Under the pieces are notes generated by a model. The model was not told the origin of the DNA. It did no database searches and saw only the letters and a list, made by a program, of their open reading frames with translations. The translations under genes were made by a program, and so were the position numbers. Below are positions 1 through 64,000 of a stretch of 64,000 bases of DNA, in pieces (positions within the stretch are counted from its first letter, which is position 1; each line of letters begins with the position of its first letter). This stretch comes from Octopus sinensis (taxonomy: Eukaryota), in NCBI RefSeq assembly GCF_006345805.1, contig NC_043017.1, forward strand, positions 5,518,001 to 5,582,000. Direction: 5' to 3'.

Positions 1-1239
1 TCAATATTGAGGTTTGTCCCTATTTGAGAAATCAATAAAAAAAAAAGGCCATCAGAGTATCATCAGTTTATCTTAATATATCAAAAGAAGTTTATAGTAA
101 TTGTAATGAACCAGATGCGAAGGTGATTATTATAATGATAATGATGAAAAAGGATGGTAGATTGGCATCAATGTTAATACTTGAGTTAACTAGCATAAAT
201 GCAGAGTTACATCACCATAAATGTTAGTATTCTCAGATCTTTATTTCAACAGTCACAAATAAATCTTAGGCAGACAAAGAAATGATCTCAGGGACAGTTT
301 CTGCATGAAAACCAAGTGGTAACAGGCTTGGTATATAGTAAACAAAGAGATTTTGATAGATTAAAATTGCACCTATTTTCAAGAAAATTAATCAGTAGAA
401 AATATGAAAAGAGAGGCGAAGACAACCCTAAATTATATTTGTTGATTGTCTCCCCTGCTTTCTAAACCCAACTTGATTAATAAACTTGATTCATTTGGGC
501 ACTGCATCTAGCCAAATCCTATTTTTAATAAATTTTAGTTTTAAAATATTAGGATTATTTCTCCAGCATTTTTTGTTTATTAGAATTGATTATTAGGTTA
601 ATGATACTTTCTCCTCACCACGACTGAAATTTTAATCAAATACCTTTCTAAAAGTATAATATCAAAAGTACCACTAGCCAACTTTACTACTAATTGATGC
701 CACGAATGACAAAGCCAAACTTTGCCGAGTCCGAATTAGACAAAAGAAATTAAGTCATGAAACTGTTTCTATATTTCCCAAATGTTTACAATAAATTATT
801 TTATTTCAATGATACCAAGCGTGTAAATCTTATACAGGGTTTCATGTCAGCAAACATGTTTTACAAATGACTTTTTTTTTCTTTCAATTACATACAAATA
901 GTAATAGATATTTCTTTATAAATCCTTTCATTTAATTTAGTTATTTTATGAGAGTTAGAAATGTAAAAATAAGAATATCGTTAGCCGGAAGGGAAGTTAT
1001 AAAATATTATCCTGAGTTGCCTCCCATACAAATACAAGGAATATAAATGAAATAGACGTGGAAGGAGAATTATGATGAATTACAGGTCAAAATCTGAGAT
1101 ACTATAAATTGTCTGCCGCATATATACAATATAACAATAGGTAGTCTGATTACTCATATGCCATTGTGCACAAAGTTACCGATTAACATTACTGTGTGCA
1201 AATAAGGTGTAATAATGTTACATATCCTTCAACCTTTTT

Positions 1240-2510
1240 TCATTTACAGGAAAAAAAGTACTTGCACAATATATACAACACTATGACTGGGTATTGGAAC
1301 AGCTGCTCAACCACTCAAATGTGGAAGCGATATATCTCGACTTTGCAAAGGCCTATGTTAAAGTCGATCATGGAATGATATGTTACAAACTGCGTGATTT
1401 CATTATAGTTAGACAATTGGGAGAATGGCTTCATGACTTTCTGAAGGATAGAAGTCAGGTGGTAGTAGCCAATGGGGCCACCTCCAATGACACGCAAATA
1501 GTGAGCGGTGTTCCGCAAGGCATTGTTTGGGACCACTACTGTTCATAATGGCCCTCTCAGACATGCCCTCAACCACAGAGAGCCACGATCACAGGTTATG
1601 CAGATAATACAAAAGTCTCACAGATAATACAGAACTCTGAAGACACTATGCACCTGCAATGTGAGCTGAATGAAATATACAAGTGGACTGAAAAGAATAA
1701 CATGCAGTTTAATGCTGAAAAGTTTCAAGCCTTGTGCTATCAGCATGCAAAACTAAAGGCAATATCCATTCAATACACTGGACCTGGAGGGATTGCAATC
1801 CCAGAAGCACAGTCAGTGCGAGACCTGGGTATTTACATGAGTATTTACATGTGCATGTTGCTAAATTGGCAATGAAATGCAGGCGGCTGACGGATGGATT
1901 CTTAGAACTTTGAAAACAAGAAATCAGGAAACCATGATGGTTCTCTGGAGGACACTTGTCCTAAGCCACTTTGACTATTGCTCTCCGCTATGGTCACCAA
2001 CCAGTGTCAAATTAATCTACGAAGATGATAGCCTCTATGCAGCATATAAGCTACTGGGAAAGACTCAAGAGATTAAAACTCTATTCCTTAGGGCGTAGGC
2101 GAGAAAGATATGCAATAATAAACATCTGGAAGATCATGTCAAGACTTATCCCAAGCTTTGGCATCGAGAGTTGCACAAATACTAGAACTGGGCACCACTG
2201 CATAGCGCCAAGGTCTCCAAATTTGCCATCAATATATAGGACAAGATACTGCAATAGCTTGGGCTTCAAAGGTCAACAGCTCTTCAATATCCTCCTGAAG
2301 GTGTCTTCAAAATAAAGATGGATCTTTTACTGTCAAGTGTCCCAGATGAGCCAACTTAGCGGCAGGAGGTGCAGATGAGGGCAGCGGCATCAATCACCCT
2401 CATGCACCAAATGACAATTCCTAAAATGTATTTTTTAAGTAAAATTATGTAGCAACACCAAATGACGGTGCCCCAGCATGGCCACAGCTCATGAACAGAA
2501 ACTAGACATA
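1240..2510 (+). mobile_element. Decayed, 5'-truncated CR1/L2-like LINE (RT region to 3' tail)
   Basis: Broken frames give IYLDFAKAY.KVDHG, SGVPQG, GYADNTKV, MQFNAEKFQ, VRDLGI, LSHFDYCSPLWSP, LKLYSLGRRRERY; tail ggtgccccagcatggccacag then (TA)n. Confidence 0.9.
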
Positions 2511-2515
2511 AAAAA

Positions 2516-2564
<49 letters not shown>

Positions 2565-2565
<1 letters not shown>

Positions 2566-3822
2566 TAAATTAGAGATAAAACCACTGTTAGGCAAATCAA
2601 ACAGTGAAAAACATAAACCAAAACATAAAAATAAATATAATTAATAAAATATACAAAAAATATAAAATTTAAAATTAAATTATTTAAATTTATATTATAA
2701 ATTTTTATATTTTTTATATTTTTTAAATTTTAAATTTATAAATTTTTAAATTTATAAATTTTTAAACTTTTAATTTTTTGATATTTATATTTATTTATTT
2801 AGTTTTTTTTTATCTAACTATCAAAAAGGTATTAAAAAGTTTAATATATAATAAGTAAAACCACTACGTACATTTCATGGCCATAACCCAATTCGAATTA
2901 CAATAATTTAAATTCTATTAAAAATTCGAATAATAATCATAGTCAATCTTCAGGTTAAAGATAATAGTTAAATAAATAAGCAAATACATTATAAAAAACT
3001 CTATTATCAAATTAGAAACTTTAACGATTAGGATTATGTTATACAATCCAATTATAATGTTAGATATTAATTTTTAAGTTAAAAATAGATAGAAAATGTA
3101 TTTATCTATTAAGATATAAAATGGCTATAAAAACCTAATAAACTCAAGAATAACCTAATCTCAGTTATAGTCAATATCTAATTACCAAATTATTTAACAA
3201 AAAAATAATCACTATTCATATTTTTAAATTTAAGTTCAAATCTAATAATTATAAAATATTTAAGAATAATAACTAAATTATTATCAATAAATATAATAAT
3301 TTAGATCTAAAATTTTCTCTATCAATAAATATATATACGTATAATTATTAGATTTGAACTTAAATTTTAAAATAATTGGATTCTATGACATAATCCTAAG
3401 TTTCTAATTTGATAATAGAGTTTTTATAAGAAAAATTATTTTATTTATTTCTGGGTTATGGCCATGAAACGTATGTAGTGGTTTTACTTATTATATTATA
3501 TTAAACATTTTAATACCTTTTTGATAGTTATATAAAAAATAAATAAATAAATAAATAAATACAAATATTAAAATATTAAAAATTTACAAGTTTAAAAATT
3601 TATAAATATAAAATATAAAAAAATATAAAAATTTATAAATATAAAATATAAAAAAATATAAAAATTTATAAATATAAATTAAAAAATTTTAAATTTAAAT
3701 AATTTAATTTTAAATTTTATATTTTATACTTTTTGTATATTATATTAATTATATTAATTTTTATGTTTTGGTTATGTTTTTCACTGTTTGATTTGCCTAA
3801 TAGTGATTTTATTTCTAATTTT
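2565..3822. repeat. Very AT-rich nested inverted repeat (foldback-like)
   Basis: Arms ~2565-2889 and ~3453-3822 are reverse complements with scattered mismatches; inner pairs 2994-3055/3372-3427 and a perfect 28-bp pair 3226-3253/3340-3367. Confidence 0.85.
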
Positions 3823-3911
3823 ATATTTATTCTGTGAAATTTGATTTAATCCTAAATCTAATTTTTCCTTGTAAGTTTGGATTTACTCCCTAATATTATA
3901 TATATATATAT

Positions 3912-4940
3912 AATCCTTAATCCTTAAAAATGTTTCAGCCCGAAGGCTGCGGCCATGCTGGGGCACCACCGTTGAATGAGCTACACTAGTATGTGAATCC
4001 ACCTCTGATACGTATCACCTGGTCGACAAGGGAGTTCGATGCCGCTGCCCGCATCTGTGTCTCCTGCCGAGAGGTAGGTTCATCTGGGACCCCCGACAAG
4101 AAGAGATCCAGTTTAGTTTTAAAGGAACCCACATCCACACCATGCAAGTCTCTTAGGCATTTAGGGAGGATGTTGAAGAGCTGCGGTCCTCTGAAACCCA
4201 AGCTGTTGCAGTATCTGGTCCTATATTTTGATGGTGATGTTGGATCTTTGGCACCATGCAGTGGCGCCCCGTTCTGCGGTTGAGGTAACTTTGAATGAAA
4301 AAGTTTGGGACAAGTCCCTCCAGGATTTTCCAGATGTATATCACTGCATATCTCTCCCACCTTCACTCTAGGGAGAATAGTTTTAATACTTTCAGTCTTT
4401 CCCAGTAGCTGATATGTTGCATTGAGACGATCTTCTTAGTGTAGCTTCTTTGAATTGTTTCGAGTTCTGCTGTTAGCTTTATATTGTGTGGTGACCATAG
4501 ATGGGAGCAGTAGTCCAAGCGGCTGAAGACGAAAGTTTCCCAAAGGACTATCAGTGTCTCCTTCTCTCTTGTTCTGAAAGTTTGAAGAATCTATCCAGCT
4601 AGCTGTCTGCATTTTATCACCAAATTAGTAATATGCACTTGGAAAGAGGCATCATTGCTCATGTCAATGCCCAGTTCAAGCACCGATTTTGACTCAGGAA
4701 TTACAATTCTTCCCGGGCCAGTGTATCCAGTCTGCATGTCGTTTACCTTTGTGTGCCAGTAGCGCAGGGCCTGGAACTTACTTGCATTAAACTGCATGTT
4801 GTTGTCTTCAGCCCACCTGTAAATTGTATCTAACTCCTGTTGCAGATGTGCAATATTTCCAGGGTTTTGTATTGCTAGCAAGGGCCACTATGAACAGCAG
4901 TGGCCCCAAGACAGTGCCCTGTGGAACACCGCTTGTTATT
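3912..4940 (-). mobile_element. Second decayed CR1/L2-like LINE of the same family, opposite orientation
   Basis: SGVPQGTVLGPLLF, WAEDNNMQFNASKFQ, RYCNSLGFRGPQLFNILP, FKTKLDLFLSGVPDEP; tail ggtgccccagcatggccgcagccttcgggctgaaaca then (AAGGATT)2 and (TA)n. Confidence 0.92.
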
Positions 4941-6256
4941 TGTGTATATGTACACACACACACACACACACACACATTATATATGCACACATACATACAT
5001 ATATATATATATATATTAACAGAATGAGATAAAAATCCAAGGCTGTGAAACATTTCAGAACATCTATAAAGGTCTTACAGCTGTTTCCCTTTTTCCTTTT
5101 GTTTTTGTTTTGTTTGTTTATTGTCACCAACATAGAAGATCAGGAAATGCCGGGATTTTAACATTTGGGCAATATTTAATGGATTATCACTCAAATTATT
5201 AAGTAACATATTTGATGCCAATTAGGTTTTAGTGTTGCCTACATACCTACTCTCATAGTGAAGTCACTAGTGTTACTGTTTGTATATTATACTTTACACA
5301 AACTTAAAAATTTTAAATATTTGACCCAACCCTAAAATTGTTTTGGTCTTAGTATTAGAAAAACTTACACAAACAATACTGTGCTGCTTGTTATTGTTTT
5401 TTGGCTCTGACTGAGCAGACCCACAATAGAAGCTACTTCAGCCATGACCATCCTGTTTTTTTTTTGTTTTTTTTCTTAAGACTCTAGGGTATGATTTGCA
5501 GAGCATATGGTAGCTATTTCTGCACAGAAACTTGCTTCAGTTGATTGCTTAAGTAGTTAATTGCAGAAGCAACTGTTCAAATTTTATTTCACTAGTGTCA
5601 TATTTCTGACCATATTTACTTTAAGTTCATCCTGCAGTTTTAAACTTAAATTGTGTGATTTCCTAATCTGGAAAAGATAGGTAGATATAAGAAGGAGATT
5701 TTGCTACAGATCTTTTTAATTGTTTGTACAATTATGTTAGGCATTGATAAGTGTATATCCCAACTAGTTTTTGAACACTGAATTGCAATAGGAGTCCACC
5801 AGAATAAAATAGTAATCAAAAGGTTTCATAGATAAAAAAAAAAATGGTTGAGAACTCATGAGTTAAATGAACCTTCCTCTATTCCTTCTGTTAGTCTCTC
5901 CTTGGAGGCCCTGGAAACTATCATGGGTCCTGCCCTTCCCTCCCCATGAGATATGATAAAAATACTTCATTCCACTCATACTTTTCACAATCCATCACCT
6001 AATCCACCCACACCCACATAATGTCAAAATGTCATTCGGTATCTATATACCCTCCCATATGACCCTCTGAAAGTATTGCAGGAACATTCTTCTTTATATA
6101 TCTATCTATCTATCTACTATATATATCTAGTTCTCATGTGAAAGTAATTAGACCCACTTTGCACCATCACCATTATATCTGGTCCCTCCTATGCTAAACT
6201 CCTCCTATACTAAACTCCTCCTTCTTCCAAGGTGTAGATAAAGGAAGAATATAGAA

Positions 6257-6307
<51 letters not shown>

Positions 6308-6463
6308 TTCCAGCATCAACAGATAAATAGATGAAGGTATGCAAAGGGGAAGGAAGAAAAGAAGAGGTTACCTACAAGTAGCACCCACCAGCACCCAGCC
6401 ATTAAAATACTCTATTTACTTCTTTTTCCTCCTCAGTAAGTGGTAAACAAGAATGAGGTTAGC

Positions 6464-6482
6464 AGGTCACTTGACCTATTTT
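6464..6482. promoter_or_regulatory. Perfect AGGTCA inverted repeat (IR2) fused to a RORE
   Basis: AGGTCA-ct-TGACCT; the minus strand reads AAAATAGGTCA over 6482-6472. Motif match only. Confidence 0.35.
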
Positions 6483-7070
6483 GTTGGAAGTAACTTAGTT
6501 ACAATTTATGACTGGTAAACACACACATACAGACACAGTGGCATGCACAATTGAAATACAGTTATGCCTTACAGATATATACACACACACATACACAAGT
6601 GATCAATAAGTACTCTCTCACTCTCTCTATCACACACATGCATACAAGGTGTGTGTGTGTATCTTTTCTCTTAATATAGCATAGTGAAAGAACTATCCAT
6701 TACACACTCCACTTAAAGCTAATGACAATTGTAAGGATTAATTATATGCAGAGAAAAATACTATTGTCCTTTTCTTTCCTCTTCTGTGACTTAGTCAAAA
6801 ACAATTTTTTTTTTCTCTTGTCTGAGCAGTCAGAGAGGTCCTGTTGCCTGACTTCATAATTGTAGGTCATGAGTTCAATATATAAGTATGTTTGTAGCGT
6901 GGGTAGGAAGGAGAGGCAGATTTTGTTTGTCTCAAAAAATAAAGTAGAACTTAACAGGGTGACTAGGTGACCTCTCTCAATCACCAACAGTCAATGGTAT
7001 GTGTGCGTGGATGTATGTAAAGTGTACACACACATATATATACACAGAAGTTCATTAGTTATATTTATAA

Positions 7071-7139
<69 letters not shown>

Positions 7140-7152
7140 TGTATGTGTATGA

Positions 7153-7188
<36 letters not shown>

Positions 7189-7322
7189 CCGCCTTTAGTC
7201 AAGCAAATTGACCCCAGGACTTATTCTTTGTAAGCCTATCAGTCTCTTTTGTCGAACTGCTAAGTTACAGGGATGTAAACACACCAGCATCGGTTGTCAA
7301 GTGAATTTGAGGGGACAAACAC
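7189..7322 (-). mobile_element. SINE family A, 3' half
   Basis: Reverse complement of the 8340-8465 segment. Confidence 0.75.
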
Positions 7323-8131
7323 AGGCATAAACGTATGTTTGTGTATGCATCATCATCATAATTTAACATCTCTCTTCATTGATGCTTGGGTTGGACTGTG
7401 TATGTATATATAAAACTAATGAAATCTTCTGCCTGACTAGCTTTCAAATTGAGGATCCTTAAAATCCCAAAAATACATGCTGTGATTCAGTGCGGGGTCA
7501 TACCCCAAAGTTTAAAAAAGAAAGAAAAAACATCAACACTTCTTCAGAGTAGCCCCCCACCCCCACCCAAACACGCATGCATACACATTTTTTTTTTCTT
7601 TATGAATGACACACAACTATTTTCAAATTATCTTAATCTATTTCCCTGACACTATTTTAGTGGGTTTTTCATCCCTCTATTACCTGATTGAGAGCAACTA
7701 TATTGTGTTCATATGAGCTTGAACTTTCATTGCCTGTACTTTACTTTTCAGGTTTTTTTGTTTTTGTTTCTTTTTTTCTTTTTTTTCACCCAAACATAAC
7801 CTTTTACCTAATTTATGTATTTAGAAGTGGTGGGATTATAACAGCTTTTATTTGGTTAGTTCTTTAGAGTTTAACCTAATTTCATGAAACACCTACATTC
7901 TCAAATGTGTATATACACATACATAGCGCTATTAATTCTCCTGTAAATATAGGTTAGTAAAAGTAAATTCAATTTCATTGAATTTCTCAGATTTTATTGC
8001 TAGAATATTTTCAATATTTGTACATTTGAAGGTGAATTCGCTGGTGTAAAGGTAACACACTTAGTAGCTTTAACAAAGGGACGTGGGATCGATTCCCACA
8101 CGGATGACAAAGCTTTCTTTTTAATGGGGGA

Positions 8132-8511
8132 AGGAGTGGCTGTGTGGTAAGTAGCTTGCTTACCAACCACATGGTTCCGGGTTCAGTCCCACTGCGTGGC
8201 ACCTTGGGCAAGTGTCTTCTACTATAGCCTCGGGCCGACCAAAGCCTTGTGAGTGGATTTGGTAGATGGAAACTGAAAGAAGCCTGTCATATTTATGTAT
8301 ATATGTTTGTGTGTGTGTGTGTGTTTGTCTCTCCAACATCGCTTGACAACAAATGCTGGTGTGTTTACGTCCCCATAACCTAGCAGTTCAGCAAGAGAGA
8401 CCGATAGAATAAGTACTAGACTTACAAAGAATAAGTCCTGGGGTCGATTTGCTTGACTAAAGGTGGTGCTCCAGCATGGCCGTAGTCAAAATGACTGAAA
8501 CAAGTAAAAGA
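8132..8511 (+). mobile_element. Near full-length tRNA-derived SINE, family A
   Basis: Head ggagtggctgtgtggtaag...gggttcagtcccactgcgtggcaccttgggcaagtg, internal (TG)n, tail ccagcatggccgtagtcaaaatgactgaaacaagtaaaag; many related copies in the window. Confidence 0.85.
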
Positions 8512-9449
8512 GGGAACTTGCATATGCTAACAAGAAAGGGAGGAGGCCATCAATTTTCCCACAAATATTAGCCCTTTAGTATTCAGGTTACACTGTCAAA
8601 TTTAATGCTTATTTATTCACATTGTTTTGAATTAATCATGCATTATGTTGTAGTTTCAAGATTTCGATTAAGTGATTGCTTATCATTAGGATACTATTGT
8701 GGGGTACGTGTGAGAGGTGAGATCTAGCCATGTTGAACATAAAACAGGTAGAATATTTCACTCTGATACGGATGGTTTCAATGCTAAAGGGTTAAATAGT
8801 TAACCATATATTTACTCGGTTATTAGTCATACCTTTTAAACATTCAGTTAAAACATGGCATTAGTGTAATGACCATAACTATAACCACCATTGCTGTTAA
8901 CATCAGGAGATATAGATTCCTTAAACTGAAGAAAACCAAATGAAATATAGAATGTAGAGTGGTTTTTGGTCCAAGAGTTGAACTTATTTAGTTCATCTAA
9001 ATAGAAATTAAACTAGTATCTAAGAGACAATGAACTGACTACATTAAAACTATACGAAAGACTAACTGGCTTAGCATAATGCAGAAATCAATATCAGTGA
9101 CCATGTTCAATAATGTCATCTCCGCGCAGCTCCTTAAATATTTGTGGAACTAAAAGTTTATTACGTAGATTTTGTAAATATGCATTATGCCCCTAATCCA
9201 GAGGATAATAGGAAGAACATGAATGGTTAACTGTAATGACAAAGGTAGAAATTGAGATCAGATTATGCTTTGGCTAGATTTCACATTACATTTCATGCAG
9301 TGTCTTCACTTCAAAGGTTTTAATCAATCCTATCTACTTCAGGAATTGTTTCAGTCTTGTATTTATTTTATTGATTGATATTTACCAAATCACTAAGTTA
9401 TGTATTTTGACAATTATAAATGCACCGGCACACACACATACATACACAC

Positions 9450-9620
9450 ACCACTTGACATTTTGTGTTGGCTTTTCTTCCTATAACCTAGTGGTTCAGT
9501 AAAAAGTGAACTAATAGAATAAATACCTAACTTATAATAAGTACTGGGATCAGTTTGATCACTAAACCCATCAAGGTTGTGCCCCAGTATGGCCGCAGTC
9601 CAATAACTGAAGGAATAAAA
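9450..9620 (+). mobile_element. SINE family A, degenerate 3' half
   Basis: Ends ccccagtatggccgcagtccaataactgaa. Confidence 0.65.
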
Positions 9621-11904
9621 TACACATACACACACATATAGCAGCCTTTTTCACAGTTTCCATCTACCAAATTCTACTTATAAGATATTGATTAACCCAA
9701 AGCTACAACAGAAGGCAATTGCCTAAGGTCCACTCAGGAGCCATGTAATTGTAAAGCCATACTTATGCTTTTGCTGTTGTTTTTTTCAGGGCTATTTATG
9801 GGTTAAAGACAGGGCAGCATGTATGAACCTTTTCAGAGTCTCTGAGACTAGTGTGAGAAAGAACAAAGCTTATCCTCACACAAGAGACCTAGTTGTAATA
9901 CTTTTAACAGCATGGATTCCCACAAAATACACTCAAAGGATCAGACAGTAGTGTTAAACTAGAAACTGTGCACTTGAATATTTAATAACAATGTGATAAC
10001 CTTGCTGTTCAAAATGGTTTTAACTAAAAACCAAAATTATATTGCACACTCAGCTAGCTAATGTAGACTATAATTGATTTATTTTACTTGTTTTACTTTG
10101 TGTCACATTTGCTATGTATTTTATATACTGGGCAACTCTCAAGGTACTCTCACATTCAAGACTTTAAAACATTGTTTTAATGTGTGTAAAAGTAGGCACC
10201 ATGTTATTAGACATGGTGTTAGTGGTGGTAGTTGGGGGAAGCCTAGCAAGAACAATAAAACTGAACAGAAAGACTAGAGGTCCAGGGTAGTGGTTGTGGG
10301 GTTCAGTGAATAACAGTAAAAGAAATGAAGAAATGATAAAACTAAGAGAACAAAAAAATTGAAAAATAAATATAAAAAGAAAAACCAAGTTCATATGTAA
10401 AAGCAAGAAGGAGAGTGGAAGAGGATGGGGAACAAGATTCTAAATTCCTTCAAGAGGAAATAGCAAAAATAACTCTGGTATGCTTTGTTTCATTCTAGAA
10501 AAAAGAAATACAATACCCACTTCATACAAACAAACAAGTAAACTTAATTTCTCCATCCATTCAGCTTTTCTTTCTTCATGAACCAGAATCCACCCAAAAA
10601 AAGCTACTTACTCAAACACAATTGTAAAACAATTCCCAAATGTTGATCTTAGTGGGTGTGTGGATAAGCAAACATCTCTCTCTCTCTCTCTCTCTCACTC
10701 TCTCTCTCTCTCCCTTTCTCTCTCTCTCTCTCTCTCTCTCCCTTTCTCTTTCTCCCTCTATCTGTCTGTCTATCTTACACAGTGACACAAAATATTCTTA
10801 ATATGGCTATCAACTAAAGGGAACCAAATTATCAATCATTTGTTCTAACACCAGTATAAAAGTTGAGTTTGAGATTAAATAGGCTTCCTTCTTGCATGTC
10901 TAGAACAAAAGCATCTCTAATTTACAGCATCATAAACAATTTGAAAAGGGATACACATGTAAAAGTTTGTAGATGAAAGAAAGAGGAAATATTTGAAGTT
11001 TCTAATTCGTCAACACATAAGCATTCTCACACATTCAGCTAGGCATTATGGGCCTAATTCCCATGCTATAAATAGAACAAGACAGAGAGGTCACCAATCA
11101 ACAGATGAAGCTGAAACATGAAACTAGACTAGTAACTCTCTCTGTTTTAGTTTTGAACACACACACACATAATGGAGACTAGTCTGAGAAACAAAGGTAG
11201 TCTCCATAGTGTTATTTTAGAACTGTCAGCGATTTAAAAAAAATAAGGAAAGCTGAATAAGTTAATACTGTCCAGAAATGTAGCAAAATGAGACCAGAAA
11301 AAAATGACAAACACAGAAAGTTCTAGAAAACGATGGTTTTTGAGAACATCATCTTGGTAGACATAACATAGATATAAAGGTAAGGGGCGTTTTTGATGGA
11401 CCTTGTCAAATAGGTTTAGATGAACAACCAGTCATATCCATAACAAAAAAGACACTTTAAGCAGATGGATGTGGCTGCACATATGAAACTGGAATATTGA
11501 CTGTTTTCTATTTCATGTTGACATGTACCTACTATTTCACATAGAAATGGAACAGAAAAGTTATCACATTCATAGCTATCCCAGTGACATTACTTTGTTT
11601 TATTGTTCTGATACAGATATTTAAGCTGGTCCCCTAATTTGGATATTAGAATGAATTGAGAAATCAACATTATGCATTGAGAGCTCCAATACTGCACTAT
11701 ATTTCAGCAGAACTATATATATACACACACAGTCACAAATACAAGGCAGTATTTTCCTATAACTAGATATGTTTTTCGTGGAAGACAGGAAATGAACAAC
11801 ATGATACATATAACATGTCATGTTGTTCATTTACAAGTATTACACACTACTAAGTCAAGGAAACACAAATACACACACACATACAGACAGCTATAGATAT
11901 GTGT

Positions 11905-12035
11905 ATATACAATGGGCTTCTTTCAGTTTTTGTCTACTAAATCCACTCACAAACTTTAGTTGATCCAGTGCTATAAGTAGAAGATATTTGCCCAAGGTAC
12001 CATACTGAGGGTTGACCCTGCAACCACATGGCAGG
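11905..12035 (-). mobile_element. SINE family A, 5' half
   Basis: gggcttctttcagtttttgtctactaaatccactcac...ttgcccaagg is the reverse complement of 8195-8290. Confidence 0.7.
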
Positions 12036-12468
12036 GAAATTAAATCTCCTTCAAATCACAACCTACCATCTAAGAAAAATGGTTGCAGTGGATAATGTAG
12101 TCCATTACATAATATAGAATTCTACCACACTTGAAAAAAGAAGGCAATGTCATAGCAGAAATGGCTTTTATCATAGGTCTACTTGATCAGAGATGACTTG
12201 AGGGTAAACAACAACAACAGTAAAGTGTATCTTTCCATGGTCGCTACAAATAGTTAGGTGAACCAAGCCAGGGAAATTCTGTGAGGGACTTGATGAAGTG
12301 TTAGTGATAACATACAAGTAAGAACTAGTGTAGAGACGTCATATTCCTGTAAGAATTTGAGTGCTGTGGTAATGATCATTCTGTTGAATGCATATCATCA
12401 ATTCTTAATCTTAGAGTAAAAAGTAAAAAAGTTTGACATTTAAATGAAAACAATCTTATGCAACTTAC

Positions 12469-12648
12469 ATATGACTAATTTTTCAGAGTGTAATGTATTT
12501 ATAGTTCTCAAGTCTGTTGTTTTCATCATCAGTTGACTAAAAAACGTGGGGTCATCAGAGTGGTTGTGCTTGACAAGGGTTTCGAGGGATTTCAGCAAAA
12601 TATCTTGAATCTTTTTAATTTGTTCTTCATTTCTCAAGCCTGGACGGT
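12469..12648 (-). CDS. E75: E75-like nuclear receptor, LBD helix 9-11 exon
   Basis: (D)RPGLRNEEQIKKIQDILLKSLETLVKHNHSDDPTFFSQLMMKTTDLRTINTLHSEKLVI; DRPGL and DLRTxxTLHxEKL are NR1D hallmarks. Acceptor cttcatttgcag; gtaagt donor at 12468-12463, or read-through to a stop at 12440. Confidence 0.9.
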
Positions 12649-13479
12649 CTGCAAATGAAGAAATAATAGATATGAAATTACACCACACATACAAACAAAA
12701 ACCATTAGAGAGGGAAACGAGGACTGAAGTAAAGTGTGCTCAAAAACTAATTGTGAACCAATTAGTAAAACTATTTATTGCTGACATATTAGCCTCAACT
12801 TTACTTCTATGCGTGTTTCATTTTGGGGAGACTTCTAAGTGATAGCTTGATTATTGATAAATAATAGTAAAATCTTCCTTGTATTAAACTCCGCTGTCTT
12901 AAAGAAGGCATCACTGGATAACATATTACAGTTACCCCTAAAGAAATGCATGGTCATAGATTTAATGCTTTTAATTTTAAGATCACCTAATTAAGTTTGC
13001 CTTCTTACTGTGTTTTTTGTGTAAATGTAGAATAAGCTTCAAGACTACCTCACATCAGTTACGCTAAATGCTAATTTTTCAAAAGACCAAGTTCCAGTAA
13101 AGGCACCCAAGATTCAGATAGTGATGTTAAACTAAGCAATGGATTAAGTCTACAAATCAAGAACAAGAATGATTTACTAAATTTCATTAAAAATGCTTTG
13201 GTCAAACCTAAGACTAAAGCACTTCTCTAATGATGTGCCATACAGTGGAATTGCCTATATCTATATTTATATAGAAATATAAGAACACAGAGATGAAATA
13301 ATGTATGAATGAAGTAATTTCTGTCATAAATCATGAGTTTACATCCATTGCATGCATGCAAATATCTGAGTTTAAAAATTTAATTCTTTTCAGTTGCAGA
13401 TTATTATTGACTTGTATCATATGTATACTCTGCATTAGCTATGGTAGCACCTATATTAAAACAGCAATACTGAAGTGAA

Positions 13480-13803
13480 CAACCTCTTTGATGCTGGTGG
13501 CATGATAAAATATGCTAATGACTTGTTATAAAGTGGATGGCAAAAGGAAGAGCATCCAGCTATAAAAACCATGCTAGACAGAAAAAATGTGGGCTTTGCA
13601 AATCATGGTGCTGTCTGTCTAAGAAAAGATTAACCTTGAATAGAAGCTTGTATAGGTAAACTTATAAGGTAAAGAAGGTTCTTTAAACAACTTATAGACA
13701 ACCAGCACCAGTAGCATGATAAAGTACACCCAGACCTTAGGTGAGGCAGTGCGGCCAACCTATGTCAGCATAGAAAATGGATATAAAATAATGATGATGA
13801 TGA
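13480..13803 (+). mobile_element. Third short interspersed family (RTE-tail-like, ends in (GAT)n)
   Basis: ggatggcaaaaggaagagcatccagctataaaaacc...cagcatagaaaatggatataaaataatgatgatgatg; reverse copies at ~15265-15400 and ~51780-51970. Confidence 0.55.
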
Positions 13804-13936
13804 CAGTGGATGCATGTATGTTCTATGAATAGAAACCAGTTTTTAAAACAATCTTTATTATTTTAGTTATGTTAGGTAAATATAAGATAGTGGATAAAAG
13901 AGCTCAGTAAACCATATTATAGAACTGAGTACATAC

Positions 13937-14063
13937 CATGTGAAAAAAGCACAACAGCAGAGAACAAGGCCAATTCATTTTCACTCAAGTTAAGCTTATT
14001 AAAATGGTTAGCAAAATCAAACATGGAATCCAAGAGAAAACCACGTGTACCACAGCCGTTCAT
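13937..14063 (-). CDS. E75: E75-like nuclear receptor, LBD helix 7-8 exon
   Basis: MNGCGTRGFLLDSMFDFANHFNKLNLSENELALFSAVVLFSH(D), matching E75 FLVDSTFNFAERMNSMNLTDAEIGLFCAIVLITPD. Acceptor tttttttccag, donor gtatgt; 127 nt, phase 0 in / 1 out. Absent from the ORF track. Confidence 0.92.
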
Positions 14064-15969
14064 CTGGAAAAAAAGAAAAAGACAAAACAAAATTGTAATA
14101 TGATAAAATTTACAAATATGAAAAATGTCTTAGAAACATTGAAACTGTTTTAACTGTTTGTTTTAAAAATATCTAATTACATTCATTCAGTCATGGTGAA
14201 TTAACAGAATAACTAGAGTTATGGAAAAAATGCCATGTAGTATTCAATTCTGCCCCACTTATGATCCAAGTTCAAATCCTGTATAGGTCAATTCTGATTT
14301 TCATTCTTCTTGTGCCAATAAGATAAAATATCAATCAACTACTGGAAATGCTTTTGTAGTCCTAAAATGTATCATAGATTTAAATAGAACTATAAGCATA
14401 ATTGAAAAAAAAAACACAGCACAGCTGAAATTATTGCTCAGACAACTAACTATTAGCACTATAATCAAAATATAAGGAAGACTCGACAAAAAAGCTTGAT
14501 TTGCTAGAAATAACAAAATCCCCCCCCCCTCAAATCACACCCTACTATCACAAAAAGAAAGGAACAACACAGACATTATTATCATAGACATACAAAATAG
14601 TTGCAGCTGAAACACTTGATCATACATCCGCTTGATCTGGATTGACCTAAAGCTAAACAATAAAACAAAAACTTCAGCAAGAAAGGGAGAGATACGGATT
14701 TAACAAAACCCAGCATAGATGGTAAATTTTGTTTTAAAATTTCAACCCAATTAACTTTGAGAGTCACATGGAGTTGAGTCAAGAGGCCTTTGCTGTGCCT
14801 TACTACCTAAAGCTAAAAATTGTGTCATATCCTGCACTTGACTGCCAGTTGCCTTATTCATAATACTATAAATAAATACAATAGATGGATACGATTTACT
14901 TTTGCAAGTAGTAGCACACTATAGTATTAATAGTGTTGTTTAGTACCAGATCATCTCTGACTGAAGGCATTCTAGCCATAATCACACAATTTTTTTTATA
15001 TTTATGAAGCTACATTATCAAATGCATTTTTTTTTCATTTTCTTTTTAAGACAGCTGGGGGTAAGGCAAAGGAATTTGGCTGTTGTTTACAGCAGGCTGA
15101 ATGACCACATGAGCTCTACCTATTGCAAGAGTTATATCAGCTTGTAAGACTGGGCTCGAATTCTCCACTTCAGTCCCACTTAGTGAGGGATAGGCTTTAC
15201 CACTTTGATTTCTCTTTCACATGCACAATATAATGGTCACACATTTATTGATATTCCAAAGACTTATCATCATCATCATTTAATGTCTGCTTTCCATACT
15301 GGTATGGGTTTGACAAGGGCTGGCTAGGAAGAAGACTACACCAGGCTTCACTCTGTTTTGGCAGGGGTTTTATGGCTCGATACCTCCCTATCACCAACCA
15401 CCTTATTTTTCTTTATGTAGAAAGGATATGAAGAGGCTTCAACATTTTCATGAAAATAACTGCATTAGTAGATGTTGAACACACACCTAAACATATGCTA
15501 CATGTAAAAATGATTTTTGTAAATGCATGACCTCAGATTTACAGAGAAGAGATAATGTCTCCATAATATTTTCAAGAATAATAGCAATGCAAATACTATC
15601 AAAACCTTTATGATCAGGAATTGAAACTAAGAAATAGCAGAGAGCATATACTGAAATGAGGCTACCCACAGTGAAAATGTATGTCACAAGCTAATTATCA
15701 GCTTTCTTTAATCTTAATTCTAATCCTAACTGATAACAAATTGCATGCATGGAACATTGGCAAAAATCTAAGAAATCAGTGATGATTTATATCAATAATT
15801 AATCTATATAAATAGTTAAGTTGAATAAATTGGTTTATCATCTAAAAGCAGAAAAACCTAACATTTCAGAGAGTACCCTTAATAAAAATGGTACCTTATG
15901 ATTTGCATGAGAGGTGATGATTAATCAACCCTACATAGTTCACAATGTTGGCTGCTTTTATTTTTTATC

Positions 15970-16275
15970 TTTTACTTGTTTCAGTCAGACTGCAGCCATT
16001 TGAGGCACTGCTTTGAAGGGTTTTACTCAGTACTTATTATTTTAGGGGGATGGGGCATGTATTTATTTTATCAGCCTCTTATGCCAAACTACAGAGACAT
16101 AAACAAACCAATAATGGTTGTCATGCAGTGGTTAGAGGACAAACACAAAGACACACACATACACAACAGGCTTTTTTTCAGTTGTCATCTACCAAATCTA
16201 TTCACAATACTTTGGTCAGCCTGTGGCTATAGTAGAAGACACTTAAGCTGCTAAGTAATGGAACTGAACCCCAAA
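15970..16275 (-). mobile_element. SINE family A, degenerate
   Basis: cttgtttcagtcagactgcagccat (tail) through ctaccaaatct...gaactgaaccc (head). Confidence 0.7.
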
Positions 16276-16399
16276 AAACCATGTCTGTGCTTCAGTTAAT
16301 TATTCTAATATTCTATTATCAAAGAGATTAGATTTTTTTTATTATCGGTCTAAGTATTTTAATTTCATTATATACTTGGCCATATCTGCATTGTTAAAC

Positions 16400-16485
16400 T
16401 GGACAGGTGTCTTCTACTATAACCTCAGGCCAACCAATGCCTTGTGAGTGGATTTGGTAGACGGAAACTGAAAGAAGCCTGTCGT

Positions 16486-16531
<46 letters not shown>

Positions 16532-16725
16532 ATGTATATATTTGTGTGTTTGTCCCTCCACTATCGCTTGATAACCGATCTTGGTCTGTTTACATCCCCA
16601 TAACTTAGCAAAAGTGACTGATAGAACAAGTGCCAGGCTTACAAAGAATAAGTCCGGGGGACGATTTCTTCAACTAAAAGGCTGTGCTCCAGCATGGCCA
16701 CAGTCAAAATGACCGAAAAGAGTAA
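16400..16725 (+). mobile_element. SINE family A, 5'-truncated
   Basis: gtgtcttctactataacctc...ccagcatggccacagtcaaaatgaccgaaa, colinear with 8210-8505. Confidence 0.8.
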
Positions 16726-17123
16726 TGGATAATTTCACTAAGTAAGGGAAATGTATGTGCCAAGCAAACATGAAATATAATGACTAGAAAAACTAAGTTA
16801 ACTTTCTAGTCAATTATGTCCACAGACTATTTTTGATTTCCATTTATAGATATTTACTGAATGAAGAATATAAATAAACATCACACAATCTAAAGTTGTT
16901 CACTCTTTCTATCACATCTTGCATCATAAGTAAAAACAAAATCAATACATACCTGCATACACACGCACATATACACACATTAATTTCTAATATAGATAGT
17001 AGACCTCAAATTTTGAGGCATTTGTATAGTTGATTATTTTATATTATCTACATTGTGAAAGGCAAAGTCAACTATGGTAAGAGCCCTACTTCTCCTACCA
17101 AGTTACTGCCCTTTATTTAAATG

Positions 17124-17965
17124 TATTGGGTTGGCCAGTATGTTTGTTCAGTTTTTATCAACACTAAACTTCAAACATTCTAATAAATAGCTAACTTCAG
17201 TCTGTCCCTTGTACAAGTATTAGATACTTAATACTACAAAGTAGTTCAACACAAATTTGCGACAGGGCAAGCTGTATTCTATCTGCTAGGGATTGCCTTG
17301 AAGATGAAAAGCAAAAAAATGGTCATTATCAACATGGCATGCTTTTCTATTTTTAAAAAAGCAAGAGAGCAGCAGAAACCTGCAGAAGGATAGTCACTGT
17401 GATGGACAATATGAAGCAAAAAATGATGATGGGGGAACCACAACAAACAACCTCCAAAGCAGAAATTCAGCTGAAGGTTATGCTTTCAATTTGGTGGTAT
17501 CGAAAGGATGTCTTTTACAAGCTTTTTCCCATAGACAGGGCCATCAATTCAGATGTGTACTGTAACGAGCTGGACTAATTAATGCATTGAACCATCAGAA
17601 ACATCCAACACCTGCTAATTGTAAGGGCATTGTCCTTCAAGACAACAATGGCAGACCACACACATCTTTGTAGATGTGACAGAAGTTACTGGGGCTTGAC
17701 TAGAAAGTTTTGTCACACCTTCCATATTTGCCTAATCTTGTGCCTTGAGATTTCCATCAACTTCTATCTCTTAAAATTCTTTGAATGGAAATACCTTCAA
17801 CTCTTCAGAATTGAAGGTCTGCCCATTCTGAGAATACAAAAAACTTCACCTGGAAAAATTTTTTTCGACAGTAAAGACAAAAAATTCTAAGAGCAGGGAT
17901 GTCTGCCCACATGATGGCAGGAGATAGTGGAACAAAATGGCAATTATATCATTGATTGAATAATT
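17124..17965 (+). mobile_element. Internally deleted, decayed mariner-like DNA transposon
   Basis: Begins tattgggttggcc (mariner TIR-like). Broken frame KVMLSIWW...INSDVYCNELD...QDNNGRPH...YLPNLVP*DFH...WQEIVEQNGNYIID corresponds to the mariner HDNARPH, YSPDLAPSD and C-terminal motifs. Confidence 0.85.
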
Positions 17966-18244
17966 CATTTTGTATTTTGATTTAATATCCACTTTTCCAT
18001 GCTTGCATGGATGGGTCAGACGAAATTTATTAAGGTAGATTTTTAAAAAATAGATGCCCTTCCGATTGCCAACCCTCTTGTTTCCTTCCAAGCAAGGTTA
18101 ATATTCCCCTGTGGCCTGATATTTTTCACTAAACAAATGATACTACATCTTATGTAGTGTCGTTTATTTCCAATCTTCTGTGCTGCTCATCTACAACTAT
18201 TATGTAATGTCAACTGAAGGAGACATAAATACACCCATACACAC

Positions 18245-18400
18245 ACCCGGTTTCTTTCACTTTCTCTCTACCAAATCCACTCATAAAGCTTTGGTAAACC
18301 CAGGACTACAGTAGAAGACATTTGCCCAAGGTGCCACGCAGGACTGAACCCAAAACCACATGGCTGTAAGGCAATCTTCTTAATTACAGCCATACCTGCA
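18245..18400 (-). mobile_element. SINE family A, 5' half
   Basis: ctaccaaatccactcataaagctttgg...ttgcccaaggtgccacgcaggactgaaccc. Confidence 0.75.
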
Positions 18401-18553
18401 CCTATACGTGTGTGTGTGTTGAAATCTATATGTTCAATTGTTTCTTCAGTAATATATGTGGAGATAGGGAGGTATTTATGTAGAAACTAGGAAAATATCT
18501 GTTATTGAAATAAATAATAGATTCAGGGGCTAAAACTGTTAGGCGTGCATATA

Positions 18554-18596
<43 letters not shown>

Positions 18597-18664
18597 AATA
18601 AAATAGAATATATGCATATATATAAACATATATGTACGTACCTACCTCTACATGTACATATACA

Positions 18665-18719
<55 letters not shown>

Positions 18720-19934
18720 AGAGAGAGAGAGAGACGGTGTTGTAATTTTAGAGGCAGTTTTATACGATGCTGGATATAGTATGATAGATTTATAGGTAAT
18801 TATGCAATAATAATTCAGTAGAGATGGTAAATTTGAAGTCACTAATACTGAGGGTAGACAACTGGAATGAATATGTAGATTAATAGGAGGGAGTTTAGGG
18901 TGTATTTTTTGAAAAATGCTAATACTATAATAATTAGAGGAAAAAAGGGAGTAATAGTAAAAGGAGAAACGGGCATACAGGAAATGTATGATTGTGAATA
19001 TGTGAGAGGAAAAGGGAGAATGTGTATGACTGTAAAGGAGAGGGAAGTATGAGCTGAGATTAAATGAGAGGGAGACGTGGAGAGAGAAAAGGGAGAGCTT
19101 GAAATAAAAACTGAGGGAGTTAAGGAGAAATAGGAAAGAGAGAAGGGAATGTGTTGGAATAGAAGAGGGTGCGGTGACGCACAAGAGTGTATTGGAACAG
19201 GCAGGGGTCATAAATATATAGGTATTCTATATGCATACATAACACAATACGGGATTGGCTAGCGAAAAATATAGGGAAATGGTACTTGGGAATTGGGGAG
19301 GGAGGATAGATAGGGAGACACGACAGAGTGATTTAAGAGATGTAGGGCAACAACAGAAAGAGATTGAGAAATATGGGGGGAAAGTGAAAGGAATGAGCCA
19401 AAAAGGGAGCGAGACAAGTAAAAGAGGAAAGAAGGACGAGAAGAGTGAGGAGCGGGTAAGGGTAAAAAAATAGAGAAAATAAAGGGAAAGAGAGAAAGGA
19501 AATTGTGAAGAGAAAAGAGGGAGTTGGACGAAAAAAGGAGGAAGCAGCAACAACAGGAACAGCAAGAATGACGATGGTGTGGGGGAGTAGCTGCTAGTGG
19601 TGGTGATAGTAGTAGTAGTAGTAGTAGCAGTAGTAGTATAGTAGTAGTAGTAGTAGTAGTAGCAGCAGCAGCAGTAGTAGTAGACAAACATGCATAATAG
19701 CTTACAGGGAGCCCATGTAAGAAGCAGAGTACCACAACAGCATATCAGCAGTGGCAGTCAAAGCAGCGCCGACTGCTGCTGCTGTTGGCTGAGACGGCAC
19801 AGCCGATGATTGCACCGGTAACTGGCGTGTGTGCATGTGTGTACGTACGTATGTGTGTGTGTGTGTGTGTGTGCGAGCGTGCGTGAGCTGAAGCTGCTGC
19901 TGCTGCAGCCGTTGACGGCAGTGGCACAATAAAG

Positions 19935-19956
19935 AAAACTGGGTCAGCTAAGGTTA
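19935..19956 (+). promoter_or_regulatory. RORE/Rev-erb-type site overlapping a DR4-like pair
   Basis: AAAACTGGGTCA fits WAWNTRGGTCA; continues GGGTCA-gcta-AGGTTA. Motif match only. Confidence 0.35.
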
Positions 19957-22900
19957 TATAGTTGCGAAAGAGGTTTATCATTGGCGGAGAAGTGTGTCTA
20001 TCGATGTGCACTTGAGTCAGCAGCAGCAGTAAACAGCGACGCCAACACCACCGGCCTAGCATCACCACCACTGCCACGATCGGCAGCAAGCAGCAGCATC
20101 AGCATCATTATTATCATCATCGCCATCATAATAATCAACAGCATCATCGCTGTAATCGCCAGGTCATTGACAACATGGATCGAACCAGCCAGTAGCAAAA
20201 TGTCCTTTCGAAAGAGAGGAGGAGAAATGTGAGGGTAGAAGAAAAGAGAAATAAAAGATGTGGCATGAAAGAGAGGAAAATGGTAGATGAGAAAGAAATA
20301 TAGGCATCGGCGGAAGGGAGGCGGGGGTTGAGAGAAGAGACAGTGGATTGTTTTCTTCAAAAGATTTATTGATCTCCGTTGTTTATCCAACTTGAGATAC
20401 GTTTACTCACTCTTTCTCTCCCTGTTGTTTCCTATATATATCGACACGCGTGCTTCATTAGTCTCTTTCTCTCTCTCTCCCTCCTTATTGCTCGAATTTC
20501 TTTCTACACTCGTCAGCTTGTTTGTCTTTGTGTCGGTGTCTAGTTTTTACCGTCTCCCAGTGTCAGTCTGTCCGACTGAAAATATGTACTAAGTGGAGGA
20601 CAGATATCTGCTCCCGCTCTCTCACATAATCTTCTAAATTTCTTGGCTCACGACATCAAGTAATGCTAATACCAACTTTATTATTAATATTTTTTACACA
20701 GCAGGCATTCTTGAGTATTCTGTCCCAATTAATCTTATCACTGCCTATCTACCATCTTCTTTGTTATATATTTTGCCCCGTCCGTCTATTTATGTTACAG
20801 CAGAATCGTTAGTGTCACAGAGCGAGAGAGAAAGAGAGAAATGCCTTTTAGTGTTTATTTACGGACCTGTACGTTCATAGTTCAAATCTTTTTGAGCTCA
20901 GTTTCGCGATTCATCCTTCCGAGGTTGATAAAGTACCGGTCAAGTACTAGAGGCGATATTTATTCCTGTAAAGCATTATTGATATGAATGGGAGTCTATC
21001 TACTGTATAGTGTTATACTTGAAGTATTTCAATCCTTTCGTGTACGGCTGTTGGGGTTTTCTATTTTATTTTTCTTTGTTTTTATATCTACCTGCTTATC
21101 CACTGCCCACCCCCTTTTGCCAGTCAGCCTGTTAAGCTTATCCTTCTGTAGCTAATTTCTTTCCTACTCCCTTTTCCTCTATACCAAGCATTACGTAGAT
21201 AAGGGAAGGGGACGTACGCACATGCAAGTATGTATCTGAGTAACGCACACGCTTATTTAATCAAATCTGTATATCTGTTTGTACGGTTGCGTACACATGC
21301 CCGTATATAATAGATACGTGTGAAGGTGGGCAAGACACACGAATGTGTGCTTAAGGCTAATAGTGCACTTGTTTGAGCAAGGAAACTAAAAGCCTGCTAC
21401 CATCCCACATCCTCTCGTATTTTTTTATATATTACAAAATTAAACAAGGGGAGGTTGGAGGAGTAGAAAGGGCAAGAGAAAAAGAATTGAACAGCAATCT
21501 ACACACAAACAGATACAGCTAAATAAAATATGGATAGGTTAGTTACACCGTACAGTTTTTTTCATAGAAAAAACTGTAACTGATATTAGATACACATAGA
21601 TGTGTGTGCGCGCGCGTCCTAAGGCAAGGGCGTGCACATGAGTGCAGGCTTTTCTACTACTTGAATTACATTCATGTCGGGTATGCCTTATATATATATA
21701 TATATTTATATTTATATTTATATAGTTAGCGCTTGACTGATATTTCATTGTATCAGTCCCGGAAATACGAAAAGTGAGGCTGACTTGCGCGAGATTTGAA
21801 CCCAGAAAGTAAAGGGCTGTAAACTAAATACCAACAAGCAATCTGTCCGACTTCAGCTTTCGCTCATTTACATTTTAGCTTTGTATGTTTGAACACACAC
21901 ACACGTAAGCACGCGCGGCAATTTTGAGAAATGTGTGCGCGTGCGTGTGTATGTATGTATGCTTGTGTGCGCGCGCGCCTCATTTAACGGTTGCCCCTGT
22001 TGCTTCTCAGCATTTTTAATATATACTCCCATTGCTGTAGCTATGTGTCAGTCAGTCAGTAGGACAGACACTCACTGTGTAAAGTGTACTTGCAGAGGGA
22101 ATATGACTGATCAATGCCTCTTCTCTTTCTGTCTCTTTCTCTTTCCATCAGGAATGAGGTAAAGAGAAGGAAGGTAAGGTTGTGGTGACGACCGACCAAT
22201 AAAAGTGGGAGAAGAAGAAGAAAGACTATGTGTGTGTATGTATATATATATATATTATATATATATATATGTCTGTGTATACATATACACACACACATTA
22301 TACAGCATGCAGAGAGAAGAGAGAGAGAAAAGAAATGATAAAGGTGTAAGAAATTTTAAGTGACGATGACAGCGGCGGCGGCAGCTGCGAGGAATGCCGG
22401 GGCGTTTATAGAGAGACTACGGAAGTGTGTGTGTGTGTGTGTGTGTGTGTCGACAAAGAAGCAACCAGACAGACACACACTACGATTTCTTTTTCAGGAA
22501 ATTAGAAAACAGCTTAAAGTTTGCCCTTCGGTTGAAATCTAAACAACTCCAGTTTGCGATTCCTAATCGCAGTTATTTGACTTATACTATAATAAATAAA
22601 TGCTTTTTCAAAATTAAAATCAGACGCCTCAGTTTCATTTTCTCTTATAAACATTTAAAAAAATAAACAAATAAAGAAGAAAAAAAAAGAGCGTCATCGT
22701 TCTGCAAGGTTAACTCTGTGGCGAATCGAATCCGTGACCTGATTCCGAACTTTAGTTGTAGCAACAAAACTTGCATCACTTCCTGTGCTGTCTATCAAGA
22801 CAAACAACTACAATGGCTCTTTTTTTTTTTTTTTTTTCCCCTCCTATTTCGCTGAAGAGTAAAAGCGAGTTGAAATATTAGACTTTCTCCTCAGCAAGGC

Positions 22901-23227
22901 AACTGAACTAACTTATTCGACATTCTGCAAACTCTTTTTACGTAAGAAGAGCTTGCAGAATTGCCCACTTTTCACTTTTTTTTTTCCGAAACAATATATA
23001 AATTATGAAAAAAAAAGAAATCCTCTATGCTATGTGAAGAGGTACGTGAAAAAAAATGTCGTTTTTCTATAACTTTCACACCGAATTTAAAGCGAAATTG
23101 ATTTTTTTTTCTTTCTTAATATTAATGATAGCATTAAAGCATTTATTTACATACCGCAGACATACTTTCAAGGGGTTACTCAAAACGGGTCTAAATATTC
23201 TACGTAATGTATACTTGTGTGCGTATG

Positions 23228-23264
<37 letters not shown>

Positions 23265-23759
23265 AACAACAAAAGTCAAAAGGATGTACACGGTGAATAT
23301 ATCAGGTTGGCGCAGTTTAAAGAAAAAAGAGGGTGTGTGACGTTTCGAGCATGGCTCTTCGTCGGAAAGAGGAAAGGTCCGGAGAGAAGGAAAAGAATAG
23401 TCGGAGAAAATATTTTATATATATATATAATATATATATATAATATATATATATATTATATATATATATATATAAAAACACACACATATACGCGTACACG
23501 CATGGAGAAGATTATATAGTTTCACATAGTAAGGGAAAATAGAAAGGGCTATAAAGATGATGTTGAAAACAAGTGAGTAACCAAGTCTTTCAGAGAAACG
23601 GATGCATGTACCTGAAGCAAAAAACACCCTACTTGAACGAATAGGAAAGAGGGCCGAACGGGAATTGGTGAACGTGTCACTGTGTAAATAAATATAAAAA
23701 TAGACTGCAGTTCTTGTCGTAGGATAGTTGAATTTAATAAACCATGTCATCCAGCAGTA

Positions 23760-24410
23760 GACATCAAAGTATCCTCCAGTGGGGCCATGCCAATCTTGTT
23801 CCAGTTAGCAGAAAAAAGACTACTTATATATAAAAAAAACACCAATGCACCCCACCCCTCTTAAAAATAAGTAGCACTCAACTAGAAACCTCACAGTCGC
23901 ACTAAATGTAGGGCTTCAATATCACCGAGGACTCGCCAGGCGCTTTACAAAGCTCACACGAGGCCTACAACAGAGTACTAACCCCCACATCAAGGACAAT
24001 GTTGCAGCTGTACACATCTACATTCTAGACTGCAAGCAAGGGCCAGTCGGCCGACAGGTATACAAATACAAACAGTCTCTGGCCCATAAAAAGTGCTGTC
24101 TTCTCTATCTGCCATTTCCGCCACCATGCTAATAGTTTCTGTTCCAGGGAGATGGCTGTCTCCCGACCGCCCCGCTTGGACAATCCTGAGTCACTCGTCT
24201 CACCCCTCTCATCGATCACGTTGCGTTCAATACCCAAGCCCAGGCCCTGCAGTACAGTATCCACTATACTTTGTCCTTCTTCCTCAGGACATGGTCCTAC
24301 TGGAATCTTTTTCCTTGCTCATTTTTTTCATGCAAATTTTAATTTGGAACAGGGCTGCGAAGGCCATCGTCACTGACAGCTCCTTCCTCCAGACCCAGCA
24401 AGTAATACAC
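23760..24410 (-). mobile_element. Possible decayed Tx1-like LINE 3' region
   Basis: GC-richer, coding-like block with CP..GQSIVDTVLQ and AWWRKWQIEKTALFMGQ.LFVF, loosely resembling Tx1-like ORF2 C-termini; no decisive motif. Confidence 0.3.
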
Positions 24411-24564
24411 ACACACTAAGACATTATGTGTGTGTGTGTTTCAGAACTGTGTTAGGTGAGTTCTACACCAGGTTATTAGTCTCGCAATGCCTAAGCGAAT
24501 TATATACATACACATATATTCTATATACAAATACATACATACATACATATATATATATATATAC

Positions 24565-24638
<74 letters not shown>

Positions 24639-24752
24639 ATATACCGGAGTAAGCACATAAATGTGAAACAAGGTGGTAAAAAGAGTACTCAAAATACTCA
24701 AAATATGTTTTATTTAAAAGTAGCAGAAATGTTTCTGCTACTTAAAAATAAA

Positions 24753-24792
<40 letters not shown>

Positions 24793-24834
24793 TTTATTTT
24801 TAAGTATATATATATATATACATTTTATTTTTAA

Positions 24835-24872
<38 letters not shown>

Positions 24873-25113
24873 TTATGTGTATATATATATACATACATAC
24901 ACACTCACACAGACGACAGATGGATTGGCTGGCTGTTAGGTAGCCAAGAATGATGGAAGTCGCGTACAGTATTATTATAGTGATGGGTGTACAACGGCAA
25001 AGTCATTGTGGAAATCTTACTTCTTACATCATACTTGGCTGCTGGCTTTTTTTTCATTTTTTTTTTATCTCCCGCTCTCTTTGCACATTGGCCTCATTCT
25101 TTCTTGTCACATC

Positions 25114-25165
<52 letters not shown>

Positions 25166-26049
25166 GTATTTAACCTCCGCCTCTTCCCTCTTTATGATTT
25201 TTTTTTCTCCCTCTCCGTCTTAATTTCATGGTACTTCCTCGATTTATCTATAGCTTTCCTCACTAATCCCTCATATCTTTGTCTTTGACTACTATCGCCT
25301 GTCTGTCTCTATGCACGTATTTATGTATGCATGTGTTACTACTATAGTTATTGTGCTTGCCGTTTTCTCATTCCTTTGTTACCGTTAAGTTTGTCAATCC
25401 TTCGTCTTTTTCGTTTTATTTCCATCTTCTCTTTCCCCCTCTCCCCTGTTACATTTACCTGCTTCTTTCCTATGCATGCTCCCTCTTATTCTATCCTTCT
25501 CATTTCTCCCTGCTATTCCTCTCTCTTTTCCCTAGTTTTTGTGTCTGTTTCTCTTCAGGTATCACACCTCACTCACACGACTTTCCTCATTTCTCCCATA
25601 TTTCTCGCCATCAACCTCTTTAGCACCCATGTAATTATTATTTCCTATTATTATATCACTTATCATTTTTTTCTTAATAGCGCACTCTAATATTTTCGTT
25701 GTATATATTCTCGTCATCTCTCTTTTTCGCTACATCCGATTTGTCTTTTTCTCGTGTTCTTTCCTAAGAACTGTTGTTGCTATTGTTATTGTTATAACCA
25801 TAATGATGTCGATAGTGGACTTGCTGTTTACGTTGTGAAAATCAGCAAATCCAACCTGAAAATGCATGCCCTACCATCCACCTGATCGTTACTATTTCAA
25901 ACACACACACACACGGTGTATGCCAAGTACCCTACCCCTATTTTTCTTAGCTTCTGTTAATATTAGTCTCCTGTTTTCTCTTCCTTTCTTCTCTCATAGC
26001 TAATCTAAACACTGGAATAATTTCCTTATCCTTAATTTTTTAAACGAAG

Positions 26050-26410
26050 CAATTTAGAGTAAAATATTTAACAGGAACTCTGCTCGACCTGTGTTGTTCA
26101 TGCCTTTTCCAGAAGCATTGGTGATGTAATCAAACTGTTGTGAACGGGAAATAAGACCGAGACCCGACTTGTTAAGAACCAAGGTCACTGACAAAGCATG
26201 CCTATCCATCAAAGGCATTCAAGCTATGATGAAAAGAGGAAGAAGGTCGACACATTCGATTTCTCAATATCGAAACTTTCCATACCCTCCATCACAGAGC
26301 AACCAGTCAAAAGTCTGGGAGAGTTCTTTGAATTAATTGTAAAAGACTTTGCTGATGTTCAAAAATTCAAAAAGACCTTAAAGTACATTATTAAAAAGTC
26401 GTCGAGTTAA
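26050..26410 (+). mobile_element. Non-LTR retrotransposon RT fragment (Hero/NeSL-like)
   Basis: IPSITEQPVKSLGEFF resembles the IPTxxEKPVKSLGxxF segment of Hero-type RTs; recalled similarity only. Confidence 0.45.
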
Positions 26411-26689
26411 GCCTGCCACATAAATATGCATACGTGTATGAGAGTGTATGTGTGTTTACATAAATTTGATTCAGATATAAATAGAAACATTATTGTTTCT
26501 AAATCTCTCAAGAAATTATATTCAGTAACAGTACTTTATGTAAGGGCACAGATATTGTGCCGTATAGCCATCAGCCAACCGGAAACGACTTTTCCTGTGG
26601 CTAAACAGCAGTAATATTCGTCCCATCCAGGACTGCCACATTATGTTGGCAAACTGTTCTTACTTTGATTTTTATATATATATATATAT

Positions 26690-26860
26690 ATATGACAACC
26701 GATGCTGGTGTGTTTACGTCCCCGTCACTTAGCGGTTCGGCAAAAGAGACCGATAGAATAAGTCCTGGGCTTACAAAGAATAAGTCCCGGGGTCGATTTG
26801 CTCGACTAAAGGCGGTGCTCCAGCATGGCCGCAGTCAAATGACTGAAACAAGTAAAAGAA
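26690..26860 (+). mobile_element. SINE family A, 3' half, CpG-intact
   Basis: gacaaccgatgctggtgtgtttacgtc...ggcggtgctccagcatggccgcagtcaaatgactgaaacaagtaaaag. Confidence 0.85.
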
Positions 26861-27089
26861 AGTAAGAGTATATGGCTTAGTGGTTAAAGTATTCGACTCA
26901 CAATCCTAAGGTCATGAGTTCCTTTTCTGGCAAAAGTGAGTTGTACCTGTAATTCAAAGGATCAGACTTGTCACATTCTGTTTCATGCTGAATCTCCTTA
27001 AGGACTGCGTTAAGGGTACGTGTCTGTGCTCAGCCACATGCACGTTAATCTCGTCGTTGTAACTGACGGAGAGCTAGTTACGTAGGCAG

Positions 27090-27660
27090 ATTCAATCCCT
27101 GAATTTATCAACAATTTATCCTGTCCCAAGACCTGAGGCCTCTGCAGTTTTAAATAGTTCCACAGACAACAGATGTCACCCACAAAAGGACGATCAACTT
27201 TTTCTGCAGACCATTAGAGCGTACCCTCACCCTTAGCAAGGAACCATGTACGGGACCAGTAAATTCTTGCACTTTTCACACAGGCCTCATTGAAGGATTT
27301 GAGATAATGAACAAGATACTTCCTACAATACAGAAACGCCAAACGACCAGGAGTCATCAGATGGCACCAAGGGTAGAAAGAAATGGAAAATAGAGAAAAC
27401 AGTGCATAAGCCAGCGGCCTAAGACAAAAAAAAAAAGAAGCTCGTGAGCATGAAGACAACTGGCAGAGTGGGCTTCGTATATTTCTTAGAACTTCAGGTT
27501 GGCAAACACCAGAGGGAAGTGAGACATCGTCTTAACCATGAGGAGGGGCATAGAATGAGTGAGCAGAACTGTAGGGATTAAGTGGAAGCGAGTACAGACA
27601 AGGTGTGTGCGGTAGTGCAGGATTACTAAATTTCGTCCACTCCAGTTCTTAGTCCAGGTT
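27090..27660 (+). mobile_element. Possible decayed non-LTR retrotransposon fragment
   Basis: GC-richer coding-like stretch with short broken frames, bounded by a SINE and TA; no decisive motif. Confidence 0.25.
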
Positions 27661-27829
27661 GTCTCATATATAAAAAAGACGAAGACAGGTGTGTAAACAA
27701 CAAACAGGTGTATTAGTTTAACGCTCGGGAAGGTGAGAAAGTATCTTACGTTTCGCGCCTACGCTCTTCAACAGAAAGGAACATGAGAAAATAAACAGAG
27801 AATAAAAAAGAATACATATATATATATAT

Positions 27830-27891
27830 ATTCTTTTGTTTCAGTCATTTGACTGGAGCCATGCTGGAACACCGCTTTTAGTCGAATAACC

Positions 27892-27931
<40 letters not shown>

Positions 27932-28075
27932 GACAATCTTCTTTCCGTTTCCGTCAACCAAATCCATTCACAAGACTTTAGCTGGCCCGCGGCTATAGTA
28001 GAAGGCACTTGCCCAACGTGCCACACAGTGGGACTGAGCCCGGAACCATGTGGTTGCGAAGAAAACTTCTTGCCA
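27830..28075 (-). mobile_element. SINE family A, internally deleted
   Basis: Tail tttcagtcatttgactgg.gccatgctgg and head ttgcccaacgtgccacacagtgggactgagcccggaaccatgtgg. Confidence 0.8.
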
Positions 28076-28179
28076 TATATGTGTGTGTGTGTGTGTGTGT
28101 TTATACATAAATACATACACACGCAAAAAAATTCAAATTGGAGAAACATCCTACACTTAGATCCCTGGATTTTACCCTT

Positions 28180-28234
<55 letters not shown>

Positions 28235-28948
28235 TGTGTACATACATAGATGCATATACATATACATCCAAACATTGATATGTATAAACGCATACATACT
28301 TATGTATTTATATGTATATATTTACACACACATATGTGAAAGATATAAAAGATTTTATACGAACTATTATTAATAAGTTAGGAAGTCATATGACAATAAA
28401 TTTATTTAGTACAAATATATGTACATTTGAAAGAACACATTTACTTTTATTTAAAACCGTTAAAATATATTTGCTATTTTCTCATATATTACACGGTTTA
28501 TATGATGAAACAAATCGACATTAACTTACGTTCACAACAGTTTCCCGTTTTTACAGAATAATAGAGATCTATGCCTTTTTTTTTTCTTTCTTTTTGCTGA
28601 TGCTGAATCAATTTAAGAAAAGAAAATGTACAAATACGGTAACAGCAATCGATTTACCAGTTTTGAAATTTCACTTATATCCACGCACACGGCTTATACG
28701 TGAGGTGAAACTATAAATCATTGTGGACTATCTTTATAATATATACATACATATCTATATGCTGAGTGTATGAGCATTTGTTTGCGTTTATGTGTACGTG
28801 TGTGTGTACACATGTGTATGTATGTATGCATGTATACACATGTGTGTATGTATGTATATAATATGCATATATGTATATATATATTATATGTATATATATG
28901 TCTGTATGTATATATATATGTGTGTGTGTGTGCATGTATATACGTATG

Positions 28949-28985
<37 letters not shown>

Positions 28986-30149
28986 TTGAGCGAGTGAATG
29001 AACGCAATAAAAAGTTCGTTCCATTACGTAAAATATTATTACCATACTTCAAAAATATACTTTTAACGTATTTCCTAGTTTATATTGAACTTGAAAAACA
29101 CTTTCCGTATTGAAAAGAACTATCGTAGCTCTCATTTTACATTATAATACTTATTTTTATATCAGACCTCTTTAACTCTAAGCCAACTGTAAACTTCTAA
29201 ATATATATCGTACACAAGAAATATCCAAACAATTATGCTTTATGGTGTTAAAGTCGATGCTGCCAAATTTGCAGAGATCTGGCATCTTTTTTCTAAAAAT
29301 TTCTACCATTTTCCCGTTAACTTTACAGTCTACTGTCTTTTGTATTTTCATTCATATGCAAGAACCCCGAAAACGCTATCCTGACATGTTAGCGACACAT
29401 GTCAAATCCAGTGGTTAATTCTCCATCAAATCACAACCATGTCTCATCTTAAATACAAATGTCGGTGTCGATGTGGGACTATTTCCACTGAAAGAAACTT
29501 AACCATTCCTCAGCGAAGCTTTACCAAACTCTGAACGTGGGGAGCGGGTAGATGCAGCTTAGAATAATGCATGAGCCCCCCAGAATTCTTGTGATCGAGG
29601 TTCCTTTGGAGTAAAACAAGGATGAGGCAAAAAAATAGATGTGAAGAAACTGGAAGTTATAAAGGAGTAGGAGTTTAGTGGTATTGAGTGTGAGGAGTAG
29701 ACAGAAACATTAGTTTGTCATACTGACTTCTGCTTTTCTCCTTCAGTCGTATTTAAATCTGTCTCGTTCACACGCTCTTTCACATTCATTTTTCAGTGTG
29801 TGTGTGTGTGTGTGTGTGTGTACAGGGAGAGACAGTGAGAGAGTACATTTAGAACGTCGTCGTTATTAATATTCCACGTTCAAAAGCCATTGTTATGGCG
29901 TCAATTAGAGGAAGGAAACTTAACTTCACCGAAAAGCAACCATGTTTTAACAGTCTTTCATCGCGTGACTATCGGGTTGGGTTACATGACATCGTCATGC
30001 AAAACGCATGTAACACTTATTGTTAAAACAATGATATATCTTTCTATACTGTTCAGAAGGAAATCCCTTGTTCACTCTTTTGCTTAGCCTAGCATCATAA
30101 AAAAACTCTGTCTGGTGAAGGGATATCCTCAGTCATCGGCTATTGAAAG

Positions 30150-32260
30150 TCGATCTGATCATCTGCGACCTGGTGTCGCTTTCGGTTTAACTTAAGAATT
30201 GGACTTGGTATTTTCTTAGTTGATTACTAGCTCTAGAAATGTTTTGTAATCTCTCTCTCTCTTTTTTTTTTTTAACTACCAGCGATATATTTCTTTTCTT
30301 CAGTATTATATGTTGGGCTTGTCGTTGTGGTGTGTTACGCAAGTTTAGGAACGTATCAAAAAGGAAGCATCAGTACCAAAAGATATTACTAAAGGTGTTC
30401 TTGTCTGTCGTCTCATCAAGCCGACGAGATTTGCTTTTTGCCAGCTTGTGCAGTCGACCAGTAATTGAATAGTAATTTTGATAGAGGCATCGAAAGATCC
30501 AAATTGTTTTTAACTCCAATTTTCACAGTCTTTATCATTCTTTTAAGCTGAGCATAAGACACTAAGCTATCCATCCTAACAATGTCTCAACGCAGAAATT
30601 TACAGCATTATTGGAAACCAACTTATGTGGAACCTCATTCCTTGCAAAATTAGTTGATCGCTGTTTTTAGCAAATCGTTCATTAAACTCTGAGGACTTTT
30701 TAGTCAACCTGAAGTATAAGGAGCATGACCGTGATCCATATGTGCATTTGTATGGTTTTCGATTGGCTTCAGTAACTTCTGGCATGGGTTTAATCTGACA
30801 GCGTTTAGGGATTCCCGACATATTCAGGCGACCATGCTTCGAGTCGCACTCTATTTCTAGTAATGCCTCAATGAACGTCATCATGTACAGTTTTGATGCA
30901 AATCTGTTGCAAAACCACTGGAACAACTTCACCTTTGCAAACGATTTCATTATCATCATTGAATTATAGGGTCTCTCACTTATTGAGTAATTATTCCATC
31001 TATTCGTCTTGATGACCCCATACACTTGCTAGCTTCCGATATACGGAGCTTTTAACTGGTAGCACTTTCATGTGCAAGTTGTTTGCAAGACATTACCCAA
31101 AATTACATTATTCTTTGTTTCAGTTTGTAATTCTATTTTCAACACACCCGATTCCACCTTATAAATAATGCCACCGTTGTGCTTTTGACTTTGTAGGCTC
31201 ATTAAATTTATTTCTAGACAGAGCATCAACTATGGTTAAAAGCATTTAAATGGATTGCCCACTGTAATATTCTTGCAGATTTCCTTTAGGGGATTCTCTT
31301 CTGGGACTGAATATAAACTCCAAGGGGTTATGGTTACTTCTCAAGAAAAATGTTTGTCCTTATAAAAATTATCGGGCTTTTTGCATAATTTGCAAAGAGC
31401 CCAATAATTGTGTTTATGGAGCTCAAGCTCTATAGTGATTTACATATTTGTGCAGATTACAAGTTGGGAGTAAATATGTTCTGATATTTACTGTTCACCG
31501 AACCTGAAACAGCATTACGCGAGTTGGCATGTACGAGAGGCTTTGACGATTGTTCAGACAAGCGCCAAAGCCTCCATTGCAATATTAAAATAGTTACTTT
31601 GAAGTTCAAATAGCCATCGTAATAAATATAGAACTGGATTTCTGAGACAGTGCACCAGATATTGAAATGTTGACTAGTATCAGTTAGTGACTAAAACCTT
31701 TTTTGTTGTATCAAATATCTGAAGTAAGCGATACGGCTAAATATATCTTAAATATTTCAAACAGATCAGTGTGTTCCTTCTTCAATAAAAACGTAGAGTG
31801 CTTTTTTCGTAAGTTTGAAAATCTACTGACTTTTAACGATTATGCGGGAATAAATCGACCATAAAAATTAGTCATTCTCCAAAATGATTCCAATTCTTTC
31901 CTACTATCTGGGAATTTTAGGTTCAATATCTTCTTCATTAACGCATCGTCTGTTTGGAGAACTTATATCCTAGGAAGGTCAATTCTTCTGCACGAAAAAA
32001 CACTTCTTTTCGTTAATAGTTGTACCACGAGAGAAAAGGTTTCGCAGAATTGCTTTTACTTTCTGCTCTAAGTCATCACTGGTGGACCACCGATGCAAAT
32101 GTCATTTTGATGAATTGTAATACCGATGGCACTTAATACATTTTCCATGCCACACTGAAATATAGTGTTTGCTGTTTTTATAGTGTATGGCAGACATGTC
32201 CAATGCAATAATCCAAAGGAAGAACATACTGATATTTTCAGACTTTCATCCATATCTGGA
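30150..32260 (-). mobile_element. Heavily decayed Ty3/Gypsy pol relic (RT, RNase H, integrase)
   Basis: Fragments GLLHWTCLPYTIKTANTIFQCGMENVL..HQNDICIGG (RT), NEKKCFFRAEELTFLGY (RT), ARILQWAIHLNAF..DALSR (RNase H), FLNLRNTP (integrase), in Gypsy order along the minus strand with many frameshifts. Confidence 0.8.
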
Positions 32261-32353
32261 ATGGAAGTTTCCCCTAAAATATTTCATACATACATGTGCA
32301 TGTATATATATATATGTGTGTGTATTTGTAAAATCTTTTGCATACATATGTAC

Positions 32354-32384
<31 letters not shown>

Positions 32385-32704
32385 CATAAAATTATGGTAT
32401 ATTCTATTAAGAACGTAGTATAGTACGGTATAAAGCTCGTTCACCTTCAAATTTCATCCTGTGCTATCCAGTAGTAGTATTATACGTACTTCCAGGTTTG
32501 CGTTTGGGTATCTGTCGTAGTTGAATAGATAATTGAAAATATTTAGAGTGAACAAGAAGTACAGTTAGACATTTATTTTCTATCACTACAATTGTTTCCA
32601 CGCAACGTAGTTCTCCAGGCGTGCAGATACCGGAGAACTATGTTACGTGGAAGCAGTTGTAGTGATAGAGAATAAATGTCCAACCTTACTCCTTCTCGTT
32701 GCAA

Positions 32705-32725
32705 TTATAAATATATTATATATAT

Positions 32726-32777
<52 letters not shown>

Positions 32778-32991
32778 TACATACATACATACATATAATA
32801 TATATATACATATAGATATATACATACATATATACGTATATATATACATACATATATACATATATATATATACATACATATAAATATATATATACACACA
32901 CATATTCATACATATATACATATATATACATGCATACATATATATATATATATACATACATACATACATATATACGTATATATATACATAC

Positions 32992-33022
<31 letters not shown>

Positions 33023-33121
33023 AATATATATACACATACATATAAATATATATACATACATATAAATATATATACATACATATAAATATATATACATACA
33101 TATAAATATATATACACATAC

Positions 33122-33172
<51 letters not shown>

Positions 33173-33486
33173 CATACATAAATACATACATATATACATA
33201 CATACATACATACATATATACATACATACATATATACATATATACATACATATATACATACATATATATATATACATATATATATATATACATACATATA
33301 ATAAAAGGTGAAACTAATTAATTAGGGATAATTATCAATTATACCAAGTAGATTTCAGCATGTAAAAGCCCCATTCGAGGAAAATTTAAGTAATACTAAG
33401 TAATATTACTTAGTATTACTTAAATTATACATACATATATATATATACATACATATATATATACATACATATATATATATACATAC

Positions 33487-33517
<31 letters not shown>

Positions 33518-33523
33518 CATACA

Positions 33524-33590
<67 letters not shown>

Positions 33591-33806
33591 CATATATATA
33601 TATACATACATATATATATATATACATACATATATTATATACATACATATATATATACATAATATATATATATACATACATAATATATATATACATACAT
33701 ATATATATATACATACATTATATATACATACATATATATATATATACATACATATATATATACATATATACATATATATATATATATACATATATATAAT
33801 ATATAC

Positions 33807-33839
<33 letters not shown>

Positions 33840-33928
33840 CATATATATACACATATATATATACACACATATATACATACATACATATATACATATATAT
33901 ACACATATATATACATATATATACATAT

Positions 33929-33975
<47 letters not shown>

Positions 33976-34055
33976 CATACACATATACATACACATATAT
34001 ATACATATATATATATACACATACATATATACAGATATATATACATGTATATATA
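32705..34055. repeat. Two large (TA)n/(TACA)n arrays separated by a ~125-bp non-repetitive insert
   Basis: Direct reading; arrays ~32705-33300 and ~33425-34055. Confidence 0.95.
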
Positions 34056-35089
34056 TTGCTCGATTAAAGGCGGTACTCCAGCATGGCCGCAGTCAAACGA
34101 CTGAAACAAGTAAAAAGAGTAATATATACACACATATACAGAATATATGTAAATACAAACACACACACACACATATATATACACATAGACATATCTAAAT
34201 AAATAAATACAAACTTACACACAAATTAAAAAGGATATTTTGATTTGCTGTGCGTTTCGCGGCACTTCTTTCAATACGGATGATATTCTTTTTGTTTGCC
34301 GTGGATACGCCAACGTTTATAGCATTTCACGCATGCACATACACACACACACACACACACACATCATCTCACAAAATGCACGAACATCACTCCATACTTC
34401 TTTTGCCAGACGTAGTTCCCAACAGACGCACACAAATTTTATTGTGTTACATACATATACAAACAACTCCACTCCAACCACTATCTGATGTTACGAGTCT
34501 ATCAGCGTGCAAAATACAGGCAAAACAAAGAAACATACACACACGCACACGCACGCGAAAATCTATGCACACTAGCTCAAATGCTATTGCTATAGGCATG
34601 CATGCGCTATTAACCCTCCACCCATCGTCATATGTAATTCTTTCCTATATCTATCTGCACCTCCAGCTCCCTATAATCATCAGTTGCTATCTATCGTCCA
34701 CTCAACTAACTACAAATTTATCTGGTTATTTATGGAGGCAAGCAGAGGGATTACTGTTTTGGTTCTAATAGTAGTTTCCTTTTTCTATACGCTATGTGTG
34801 TATGTATCTCACACACATGTACATAAGCATGTATGTATTTGTGTGTCAATACACACACACGTCGAGTTTATTTTTTGTGTGTATTGTTCTTATTGCTACT
34901 TGGTATTACTATAATTATTATTATCACACTTTTGGTAACTTGTCCCTGTAATGCTCCCCTCAAATTGTTGCCCTTGTGGCAATAAAATATATTATTATCA
35001 TTATCATTATTGTTATTATTATTATTATTATCATTATTATTATCATTATCATTATTATTATTATCATTATTAATGGGCGTTTAAAAACA

Positions 35090-35460
35090 AGCCCACAGAA
35101 GGCGGTTGGTGATGGCTGAGTGTGGGCGTGGAAGAGTTTTGCATGGCATCAGGTGTTATGTGGCGCTGCTGGTGGGGGGGTGGGGTTAGAGCGAAAGGGA
35201 AAACGTGCAAAAAGAGAAAGAGGAGGGTTCAGTGTGGGTTTGCACACGCGCATGTGTAGGGCGGGTATGGTGTCTTTGAAATATTTTTGGGAGCCGCTCA
35301 TTCTTTCGGGGTGGAGGAGGAAGAGTGGGGTGCAATGAAAATTTCTGGAGAAAGTCAGTTTTGCTATTTTCTTTAGCTGCAGTAGAGAACGGGGGAGGGG
35401 GGCGAGGAAAAGGAGCGGCGAGGAAACAAAGAAGAAACTGATGCGAGGGAATAACAGAAA
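35090..35460. promoter_or_regulatory. GC/CpG-rich promoter-like segment
   Basis: GC boxes gggcgtgg (35124) and gggcggg (35259), NRF1-like gcacacgcgcatgtg (35242); lies at the CpG-rich/CpG-poor boundary. Confidence 0.4.
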
Positions 35461-35750
35461 GTGAAAGACAAAGGAATAGGGACAGATAGGAAAGAAATAT
35501 CAGAAAGAGAGAGACAGACAGACAGACAGACAGTGATTGAAAATGAAGTAGACTGAGAAGAAAGAGAGAAGAAATGTTTGTAAGAACAAGTGAAAATAGG
35601 AAAAGGGAACTACAGACTGAGTCTTAAGGAGATAAAAGATGCAACAGTGAAAGGTAAAAGAAATGGCAGACAATATAAGCTGAGGCTGGCTAGCCAGTAG
35701 TAGTAGCAGTAGTAGTAGTAGTAGTAGTAGTAGCAGCAGCAGTGGTGGTG

Positions 35751-35781
<31 letters not shown>

Positions 35782-36399
35782 CAGAAGGAAGAGGAAAGAC
35801 AGTCAGTTTAATTAACCCTTGAAGTTGTTATTTAGCCCCAGGTCAGCTCTGGCTGATCAGGCCTGCAATGAAAGTATTTTTTAGTTTTATGCCATCCAAA
35901 TTTAAGGAACTGCAATATACTTTGTTTGCTTGACATGCTAGATATACCAGTGACATTTCTCTCTCAAACTGCACCCTGCCATATAGAAAAGGTAGAGGCA
36001 CACTGGATAACGTAATGCTAACTTGGAAATTGACCTGAAATGTAATTTCTAATAGAAGTTCTCAGTATGAGCCATGTTTTGGACTCAAATAGAGAACCTA
36101 ATGTAGTTACATCAAAGAAATGTGAGTGAAAATTTGATAAACAAACTGTATGGAAGCCCATAAAAAGACCATTCCAGTCCTTTAACCATGTCTTTGATTT
36201 GAGAATAAGTTCTCCACTTCTTGCTACTTGTAACAGTGATCCTAAAAATGCTTATTGATATTCACCCTTTCTCCTTCTAAGTCATTAAAAATGTATTCTA
36301 GATATCTCAACTAAATATTACTGGGTGAGATAACAATCTCCCTCAAATTATACACTGCTGTTTTAAATAGAAAAAAAAAAAAAGAACTCTAGAAATATT

Positions 36400-36600
36400 G
36401 GTTTCAAATTTTGGCACAGGGTCTGGCATTTTCAGAGGAGGGAGTAGGTTGATTACATCAACCCTGGTGCTCAACTGGTACTTACTTAATCAACCCTGAA
36501 AGGATGAAAGGCAAGGTCCCCTAACTTAGATTGTAAGGACAGATGAAATGCTGTTAAGCATTTTGCCCAGCGCACTAACAATTCTGCCAGCTCACCGCCT
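36400..36600 (-). mobile_element. SINE family B, degenerate
   Basis: caactggtacttacttaatcaaccctgaaaggatgaaaggcaagg...ctaacaattctgccagctcaccgcc. Confidence 0.75.
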
Positions 36601-37290
36601 TGAACTCATTGAATATTGATGACCAAGACATTCAGCCAGGAAAAAAAAAAGAAAGGGTGGGTTGTCATGGCTGGAGTGCCTATAATCATAGGACTGTTGA
36701 ATCAGGGCTGACATGGGTGCATCAACAAATGTAAGAAATACCAAAGAGTAGTACTTTAAACTACAGGAGTCGACTGTTTGCAACAATTAAGATGCTTTTT
36801 TTCAACTAAACAAAGTCAGTGTTCACAGAGGAGTGGGATTATCAATGATTAAAGTGACCCCAATATATTACTGATAAATGTGTGACATATAGGACTATGT
36901 GAAATAAAAGCAAATATTTAAGCTGTCCAAGGACATTGGTGATGCTCTAACAGAGATCTGAAACAGAGTTTTGATCTTGATTTGTAGAGATTTCACAATT
37001 TAAACATCAATGTGCTCACTCAACACTTACCAACAGTGCCATCATTTAGAATGTTAACAACAGTATTTTTTAAAAAAAGAAAAAGAGAAGTTGTGATGAG
37101 GAAGAGAGAGATGGTTCATGTATGTGATTATATACATGCGTGTGTATGTGTTTATATACATGTGTGTACGTGTACACAAACGTATATAAACACGCTCATG
37201 TGTGTGCACACATATGACAAGGAGAGGGTGAATGAGACTAGAAAGAAATGAAGAGTAAAAGATTGAGAAAATAAAGAATGAAAGGGATAT

Positions 37291-37327
<37 letters not shown>

Positions 37328-40300
37328 AAGATAAATATTTTGTAAGGGAGGGTGATATGCAGATAAGTGAGAAAGCAAGAGATGGATAAATGTACAATGG
37401 AAGAATTATACAAAGAGTAGGAGTGGAGAGAAGGAAAAGTAAAAACATGTGGAGAGGAATTGGGAGTGTAGAGGAAGAGGATATTGAGAAGAAGACTGCT
37501 AGGGAAGTTAAAGGGTTAATAATGGAACCATACAGAAGGGAAGCATGTTGCTGCAGCTTATAAACTGCACATGTGTGTATGTGTGTTTGTGTGGATTTAA
37601 ATGATATTTTTATTTGGTATGCTGTAATTAATGTAATAGGGACCATACATATATGCACCAATACACACATATATGTGCATATATGCACACATACATAAAC
37701 GCACGTCATCCAAAATTATGCTATACTAGACATAGCAAATACAATAAACTGTTAAAATCACTCACAAGAGAAATTATATACATTCAAGAAATACTTCATT
37801 TATACATGTAGATGCATATATACACAAACACGCACATAAATAAATGGTAATATAGGCACACAATTGAATATTTCTCTCCAAAAGCAGACAAGATAAGACA
37901 AAGCAGATTAGCTTCTGCAGGTTCATTGGTAATGGCATCAAGTCAGACAGACTGTGTCACTCTCCAATAGGCTGTCTTCCATATTAAGGACACACACGCA
38001 CACACACTCACAGATGTAGAGGCACACTTCAAATCGTTGGAGACAGCAAGATGACTACAGTATTTATTGACACTTGAATTTCCTTTCTACAGATGTTCAT
38101 CTTGGTTTATTTAATAAATGTCCACACTTGTACACACACACACACACAAAATAATTCAATTTTCCAGAAACCAATAAGTCTTAATTTGGTTTCCTAAGTC
38201 AATTTAAAATTGACTGGATTGCACTGAAATTCATTTACATAAGCTAGTTTCTATATTGCATCCAGCAAATGCATTGATACAACTAAATGAAGATATGGCC
38301 TAGCGGTTAGGGCATTGCATTCACAATCGCTAGACCATGGGTTCAATTCATGGACTGGGCAGTGCATTGTGTTCTTGAGCAAATCATTTCTTTCACGTTA
38401 CTCCAGTCCACTCAGCTGAAAATAGGTAACTCTCTGTGACAGATTAGTCTTCTGGTCAGGGAGAATGTAGGCCTGCTTGCCTAGCCAATAGGATAGCTTC
38501 ATTGGAAAGCTAAAACAATAAGAAGCACATTGTGACCAGTGGTTTATAACATTATCTGATAATCTGGCTGATACCATGACACATATATACTTTTCCATTG
38601 TGATACAAATAAAAGGAACCAAGCATCTATTATATTTTTTCTTCTCCATTTTTTTATTAACTTTATATTTACATACATATATATATATTCATACAAATCT
38701 ACATGCACACAACCGTACATTTACACAAAAATCTATGCCAAGCCAGAAATTAAGGACTTCAATCATAAAAAAAATGCAAACATATGTATGTGTATTTAAA
38801 TATACAAGTAATGCCAAGACAACGGAATGATTCCAGTAAAAGTGTACGAGTATTACATTATGTTTTCATAAACAACTGTTGTGTGTGTGTGTACATGCGT
38901 ATTCACACAGATAGGTGTGCAAATGTAAAAGATCTCAACATGTTGGATTGAATATTTTATTAACAGTTTATGACTTAAGTCCACATTACTTAATTGTTTA
39001 TAGATATAAAAGCACAGCTGATCGTTCAAATGCTACAATTTTTTAAGTGGTGCAGAAGTGACAAGTCCTAAAGAAAGATGGCAGGAGGATATGTAAAATA
39101 TATTTTCAGATTTTAGTTTAGATCACAAGATGTAACCTGTAGCCGCTGATAATAGTTCAGTGACTGCTGGACACAATAAAATTAGTTTCCATTGCACTTG
39201 TTAGAAATCCCAGTAAAAATTGCAGTAAAGTTGCAATAAAAATTAAGATACAAGACTATCTATCACTTACTGGCTTAAAATGAGGAAATTGTGAACTTCA
39301 TTGGGTGGCACCAGTATGGTTTACAGTATGGTTTAAGAGACATGTACAGTTTCTGAGAGAGACAAAACCAGCAGTTACGCAACTGAGCAAAATAAGGACA
39401 AAGATTATCATTCTACTCTAGGTTATGCTATCACGGAAGTCTCAAAATAAAACAGTACAGGAATGTAGAGTTTTTTCCAAGCCTGGACCTAAAGCCACTG
39501 GGTCTTAGTTCCATGTGATTCTTTGGGATACTGTCAGGTGAAGTAAGAGTCACCAAATAAAGACTTGGAAGAGCAGAATTTCCTCACTGGAGATAGAGTA
39601 TGAGTAGGTACATGTTGCATTTTGGCTCTCAGTGTAGTATGCACTGTTAGAAGCAATGTTGTCTAGGAATAAAGTTTGTGGTAATTATGTATGCTTAGGA
39701 AATGGTATCTAATGAAGGATAAAATTTCTTGGCTATGTTTGTAGAGACATCTAATTATTTTCCACTTCCTAACTCTTTTTGGAGCAAGGTGCAGGTTCCT
39801 CTATATATACTTCTGACTAAAACACTCCTCACTGATGTATCACTGTGATGGTGGGGTAGGGCAGCTCTGTCAAAACACCGCAAATCTGAAGATAAATTGG
39901 AGATTCTTCTACAATTGCTAGTTTTTAAGTTTCTATTTAAAGTAAGGAGTGGTTGAAATTCCAATGAATGTATACGATCTCCACATAAGGAATTCTATAA
40001 AGGGTAATGCATGCTGTTTTGAGATCCTTTGTAATGTTCAAGAAGTGAACTATAGTTACATTGTGGGGTGATAATTACGTTTTAGCAAATCCCTCAAACA
40101 TCTTATGGCCTTTACACAACCTATTCTATCATTGGTTTGTGCTAAGCTGGGTAACAAGTGAAACACCAAAATAGCCTTTGTATAAATATAGAGCTCCACA
40201 TGGATGACCTGTAAGAAATAATGACCAAATCACACACTCCTGTTTTCAAAAGAACAGGTTAGTTAATGAAGCAAGTCCAACATAACTATATAAGGATGGA

Positions 40301-40336
<36 letters not shown>

Positions 40337-42509
40337 GGTGGTGTTAGCGGCGGTTGAGAATTTTATATATTTATGGCAAAGTATCCATTGATAGATGACA
40401 CTGAGACCCTGAAAGACCAGACCACTGTTTATTGTTAAACTGGTATGTGGAATGCATATGTGTCTTCATGTGTATGATAGTTGTTAAGATGTTGAGACCT
40501 TTATAGTTTTATTAAGACTGTTTGTTATTGAACACCCATTGATGGATACTTTTGATCATGAAAGATCAGGCCATTGTCTATTATTGTTTCACTGGTGCAT
40601 GGAATTAATGTGAATGTGTATGCATGGTAATTGTTAAAATATTGAAACATTTACAGTTTTACGGATTACATGTTCAATATTTTTAACAATTTCAATTAAA
40701 ATGAGGGAATTAGGAAGAGAAAAATGTAAAAAAAAAGCAAAATATTTTGACATTTAAAGTAAGAGAAATTTAAAACAATTAAAAATCTTCATGTCAGTCA
40801 TTCACACACAAATATAGAAACACACAGGTGCATGTATACTTAATACAAAAGCTACATGCAATCTTGTATTTAAGCATATCATTGAAAAGTCTGCAGAACC
40901 TGAAGACAAATGCTCAGGCACACACAATAGACTGTATTATGCAATTCTACATATGCACACACAACTGACTGCATTATACAATTGTACACACACACACACA
41001 TACTCACACTTCCAAACCACTCTTTCCTGTGAGCACACAAGCACCTAAGTTATTCTCAATCACAAATGCATAACAACATACCAATGGGTGTGCATGTGTG
41101 CATATATAGGCATATACATACATATGGGAGGGGGGGACATGCACGAAAATGCATTGTGCATTAATACACTTTTATGCTCACTTATTCTGCCACCTTTCCT
41201 TTTCTCTTTTCCTACACACACACACACACACACACACAGATATGCACTGATCACATATATAAAACAAAATTGCATGCAAATGCATTACAAGCAACACAAT
41301 CAAGGGCAGTACATATAAACACACACACACATATATATATACTTATTATATGTGTGTGTGTGTGTGTGTTTGTGTGTATGTGTGTGTGTGTATGTATATT
41401 CCAAACAAGTGACACACACTAGCACATACATTCATAAACATCTGTTTCAGTACAAGCATTGGCATTTTCTCATTGCTCTAAATTCAGGTTATGCAGCACA
41501 GTTAGGCAATTGATGCTGCACTGGTGAAATCAATAAACACAGACAAGTAATTCAAAAAATTACAACAACAACAACAACAACAGTAGCAGCACTAGCTGCG
41601 ACAACAACAACAACCACTATCAGCAGCATCAGCCAGTTCAGATAAGTACATACATGAACTGAGTGCAGAAGCACACAACTGCACACTGCATTACTTCTCA
41701 GTGCATTTCAATATGCAGATCTGCTCTAATTTCTTCTCTCTATCTATAGAAGATTTGTATTCAATTGGTCACGTATTTTCCCAAACTATCTGACCGAATA
41801 TAAATAAATTTTCTGTCAAGAGATATGGCATCTAAAGCACACATGCAATGAATAAAATGTAAGTTTGTGCTTCTTGATGCTATCCCTGTTTGTGAGAGAT
41901 GTAACATAAAAATTTATATAATAGCAATAACAATGTAATAATGGTAATTAGTAAAATAATTAGCAATAGACAAGATTTGGGGCAGGGAGGCATATCTTCC
42001 TTTTCTCGGACACACTTGTAGATAAGCAAGCCAAAACTGAATGCATGGCTACAACAATGAAGGGAGTGTATGTACATGCATGTGTGCAAATATATATTTA
42101 TGAGATGATGAGAGGGCATAGGGAGGCTGTGAAAAATAGAGGGAATGTAAGCATATATGCATACATGCATATATCATGTTTTCCTACAGGATCTCCTTTT
42201 CTCTGTGCATGTAAATGCATGTCTATATGTCTGTGTGTGTTTATATGTATAAGTATGTATATAAAAGTGTGCATCCCTGTTTTATGTGTGTATATGTGGT
42301 TCCAGGTATATATACACAGTGTACAAATGTATCTGCAGTGAAATACACCAGTGAATATTTTACTTCTTTTCATTTGCATAGATAAGTAGTAAGAAAGATT
42401 AATTAACATTGATATATACTACCTAACAGAAATTTTACTGAAGTTACCTTCCTACTGACTTCATTGTGTCAATGATATTCGAAGTTACTGTCAAACTTAG
42501 TTTTGTACA

Positions 42510-42621
42510 CAATTATATGTATATATGTATATATACACACACAAATATATGCTTGTATTTATAAAACCTATATACACATGTATGTATATATATGTATGTG
42601 TGTATATATATATATATGATG

Positions 42622-42654
<33 letters not shown>

Positions 42655-43599
42655 TATATCTATATATGTATATATACATAGATACATACAAATATATTTA
42701 CATACATATATATACATAGATACATACATATATATACATAGATACATACATATATATACATAGATACATACATATATATACATAGATACATACATATATA
42801 TACATAGATACATACATATATATACATAGATACATACACATATATATACATAGATACATACACATATATACACATAGATACATACACATATATACACGTA
42901 GATACATACACATATATACACATAGATACATACACATATATACACATAGATACATACACATATATACACATAGATACATACACATACATACACATAGATA
43001 CATACATATATATATACACATAGATACATACATATATATATACACATAGATACATACATATATATATACACATAGATACATACATATATATATACACATA
43101 GATACATACATATATATATACACATAGATACATACATATACACATAGATACATACATATACACATAGATATATACATATATACATAGATACATACATATA
43201 TACATACACATAGATACATATATATACACATAGATACATACATATACACATAGATACATACATATACACATAGATACATACATATACACAGATACATATA
43301 TATATATTCATACATATATATATTCATACACACATACATATATATATTCATACACACATACATACATATATTCATTCATACATACATATATATATTCATA
43401 CATACATACATATATATATTCATACATACATACATATATATATTCATACATACATATATATATATTCATACATACATACATATATATATTCATACATACA
43501 TATATATATATTCATACATACACACACACACACACACAAATATATACATATTTATATGTATATACATACATGTATGGATATATATGTGTGTGTGTAAAG

Positions 43600-43630
<31 letters not shown>
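42510..43630. repeat. Compound (TA/CA) array with 18-24-nt higher-order units
   Basis: Recurrent acatagatacatac cores (~42690-43290), then attcatacatac cores (~43300-43520). Confidence 0.9.
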
Positions 43631-43633
<3 letters not shown>

Positions 43634-43922
43634 AATAATATCAGGATAATAAAGATTTTAGAAATTTTTACTTCTAGTTCCCTAGCGTATAGAAAAATTA
43701 GTCAATAGCCTATATATTATTCGTATTATATACAGTGTACATTTAAACACATTAAGGTGTCCATCATAGAACTCCCTTACGCTAGAAGGAACAGCTAAAG
43801 TCCAAAACCACTAATTAGGGATAAATTCTCAAAGGGAATGAAAGGTAAAAACATTAAAATGTATAAGCAAGAGGTATATGCTAGATTGGCTTTGTGTTTA
43901 TAAATTTAATCTTGGCATACCT

Positions 43923-44150
43923 ATTTCTTTACTACCCACAAGGGGCTAAACACAGAGGGGACAAACAAGGACAGACAAACGGATTAAGTCGATTATATCG
44001 ACCCCAGTGTGTAACTGGTACTTATTTAATCGACCCCGAAAGGATGAAAGGCAAAGTCGACCTCAGCGGAATTTGAACTCAGAATGTAACAGTAGACGAA
44101 ATACGGCTATGCATTTCGCCGGCGTGCTAACGTTTCTGCCAGCTCGCCAC
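43923..44150 (-). mobile_element. Young tRNA-derived SINE, family B, with 17-bp target-site duplication
   Basis: Head gtggcgagctggcagaaacgttagc; core gtcgactttgcctttcatcctttcggggtcgat (recalled as Nin/Deu-type domain); flanked by ttaatcttggcatacct at 43906-43922 and 44153-44169. Confidence 0.88.
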
Positions 44151-44284
44151 TCTTAATCTTGGCATACCTGTTAACGAAGACTTCGCCTGACAAATTATTT
44201 TATTTGCTAAAAGAAAGTCAGAAACCGGTCCAGGAAATAGATGGTAAATGTTCTTATTTTTCATTCCCTTTTCATATAAACATG

Positions 44285-44331
<47 letters not shown>

Positions 44332-44623
44332 ATTAATAATATCAGGATAATAAAGATTTTAGAAATTTTTACTTCTAGTTCCCTAGCGTATAGAAAAATT
44401 AGTCAATAGCCTATATATTATTCGTATTATATACAGTGTACATTTAAACACATTCAGGTGTCCATCATAGAACTCCCTTACGCTAGAAGGAACAGCTAAA
44501 GTCCAAAACCACTAATTAGGGATAAATTCTCAAAGGGAATGAAAGGTAAAAACATTAAAATGTATAAGCAAGAGGTATATGCTAGATTGGCTTTGTGTTT
44601 ATAAATTTAATCTTGGCATACCT

Positions 44624-44852
44624 ATTTCTTTACTACCCACAAGGGGCTAAACACAGAGGGGACAAACAAGGACAGACAAACGGATTAAGTCGATTATATC
44701 GACCCCAGTGTGTAACTGGTACTTATTTAATCGACCCCGAAAGGATGAAAGGCAAAGTCGACCTCAGCGGAATTTGAACTCAGAATGTAACAGTAGACGA
44801 AATACGGCTATGCATTTCGCCCGGCGTGCTAACGTTTCTGCCAGCTCGCCAC
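44624..44852 (-). mobile_element. Duplicate of the family B SINE within the tandem duplication
   Basis: Identical to 43923-44150 except one extra C; same TSD at 44607-44623 and 44855-44871. Confidence 0.88.
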
Positions 44853-44983
44853 TCTTAATCTTGGCATACCTGTTAACGAAGACTTCGCCTGACAAATTAT
44901 TTTATTTGCTAAAAGAAAGTCAGAAACCGGTCCAGGAAATAGATGGTAAATGTTCTTATTTTTCATTCCCTTTTCATATAAAC

Positions 44984-45022
<39 letters not shown>

Positions 45023-45104
45023 TAAACGTATGTGTGTGTGTGTGTGTTTATTTATATATATATTTACATATACATATGAACACATACTTATGATCTTTTA
45101 ATTT

Positions 45105-45450
45105 TTTGTGATCTCAGTCACTGGACTGTGGCCATGCTGGGGCAATACTCTGAAGGATGTTTAGTTGAACATATCAATTCCAGTACTTATTTTTTTAAGC
45201 CTGGTACTTATTCTATTATGTTACAGGGATGCAAACAGACCAATACAGTTATCAAGCAGTAGTGGAAGACACAGATACATGCATATGTATGACAGGCTTC
45301 TTTCAGTTTCCATCTACCAGATCCACTCAAAAGGCCTTAGTTGTCCCAGGGCTGTAGTAAAATACACTTCTGCAGGGTGTCATGCAATAGGACGGAATAC
45401 AAAGCAACATGGTTGGAAAGCAAGCTTTTTAATGGCACAGCCATGCTTGT
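45105..45450 (-). mobile_element. SINE family A, degenerate
   Basis: ctcagtcactggactgtggccatgctgggg...ctttcagtttccatctaccagatccactc. Confidence 0.75.
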
Positions 45451-45755
45451 ACCTATATATGGACACTAAATCATGATCACAATACATATAAATAAATAAA
45501 TGCACATGCGTGTGTGTGTGTGTGTATGCAGATGTACATATGTGTGTGCATGTGCATACACATGGTGTGTGTAATTATGAAAAAACAGCAGAAACCAAAA
45601 CCATGTCATAAAATAATTTAACTGGTTGACAAATTTCTTTTCTGAATGTAACCCAGATATTATAAGACAGGGCCATGCATTTTGTCATACAAGAAGGTTG
45701 AACAGGATATGGAACTGAATCAAAAGGAATTTAAATGACATGCCTTTGTGACGGT

Positions 45756-45770
45756 AGGTCATCATGACCT
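45756..45770. promoter_or_regulatory. Perfect consensus estrogen-response-element palindrome (IR3)
   Basis: AGGTCA-tca-TGACCT. Motif match only. Confidence 0.4.
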
Positions 45771-47277
45771 TGGACAAAGCAAAAAAGCTAGTACAGTTTG
45801 CATATGGAAAAATTGGGTTGTGTGGGAGAAGAGAAAAATGGGAAATAAATAAACAGTTGTAATAGTTTGATGGTAGAGATTATAGTGGTGGTGAGTGTAT
45901 AGTTAAAGTGAAGGTGCTGGTAATGGAATGTCATACAATTTTAAATAGAAGAAATAGCGATAACACAAACTTCCTAATAACATAGCCAATCTATTTCTTT
46001 CTTTGTCTGTCTGTCAAGATCTCTCTCTCCCCCTCTCTCTCTAAAGCATTATACAATATGCACATGGAAAATTCAATATTTCGTCAACTCAAAATGTCTT
46101 AGTGACAACAAAATTATGGGTCCATAACCTTTGCAATATTTTTTTTTTCTTTTTACCATTCTCAAGTTGGACAATTGAGTCTACTTGGCACTGCTACCTG
46201 CAATAGACTGACAGACTAATTGTTCAATGAGATGAATTTCTCAATATAATACTGCAAAGCCTCAAGCTAGACATTACAATGTTCTTGTGATGTGTTGTGT
46301 GGCTGGGGAACATAGGAACAACTAGGCTCACAGAGTCTATAATTTGACATACAGATAGCACTGTTCAAAGTTTGCTTTCATCACAAGATGAATAAATACT
46401 TGATGATATTCAAAATGCCCATGTTTTATATCCAGCAGCTTGGTAATCATTGAAAAGGCCCATTTAGGAATAGCAGCCAGAAATCTATGATACTAATATC
46501 CAGTTTCACAAGTTCAAAACTGACTACATACTAACAGATAGGTCCATGGAAGTATAAGAAAACAAATGTATGTGTGTGTGCGTGTGTGTGTGTATGTACC
46601 AGACTACCTGTGACCTGTTGGATCACAGGGGAAGTCTGAGTTTCCCAGCAACAGAGTTTCATTTCGTGGGTTTTTTTTTTTCTTTTCCATGTTACTTCGC
46701 ATGCTTTCAATGAACATTAACATCAAAATCATTCGTAAACAGCTCCTTTCCCCAGAAAAGGTAGGATTTGGCTTCCTTTTCTTGCATGTCCTGCTACCGC
46801 ATAACAGATATTTCAGGTCTTGCAAATAGCTATTACGTGATGGCAAGGAGTGCTAGAAGTAGCAGCCCAATCTCTGGAGGTGAGATACATTGAATGCACT
46901 CAAAAGAAACCTATGGAAAAAAACTATTTCACACCGAGGTTACGAACGGGTCTTTTACAAAATATTTGCCGTATTGTTAATGTCATTTTCACTTTAAAAT
47001 AATGTGTCTAATGAAAAGGTTAGATTTTCTTCCCTTTCAGGATTAAGTTATTTTCATAGTATTTTCCCATTATGCACCGTTTTGGGTAGTTATACCCCAA
47101 AACCATGAATATCTCAATAACTACTGGTCTAATTTATGTGAAACTCGTTTCATTCCATTCATATTCACATTTCAGAGGCACTTTACTTTCAAAGTATTTT
47201 CTTATTATGAGCCAGTTTGGCTGTGTAACATTGCAAGCAAGCAAGATTGAACTTCACTTTTAATGTATTATATATAT

Positions 47278-47317
<40 letters not shown>

Positions 47318-48101
47318 TGAGGAGCAACTAGGTGAATAATCAGTCATGTACAAGTAATTATACTCTACAACATGTATTTAGTACTTATCCTCTCAATTGT
47401 CAAGCCAAAAACATGTGTGTATATTTGAGTATGTATGCACACATTATAACATCGTGTGTGTGTGTACACAAATATATATAACGCACATGTACACCCACAG
47501 ATATGATTCCAAACTTATATTTAAATTTAGAGTTGTTGTTATTAAACATTAAATACTAACACTTTGCCAGAATATGCATTTTTAAATAATTTCCTCTTTC
47601 ATTTTGTATAATCACACACACCCTAATGACACAATTACATAAGAATGTAACAATATCATGCTCTGTGTGATTTAAGAAGCTGTTATTGTGCATGAGGCCT
47701 CAATATAACACACATTTATATTAAAAAAATAATAAAATGTTACAAGGATATGGTGCGATTTATTTGCAGTGTAGAAAATTTCATAAATGCATAGAAAAGC
47801 ATACACTTGTAAAGACAAAATTCTTCATAAGACATCTTGAAGGCATGATCTTTTAAAAAGAGTGAGCCAATTACAAAAGAAGTGTGCAGTGTGTCTCTTT
47901 CAATGCATGGATCATGGTTGTACATTGTAGATAAGACATGTAACCCAATATAAACAGCATTCTGAAAAGATCTAGCTTCCACTTAAAGGGGACAATCCTG
48001 AATAATATGGCTGCAGTTCCTGTCAGCACAACAACAGCATGGCCAGTCTGTTGTTATTCTTTTTGGAATATCTTATCCTTCCCCAACCATCTCCTTTACA
48101 A

Positions 48102-48136
<35 letters not shown>

Positions 48137-48839
48137 CATGTGCACATGCACATGCATGCACGCTCCTTTTGTAACAATGTTTGCAGTGTTGAAATGGCTG
48201 CAAGCATTGTCAACATCCCAACTAGCAGCAGTTGCATTGTTTCTGGCAGCTGCATTGGCTGTTGGCGGATGTTAGGTGCGTGGTGGCAGCAGAGCAATGA
48301 AGAGGAGGGGAAAGGGAGCTGTGTTGAGCAATTGGGCTTAGCAGTAGCCAATTACCAGTTGCTATGACAACAGTAAAAGTCACCATAACTAGCTAGGACT
48401 AGTGGTTGGCAAACAGCGATGAATGGCACATATTGCATCATTTCAAGTATAACACTACCACCACAGTATACCGCAATAGATAATGAGAAACAGCAATAAA
48501 CCAGCACCTCTTCAAGAAACTGTGGCATATTCTGTGCCATGGCAATAAACACTGCAAAATTCCAAAGTTGGGTGAGGGAGGGAAAAGAAGATGCAATAAA
48601 ATAATGAATTTCATTTCCAGCGTGTAATGAGGAGTAAATATAGAAAATCAAAATCTATTGATTCATTATCCCACTGTTGACCCCAGTACAATTTGAACTT
48701 AGAAATTAGAAACAATATTTTAGAAAACTATATATATCTGCCATGACACACTCTTTGGTGAAGCATTATTGTCTGTACCAAATCCACCACTCTAATAATA
48801 GTAGTTTCTACAAAATAATAATAAGAAGAATACTTTTTA

Positions 48840-49440
48840 CTATAAGCTCAAGGCCTGAAATTTTAGGGCAGACATAAGTCAAGTACATCAACCCCTGTGC
48901 TCAAGTGGTACTTATTTTCATCAACCTTAAAAGGATAAAAGGCAAGGTCAACCTTGGAATTGAGGAAATAACAAGTGAAATGCCACTAAGCATTTTGTCT
49001 GGTGAACCAACAATTCTGCCAGCTCACCACCTGAATAATAATAATCCTTTCTTTTAAAGGGACAATGTCTGAAATTTTGAAGGAAGAAGCTAGTTGATTA
49101 CTTCAACCCCAGTGCTCAGCTGGTACTTATTTCATCAACCCCAAAAGGATGAAAGGCAAATAACCTCGGCAGGATCTGGACTCAGAATGCATAATGTAAA
49201 GAAGGAGGAAATGAAACAAATCATTTTGTCTGACACACTAATGATTGTGTCAGCTTCCCACCTTAGTAGTAATAATAAAATAATAACAACAACAACAATG
49301 ACGATGATTTCTAATATAGGTAAAAGGTATAGTCATTTATGTCAACCCCACTACAAGATTTGAGCTCAGAATGTATAGTCATAAGTAAATATAATAAGAT
49401 ATTTTGTCCAACACACCAACAATTCTACTGACTTCACCAC
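48840..49440 (-). mobile_element. Cluster of about three degenerate family B SINEs
   Basis: Repeated ggtacttatttcatcaacc...aaaggatgaaaggcaa and caacaattct.ccagctcaccac segments. Confidence 0.7.
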
Positions 49441-49484
49441 CTTAATAAAGTTCCAAAATAATGATGATGATGATGATAATTGCT

Positions 49485-50058
49485 CTGTTGTAGTACCAGG
49501 CAGTGGCTCTCATGGCTTCTGATCTTAACTTATTGGAAGAGTTATCATGTACATTGTTTTCTCTTGGTATAAAAAGATTGCTACAACAAATATTCTGCTT
49601 GGTACAACAAATTTGCTAGTCAGTTGTTTGACCATAACCAGCTGAGCATGTCCCTTAGTGATTGACGATATGTGCATCTCTGATCACAAGCAGAAACAGT
49701 TGGGGAGCATCATAGCCAAGTACTCAGAGGAATTCTTTGAAGTTCAGATAATTCACCTTTGGAAACATGGGTGTATTGTTCAATATCCTTAAACAACCCT
49801 TATTCAGGGACCTTTTGAGTGGAATGGGCTACTCAACCTGAAGAAAACTCTAACTGGGCCCCACCTTCAAGGTCATGCACTGTTTATTTTGATATGAGAT
49901 CACCATGTCGTGCACATATGGTTGTGATGCATGTGCCTGGTGTACCCTTATCAGACAGGTAGTCATGATGGATATACTGGGCTTCGTATATTTTACCCGA
50001 GTGTCATTTTGATGGCATGCACTACTCTCTCACTCAATAATAATAATAATAATAATAA
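49485..50058 (+). repeat. Probable interspersed retroposed element ending in (AAT)n
   Basis: About 550 bp of GC-richer sequence ending ctctcactc(aat)n; class not determinable from the window. Confidence 0.4.
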
Positions 50059-53000
50059 CTTCTAATACTGATACAAAGTTATATATTTTTTGGAGCGGGG
50101 AAGAGGGAAGGATATAGTTGATTAATTTCATACTAATATACTACTGGTACCTAATTTATAAACCCGCAGGATGAAGGGCAAGAGCAACCTTGAAATGATA
50201 TGAACTCAAAACACAGAGAGATAAAATGATAAAATTTAATGTATTTCAAAGAAAGTGTATGTAGGAGATCATACTACTCATATATCTCTTGAAAGTATAA
50301 GCAAGGTTATTGTTTTCACTTGTGTTCTGAAAATACTACAAAATCTCCAATGAATTCCTTTTTGAAAGAGTGACTCACAGGTGAAAATATTCAACGTTTT
50401 CTCATTCAAATTTATTTGCATGTTTGTTTATGAACAACAAAAAAAAAAGACAAATATAAAAAAAAATGTTACCAGTAACACAGTAGACTAGAAATAATCA
50501 TACACTATGCCAAGCCTGTGACCTGGTTTCAATACCAGATCTATTGTGAATGTCCTTGGAAAAGGCATTAACATCATAACAATCAATTTCACCCTTTCTA
50601 AAACTTCCAGCCTTTTATACTTATGTAAGAAATAATTACTTGGCACAGTCAATAGCAAGTTTTATTAGACGTTTTTCTATTATCTGGTTTATTGCTTTAT
50701 TATTGTGCTGACTAGAGTCAACTTTGCTGTCTATTTTTTTCAGAGTCAATAGCAGCATTGTGTAGGAAGCGGTAATTTCTCTCTGCTAGCTGACAATGTG
50801 AATTCACTTTGGTTTCTAATTGAAGCAAACTTACTTCACAGAAGACATTTATACCCTTCAGATATACACAAATATTATACAATCTCTTTCCTTATCTTAT
50901 AAAATGTCATCATACTGAAGGGAAGTTGAAATTAATTATATCAACCAATTATTATCTTCTCCATAACATGTTACATATTCATTGTTGCTACTGAAGAAAA
51001 CAAATGGTCATCTTTTCAAGTTGTTTCCTCCTAGAATATTTTACTGCATCTGCCTGAATTTGTTGGCTCCAAGATCAAATTCTTCCTTACATCCCTCTAA
51101 ATAAAAATATACCAACAACAGAAAGCATTCTTCCTGAACAAACTGATCTGAAGTTAAACAACTACAAATGTAGACAAAAAAACTAGCAGATTGATAAAAA
51201 TTCACTGACTAACATACTACTAGTTTCTCTCATGGTCTCCTCTACAGCTATTACAATGGCTTCTAATCTTTTGACCCAACAATCAGTATATAACCTCAAC
51301 CCAAACTTACATGACATACCTGCTTTCTTATTTGTCATTCCTACTTTGTCTTACACACTTAATTCTACATTTAACACTCAGTCTTACAACTGCAATTCTC
51401 AGGAATTCCATCCATACCAAGATTTTTACCCACTGATACTAAGGTTACCTAGGCTAAACAATAACCTGCAGATGTTCAAGCTAAATATCAGCCACATCAA
51501 TCTCATGAGTATTGGTAGTAGGAGCTCTCTTCTTTCATCATTTGACTAATTAACATTTTTATTATTATTTTAAAGGGTAATGGACTAACAGAATTGTTAG
51601 ACCTCACATAAATGTAGTAATGACATGTAGTAATTGTTGTGGCCCTTTATGTTCTAGGAGTTGTTTTAATTGACTAAGCCCTCAACCCAGCTTTGTAGCC
51701 TTGTGCTTATATAAAAAATTAATGTCTATCAATCTGTACAACACATAAATACACATTCACACAGACACACCTATGCCTCATCATCATCACTGTTTTACAT
51801 CTACTTTCCCTGCTAACATGGGTTGAATGGATTGCCATGGCCTGAGTTGGTTCCCCGTCCTACTAGACAGGTCAGAGGACCACATCTCATATATATGTTA
51901 TGGTCTGGCATAGTTTCTCTAGTTGGATGTCTTTCCTAACTCCAACCATTTTACAAAGTGTACTGGTTCACATCATGGCTCTAGCACTAGAGAAGTCATA
52001 TCTTCAACAAAACAAAAACTAAAGCATTCTCAATCTTAAACTGTCTTCACTTGCTTGTAAACTACTTTACAATGAACTGGGTACATTTTATCATAGCACC
52101 AACACTAGTGAAGTGCTTTGTACACGGCAAGATAAAAGAGAACTCACTACTCTACATTGTTTCTGTTCATTCAGAGAAATGAGACCAGTAGAGGAGAAGA
52201 TAGAAGAGATGGCAATTGTAGATGATGAATTATGATGAGGGAAAGGAAGAAGTGGGGAAACAGAATGATGGGGTGAGTAACAATGTAGAAGACAGTGCTT
52301 AAATGAGTAATAGAAAAGAAATAATAATGGTAGAGTGCAATGAAAGACAATAATGCGGAGGCTAAAATGAGAGATTCTAATGACAACTACATGTTCGCTG
52401 GTAAATGATAGGGCAATTGATGTGTATAGATGGTCAGGAGTAATGCCAATAACATGTTACCTGGGAGAAAGAGAATGGGGAGAGTATTAAATAGGCAACA
52501 TGGGCTACAGGAGACAAGTAGGGACAAAACAGTAAAAGAACCTAGTTGTAGATATATATACTATGTATTGCCCCCCACCCTATTGCCACCTCCATTTTAA
52601 CACATATTTCACACTATGCTAACACTGGTGGATTGAGTCTTCTCTAATGCTGCTTGTCACCAACCAATATACATACATAAGCAAGTTTGTGGGTTTCCAA
52701 GGATGATTGCAACTTGGACACTGTTTACATGATAGTTTTGCAAAGCGGTTACAGCTGCAATAGGTTCAACCTCTTGATTAAAGCAAACTAGGCTATATAA
52801 TGACTAATAATAATTTTTTAAAATTTTAAATAGAAAGATAGCTAAAAGTTACTATAATTAAACTTTAAAAACAGTAATGAACTGTATTTGTTAATTAATT
52901 AGAATCAAACACATCTGGGATATACTACTCTGAAAGGCTGTCAAAAATATAGATCACCTATATTTCAGTCAGTACATAAAAGAAGCAATGCAGACACTTG

Positions 53001-53389
53001 AGGTGTACTTAGTAACTACCAACACATCACAGACACCTTAAACTTGCACTTTCTGACTGCGAATAAACAGTGTACACACACCCACACCCACACCTACACA
53101 CCGCAGTACTAAAAATGCTAAGAGAGAAAATTTGTTTATTTGTCTTATGACTTGCCAAGGGTTGACTTATTCTTCTGTCTGATTAATTATGCATTAGAGT
53201 CAATATACTTTCTCTATTATACTAGAGCAGCTGGAATGGTAGAGAGAGAGAGAGTGAGGTGTTGGAGAAGGAAATAACAGTGGCAGCGATGGCAGTGGGA
53301 GTGGTGCAGATAGTTGTGATTGTTATTTTGACTGTGGCAGTCCTGGCTATAAAAGTAATAGTAGCAGTATTTTGTAATGATGGTGGTGG

Positions 53390-53451
53390 TGGTGAAGATG
53401 GTTGTTTTGGCAATGATGACAGTAGTAGTGGTGGTGGTGGTGGTGGTGGTG

Positions 53452-53512
<61 letters not shown>

Positions 53513-53700
53513 CAGCAGCAGCAGTAGAAGCAGCAGCTTGTTAGATTTATAACATGTTGGTCATTTTCTTAGTGATAACACAAAGATGATGTTGACAGTG
53601 ATAAGGAAGAAGAAGAAGAAGAAGAAGAAGAAGAAGAAGAAGAAGAAGAAGAAGGAGATGAAGAAGAAGAAGGAGGAGGAGGAGGAGAAGAAGAAGAAGA
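53390..53700. repeat. Compound trinucleotide array (GGT)n(AGT)n(AGC)n ... (AGA)n(GGA)n
   Basis: Direct reading. Confidence 0.95.
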
Positions 53701-54869
53701 AACACTAGCAACGATTTATTGTTATGGTGACAATGACAGCAGAAATAGTACTGACCACTATCATGGTGGTGATAGCAGCTTATGATGTCAGTGATGGTGT
53801 TAGATGTTGCGCAAGGTAATGATAGCGGCTACTATATTAATGATGATGGTGGTGGTGGTGGAATTGTTATAGTGGATGTGGGTGTTAGTAGTAGTAATCA
53901 TTTACTTTGGCCTAAGATCAAGAGAAGGGGAAGGATAGAAGATGTGGCATTCGTTGTTGCATAATGAGCTTTACAAGATAATGAACTGTAGTAGTAATGG
54001 TGATGGTGGGGAAGGTAGTGACTATTGAGGAATTTTCATCCGCAGTCAGCCAAATCAACAGAGAAAGAACTCTTCCACCTGCCATCAGCACCGCTGTTGC
54101 TCTTGGAAACAATTTCAGCGTAAACAAGCTTACACAGAATCAGTAGCATTAATATCAATGTGTTATAATTCCTTTCTCCCTGATGTGTGCATGTGGCACG
54201 TGCATGCATTGACATACACATACACACATTAGAATTGAAGTAAGCTCCTAGCAATTAGGGGTTAGCGACCCACTTTTGATCTTCATACTGGCCAGCTCAC
54301 AAAATTTATGGGCTTTTGCTTCCCAAAAATACATGAGCATCACTACACCCAAAACCATACAAGAATTCAGAATATATGTTACAAAGCAAGAAATTTAAAA
54401 TATATATTATTCCTCTTTTATTTATCCTTACATGCGCGCACACACACATACACGCCACTCTTCCTTAAACACGCATCATCATTGTTTTATGTTTGCTTTC
54501 CATACTAGCATGGTTTGAATAGTGTGTGAGTGTGTGTGTGTGTGTGTACTGCCGCTAAAGGTGTTAATAATGTAAAAAGATTATAACAAATCTAAAAATC
54601 TAATGAAATCCCAATTTTGGGGAAATGAAAACAATGTAGTTAGGAAAAACTACTTGCAGTTACTATAAACCATGTGTATCAAGGCTATAAAAAATATTCT
54701 CGTAGGTACAGCCTATATTCTAAGAAGAACACGATCAACTTGAGAATATTTGAATTTTTTTTAATCTTTCAAAATTATAAATATCACAACAAACTTTTAA
54801 CAGAATTTTAATGCTCAGTACTGGGTTGCCTTCCCTTGAGATATGTGATTACTCCTCGGTCTCTGGCTG

Positions 54870-55240
54870 AGACTTTGAACAGCTGATGTAAAACAAAGCA
54901 ACAACAACAATGAAAACATTCAACCCCTGAAAGGATGGAAGGCAAAATTGACCTTGACAAGATGTGAACTCAGAACATAAAAAACCCATACAAATACTGC
55001 AAAGAATTTTTTTTTTCTGATGCTCTAATATTTCTGCCACCCTACTCAGTTATATAAATTATTTGACATGATGGTTAAGTCAATTACAATGACCCCAGTA
55101 CTTTACTGGTACTTACTTTATCAATCTCAAAAAGATGAAAGGCAAAGTTGGCCTTGAGATTTCAACTCAGAACTCAGAACATAAAGAGCCAGAAGAAATG
55201 CCACTAAGAATTTTTTCCGACATGCCAATAATTCTGCCAA
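54870..55240. mobile_element. Two degenerate family B SINE fragments
   Basis: caacccctgaaaggatggaaggcaaaattgaccttg...aactcagaac (54920-54980) and ctggtacttactttatcaatctcaaaaagatgaaaggcaaagttggccttg (55105-55160); both read as minus-strand copies relative to the 43923 element. Confidence 0.6.
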
Positions 55241-55247
55241 TTCATCC

Positions 55248-55295
<48 letters not shown>

Positions 55296-55377
55296 TATAA
55301 TAATAATGCCAGCAGTTTTGAGAAGACAGTTTATAACATCAATCTCAGCTGCTGTGAACAAAAAGGATGTAACTTAC

Positions 55378-55485
55378 ATGACTTTTATTTCTCTTGTATA
55401 ATTTTCCAGATGTAAACAAAATCGTATTTGTCTCACTTTCAAAGAGAGAAGCAAGTCTTACTAGCAGCACTTCAAATGTGCCAGC
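55378..55485 (-). CDS. E75: E75-like nuclear receptor, LBD helix 5/beta-sheet exon
   Basis: AGTFEVLLVRLASLFESETNTILFTSGKLYKRNKSH; acceptor ttttttcag, donor gtaagt; 108 nt, phase 0/0. Confidence 0.92.
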
Positions 55486-56838
55486 CTGAAAAAAATTGAA
55501 GAGATATATGAAGTTATATTTATATAATAGAAGTATATACAAAAGTAGTAAGAACAATTGATAGTAATAAAATTTTTGATATCACTATCCCGAAGTACAG
55601 ACAACAATAATACATGCAATAATTAAGAATAACATTTAATCACAATTTAAGTTTTGAGGGAATAGATCTTTTTTAAATAAGCATCACTTGAAGTTTATGA
55701 ACTATGATGAAAAAACATATTTATCAGGCAATCAGAAATGTACTTAGTCTCTATGTTTACTGTCAAAGACTTAAAAACTATCAAATAATCAATCTATTGA
55801 ATTTTTACAGATTCCTTGCATCTAATTCAAATTGGTTTGATTGTTAATGTTAATTCAGCTTAAGCCATTTAGCGGAAAGTGAAAGTTAATAACATAGAGT
55901 AGCCCACAGACCCAACACTTTTCATGGCAGTTTGTATCAGACTTTTTCTTAGATATATACTGCTTGTATTAAAATAAAATATAAAGCTGATGGGGAACAT
56001 TAAACATGTACAGTCAAACACAACAAATCAATTTTCCTTCTGAGTTATATTTTTGAGTTAAAATCCCTCCACAACAGTCAAATACCCATTACATCACAAC
56101 CACAATAACCTTAACAAATACTGCTGACCCCCACACAAAATAAACCTTTTATTTCTTTTTGCTACAGAGAAGTGAGCACTTGATTGGAAAATATCTGGTT
56201 TAAGTTCTAGTTGGACCCATGTTCCTTCACTTTATATGATTGGTAAGGTCAGCCAGCACAGGGTCATATATCCGATATCTGGAGGAGGAGTGCAATACCA
56301 ATATTGGGTGGCAAAACAATCTACCACTGAACTTAAACACCACCAGCTGGACCTTGGCTGGCTTTAGTGAAGTTCATTCTGTGGCAAGAATTCAGGCCAG
56401 ATCTTTGGATTGAGTGTAACTTCCCTCCCTGCTACCAAAATCAACATCCTGACAAAAAGTTCATATGTGCCACCCTTTCTTTTTGGGGTTGTGAGGAGAC
56501 AAAAAACATACTTCACTAGTGCTTTATTTTATCAACCCTTGAAGGATAAAAGGTAAAGTCAACTGAAGCCAAAACCTCAAAAATCATATCTTTACCCCCT
56601 TTAAGAAAATAAAAAAACACTGATAGGCTATTGTAGTTACATTATATCTGAAAAATATTCTAACAGGTTGGTCATGGCTGGATTTTCTTTACCTAAAGCT
56701 AAGCAACAACAATTTCATAGTTTTAATCAATATATAGAGTGTTAAAAATTCTTGGAAGATTCATTCAAATATCCAACCCGATTCAAAAACATTAAAATAC
56801 CATACAGATGAAGACAATTTTTTAAAAATTGAACTTAC

Positions 56839-57006
56839 CTTTAGCAGTGTTATTTTGTCATCTTTGCAAAGGAGTGAAAATGCAGGTATAAACTGTGCAA
56901 AGTCTGTGATGGCTGTTACCACAGGGGCACAATTGTCAGACATATTTTTGAATGATTGGTTGTCATTATTTAACCGCAGAAAAGAGTTTGGATCAACGGG
57001 GCATGC
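56839..57006 (-). CDS. E75: E75-like nuclear receptor, LBD helix 3-4 exon (contains A-C-P motif)
   Basis: ACPVDPNSFLRLNNDNQSFKNMSDNCAPVVTAITDFAQFIPAFSLLCKDDKITLLK; carries the LBD signature F(A)xxIPxFxxLxxDDxxxLLK. Acceptor ttttccctag, donor gtaagt; 168 nt, phase 0/0. Confidence 0.92.
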
Positions 57007-58212
57007 CTAGGGAAAAGATGAAGAAAAGATTTAAACTATCAATGCAAATAGTTATAATAACATTCAATAAACATGTGTCCACAAACGTTGATGAATCTAG
57101 TATTATATAAAATAGTGAGGTTTTTTTAATGGTTTATTTGCTTTTAATTTTATTTGTCCATTTGAATCAACATCATATTCATCCAAGCATAGCAAAACAA
57201 ATGTAAAACTACTGTTTCTGTTACTAATAATGATGATGAAGGGGGAGTTAGGACTAAATAACTAAGCAATAGACAAATTAATAATAATGTTCTTTCCTAG
57301 ACATAGTTCCATTGGAACATCCAAGTCAAACTAATATGTGTACTCATATAAATAATACCATAAAAAATATGTGCCATAAAATGAAGCATTTAATCTTCTT
57401 GGAAAAATCTAAAATAGCTCTAATCACACCCACAACATGTACGTGTAATACCTTAATACCAAATCTCCAAACAAAATTACAATTTATTTAATTACTGCTT
57501 CATTGTTATAACAATCAAAAGCCACCACTTGAGTAAGAAAAATTGTAAAACTGATAAAAAAATAATTGAAAACTTATAAATGTAACTGATTATTCTTGTA
57601 AAACTTTTTTTTTTGACAGATTACATTTATTTATTTCCATCTCTTTGAAACCATTTGAAGTTTTATGTTGTTTTATGGCAGTTTTCCTATGATTTGGGGA
57701 AATTCTGCAACAGCATTTTTCACTGATTTTTGACATTCCAGATTGTATTACACAAGCATTTTGCTGAGATGTTGTAATGTTTACACCACCCACAAGTGCA
57801 TTAGTGTCATTACTGAAATCAAAAAGCTACCACCAGAATGTGGATTCAGCTTGTAAAGAGCTGACTGTTATTTTCTGAGGCACTTTATTAAACCTATGAG
57901 TTATTCATCCTCTATTAAGAACATGATCATACAATCATCATTTTTAGTACCTCTTTGGAATTACAAAGGAGATAGAATTACTAGATTCAAATTTTCAATT
58001 TGTATAAGAATAATCTATACATATCTACATATATACAAGAGGCTGTATGTTTCACAATCAGTGAGTCTAACCGTGAATATGATAATGTATGTGAGTGTAA
58101 GATCTATTGAGTAAGCAAATGTTACAATGCAAATATTACAATGAAAGTGTATACACTGATCTTTATCAGTATATAAAATATGGGGGGGAAATCCTAGTAG
58201 AAATATACTTAC

Positions 58213-58454
58213 TGTTTGTTCTGGATTGCCACATTCATAATTATTGTTTTCTTCAGCAGTTTTGCGCATTCTATACAACCGTTCACGGCAATATTCATTT
58301 GTTTTTTGGTGTGCTTTCAAAACTGACTGAATTATTTCATCACTATTCTGTAATAAACTTTCAAACTCTGATGATGGACCTTGTGAATTCACCATCTGCA
58401 TCTGTTTCATTATGCGTGCTTTTTCACTTTTTGGAACCCGACCAAATCGGACAG
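58213..58454 (-). CDS. E75: E75-like nuclear receptor, C-terminal extension/hinge/helix 1 exon
   Basis: (A)VRFGRVPKSEKARIMKQMQMVNSQ...IIQSVLKAHQKT...CGNPEQT; matches E75 AVRFGRVPKREKARI. Acceptor tttaatag, donor gtaagt; 242 nt. Confidence 0.93.
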
Positions 58455-58929
58455 CTATTAAATAAAAAATACCAAAGTATAACTGGAAGTCATTAAAAAA
58501 AATAATTTTACATAGTTTTCAAAGTATGAAGGATGGAAATTTGTAGTAAATAACGTGTTGTGAAATTTCATATGTAAATGTAGTAGAATAGCAGAACCAA
58601 CTATCATTCATGAGTGAGTATGGCTTAGTGACATATACCATACTTTCACTAATTGCTTTAGGTGTCTTTGTAGTCATGAACTGAAGCAGACACCTTCTGA
58701 ACCCTCCATCCTTCCAGTGGTGCATCAAGGATGTGACTGTTGGATAGAGAGAGGGCTGTACCAGCACCCAGCTGGAACTAATTTACAGATGAGTAGACTG
58801 AGGCAGCATGAAATAAAGTGGCTTACTCAAGAATACAGTGCACCAGCTAGTTCAGGAATTGAACTCATGCGATTATGATTGTGAGCCAACCACCCAACCC
58901 CTACACTATGCCACACACATTCACACATC

Positions 58930-59285
58930 TGTTTTATCCTTTACTTGTTTCAGTCATTAGACTGCAACCATGCTGGAAAACTACTTTGAAGAGTTTTAAT
59001 CAAACAAGTTAAATTGAGTACTTATTTCCCTTTTTAAACCTGGTACTTTATTGTTTTCCTTTTGCCTAACTGGTAAGTTACAGGGACATAAATCAATGCC
59101 AGTTGTCAAGCAATTGTGGGGGACATACACATACAATGGGCTTCTTTCAATTTCTGAGAACCAAATCTACTCTTACGGTTTTGGTCATCTCAGAGCCATT
59201 GTAGAAGACGCTTGCCCAAGGTGCCATGCAGTGAGACCAAACCTGGAATCATGCGGTTAGGAAATAAACTTCTTACCACAGCCAT
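58930..59285 (-). mobile_element. SINE family A, degenerate
   Basis: cttttacttgtttcagtcattagactgcaaccatgctgg...cttgcccaaggtgccatgcagtgagac. Confidence 0.75.
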
Positions 59286-61204
59286 GCCATAAATATCAAA
59301 TAATTTACATCTAGATTCATTTCTGAGATCTAACCACAGAACTAGAAACAGGTTAGTTTCAATGATAATGCTTATGGTTAGTGACCAAATAATCTATACA
59401 GTTTCAATTTACATCTGCTAATGTCCATAAATATCACAGTTTTCAATTTCTTCTCGAACACAACTGACAGTTCAAGCTTTTAAGAAATAATGTTATATTT
59501 CTCTATCCTATATCTATATTTAATAACCCTGTTTCATGAATAAAGTTAAGCTATTCATGGATTAGCAAGGTCTGCGATACACTGGTCTCCATGTATCTCA
59601 ATCATATATCATATTTTCTGTTACAATATACATTGAACAGAGCTGACTAAACTACATTCTTCCAAGTCTTCCTTCAATCTATATTGTAGGTACACTCTCT
59701 AGTCAATTCTAGGTATCTCTTCACCCAGCACATTGTCATCTATTTACATGTCTATACCAATTAGATAGCTATTCTCAACATATATTAATTTATAGTTCTG
59801 CTAACCCATACTCAGCTCATTCTTCTGCAGTCATCATAGATCCTCCAACATGTTTGATATTTTGATCTACTGTTTCCTATTGCAGTAACTTAGGAGCTTC
59901 TTCTCTTTCCCTTTTCAACTCCAGCAGAGAGGGTAGGTCCCACAAAAAATAAAACAAGTCAATGTCATAGGTGCCACCTTTGTTCCATAACTAAGCAATA
60001 ACATTTTTTTAATATTCACGACCCACATTTATTTATACAGCTTGCTGTTTTCTCCACATTTGTCCTGCAATCATCTCAAATTATACATATCAATTATATC
60101 TATATGTTTATTTTTAATTTCAAAAATTGATTTTCTTTTGTTTTGAAACGATGACTGACACTAGTAAAAGCTAAAAGAAATCCCTCAGTATCAGTTTCAC
60201 ACCACTGACCACTTCTTGAATTTCAAACACAGTTCATAACAAAGATGTTTACAAAAACTATTTTCTTCCATTTTTATTTACTCTAAAAAATAACTACGAC
60301 AACACACATATATATAAGAAAATAAATAAAACACATGACAGATGGTGATGTATTCCTGAAGGAAATTAACAAATAGGCACAGTTCTAGCTAGTGAATTGA
60401 AATATTAGTTGATGAATTGGTTCACTGAAAATTTAAACCCATACCATTGAATAATTAAAATGTTTGACAAAATAAGTTTCAGGATGATAATTCCTTACTT
60501 TAGTAGCCATAAGGAAAGGCTAAGTAGATGAATGATCGTGTGTAGTTTTCAAGCTTTTCTTAAGAGTATTAGCACAATAAATGTATTGGCTTCAACAAAG
60601 AGCAGATTTCAGTTTGTAAAACTGATTTTCCAAAAACTTCACAGGCCAATTCAGACCAATAAGATGAATACAGTAGTTGTTCTTGCACAACTGCTGGAAA
60701 AATTATAATTCTAACAACTTAAATTCTAGAAAGAAGAGACAGGGGAATATGTTTATTCCAGGACCTAAGGTGGGGGTAATATGATGAAGAGAGATGAGTA
60801 AATTGAGAAGACTCAACTAGAGGTAGAATGAGACCAGCTAGTTCCAAGGAACAGAGGCCACTTTAGTAGTGATAGAAAAGGCAGAGTGTGTAGGTAACCT
60901 ACTTCAAGCAAATCAGTCAGGCAACATTTTGATGGGGAAAGGGGTGCTTAAAACACAACCGATTGGATTATTTTAGATGCACCGCAGTTATTGTGCTTCA
61001 CTTGATCAAGATCTATGCTTATGGAAAACCAGAAAAAAGTTGTCAATTATACATCAAACAATTCAGAACTGCACATTCTCTTGTTAACTATTTCACAGCT
61101 AAGTAAACTGGACAAGCCCAAGTTAAATATCTTGATTATAGAAGCAAAGCAGTGCTCATGTTTAAAATTACAGCTAATTATAAGAAACAATTCAAACAAC
61201 TTAC

Positions 61205-61242
61205 CATCTCTGGACATCCCAACAGCTATGCACTTCTTAAAT
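61205..61242 (-). CDS. E75: E75-like nuclear receptor, 38-nt exon (end of DBD)
   Basis: (R)FKKCIAVGMSRD(A); acceptor tactaacatttcag, donor gtaagt; phase 2 in / 1 out fits both neighbouring exons. Confidence 0.93.
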
Positions 61243-62773
61243 CTGAAATGTTAGTAAGATAGCTCGGTTAGTCATGCTCATATGAATACAGAATGTAATT
61301 CAAACATCATATATGAAAATATCGTTTAACTGTTATTTAATCACTTTGTGCCTTTATTTCTATTGAAATACACTGTGTATCAATTAATTTTGAAAATAAT
61401 GAAGACTTTTAAGGGGTTTGCTTATAAAATAGCTAACCTTTCCAACTACTGGTATATTAAGCCAGCTGTTTGGAACATAGCAAAATGTTCTTACATAATA
61501 TTATGGTGGAATGGTATCAAAAGGATACAGCTGATTGTTTTACTTATATCTTCTATTGCCATTACAAAACAATATTGTGTTGTGTTGTGCTAAAAGCTTG
61601 GTTATTCTTTCACTCACTCCCTGTATTAATATCATTACTATTATTATTTAAATGATTATGATGTATCTATGCTGCTGCATGGTGGGTGTCAACCTCTGAA
61701 AGTTAAATGCTTTTATGTTACAGCAACATAACATCTTGATATGACTAATCAGCTTCATCTTTCCCTCCAAGCAAATAAATAGAATATTCTAATATGCCAT
61801 TCCATAAGCTAAGGTTTCATTTTGATTCACCCAAGTAAACCATAATCTGCTGATTGGATTTAACAATTCTTTTTAAAAAGCAACTGAAATTTATTTAAAT
61901 ATAAATAATAGTAGCTGCAAATAACTTACACATTTATGACAGGTTAGTTCAGTAATTGTGTAGAATCACACAAGAAATGAGGAATTTAAGTGAGGGCAAA
62001 GAAACTCAGATTGAAGTTGCTGTTGTTTGCCCAGGTTAGAACTGATTAAGCAAACCTATGATCAAAGGCACTTTTGCTGCTATCATTTGGCTTTCTTGCA
62101 TATCTAGGGCTACTTTGTATAGATTTAATCCTTTTTTTACAAGAAGAAGAGTATATATTTTTACATTTGCTATTTTAAATGGATTGAAGCAACAACATAG
62201 AGACTCTCTTCTTGGCTCAGATGAATACAAGCAAAAGTATTTGGTGTGTGTGTGGTGGGGGGGGGGGGTACTGAAGACTCTAAATCCGGGCAGAGAATAG
62301 TATATATTCAATAAGACATTACCGGAACCTGTGTTTTTGTTGGCAGGGTGGTTGAAGGATAAAGATAACTAACAGAATTTGAATTTAGAATAGCAGAGAA
62401 ATAAACTTGAGTTTACAGTTTACCACCTAACTAGTTTTACTGCCTTGATCCCATAAAAACACTACCAGCAATGACTGAACTAATATGGCTAAATGTTAAC
62501 AGCAGTGGAAAATGAAAATGTACAGCGATTACTTCTAATTGTCTAAGACATTGGCACAGTAAGTAAAGCTTTTCAAATGCAAACTGAAATAAATCTTGTT
62601 AACAAATTACTTCCAAATAAATTTCTCAGTAATAATCTGTCTATATCACTGATAAAACATTTTTAGTTCTTCATACACCTTGGAGTTTCAGATATTTGGT
62701 ATCTAGTAGTAGCTATGACAAAATTTAAAAAATTATAAAATGTAGATTAAAGATTTTAAGAAAAATACCTCAC

Positions 62774-62880
62774 CTGCAGTACTGGCACCGGTTGCGATTG
62801 GCTCTCATAACATTGCACATTTTGTTTTTTAAACATGGGCGATAACTTATCTTTTGTTGTATGCTCCTTCGGAAAAATCC
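62774..62880 (-). CDS. E75: E75/Rev-erb-like (NR1D) nuclear receptor, DBD exon (second zinc finger)
   Basis: Manual translation [35 protein letters not shown](R), close to Drosophila E75 [36 protein letters not shown]. Acceptor ...catatacag, donor gtgagg; 107 nt, phase 0 in / 2 out. This reading is not in the ORF track. Confidence 0.95.
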
Positions 62881-64000
62881 CTGTATATGAAGAAAGAGAA
62901 AAGATTTTGAATATATGGTCTTGTACATGTAGCAGAAGATAAAAATCATATGGATAAAACAAACTCGTGGGTCATCAGTTCACATTCAGGGCAAGTATAG
63001 CAGTGTATTTGAATTGGGCACACTGTTCAGTGAGTATCAGTTTATTTCTCTGTGTGAAAACAAGTTCTGGAAATATGACCTACAAGCCAGCCAGATGGCT
63101 CAAAAGCAAAACTGAGACTAGGAAATTTTAAATTAAAAATTAAAGAGTTGTGAGCTTAAAGGCCTTACTTGTCACATCAACTGGACAATCCCTCGAGAAA
63201 TACTGTTATTTTTGTTTGGTACATTGAGAGGCGGTCTAAACTAAAGATATAACAATTCAACTGGCAACAGAATTTTAAACTAATAACAAACACAGCCATT
63301 GCATTTTGTTTTGTTTAAACACTCCACACCAGTGTTCCAACCCAAACTAGCATGGAAAAAGTGGACATAAAATGATGACGATGATGAAGAACAACAATGA
63401 TGATGACAATGTAAAATACCAAAAGATAAGCATATACACACAGTTATATGGTCAAGATGTTCACCTTTCTACATTCAATGGAATGTGGGATTGAATGTTC
63501 CACATTTAATCCCACAGCCTATGTACCTTGGGCATATATGTGTCTTCAAGTGTAGCACTGGGCTGACCAATATCTTATGAGTGGAACTTGGTAGCTGAGG
63601 AGGGTCTGTCATAAATGTGTATTAATGTTTATACCAATTGTTAAAACTGGTGCAATGTTGTGTTATGTCCCTGTGTGCCTATAACTTAACTCCTAGATTC
63701 ATTCTTTTTTTAATTATATTTTTGTTGAAGTACACTACTTTTGTTTTCATTAATTATGAAGAGGAATAATTTTGTGACATAAATCAACATCAAATTTTTA
63801 TGGAAGAATTTAGTTCAGCTCACTTTAAAACAGAGGCAGTCTCAGGAAAATTAGAATGGGGAAGAAAAGAAAAGAGATATATTAAAATAAGTAGCGAACT
63901 GAAATAAGCATCTGGGGTCAGCATATTGAATTAAACCCTTAAAAGCAGTGCCACGGCATGGCAGTGATCCAATGACCAGAGCCAGTAACACTATAAAAGA

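What the first reader, a model, noticed from the sequence alone, without database searches (positions are those of the whole stretch)
18900..35450. Sharply bounded ~16.5-kb CpG-retaining domain inside a CpG-depleted gene body
Seen (by eye): CG is common from ~18.9 to 35.45 kb and scarce at 5-18 kb and 35.5-64 kb. Internal control: the SINE A 3' half at 26690-26860 keeps 11 CpGs, whereas the copy at 8340-8490 keeps 4, with six changed to TpG/CpA. The otherwise diverged copy at 27830-28075 and the badly decayed Gypsy relic also keep CpGs, so youth alone does not explain it. Established: mollusc methylation is mosaic and mostly in gene bodies, and germline 5mC erodes CpG. Inference: a long-lived unmethylated island within a methylated gene, with promoter-like sequence at both edges. 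It may be an intragenic regulatory hub, a nested transcription unit or a transplanted intergenic block.
Basis: partly seen in the sequence, partly recalled or inferred. Interest (0 to 1): 0.75.

Follow-up and report, generated by a model that had tools for sequence, protein, structure and literature searches.

The report
Unmethylated-looking enclave inside E75 intron
A 17-kb stretch of non-coding DNA inside one intron of an octopod hormone-receptor gene (E75) has kept its CpG sites while the rest of the gene lost about 80% of them. This is the sequence footprint of a gap in germline DNA methylation; it is real and sharply bounded, but it is a variation on the known mosaic methylation of invertebrates.

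Summary
CpG observed/expected is 0.80 in about 18,540-35,450 and 0.18-0.19 in the flanks (425 CpGs against 98 expected, P~1e-131). The flanks show a matching excess of TpG/CpA, and GC content away from CpG sites is unchanged.

The whole window lies inside one minus-strand gene, the E75/NR1D nuclear receptor. Seven exons are colinear with a 1375-aa Argonauta protein (97% identity) and with cephalopod mRNA contigs. The block sits in the 41.3-kb intron between two ligand-binding-domain exons, so "inside a gene body" is correct.

SINE copies of equal age confirm differential CpG decay: 10 of 11 CpGs kept inside the block, against 4/11 and 2/9 outside.

The block holds only microsatellites, SINE fragments and a decayed LTR-retroelement relic. 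I found no coding gene, no known RNA and no terminal repeats. The "promoter-like" edges are common GA-rich low-complexity tracts.

Best reading (about 0.5): a long-standing local gap in germline gene-body methylation, held open by local chromatin or an unannotated non-coding unit. Rivals are a recently arrived or misassembled block (about 0.2) and two separately transcribed germline units (about 0.15). Methylation itself, transcription and synteny could not be tested here. Interest is moderate.

The parts
18540..35450 (.). CpG-retaining block: o/e 0.80, 27.8 CpG/kb (excluding the >1-kb TA array; 5.5/kb in flanks), non-coding
14064..55377 (-). Host intron (41,314 nt) between E75 ligand-binding-domain exons 6 and 7. 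It is CpG-depleted at both ends, over 14.1-18.5 kb and 35.45-55.4 kb.
62774..62880 (-). E75 exon (second half of first zinc finger, [19 protein letters not shown]), AG/GT splice sites
61205..61242 (-). E75 exon (FKKCIAVGMSRD)
58213..58454 (-). E75 exon (AVRFGRVPKSEKARI.., C-terminal extension of the DNA-binding domain, and hinge)
56839..57006 (-). E75 exon (ligand-binding domain, helices 3-5)
55378..55485 (-). E75 exon 6 of this series (AGTFEVLLVRLASLF..), the last exon before the big intron
13937..14063 (-). E75 exon 7 (MNGCGTRGFLLDSMFDFANHF..), the first exon after the big intron
12469..12648 (-). E75 exon 8 (DRPGLRNEEQ..LHSEKLVI). The remaining ~1000 codons (F domain) lie beyond the left end of the window.
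26693..26874 (+). SINE-A 3' half inside the block: 5.7% non-CpG divergence, 10/11 ancestral CpGs kept
27914..28075 (-). SINE-A 5' half inside the block: 15.5% non-CpG divergence, 4/7 ancestral CpGs kept
8137..8526 (+). SINE-A copy outside the block (control): tail 6.3% divergence with 4/11 CpGs kept; head 5.1% with 3/7 kept
18223..18405 (-). SINE-A head about 135 bp outside the left edge: 14.8% divergence, 0/7 CpGs kept. This fixes the left boundary to the right of 18,405.
30400..32300 (-). Badly decayed LTR-retroelement (Gypsy-like) pol relic with many in-frame stops, only a faint RT_RNaseH match, and CpG o/e 0.76-0.78
18897..19683 (+). GA-rich tract plus (AGT)n microsatellite at the left edge (inside the block, CpGs present)
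35307..35781 (+). G/GA-rich tract plus (AGT)n at the right edge. CpG makes up 15 of 40 C-led dinucleotides up to 35,450 and 0 of 24 after it.
19751..20250 (.). Most CpG-dense 500 bp of the block (26 CpGs, GC about 0.50, o/e 0.81). It is the only piece that meets numerical CpG-island criteria and is a candidate promoter, untested.

Best explanation
The block (about 18,540-35,450) is non-coding intronic DNA of the octopod E75/NR1D nuclear-receptor gene. It has stayed free of the germline cytosine methylation that covers the rest of this gene body. In the methylated parts, spontaneous deamination of 5-methylcytosine has turned about four fifths of CpGs into TpG/CpA. In the block this decay has not happened, so CpG sits at the level of unmethylated DNA. 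I judge it most likely that the gap is old and in place. On this reading a local chromatin state shuts out transcription-coupled methylation. That state could be an unannotated promoter with a non-coding transcription unit, or a repressed (Polycomb- or heterochromatin-type) regulatory block. The best promoter candidate is the CpG-dense 19.75-20.25 kb piece. Shown: the CpG step, its reciprocal TpG/CpA signature, the same-age SINE control, the single host gene, and the absence of a coding gene, known RNA or transposon ends. Inferred: the methylation itself, persistence in situ, and what holds the gap open.
For: There is a 4.3-fold CpG step with sharp edges. The flanks have 22.3 fewer CpG per kb and 18.5 more TG+CA per kb, while GC outside CG/TG/CA is equal (0.278 against 0.268) and GpC o/e is about 1. 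SINE copies of equal non-CpG divergence keep 14/18 CpGs inside and 6/27 outside (Fisher P=5e-4). GA-rich tracts, one sequence class, have 27/86 C-led dinucleotides as CpG inside and 4/86 outside. An old LTR relic inside the block still has o/e about 0.77. There is one host gene: seven exons, each present once, colinear on the minus strand with Argonauta P0121 (97%) and with intron-free mRNA contigs L001-L003 of another cephalopod, whose alignments end at my AG/GT splice sites. Published octopus methylomes place 5mC in exons and introns of a subset of genes, with intergenic DNA and TEs low (PMC9476566). In Ciona sperm, methylated and unmethylated domains have sharp boundaries, intronic repeats of methylated genes are passively methylated, and an active promoter placed in such an intron stays unmethylated (PMC3827831). 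In a cnidarian, repressive marks oppose re-methylation of gene bodies (PMC13345969).
Against: No methylation, transcript or chromatin data were available. Persistence in situ is therefore not shown. A block moved in recently from unmethylated DNA would look identical. A known promoter-protected region in Ciona is about 2 kb, not 17 kb. No promoter or RNA was identified in the block. The SINE control rests on two partial copies inside the block.
Confidence: 0.5

Rival explanations
1. Recent arrival. The block is a segment of ordinary unmethylated (intergenic-type) DNA that was inserted or duplicated into the intron very recently. Alternatively it was placed there by an assembly error, and it has not yet had time to lose CpGs.
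For: Young DNA in the same gene body does keep its CpGs. The 701-bp tandem duplication at 43,607-45,007 (2 differences in 700 nt) has o/e 1.08. The decay rate implied by outside SINE copies is about 60% of CpGs lost at about 6% divergence. At that rate the block could have been methylated for at most about 1-3% divergence (my estimate). The A>T strand skew typical of the flanks (0.047, P=2e-6) is not seen in the block (0.016, not significant), as expected if it has not long been part of this transcription unit. Both edges are sharp.
Against: There are no target-site duplications, LTRs, TIRs or significant direct repeats at the edges. No repeat element is split by the block. There are no gaps or Ns. 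Exon order and strand are continuous across the block. The skew difference from the flanks is not significant (Mann-Whitney P=0.057, t-test P=0.25). The block carries the same SINE family, microsatellites and GA tracts as its flanks.
Confidence: 0.2
2. Two germline transcription units. In germ cells the gene is transcribed as an upstream unit ending near 35.5 kb and a downstream unit starting at an internal minus-strand promoter near 19.7-20.3 kb. The block is then functionally intergenic spacer plus promoter. Full-length mRNA would be made only elsewhere, or rarely.
For: The order along the minus strand matches tandem methylated units: methylated body, sharp stop at 35,450, 17 kb unmethylated, densest CpG cluster at 19.75-20.25 kb, and depletion resuming within about 1.2-1.7 kb downstream. 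In Ciona the unmethylated zone around an active promoter runs from about -0.8 to +1 kb (PMC3827831). About 6,500 octopus genes show an unmethylated 5' part and a methylated 3' part (pattern MP3 of PMC9476566), so partial gene-body methylation is common. Strand skew in the block is weak or absent.
Against: The cephalopod mRNA contigs and the Argonauta model join exon 6 directly to exon 7. No isoform starting or ending in this intron is known to me. A product starting at exon 7 would lack the DNA-binding domain and half of the ligand-binding domain. The ATG that opens exon 7 is not conserved, being I in Argonauta and in the other cephalopod. No promoter motif was tested meaningfully; the only scan available is a bacterial sigma-70 scan.
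Confidence: 0.15
3. The block is simply a pile of young transposon insertions that still carry their original CpGs.
For: The young SINE-B and duplication at 43.6-45.0 kb show this effect on a small scale.
Against: The block's recognisable repeats are not young. One SINE fragment is at 15.5% divergence. An LTR pol relic is so decayed that Pfam gives only E=0.023. The inside copy at 5.7% divergence keeps 10/11 CpGs, while outside copies of the same or lower divergence keep 4/11 and 2/9. CpG o/e is uniform (0.67-0.98) over all 1-kb bins, not patchy.
Confidence: 0.03
4. A compositional or recombination effect (GC-biased gene conversion hotspot or local isochore) keeps CpGs, irrespective of methylation.
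For: Raw GC is slightly higher in the block (0.358 against 0.342-0.346).
Against: The GC excess is no larger than the CpG retention itself accounts for. GC at positions outside CG/TG/CA is the same (0.255 against 0.263 overall; 0.278 against 0.268 without the TA arrays). GpC o/e is about 1 in all compartments.
Confidence: 0.02

Closest known systems
Unmethylated domains of mosaic invertebrate methylomes (Ciona sperm domains of Suzuki/Bird; octopus gene-body methylation, Macchi et al. 2022)
   Same: There is a two-state pattern with sharp boundaries, and CpG depletion is confined to the methylated state. Repeats inside a methylated gene decay along with it, as the SINE and mariner relics in the flanks show.
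   Different: Known unmethylated domains are intergenic or cover whole unmethylated genes, and Ciona genes are almost entirely methylated or entirely unmethylated. This one is a 17-kb hole in the middle of one intron, with methylated-looking DNA and exons of the same gene on both sides.
Promoter-protected unmethylated zone inside an intron of a methylated host gene (Ciona transgene line E, PMC3827831)
   Same: An unmethylated island is embedded in a methylated gene body, and the host gene is still expressed.
   Different: That zone is about 2 kb and centred on a demonstrably active promoter. Here the zone is 17 kb and no promoter or transcript is known.
Vertebrate DNA methylation valleys/canyons and CpG islands
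   Same: It is a long hypomethylated stretch (>3.5 kb) at a developmental transcription-factor locus, and CpG o/e is near the unmethylated expectation.
   Different: Valleys cover promoters and whole small genes and are GC-rich. This block is intronic, has 36% GC, is made of repeats and microsatellites, and sits in a genome whose default state is unmethylated.
Partially methylated octopus genes (pattern MP3 of Macchi et al. 2022)
   Same: There is an intragenic switch between unmethylated and methylated states in the same clade.
   Different: MP3 is a single 5'-to-3' switch. Here the pattern is methylated, then unmethylated, then methylated, all within one intron.

Membership tests
Unmethylated domain of a mosaic invertebrate methylome | CpG o/e near the unmethylated expectation, next to CpG-depleted neighbours with TpG/CpA excess | tested here: met
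   o/e 0.80 against 0.18-0.19; TG+CA 133.6/kb against 152.1/kb
Unmethylated domain of a mosaic invertebrate methylome | Sharp boundaries | tested here: met
   Support intervals are 17,980-18,660 and 35,420-35,540. No CpG occurs in 35,445-36,010.
Unmethylated domain of a mosaic invertebrate methylome | Absence of 5mC in germline DNA, measured directly | not testable with these tools
   No bisulfite or nanopore data were available; methylation is inferred from mutational footprints only.
Unmethylated domain of a mosaic invertebrate methylome | Lies outside methylated transcription units (intergenic, or a whole unmethylated gene) | tested here: not met
   It lies inside the 41.3-kb intron of one gene, flanked by its exons 6 and 7.
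CpG island / promoter | Short (0.2-3 kb), GC at or above about 50%, o/e >0.6, at a transcription start | tested here: not met
   The block is 16.9 kb with GC 0.36. Only 19,751-20,250 meets the numerical criteria (GC about 0.50, o/e 0.81). A transcription start could not be tested.
Nested protein-coding gene | Open reading frames with homologues or domains | tested here: not met
   Pfam on all ORFs of at least 40 aa found nothing except a faint TE match. A query of 2,348 aa of block ORFs against 5.8 billion proteins gave no hit at E<=0.001. No nested gene is called in the 136-kb Argonauta orthologue.
Known structured RNA gene or cluster | Match to an Rfam family or a tRNA | tested here: not met
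   There were no matches at gathering score and no tRNA. Sub-threshold hits are all TA/TG microsatellites.
Single large transposon or LTR element insertion | Terminal repeats (LTR/TIR) and target-site duplication at the two ends | tested here: not met
   The edge-to-edge alignment score of 28 is within the range of shuffles (18.3±2.8, max 31). It is no higher than scores against five other GA tracts (16-30).
E75 / NR1D nuclear receptor (host gene) | zf-C4 DNA-binding domain with the RFGRVPK extension, plus ligand-binding domain, colinear with orthologues | tested here: met
   97% identity to Argonauta P0121 over aa 43-366. Best named hits are E75 of molluscs and arthropods, ahead of E78 and Rev-erb.

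The most novel reading that the evidence does not exclude
The block is an actively maintained methylation-free compartment inside a transcribed, methylated gene, and it is conserved among octopods. It would be held open by sequence-encoded boundary or nucleation elements, with the G/GA-rich tracts at both edges as candidates. It would house an unannotated non-coding gene or a Polycomb-type regulatory module of E75. It would then be a natural test case for what sets and stops gene-body methylation in invertebrates.
Probability: 0.12. Interest if true: 0.65.

Novelty: new member of a known kind. Interest (0 to 1): 0.35.

Why it matters
Current models hold that invertebrate gene-body methylation follows transcription across whole units, and that intronic inserts are methylated passively. 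A 17-kb hole in one intron, with equally old repeats decaying outside it and not inside, shows that something local can override that rule over evolutionary time. Alternatively, large blocks may move into introns. The locus is a compact, well-defined place to look for boundary elements, hidden promoters or Polycomb domains in a cephalopod. It lies in a hormone- and clock-related transcription-factor gene. Its weight depends on how common such holes are genome-wide, which is unknown.

Tried and rejected
1. Two tandem nuclear-receptor paralogues with the block as plain intergenic DNA: rejected. Each E75 segment occurs once, in order, and the mRNA contigs join exon 6 to exon 7.

2. Nested coding gene: no Pfam domains and no homologue for 2,348 aa of block ORFs.

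3. Known RNAs: none. E-value-mode hits are microsatellite artefacts of mir-297/466.

4. LTR or direct-repeat ends: BLAST gave a 412-nt, 62% match between the edges. It is not above dinucleotide shuffles or other GA tracts. The exact motif GGGGAGGGRGG occurs only at the two edges, but it was chosen post hoc.

5. GC-biased conversion or isochore: rejected by equal non-CpG GC.

6. Young-TE pile: rejected.

7. Strand-skew test for transcriptional history: inconclusive.

8. Comparative test: the Argonauta locus could not be fetched because the gene range exceeds 100 kb. No cephalopod genomic DNA is reachable with these tools.

9. Passing whole reading frames of the block to Pfam as DNA references failed because of the stop codons, so concatenated ORFs (≥40 aa) were pasted instead.

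10. The sigma-70 promoter scan is irrelevant to a eukaryote and was not used.

11. My first 11-copy SINE alignment mixed non-homologous flank and inflated one divergence value. It was redone on separate head and tail segments.

Full report
**Observation**

The CpG contrast is real and large. In 1-kb bins, CpG observed/expected (o/e) is 0.67-0.98 from 19 to 35 kb. The one exception is a bin that is almost entirely a TA microsatellite. From 5 to 18 kb and from 36 to 64 kb it is 0.00-0.47, apart from one patch at 44-45 kb.

- By compartment, the block has o/e 0.80 with 425 CpGs. The left flank has 0.19, and the right flank 0.18 once the 43.6-45.0 kb patch is removed. GpC, the control dinucleotide, is about 1 everywhere.
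- At the flank rate 97.6 CpGs are expected in the block, giving log10 P = -131.
- A two-boundary likelihood scan puts the edges at 18,540 (support 17,980-18,660) and 35,450 (support 35,420-35,540).
It falls between a CpG-decayed SINE (18,223-18,405) and a TA microsatellite.

**Signature of the depletion**

With the two >1-kb TA arrays removed, the flanks have 22.3 fewer CpG per kb and 18.5 more TG+CA per kb than the block. GC content at positions outside CG/TG/CA is the same, 0.278 against 0.268. This is what deamination of 5-methylcytosine produces. It is not what an isochore or a GC-biased conversion hotspot would produce.

Adding the flanks' CpG to their TG+CA excess gives about 24 per kb, close to the block's 27.8. 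Block and flanks therefore probably started from similar CpG densities.

**Internal control**

| Segment | Copy | Position relative to block | Non-CpG divergence | Ancestral CpGs kept |
|---|---|---|---|---|
| Tail | 26,693-26,874 | inside | 5.7% | 10/11 |
| Tail | 8,344-8,526 | outside | 6.3% | 4/11 |
| Tail | 7,189-7,332 | outside | 1.1% | 2/9 |
| Tail | three older copies | outside | 22-25% | 0 |
| Head | 27,914-28,075 | inside | 15.5% | 4/7 |
| Head | 18,223-18,405 | outside | 14.8% | 0/7 |

Pooling the same-age copies gives 14/18 inside against 6/27 outside (P=5e-4).

A second control of the same kind comes from the GA-rich tracts that recur in the window. CpG makes up 27 of 86 C-led dinucleotides in the tracts inside the block and 4 of 86 outside. 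An LTR-retroelement pol relic at about 30.4-32.3 kb is so decayed that Pfam sees only a faint RT_RNaseH match (E=0.023). It still has o/e about 0.77. By contrast, a mariner transposase relic 1 kb outside the left edge has o/e 0.06-0.18. Youth of the inserts therefore does not explain the block.

**The host gene**

Stop-to-stop ORFs on the minus strand revealed nuclear-receptor motifs. A search with the joined exons found E75/NR1D orthologues. A longer query brought in a 1375-aa Argonauta hians protein at 97% identity and an 82%-identical cephalopod protein.

- tblastn places seven segments (aa 43-366) on the minus strand at 62.9, 61.2, 58.4, 57.0, 55.4, 14.0 and 12.6 kb. Each occurs once and they are in order.
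- All seven have AG/GT splice sites.
- The 82%-identical protein is encoded without interruption on 4.5-4.9-kb contigs from several sequencing runs, so these are mRNA. Their nucleotide alignments to the window stop exactly at my exon ends.
- This is one gene, not two tandem paralogues. The block lies in the 41,314-nt intron between two ligand-binding-domain exons, 4.5 kb from exon 7 and 19.9 kb from exon 6.
- The roughly 1000 C-terminal codons are not in the window, so the entire window is intragenic.

**Contents of the block**

I found no sign of a gene.

- Pfam on all non-repetitive ORFs of at least 40 aa gave nothing beyond the TE trace.
- A query of 2,348 aa of block ORFs had no homologue at E<=0.001 among 5.8 billion proteins.
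- Rfam and tRNA scans were empty, and sub-threshold hits were microsatellite artefacts.
- The 136-kb Argonauta orthologue has no nested gene called.
- The recognisable content is microsatellites (eight TA-type arrays, one of them 1.35 kb), two SINE fragments, the LTR relic and GA/CT-rich tracts.

**The edges**

Both edges carry a GA-rich tract followed by an (AGT)n microsatellite, in the same orientation. BLAST aligns them over 412 nt at 62% identity. The local alignment score of 28 is within the range of dinucleotide shuffles (18.3±2.8, maximum 31). It is also no better than either edge scores against five other purine- or pyrimidine-rich tracts in the window (16-30).

I therefore reject LTRs or direct repeats, and I see no basis for calling the edges promoter-like. 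The exact motif GGGGAGGGRGG occurs only at 19,295 and 35,392, but it was derived from that alignment and carries no weight.

**Interpretation**

Published octopus methylomes place 5mC in the exons and introns of a subset of genes. Intergenic DNA and transposons are largely unmethylated, and the patterns are stable across tissues (PMC9476566). In Ciona sperm, methylated and unmethylated domains have sharp boundaries. Repeats in introns of methylated genes are passively methylated, and an active promoter inserted into such an intron keeps about 2 kb unmethylated (PMC3827831). In a cnidarian, gene-body methylation follows transcription-coupled marks and is opposed by repressive marks (PMC13345969).

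Against this background, the flanks behave as a methylated gene body and the block behaves as default unmethylated DNA. The unusual point is its position, in the middle of one intron.

**Ranking the explanations**

1. In-situ, long-standing gap held open by local chromatin, meaning an unannotated promoter with a non-coding unit or a repressed regulatory block: about 0.5. The 500 bp at 19,751-20,250 (26 CpGs, GC about 0.50) is the best promoter candidate.
2. Recent arrival or misassembly: about 0.2.
   - Young DNA in this gene does keep its CpGs. The 701-bp tandem duplication at 43,607-45,007 shows this, with two differences in 700 nt.
   - From the decay seen in outside SINE copies, I estimate the block cannot have been methylated for longer than about 1-3% divergence.
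   - Against it: there are no insertion hallmarks, no split repeat and no gaps.
3. Two germline transcription units, with an internal minus-strand promoter near 20 kb: about 0.15. The layout along the minus strand fits, but the mRNAs join the exons across the block.
4. Young-TE accumulation and biased gene conversion are contradicted by the data.

A strand-skew test gave only a hint. The flanks have A>T skew of 0.047 (P=2e-6) and the block 0.016 (not different from zero). The difference between them is not significant.

**Limits**

- Methylation is inferred, not measured.
- No transcript, chromatin or population data exist here.
- No cephalopod genomic DNA other than the window could be read.
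- The SINE control has only two partial copies inside the block.
- How common such intragenic gaps are in cephalopod genomes is unknown. One of the four published octopus gene methylation patterns (MP3, about 6,500 transcripts) already has an unmethylated 5' third and a methylated 3' end, so intragenic switches as such are not rare.

**Verdict**

This is a real, statistically overwhelming and correctly located feature. It is best read as a gap in germline gene-body methylation inside an E75 intron. It belongs to the known mosaic-methylation phenomenon, in an uncommon position. Interest is moderate until methylomes, transcripts and synteny are checked.

Noticed in passing
window 43607-45007: A 701-bp unit is present twice in tandem with only 2 differences in 700 nt. 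It carries a young SINE-B copy with intact CpGs. This is the only CpG-rich patch (o/e 1.08) in the right flank. It could be a very recent duplication or an assembly stutter.
   Followed up: partly
window 1216-1872 (+) and 3989-4887 (-): Two LINE relics lie in inverted orientation around an AT-rich satellite (2.5-3.7 kb). The first matches Pfam RVT_1 (6.8e-11); the second is a typical LINE C-terminal tail. CpG o/e is 0.4-0.8, so they are younger inserts in the same gene body.
   Followed up: partly
window 17357-17600 (+): A mariner-type transposase relic (PF01359, 2.5e-10) lies about 1 kb outside the block's left edge and is CpG-depleted (o/e 0.06-0.18). It serves as a useful old-TE contrast to the LTR relic inside the block.
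   Followed up: partly
window 32706-34056 and 42569-43630: There are two (TA/TACA)n arrays longer than 1 kb, one inside the block and one outside. The outside one has 22- and 70-bp higher-order periodicity. TA-type microsatellites are about three times denser in the block (8 in 17 kb) than in the rest of the window (7 in 47 kb).
   Followed up: no
window 19295 and 35392 (+): The exact G-rich motif GGGGAGGGRGG occurs only twice in 64 kb, once at each edge of the block and on the same strand, each time about 300 bp upstream of an (AGT)n array. The motif was chosen post hoc from the edge alignment, so its significance is unknown.
   Followed up: partly
window 36380-36644, 43976-44194, 44677-44896, 48812-49276, 55067-55262: A second SINE family (SINE-B) has copies only in the right flank. 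The old copies read GTTGATTACATCAACCC where the young ones read GTCGATTATATCGACCC, another visible case of CpG decay in the flank.
   Followed up: no
window 14061-14063 (-), first codon of E75 exon 7: Exon 7 opens with ATG (M), where the Argonauta protein and the other cephalopod have I (QINGCG / HINGCG). It would be the first codon available to any transcript starting in the big intron, but it is not conserved.
   Followed up: no
(tool behaviour): A 285-aa query to the search for homologous proteins returned no target longer than 499 aa. Tripling the query length brought in the 1375-aa cephalopod orthologues. The tool appears to cap target length at about 1.75 times the query length.
   Followed up: yes
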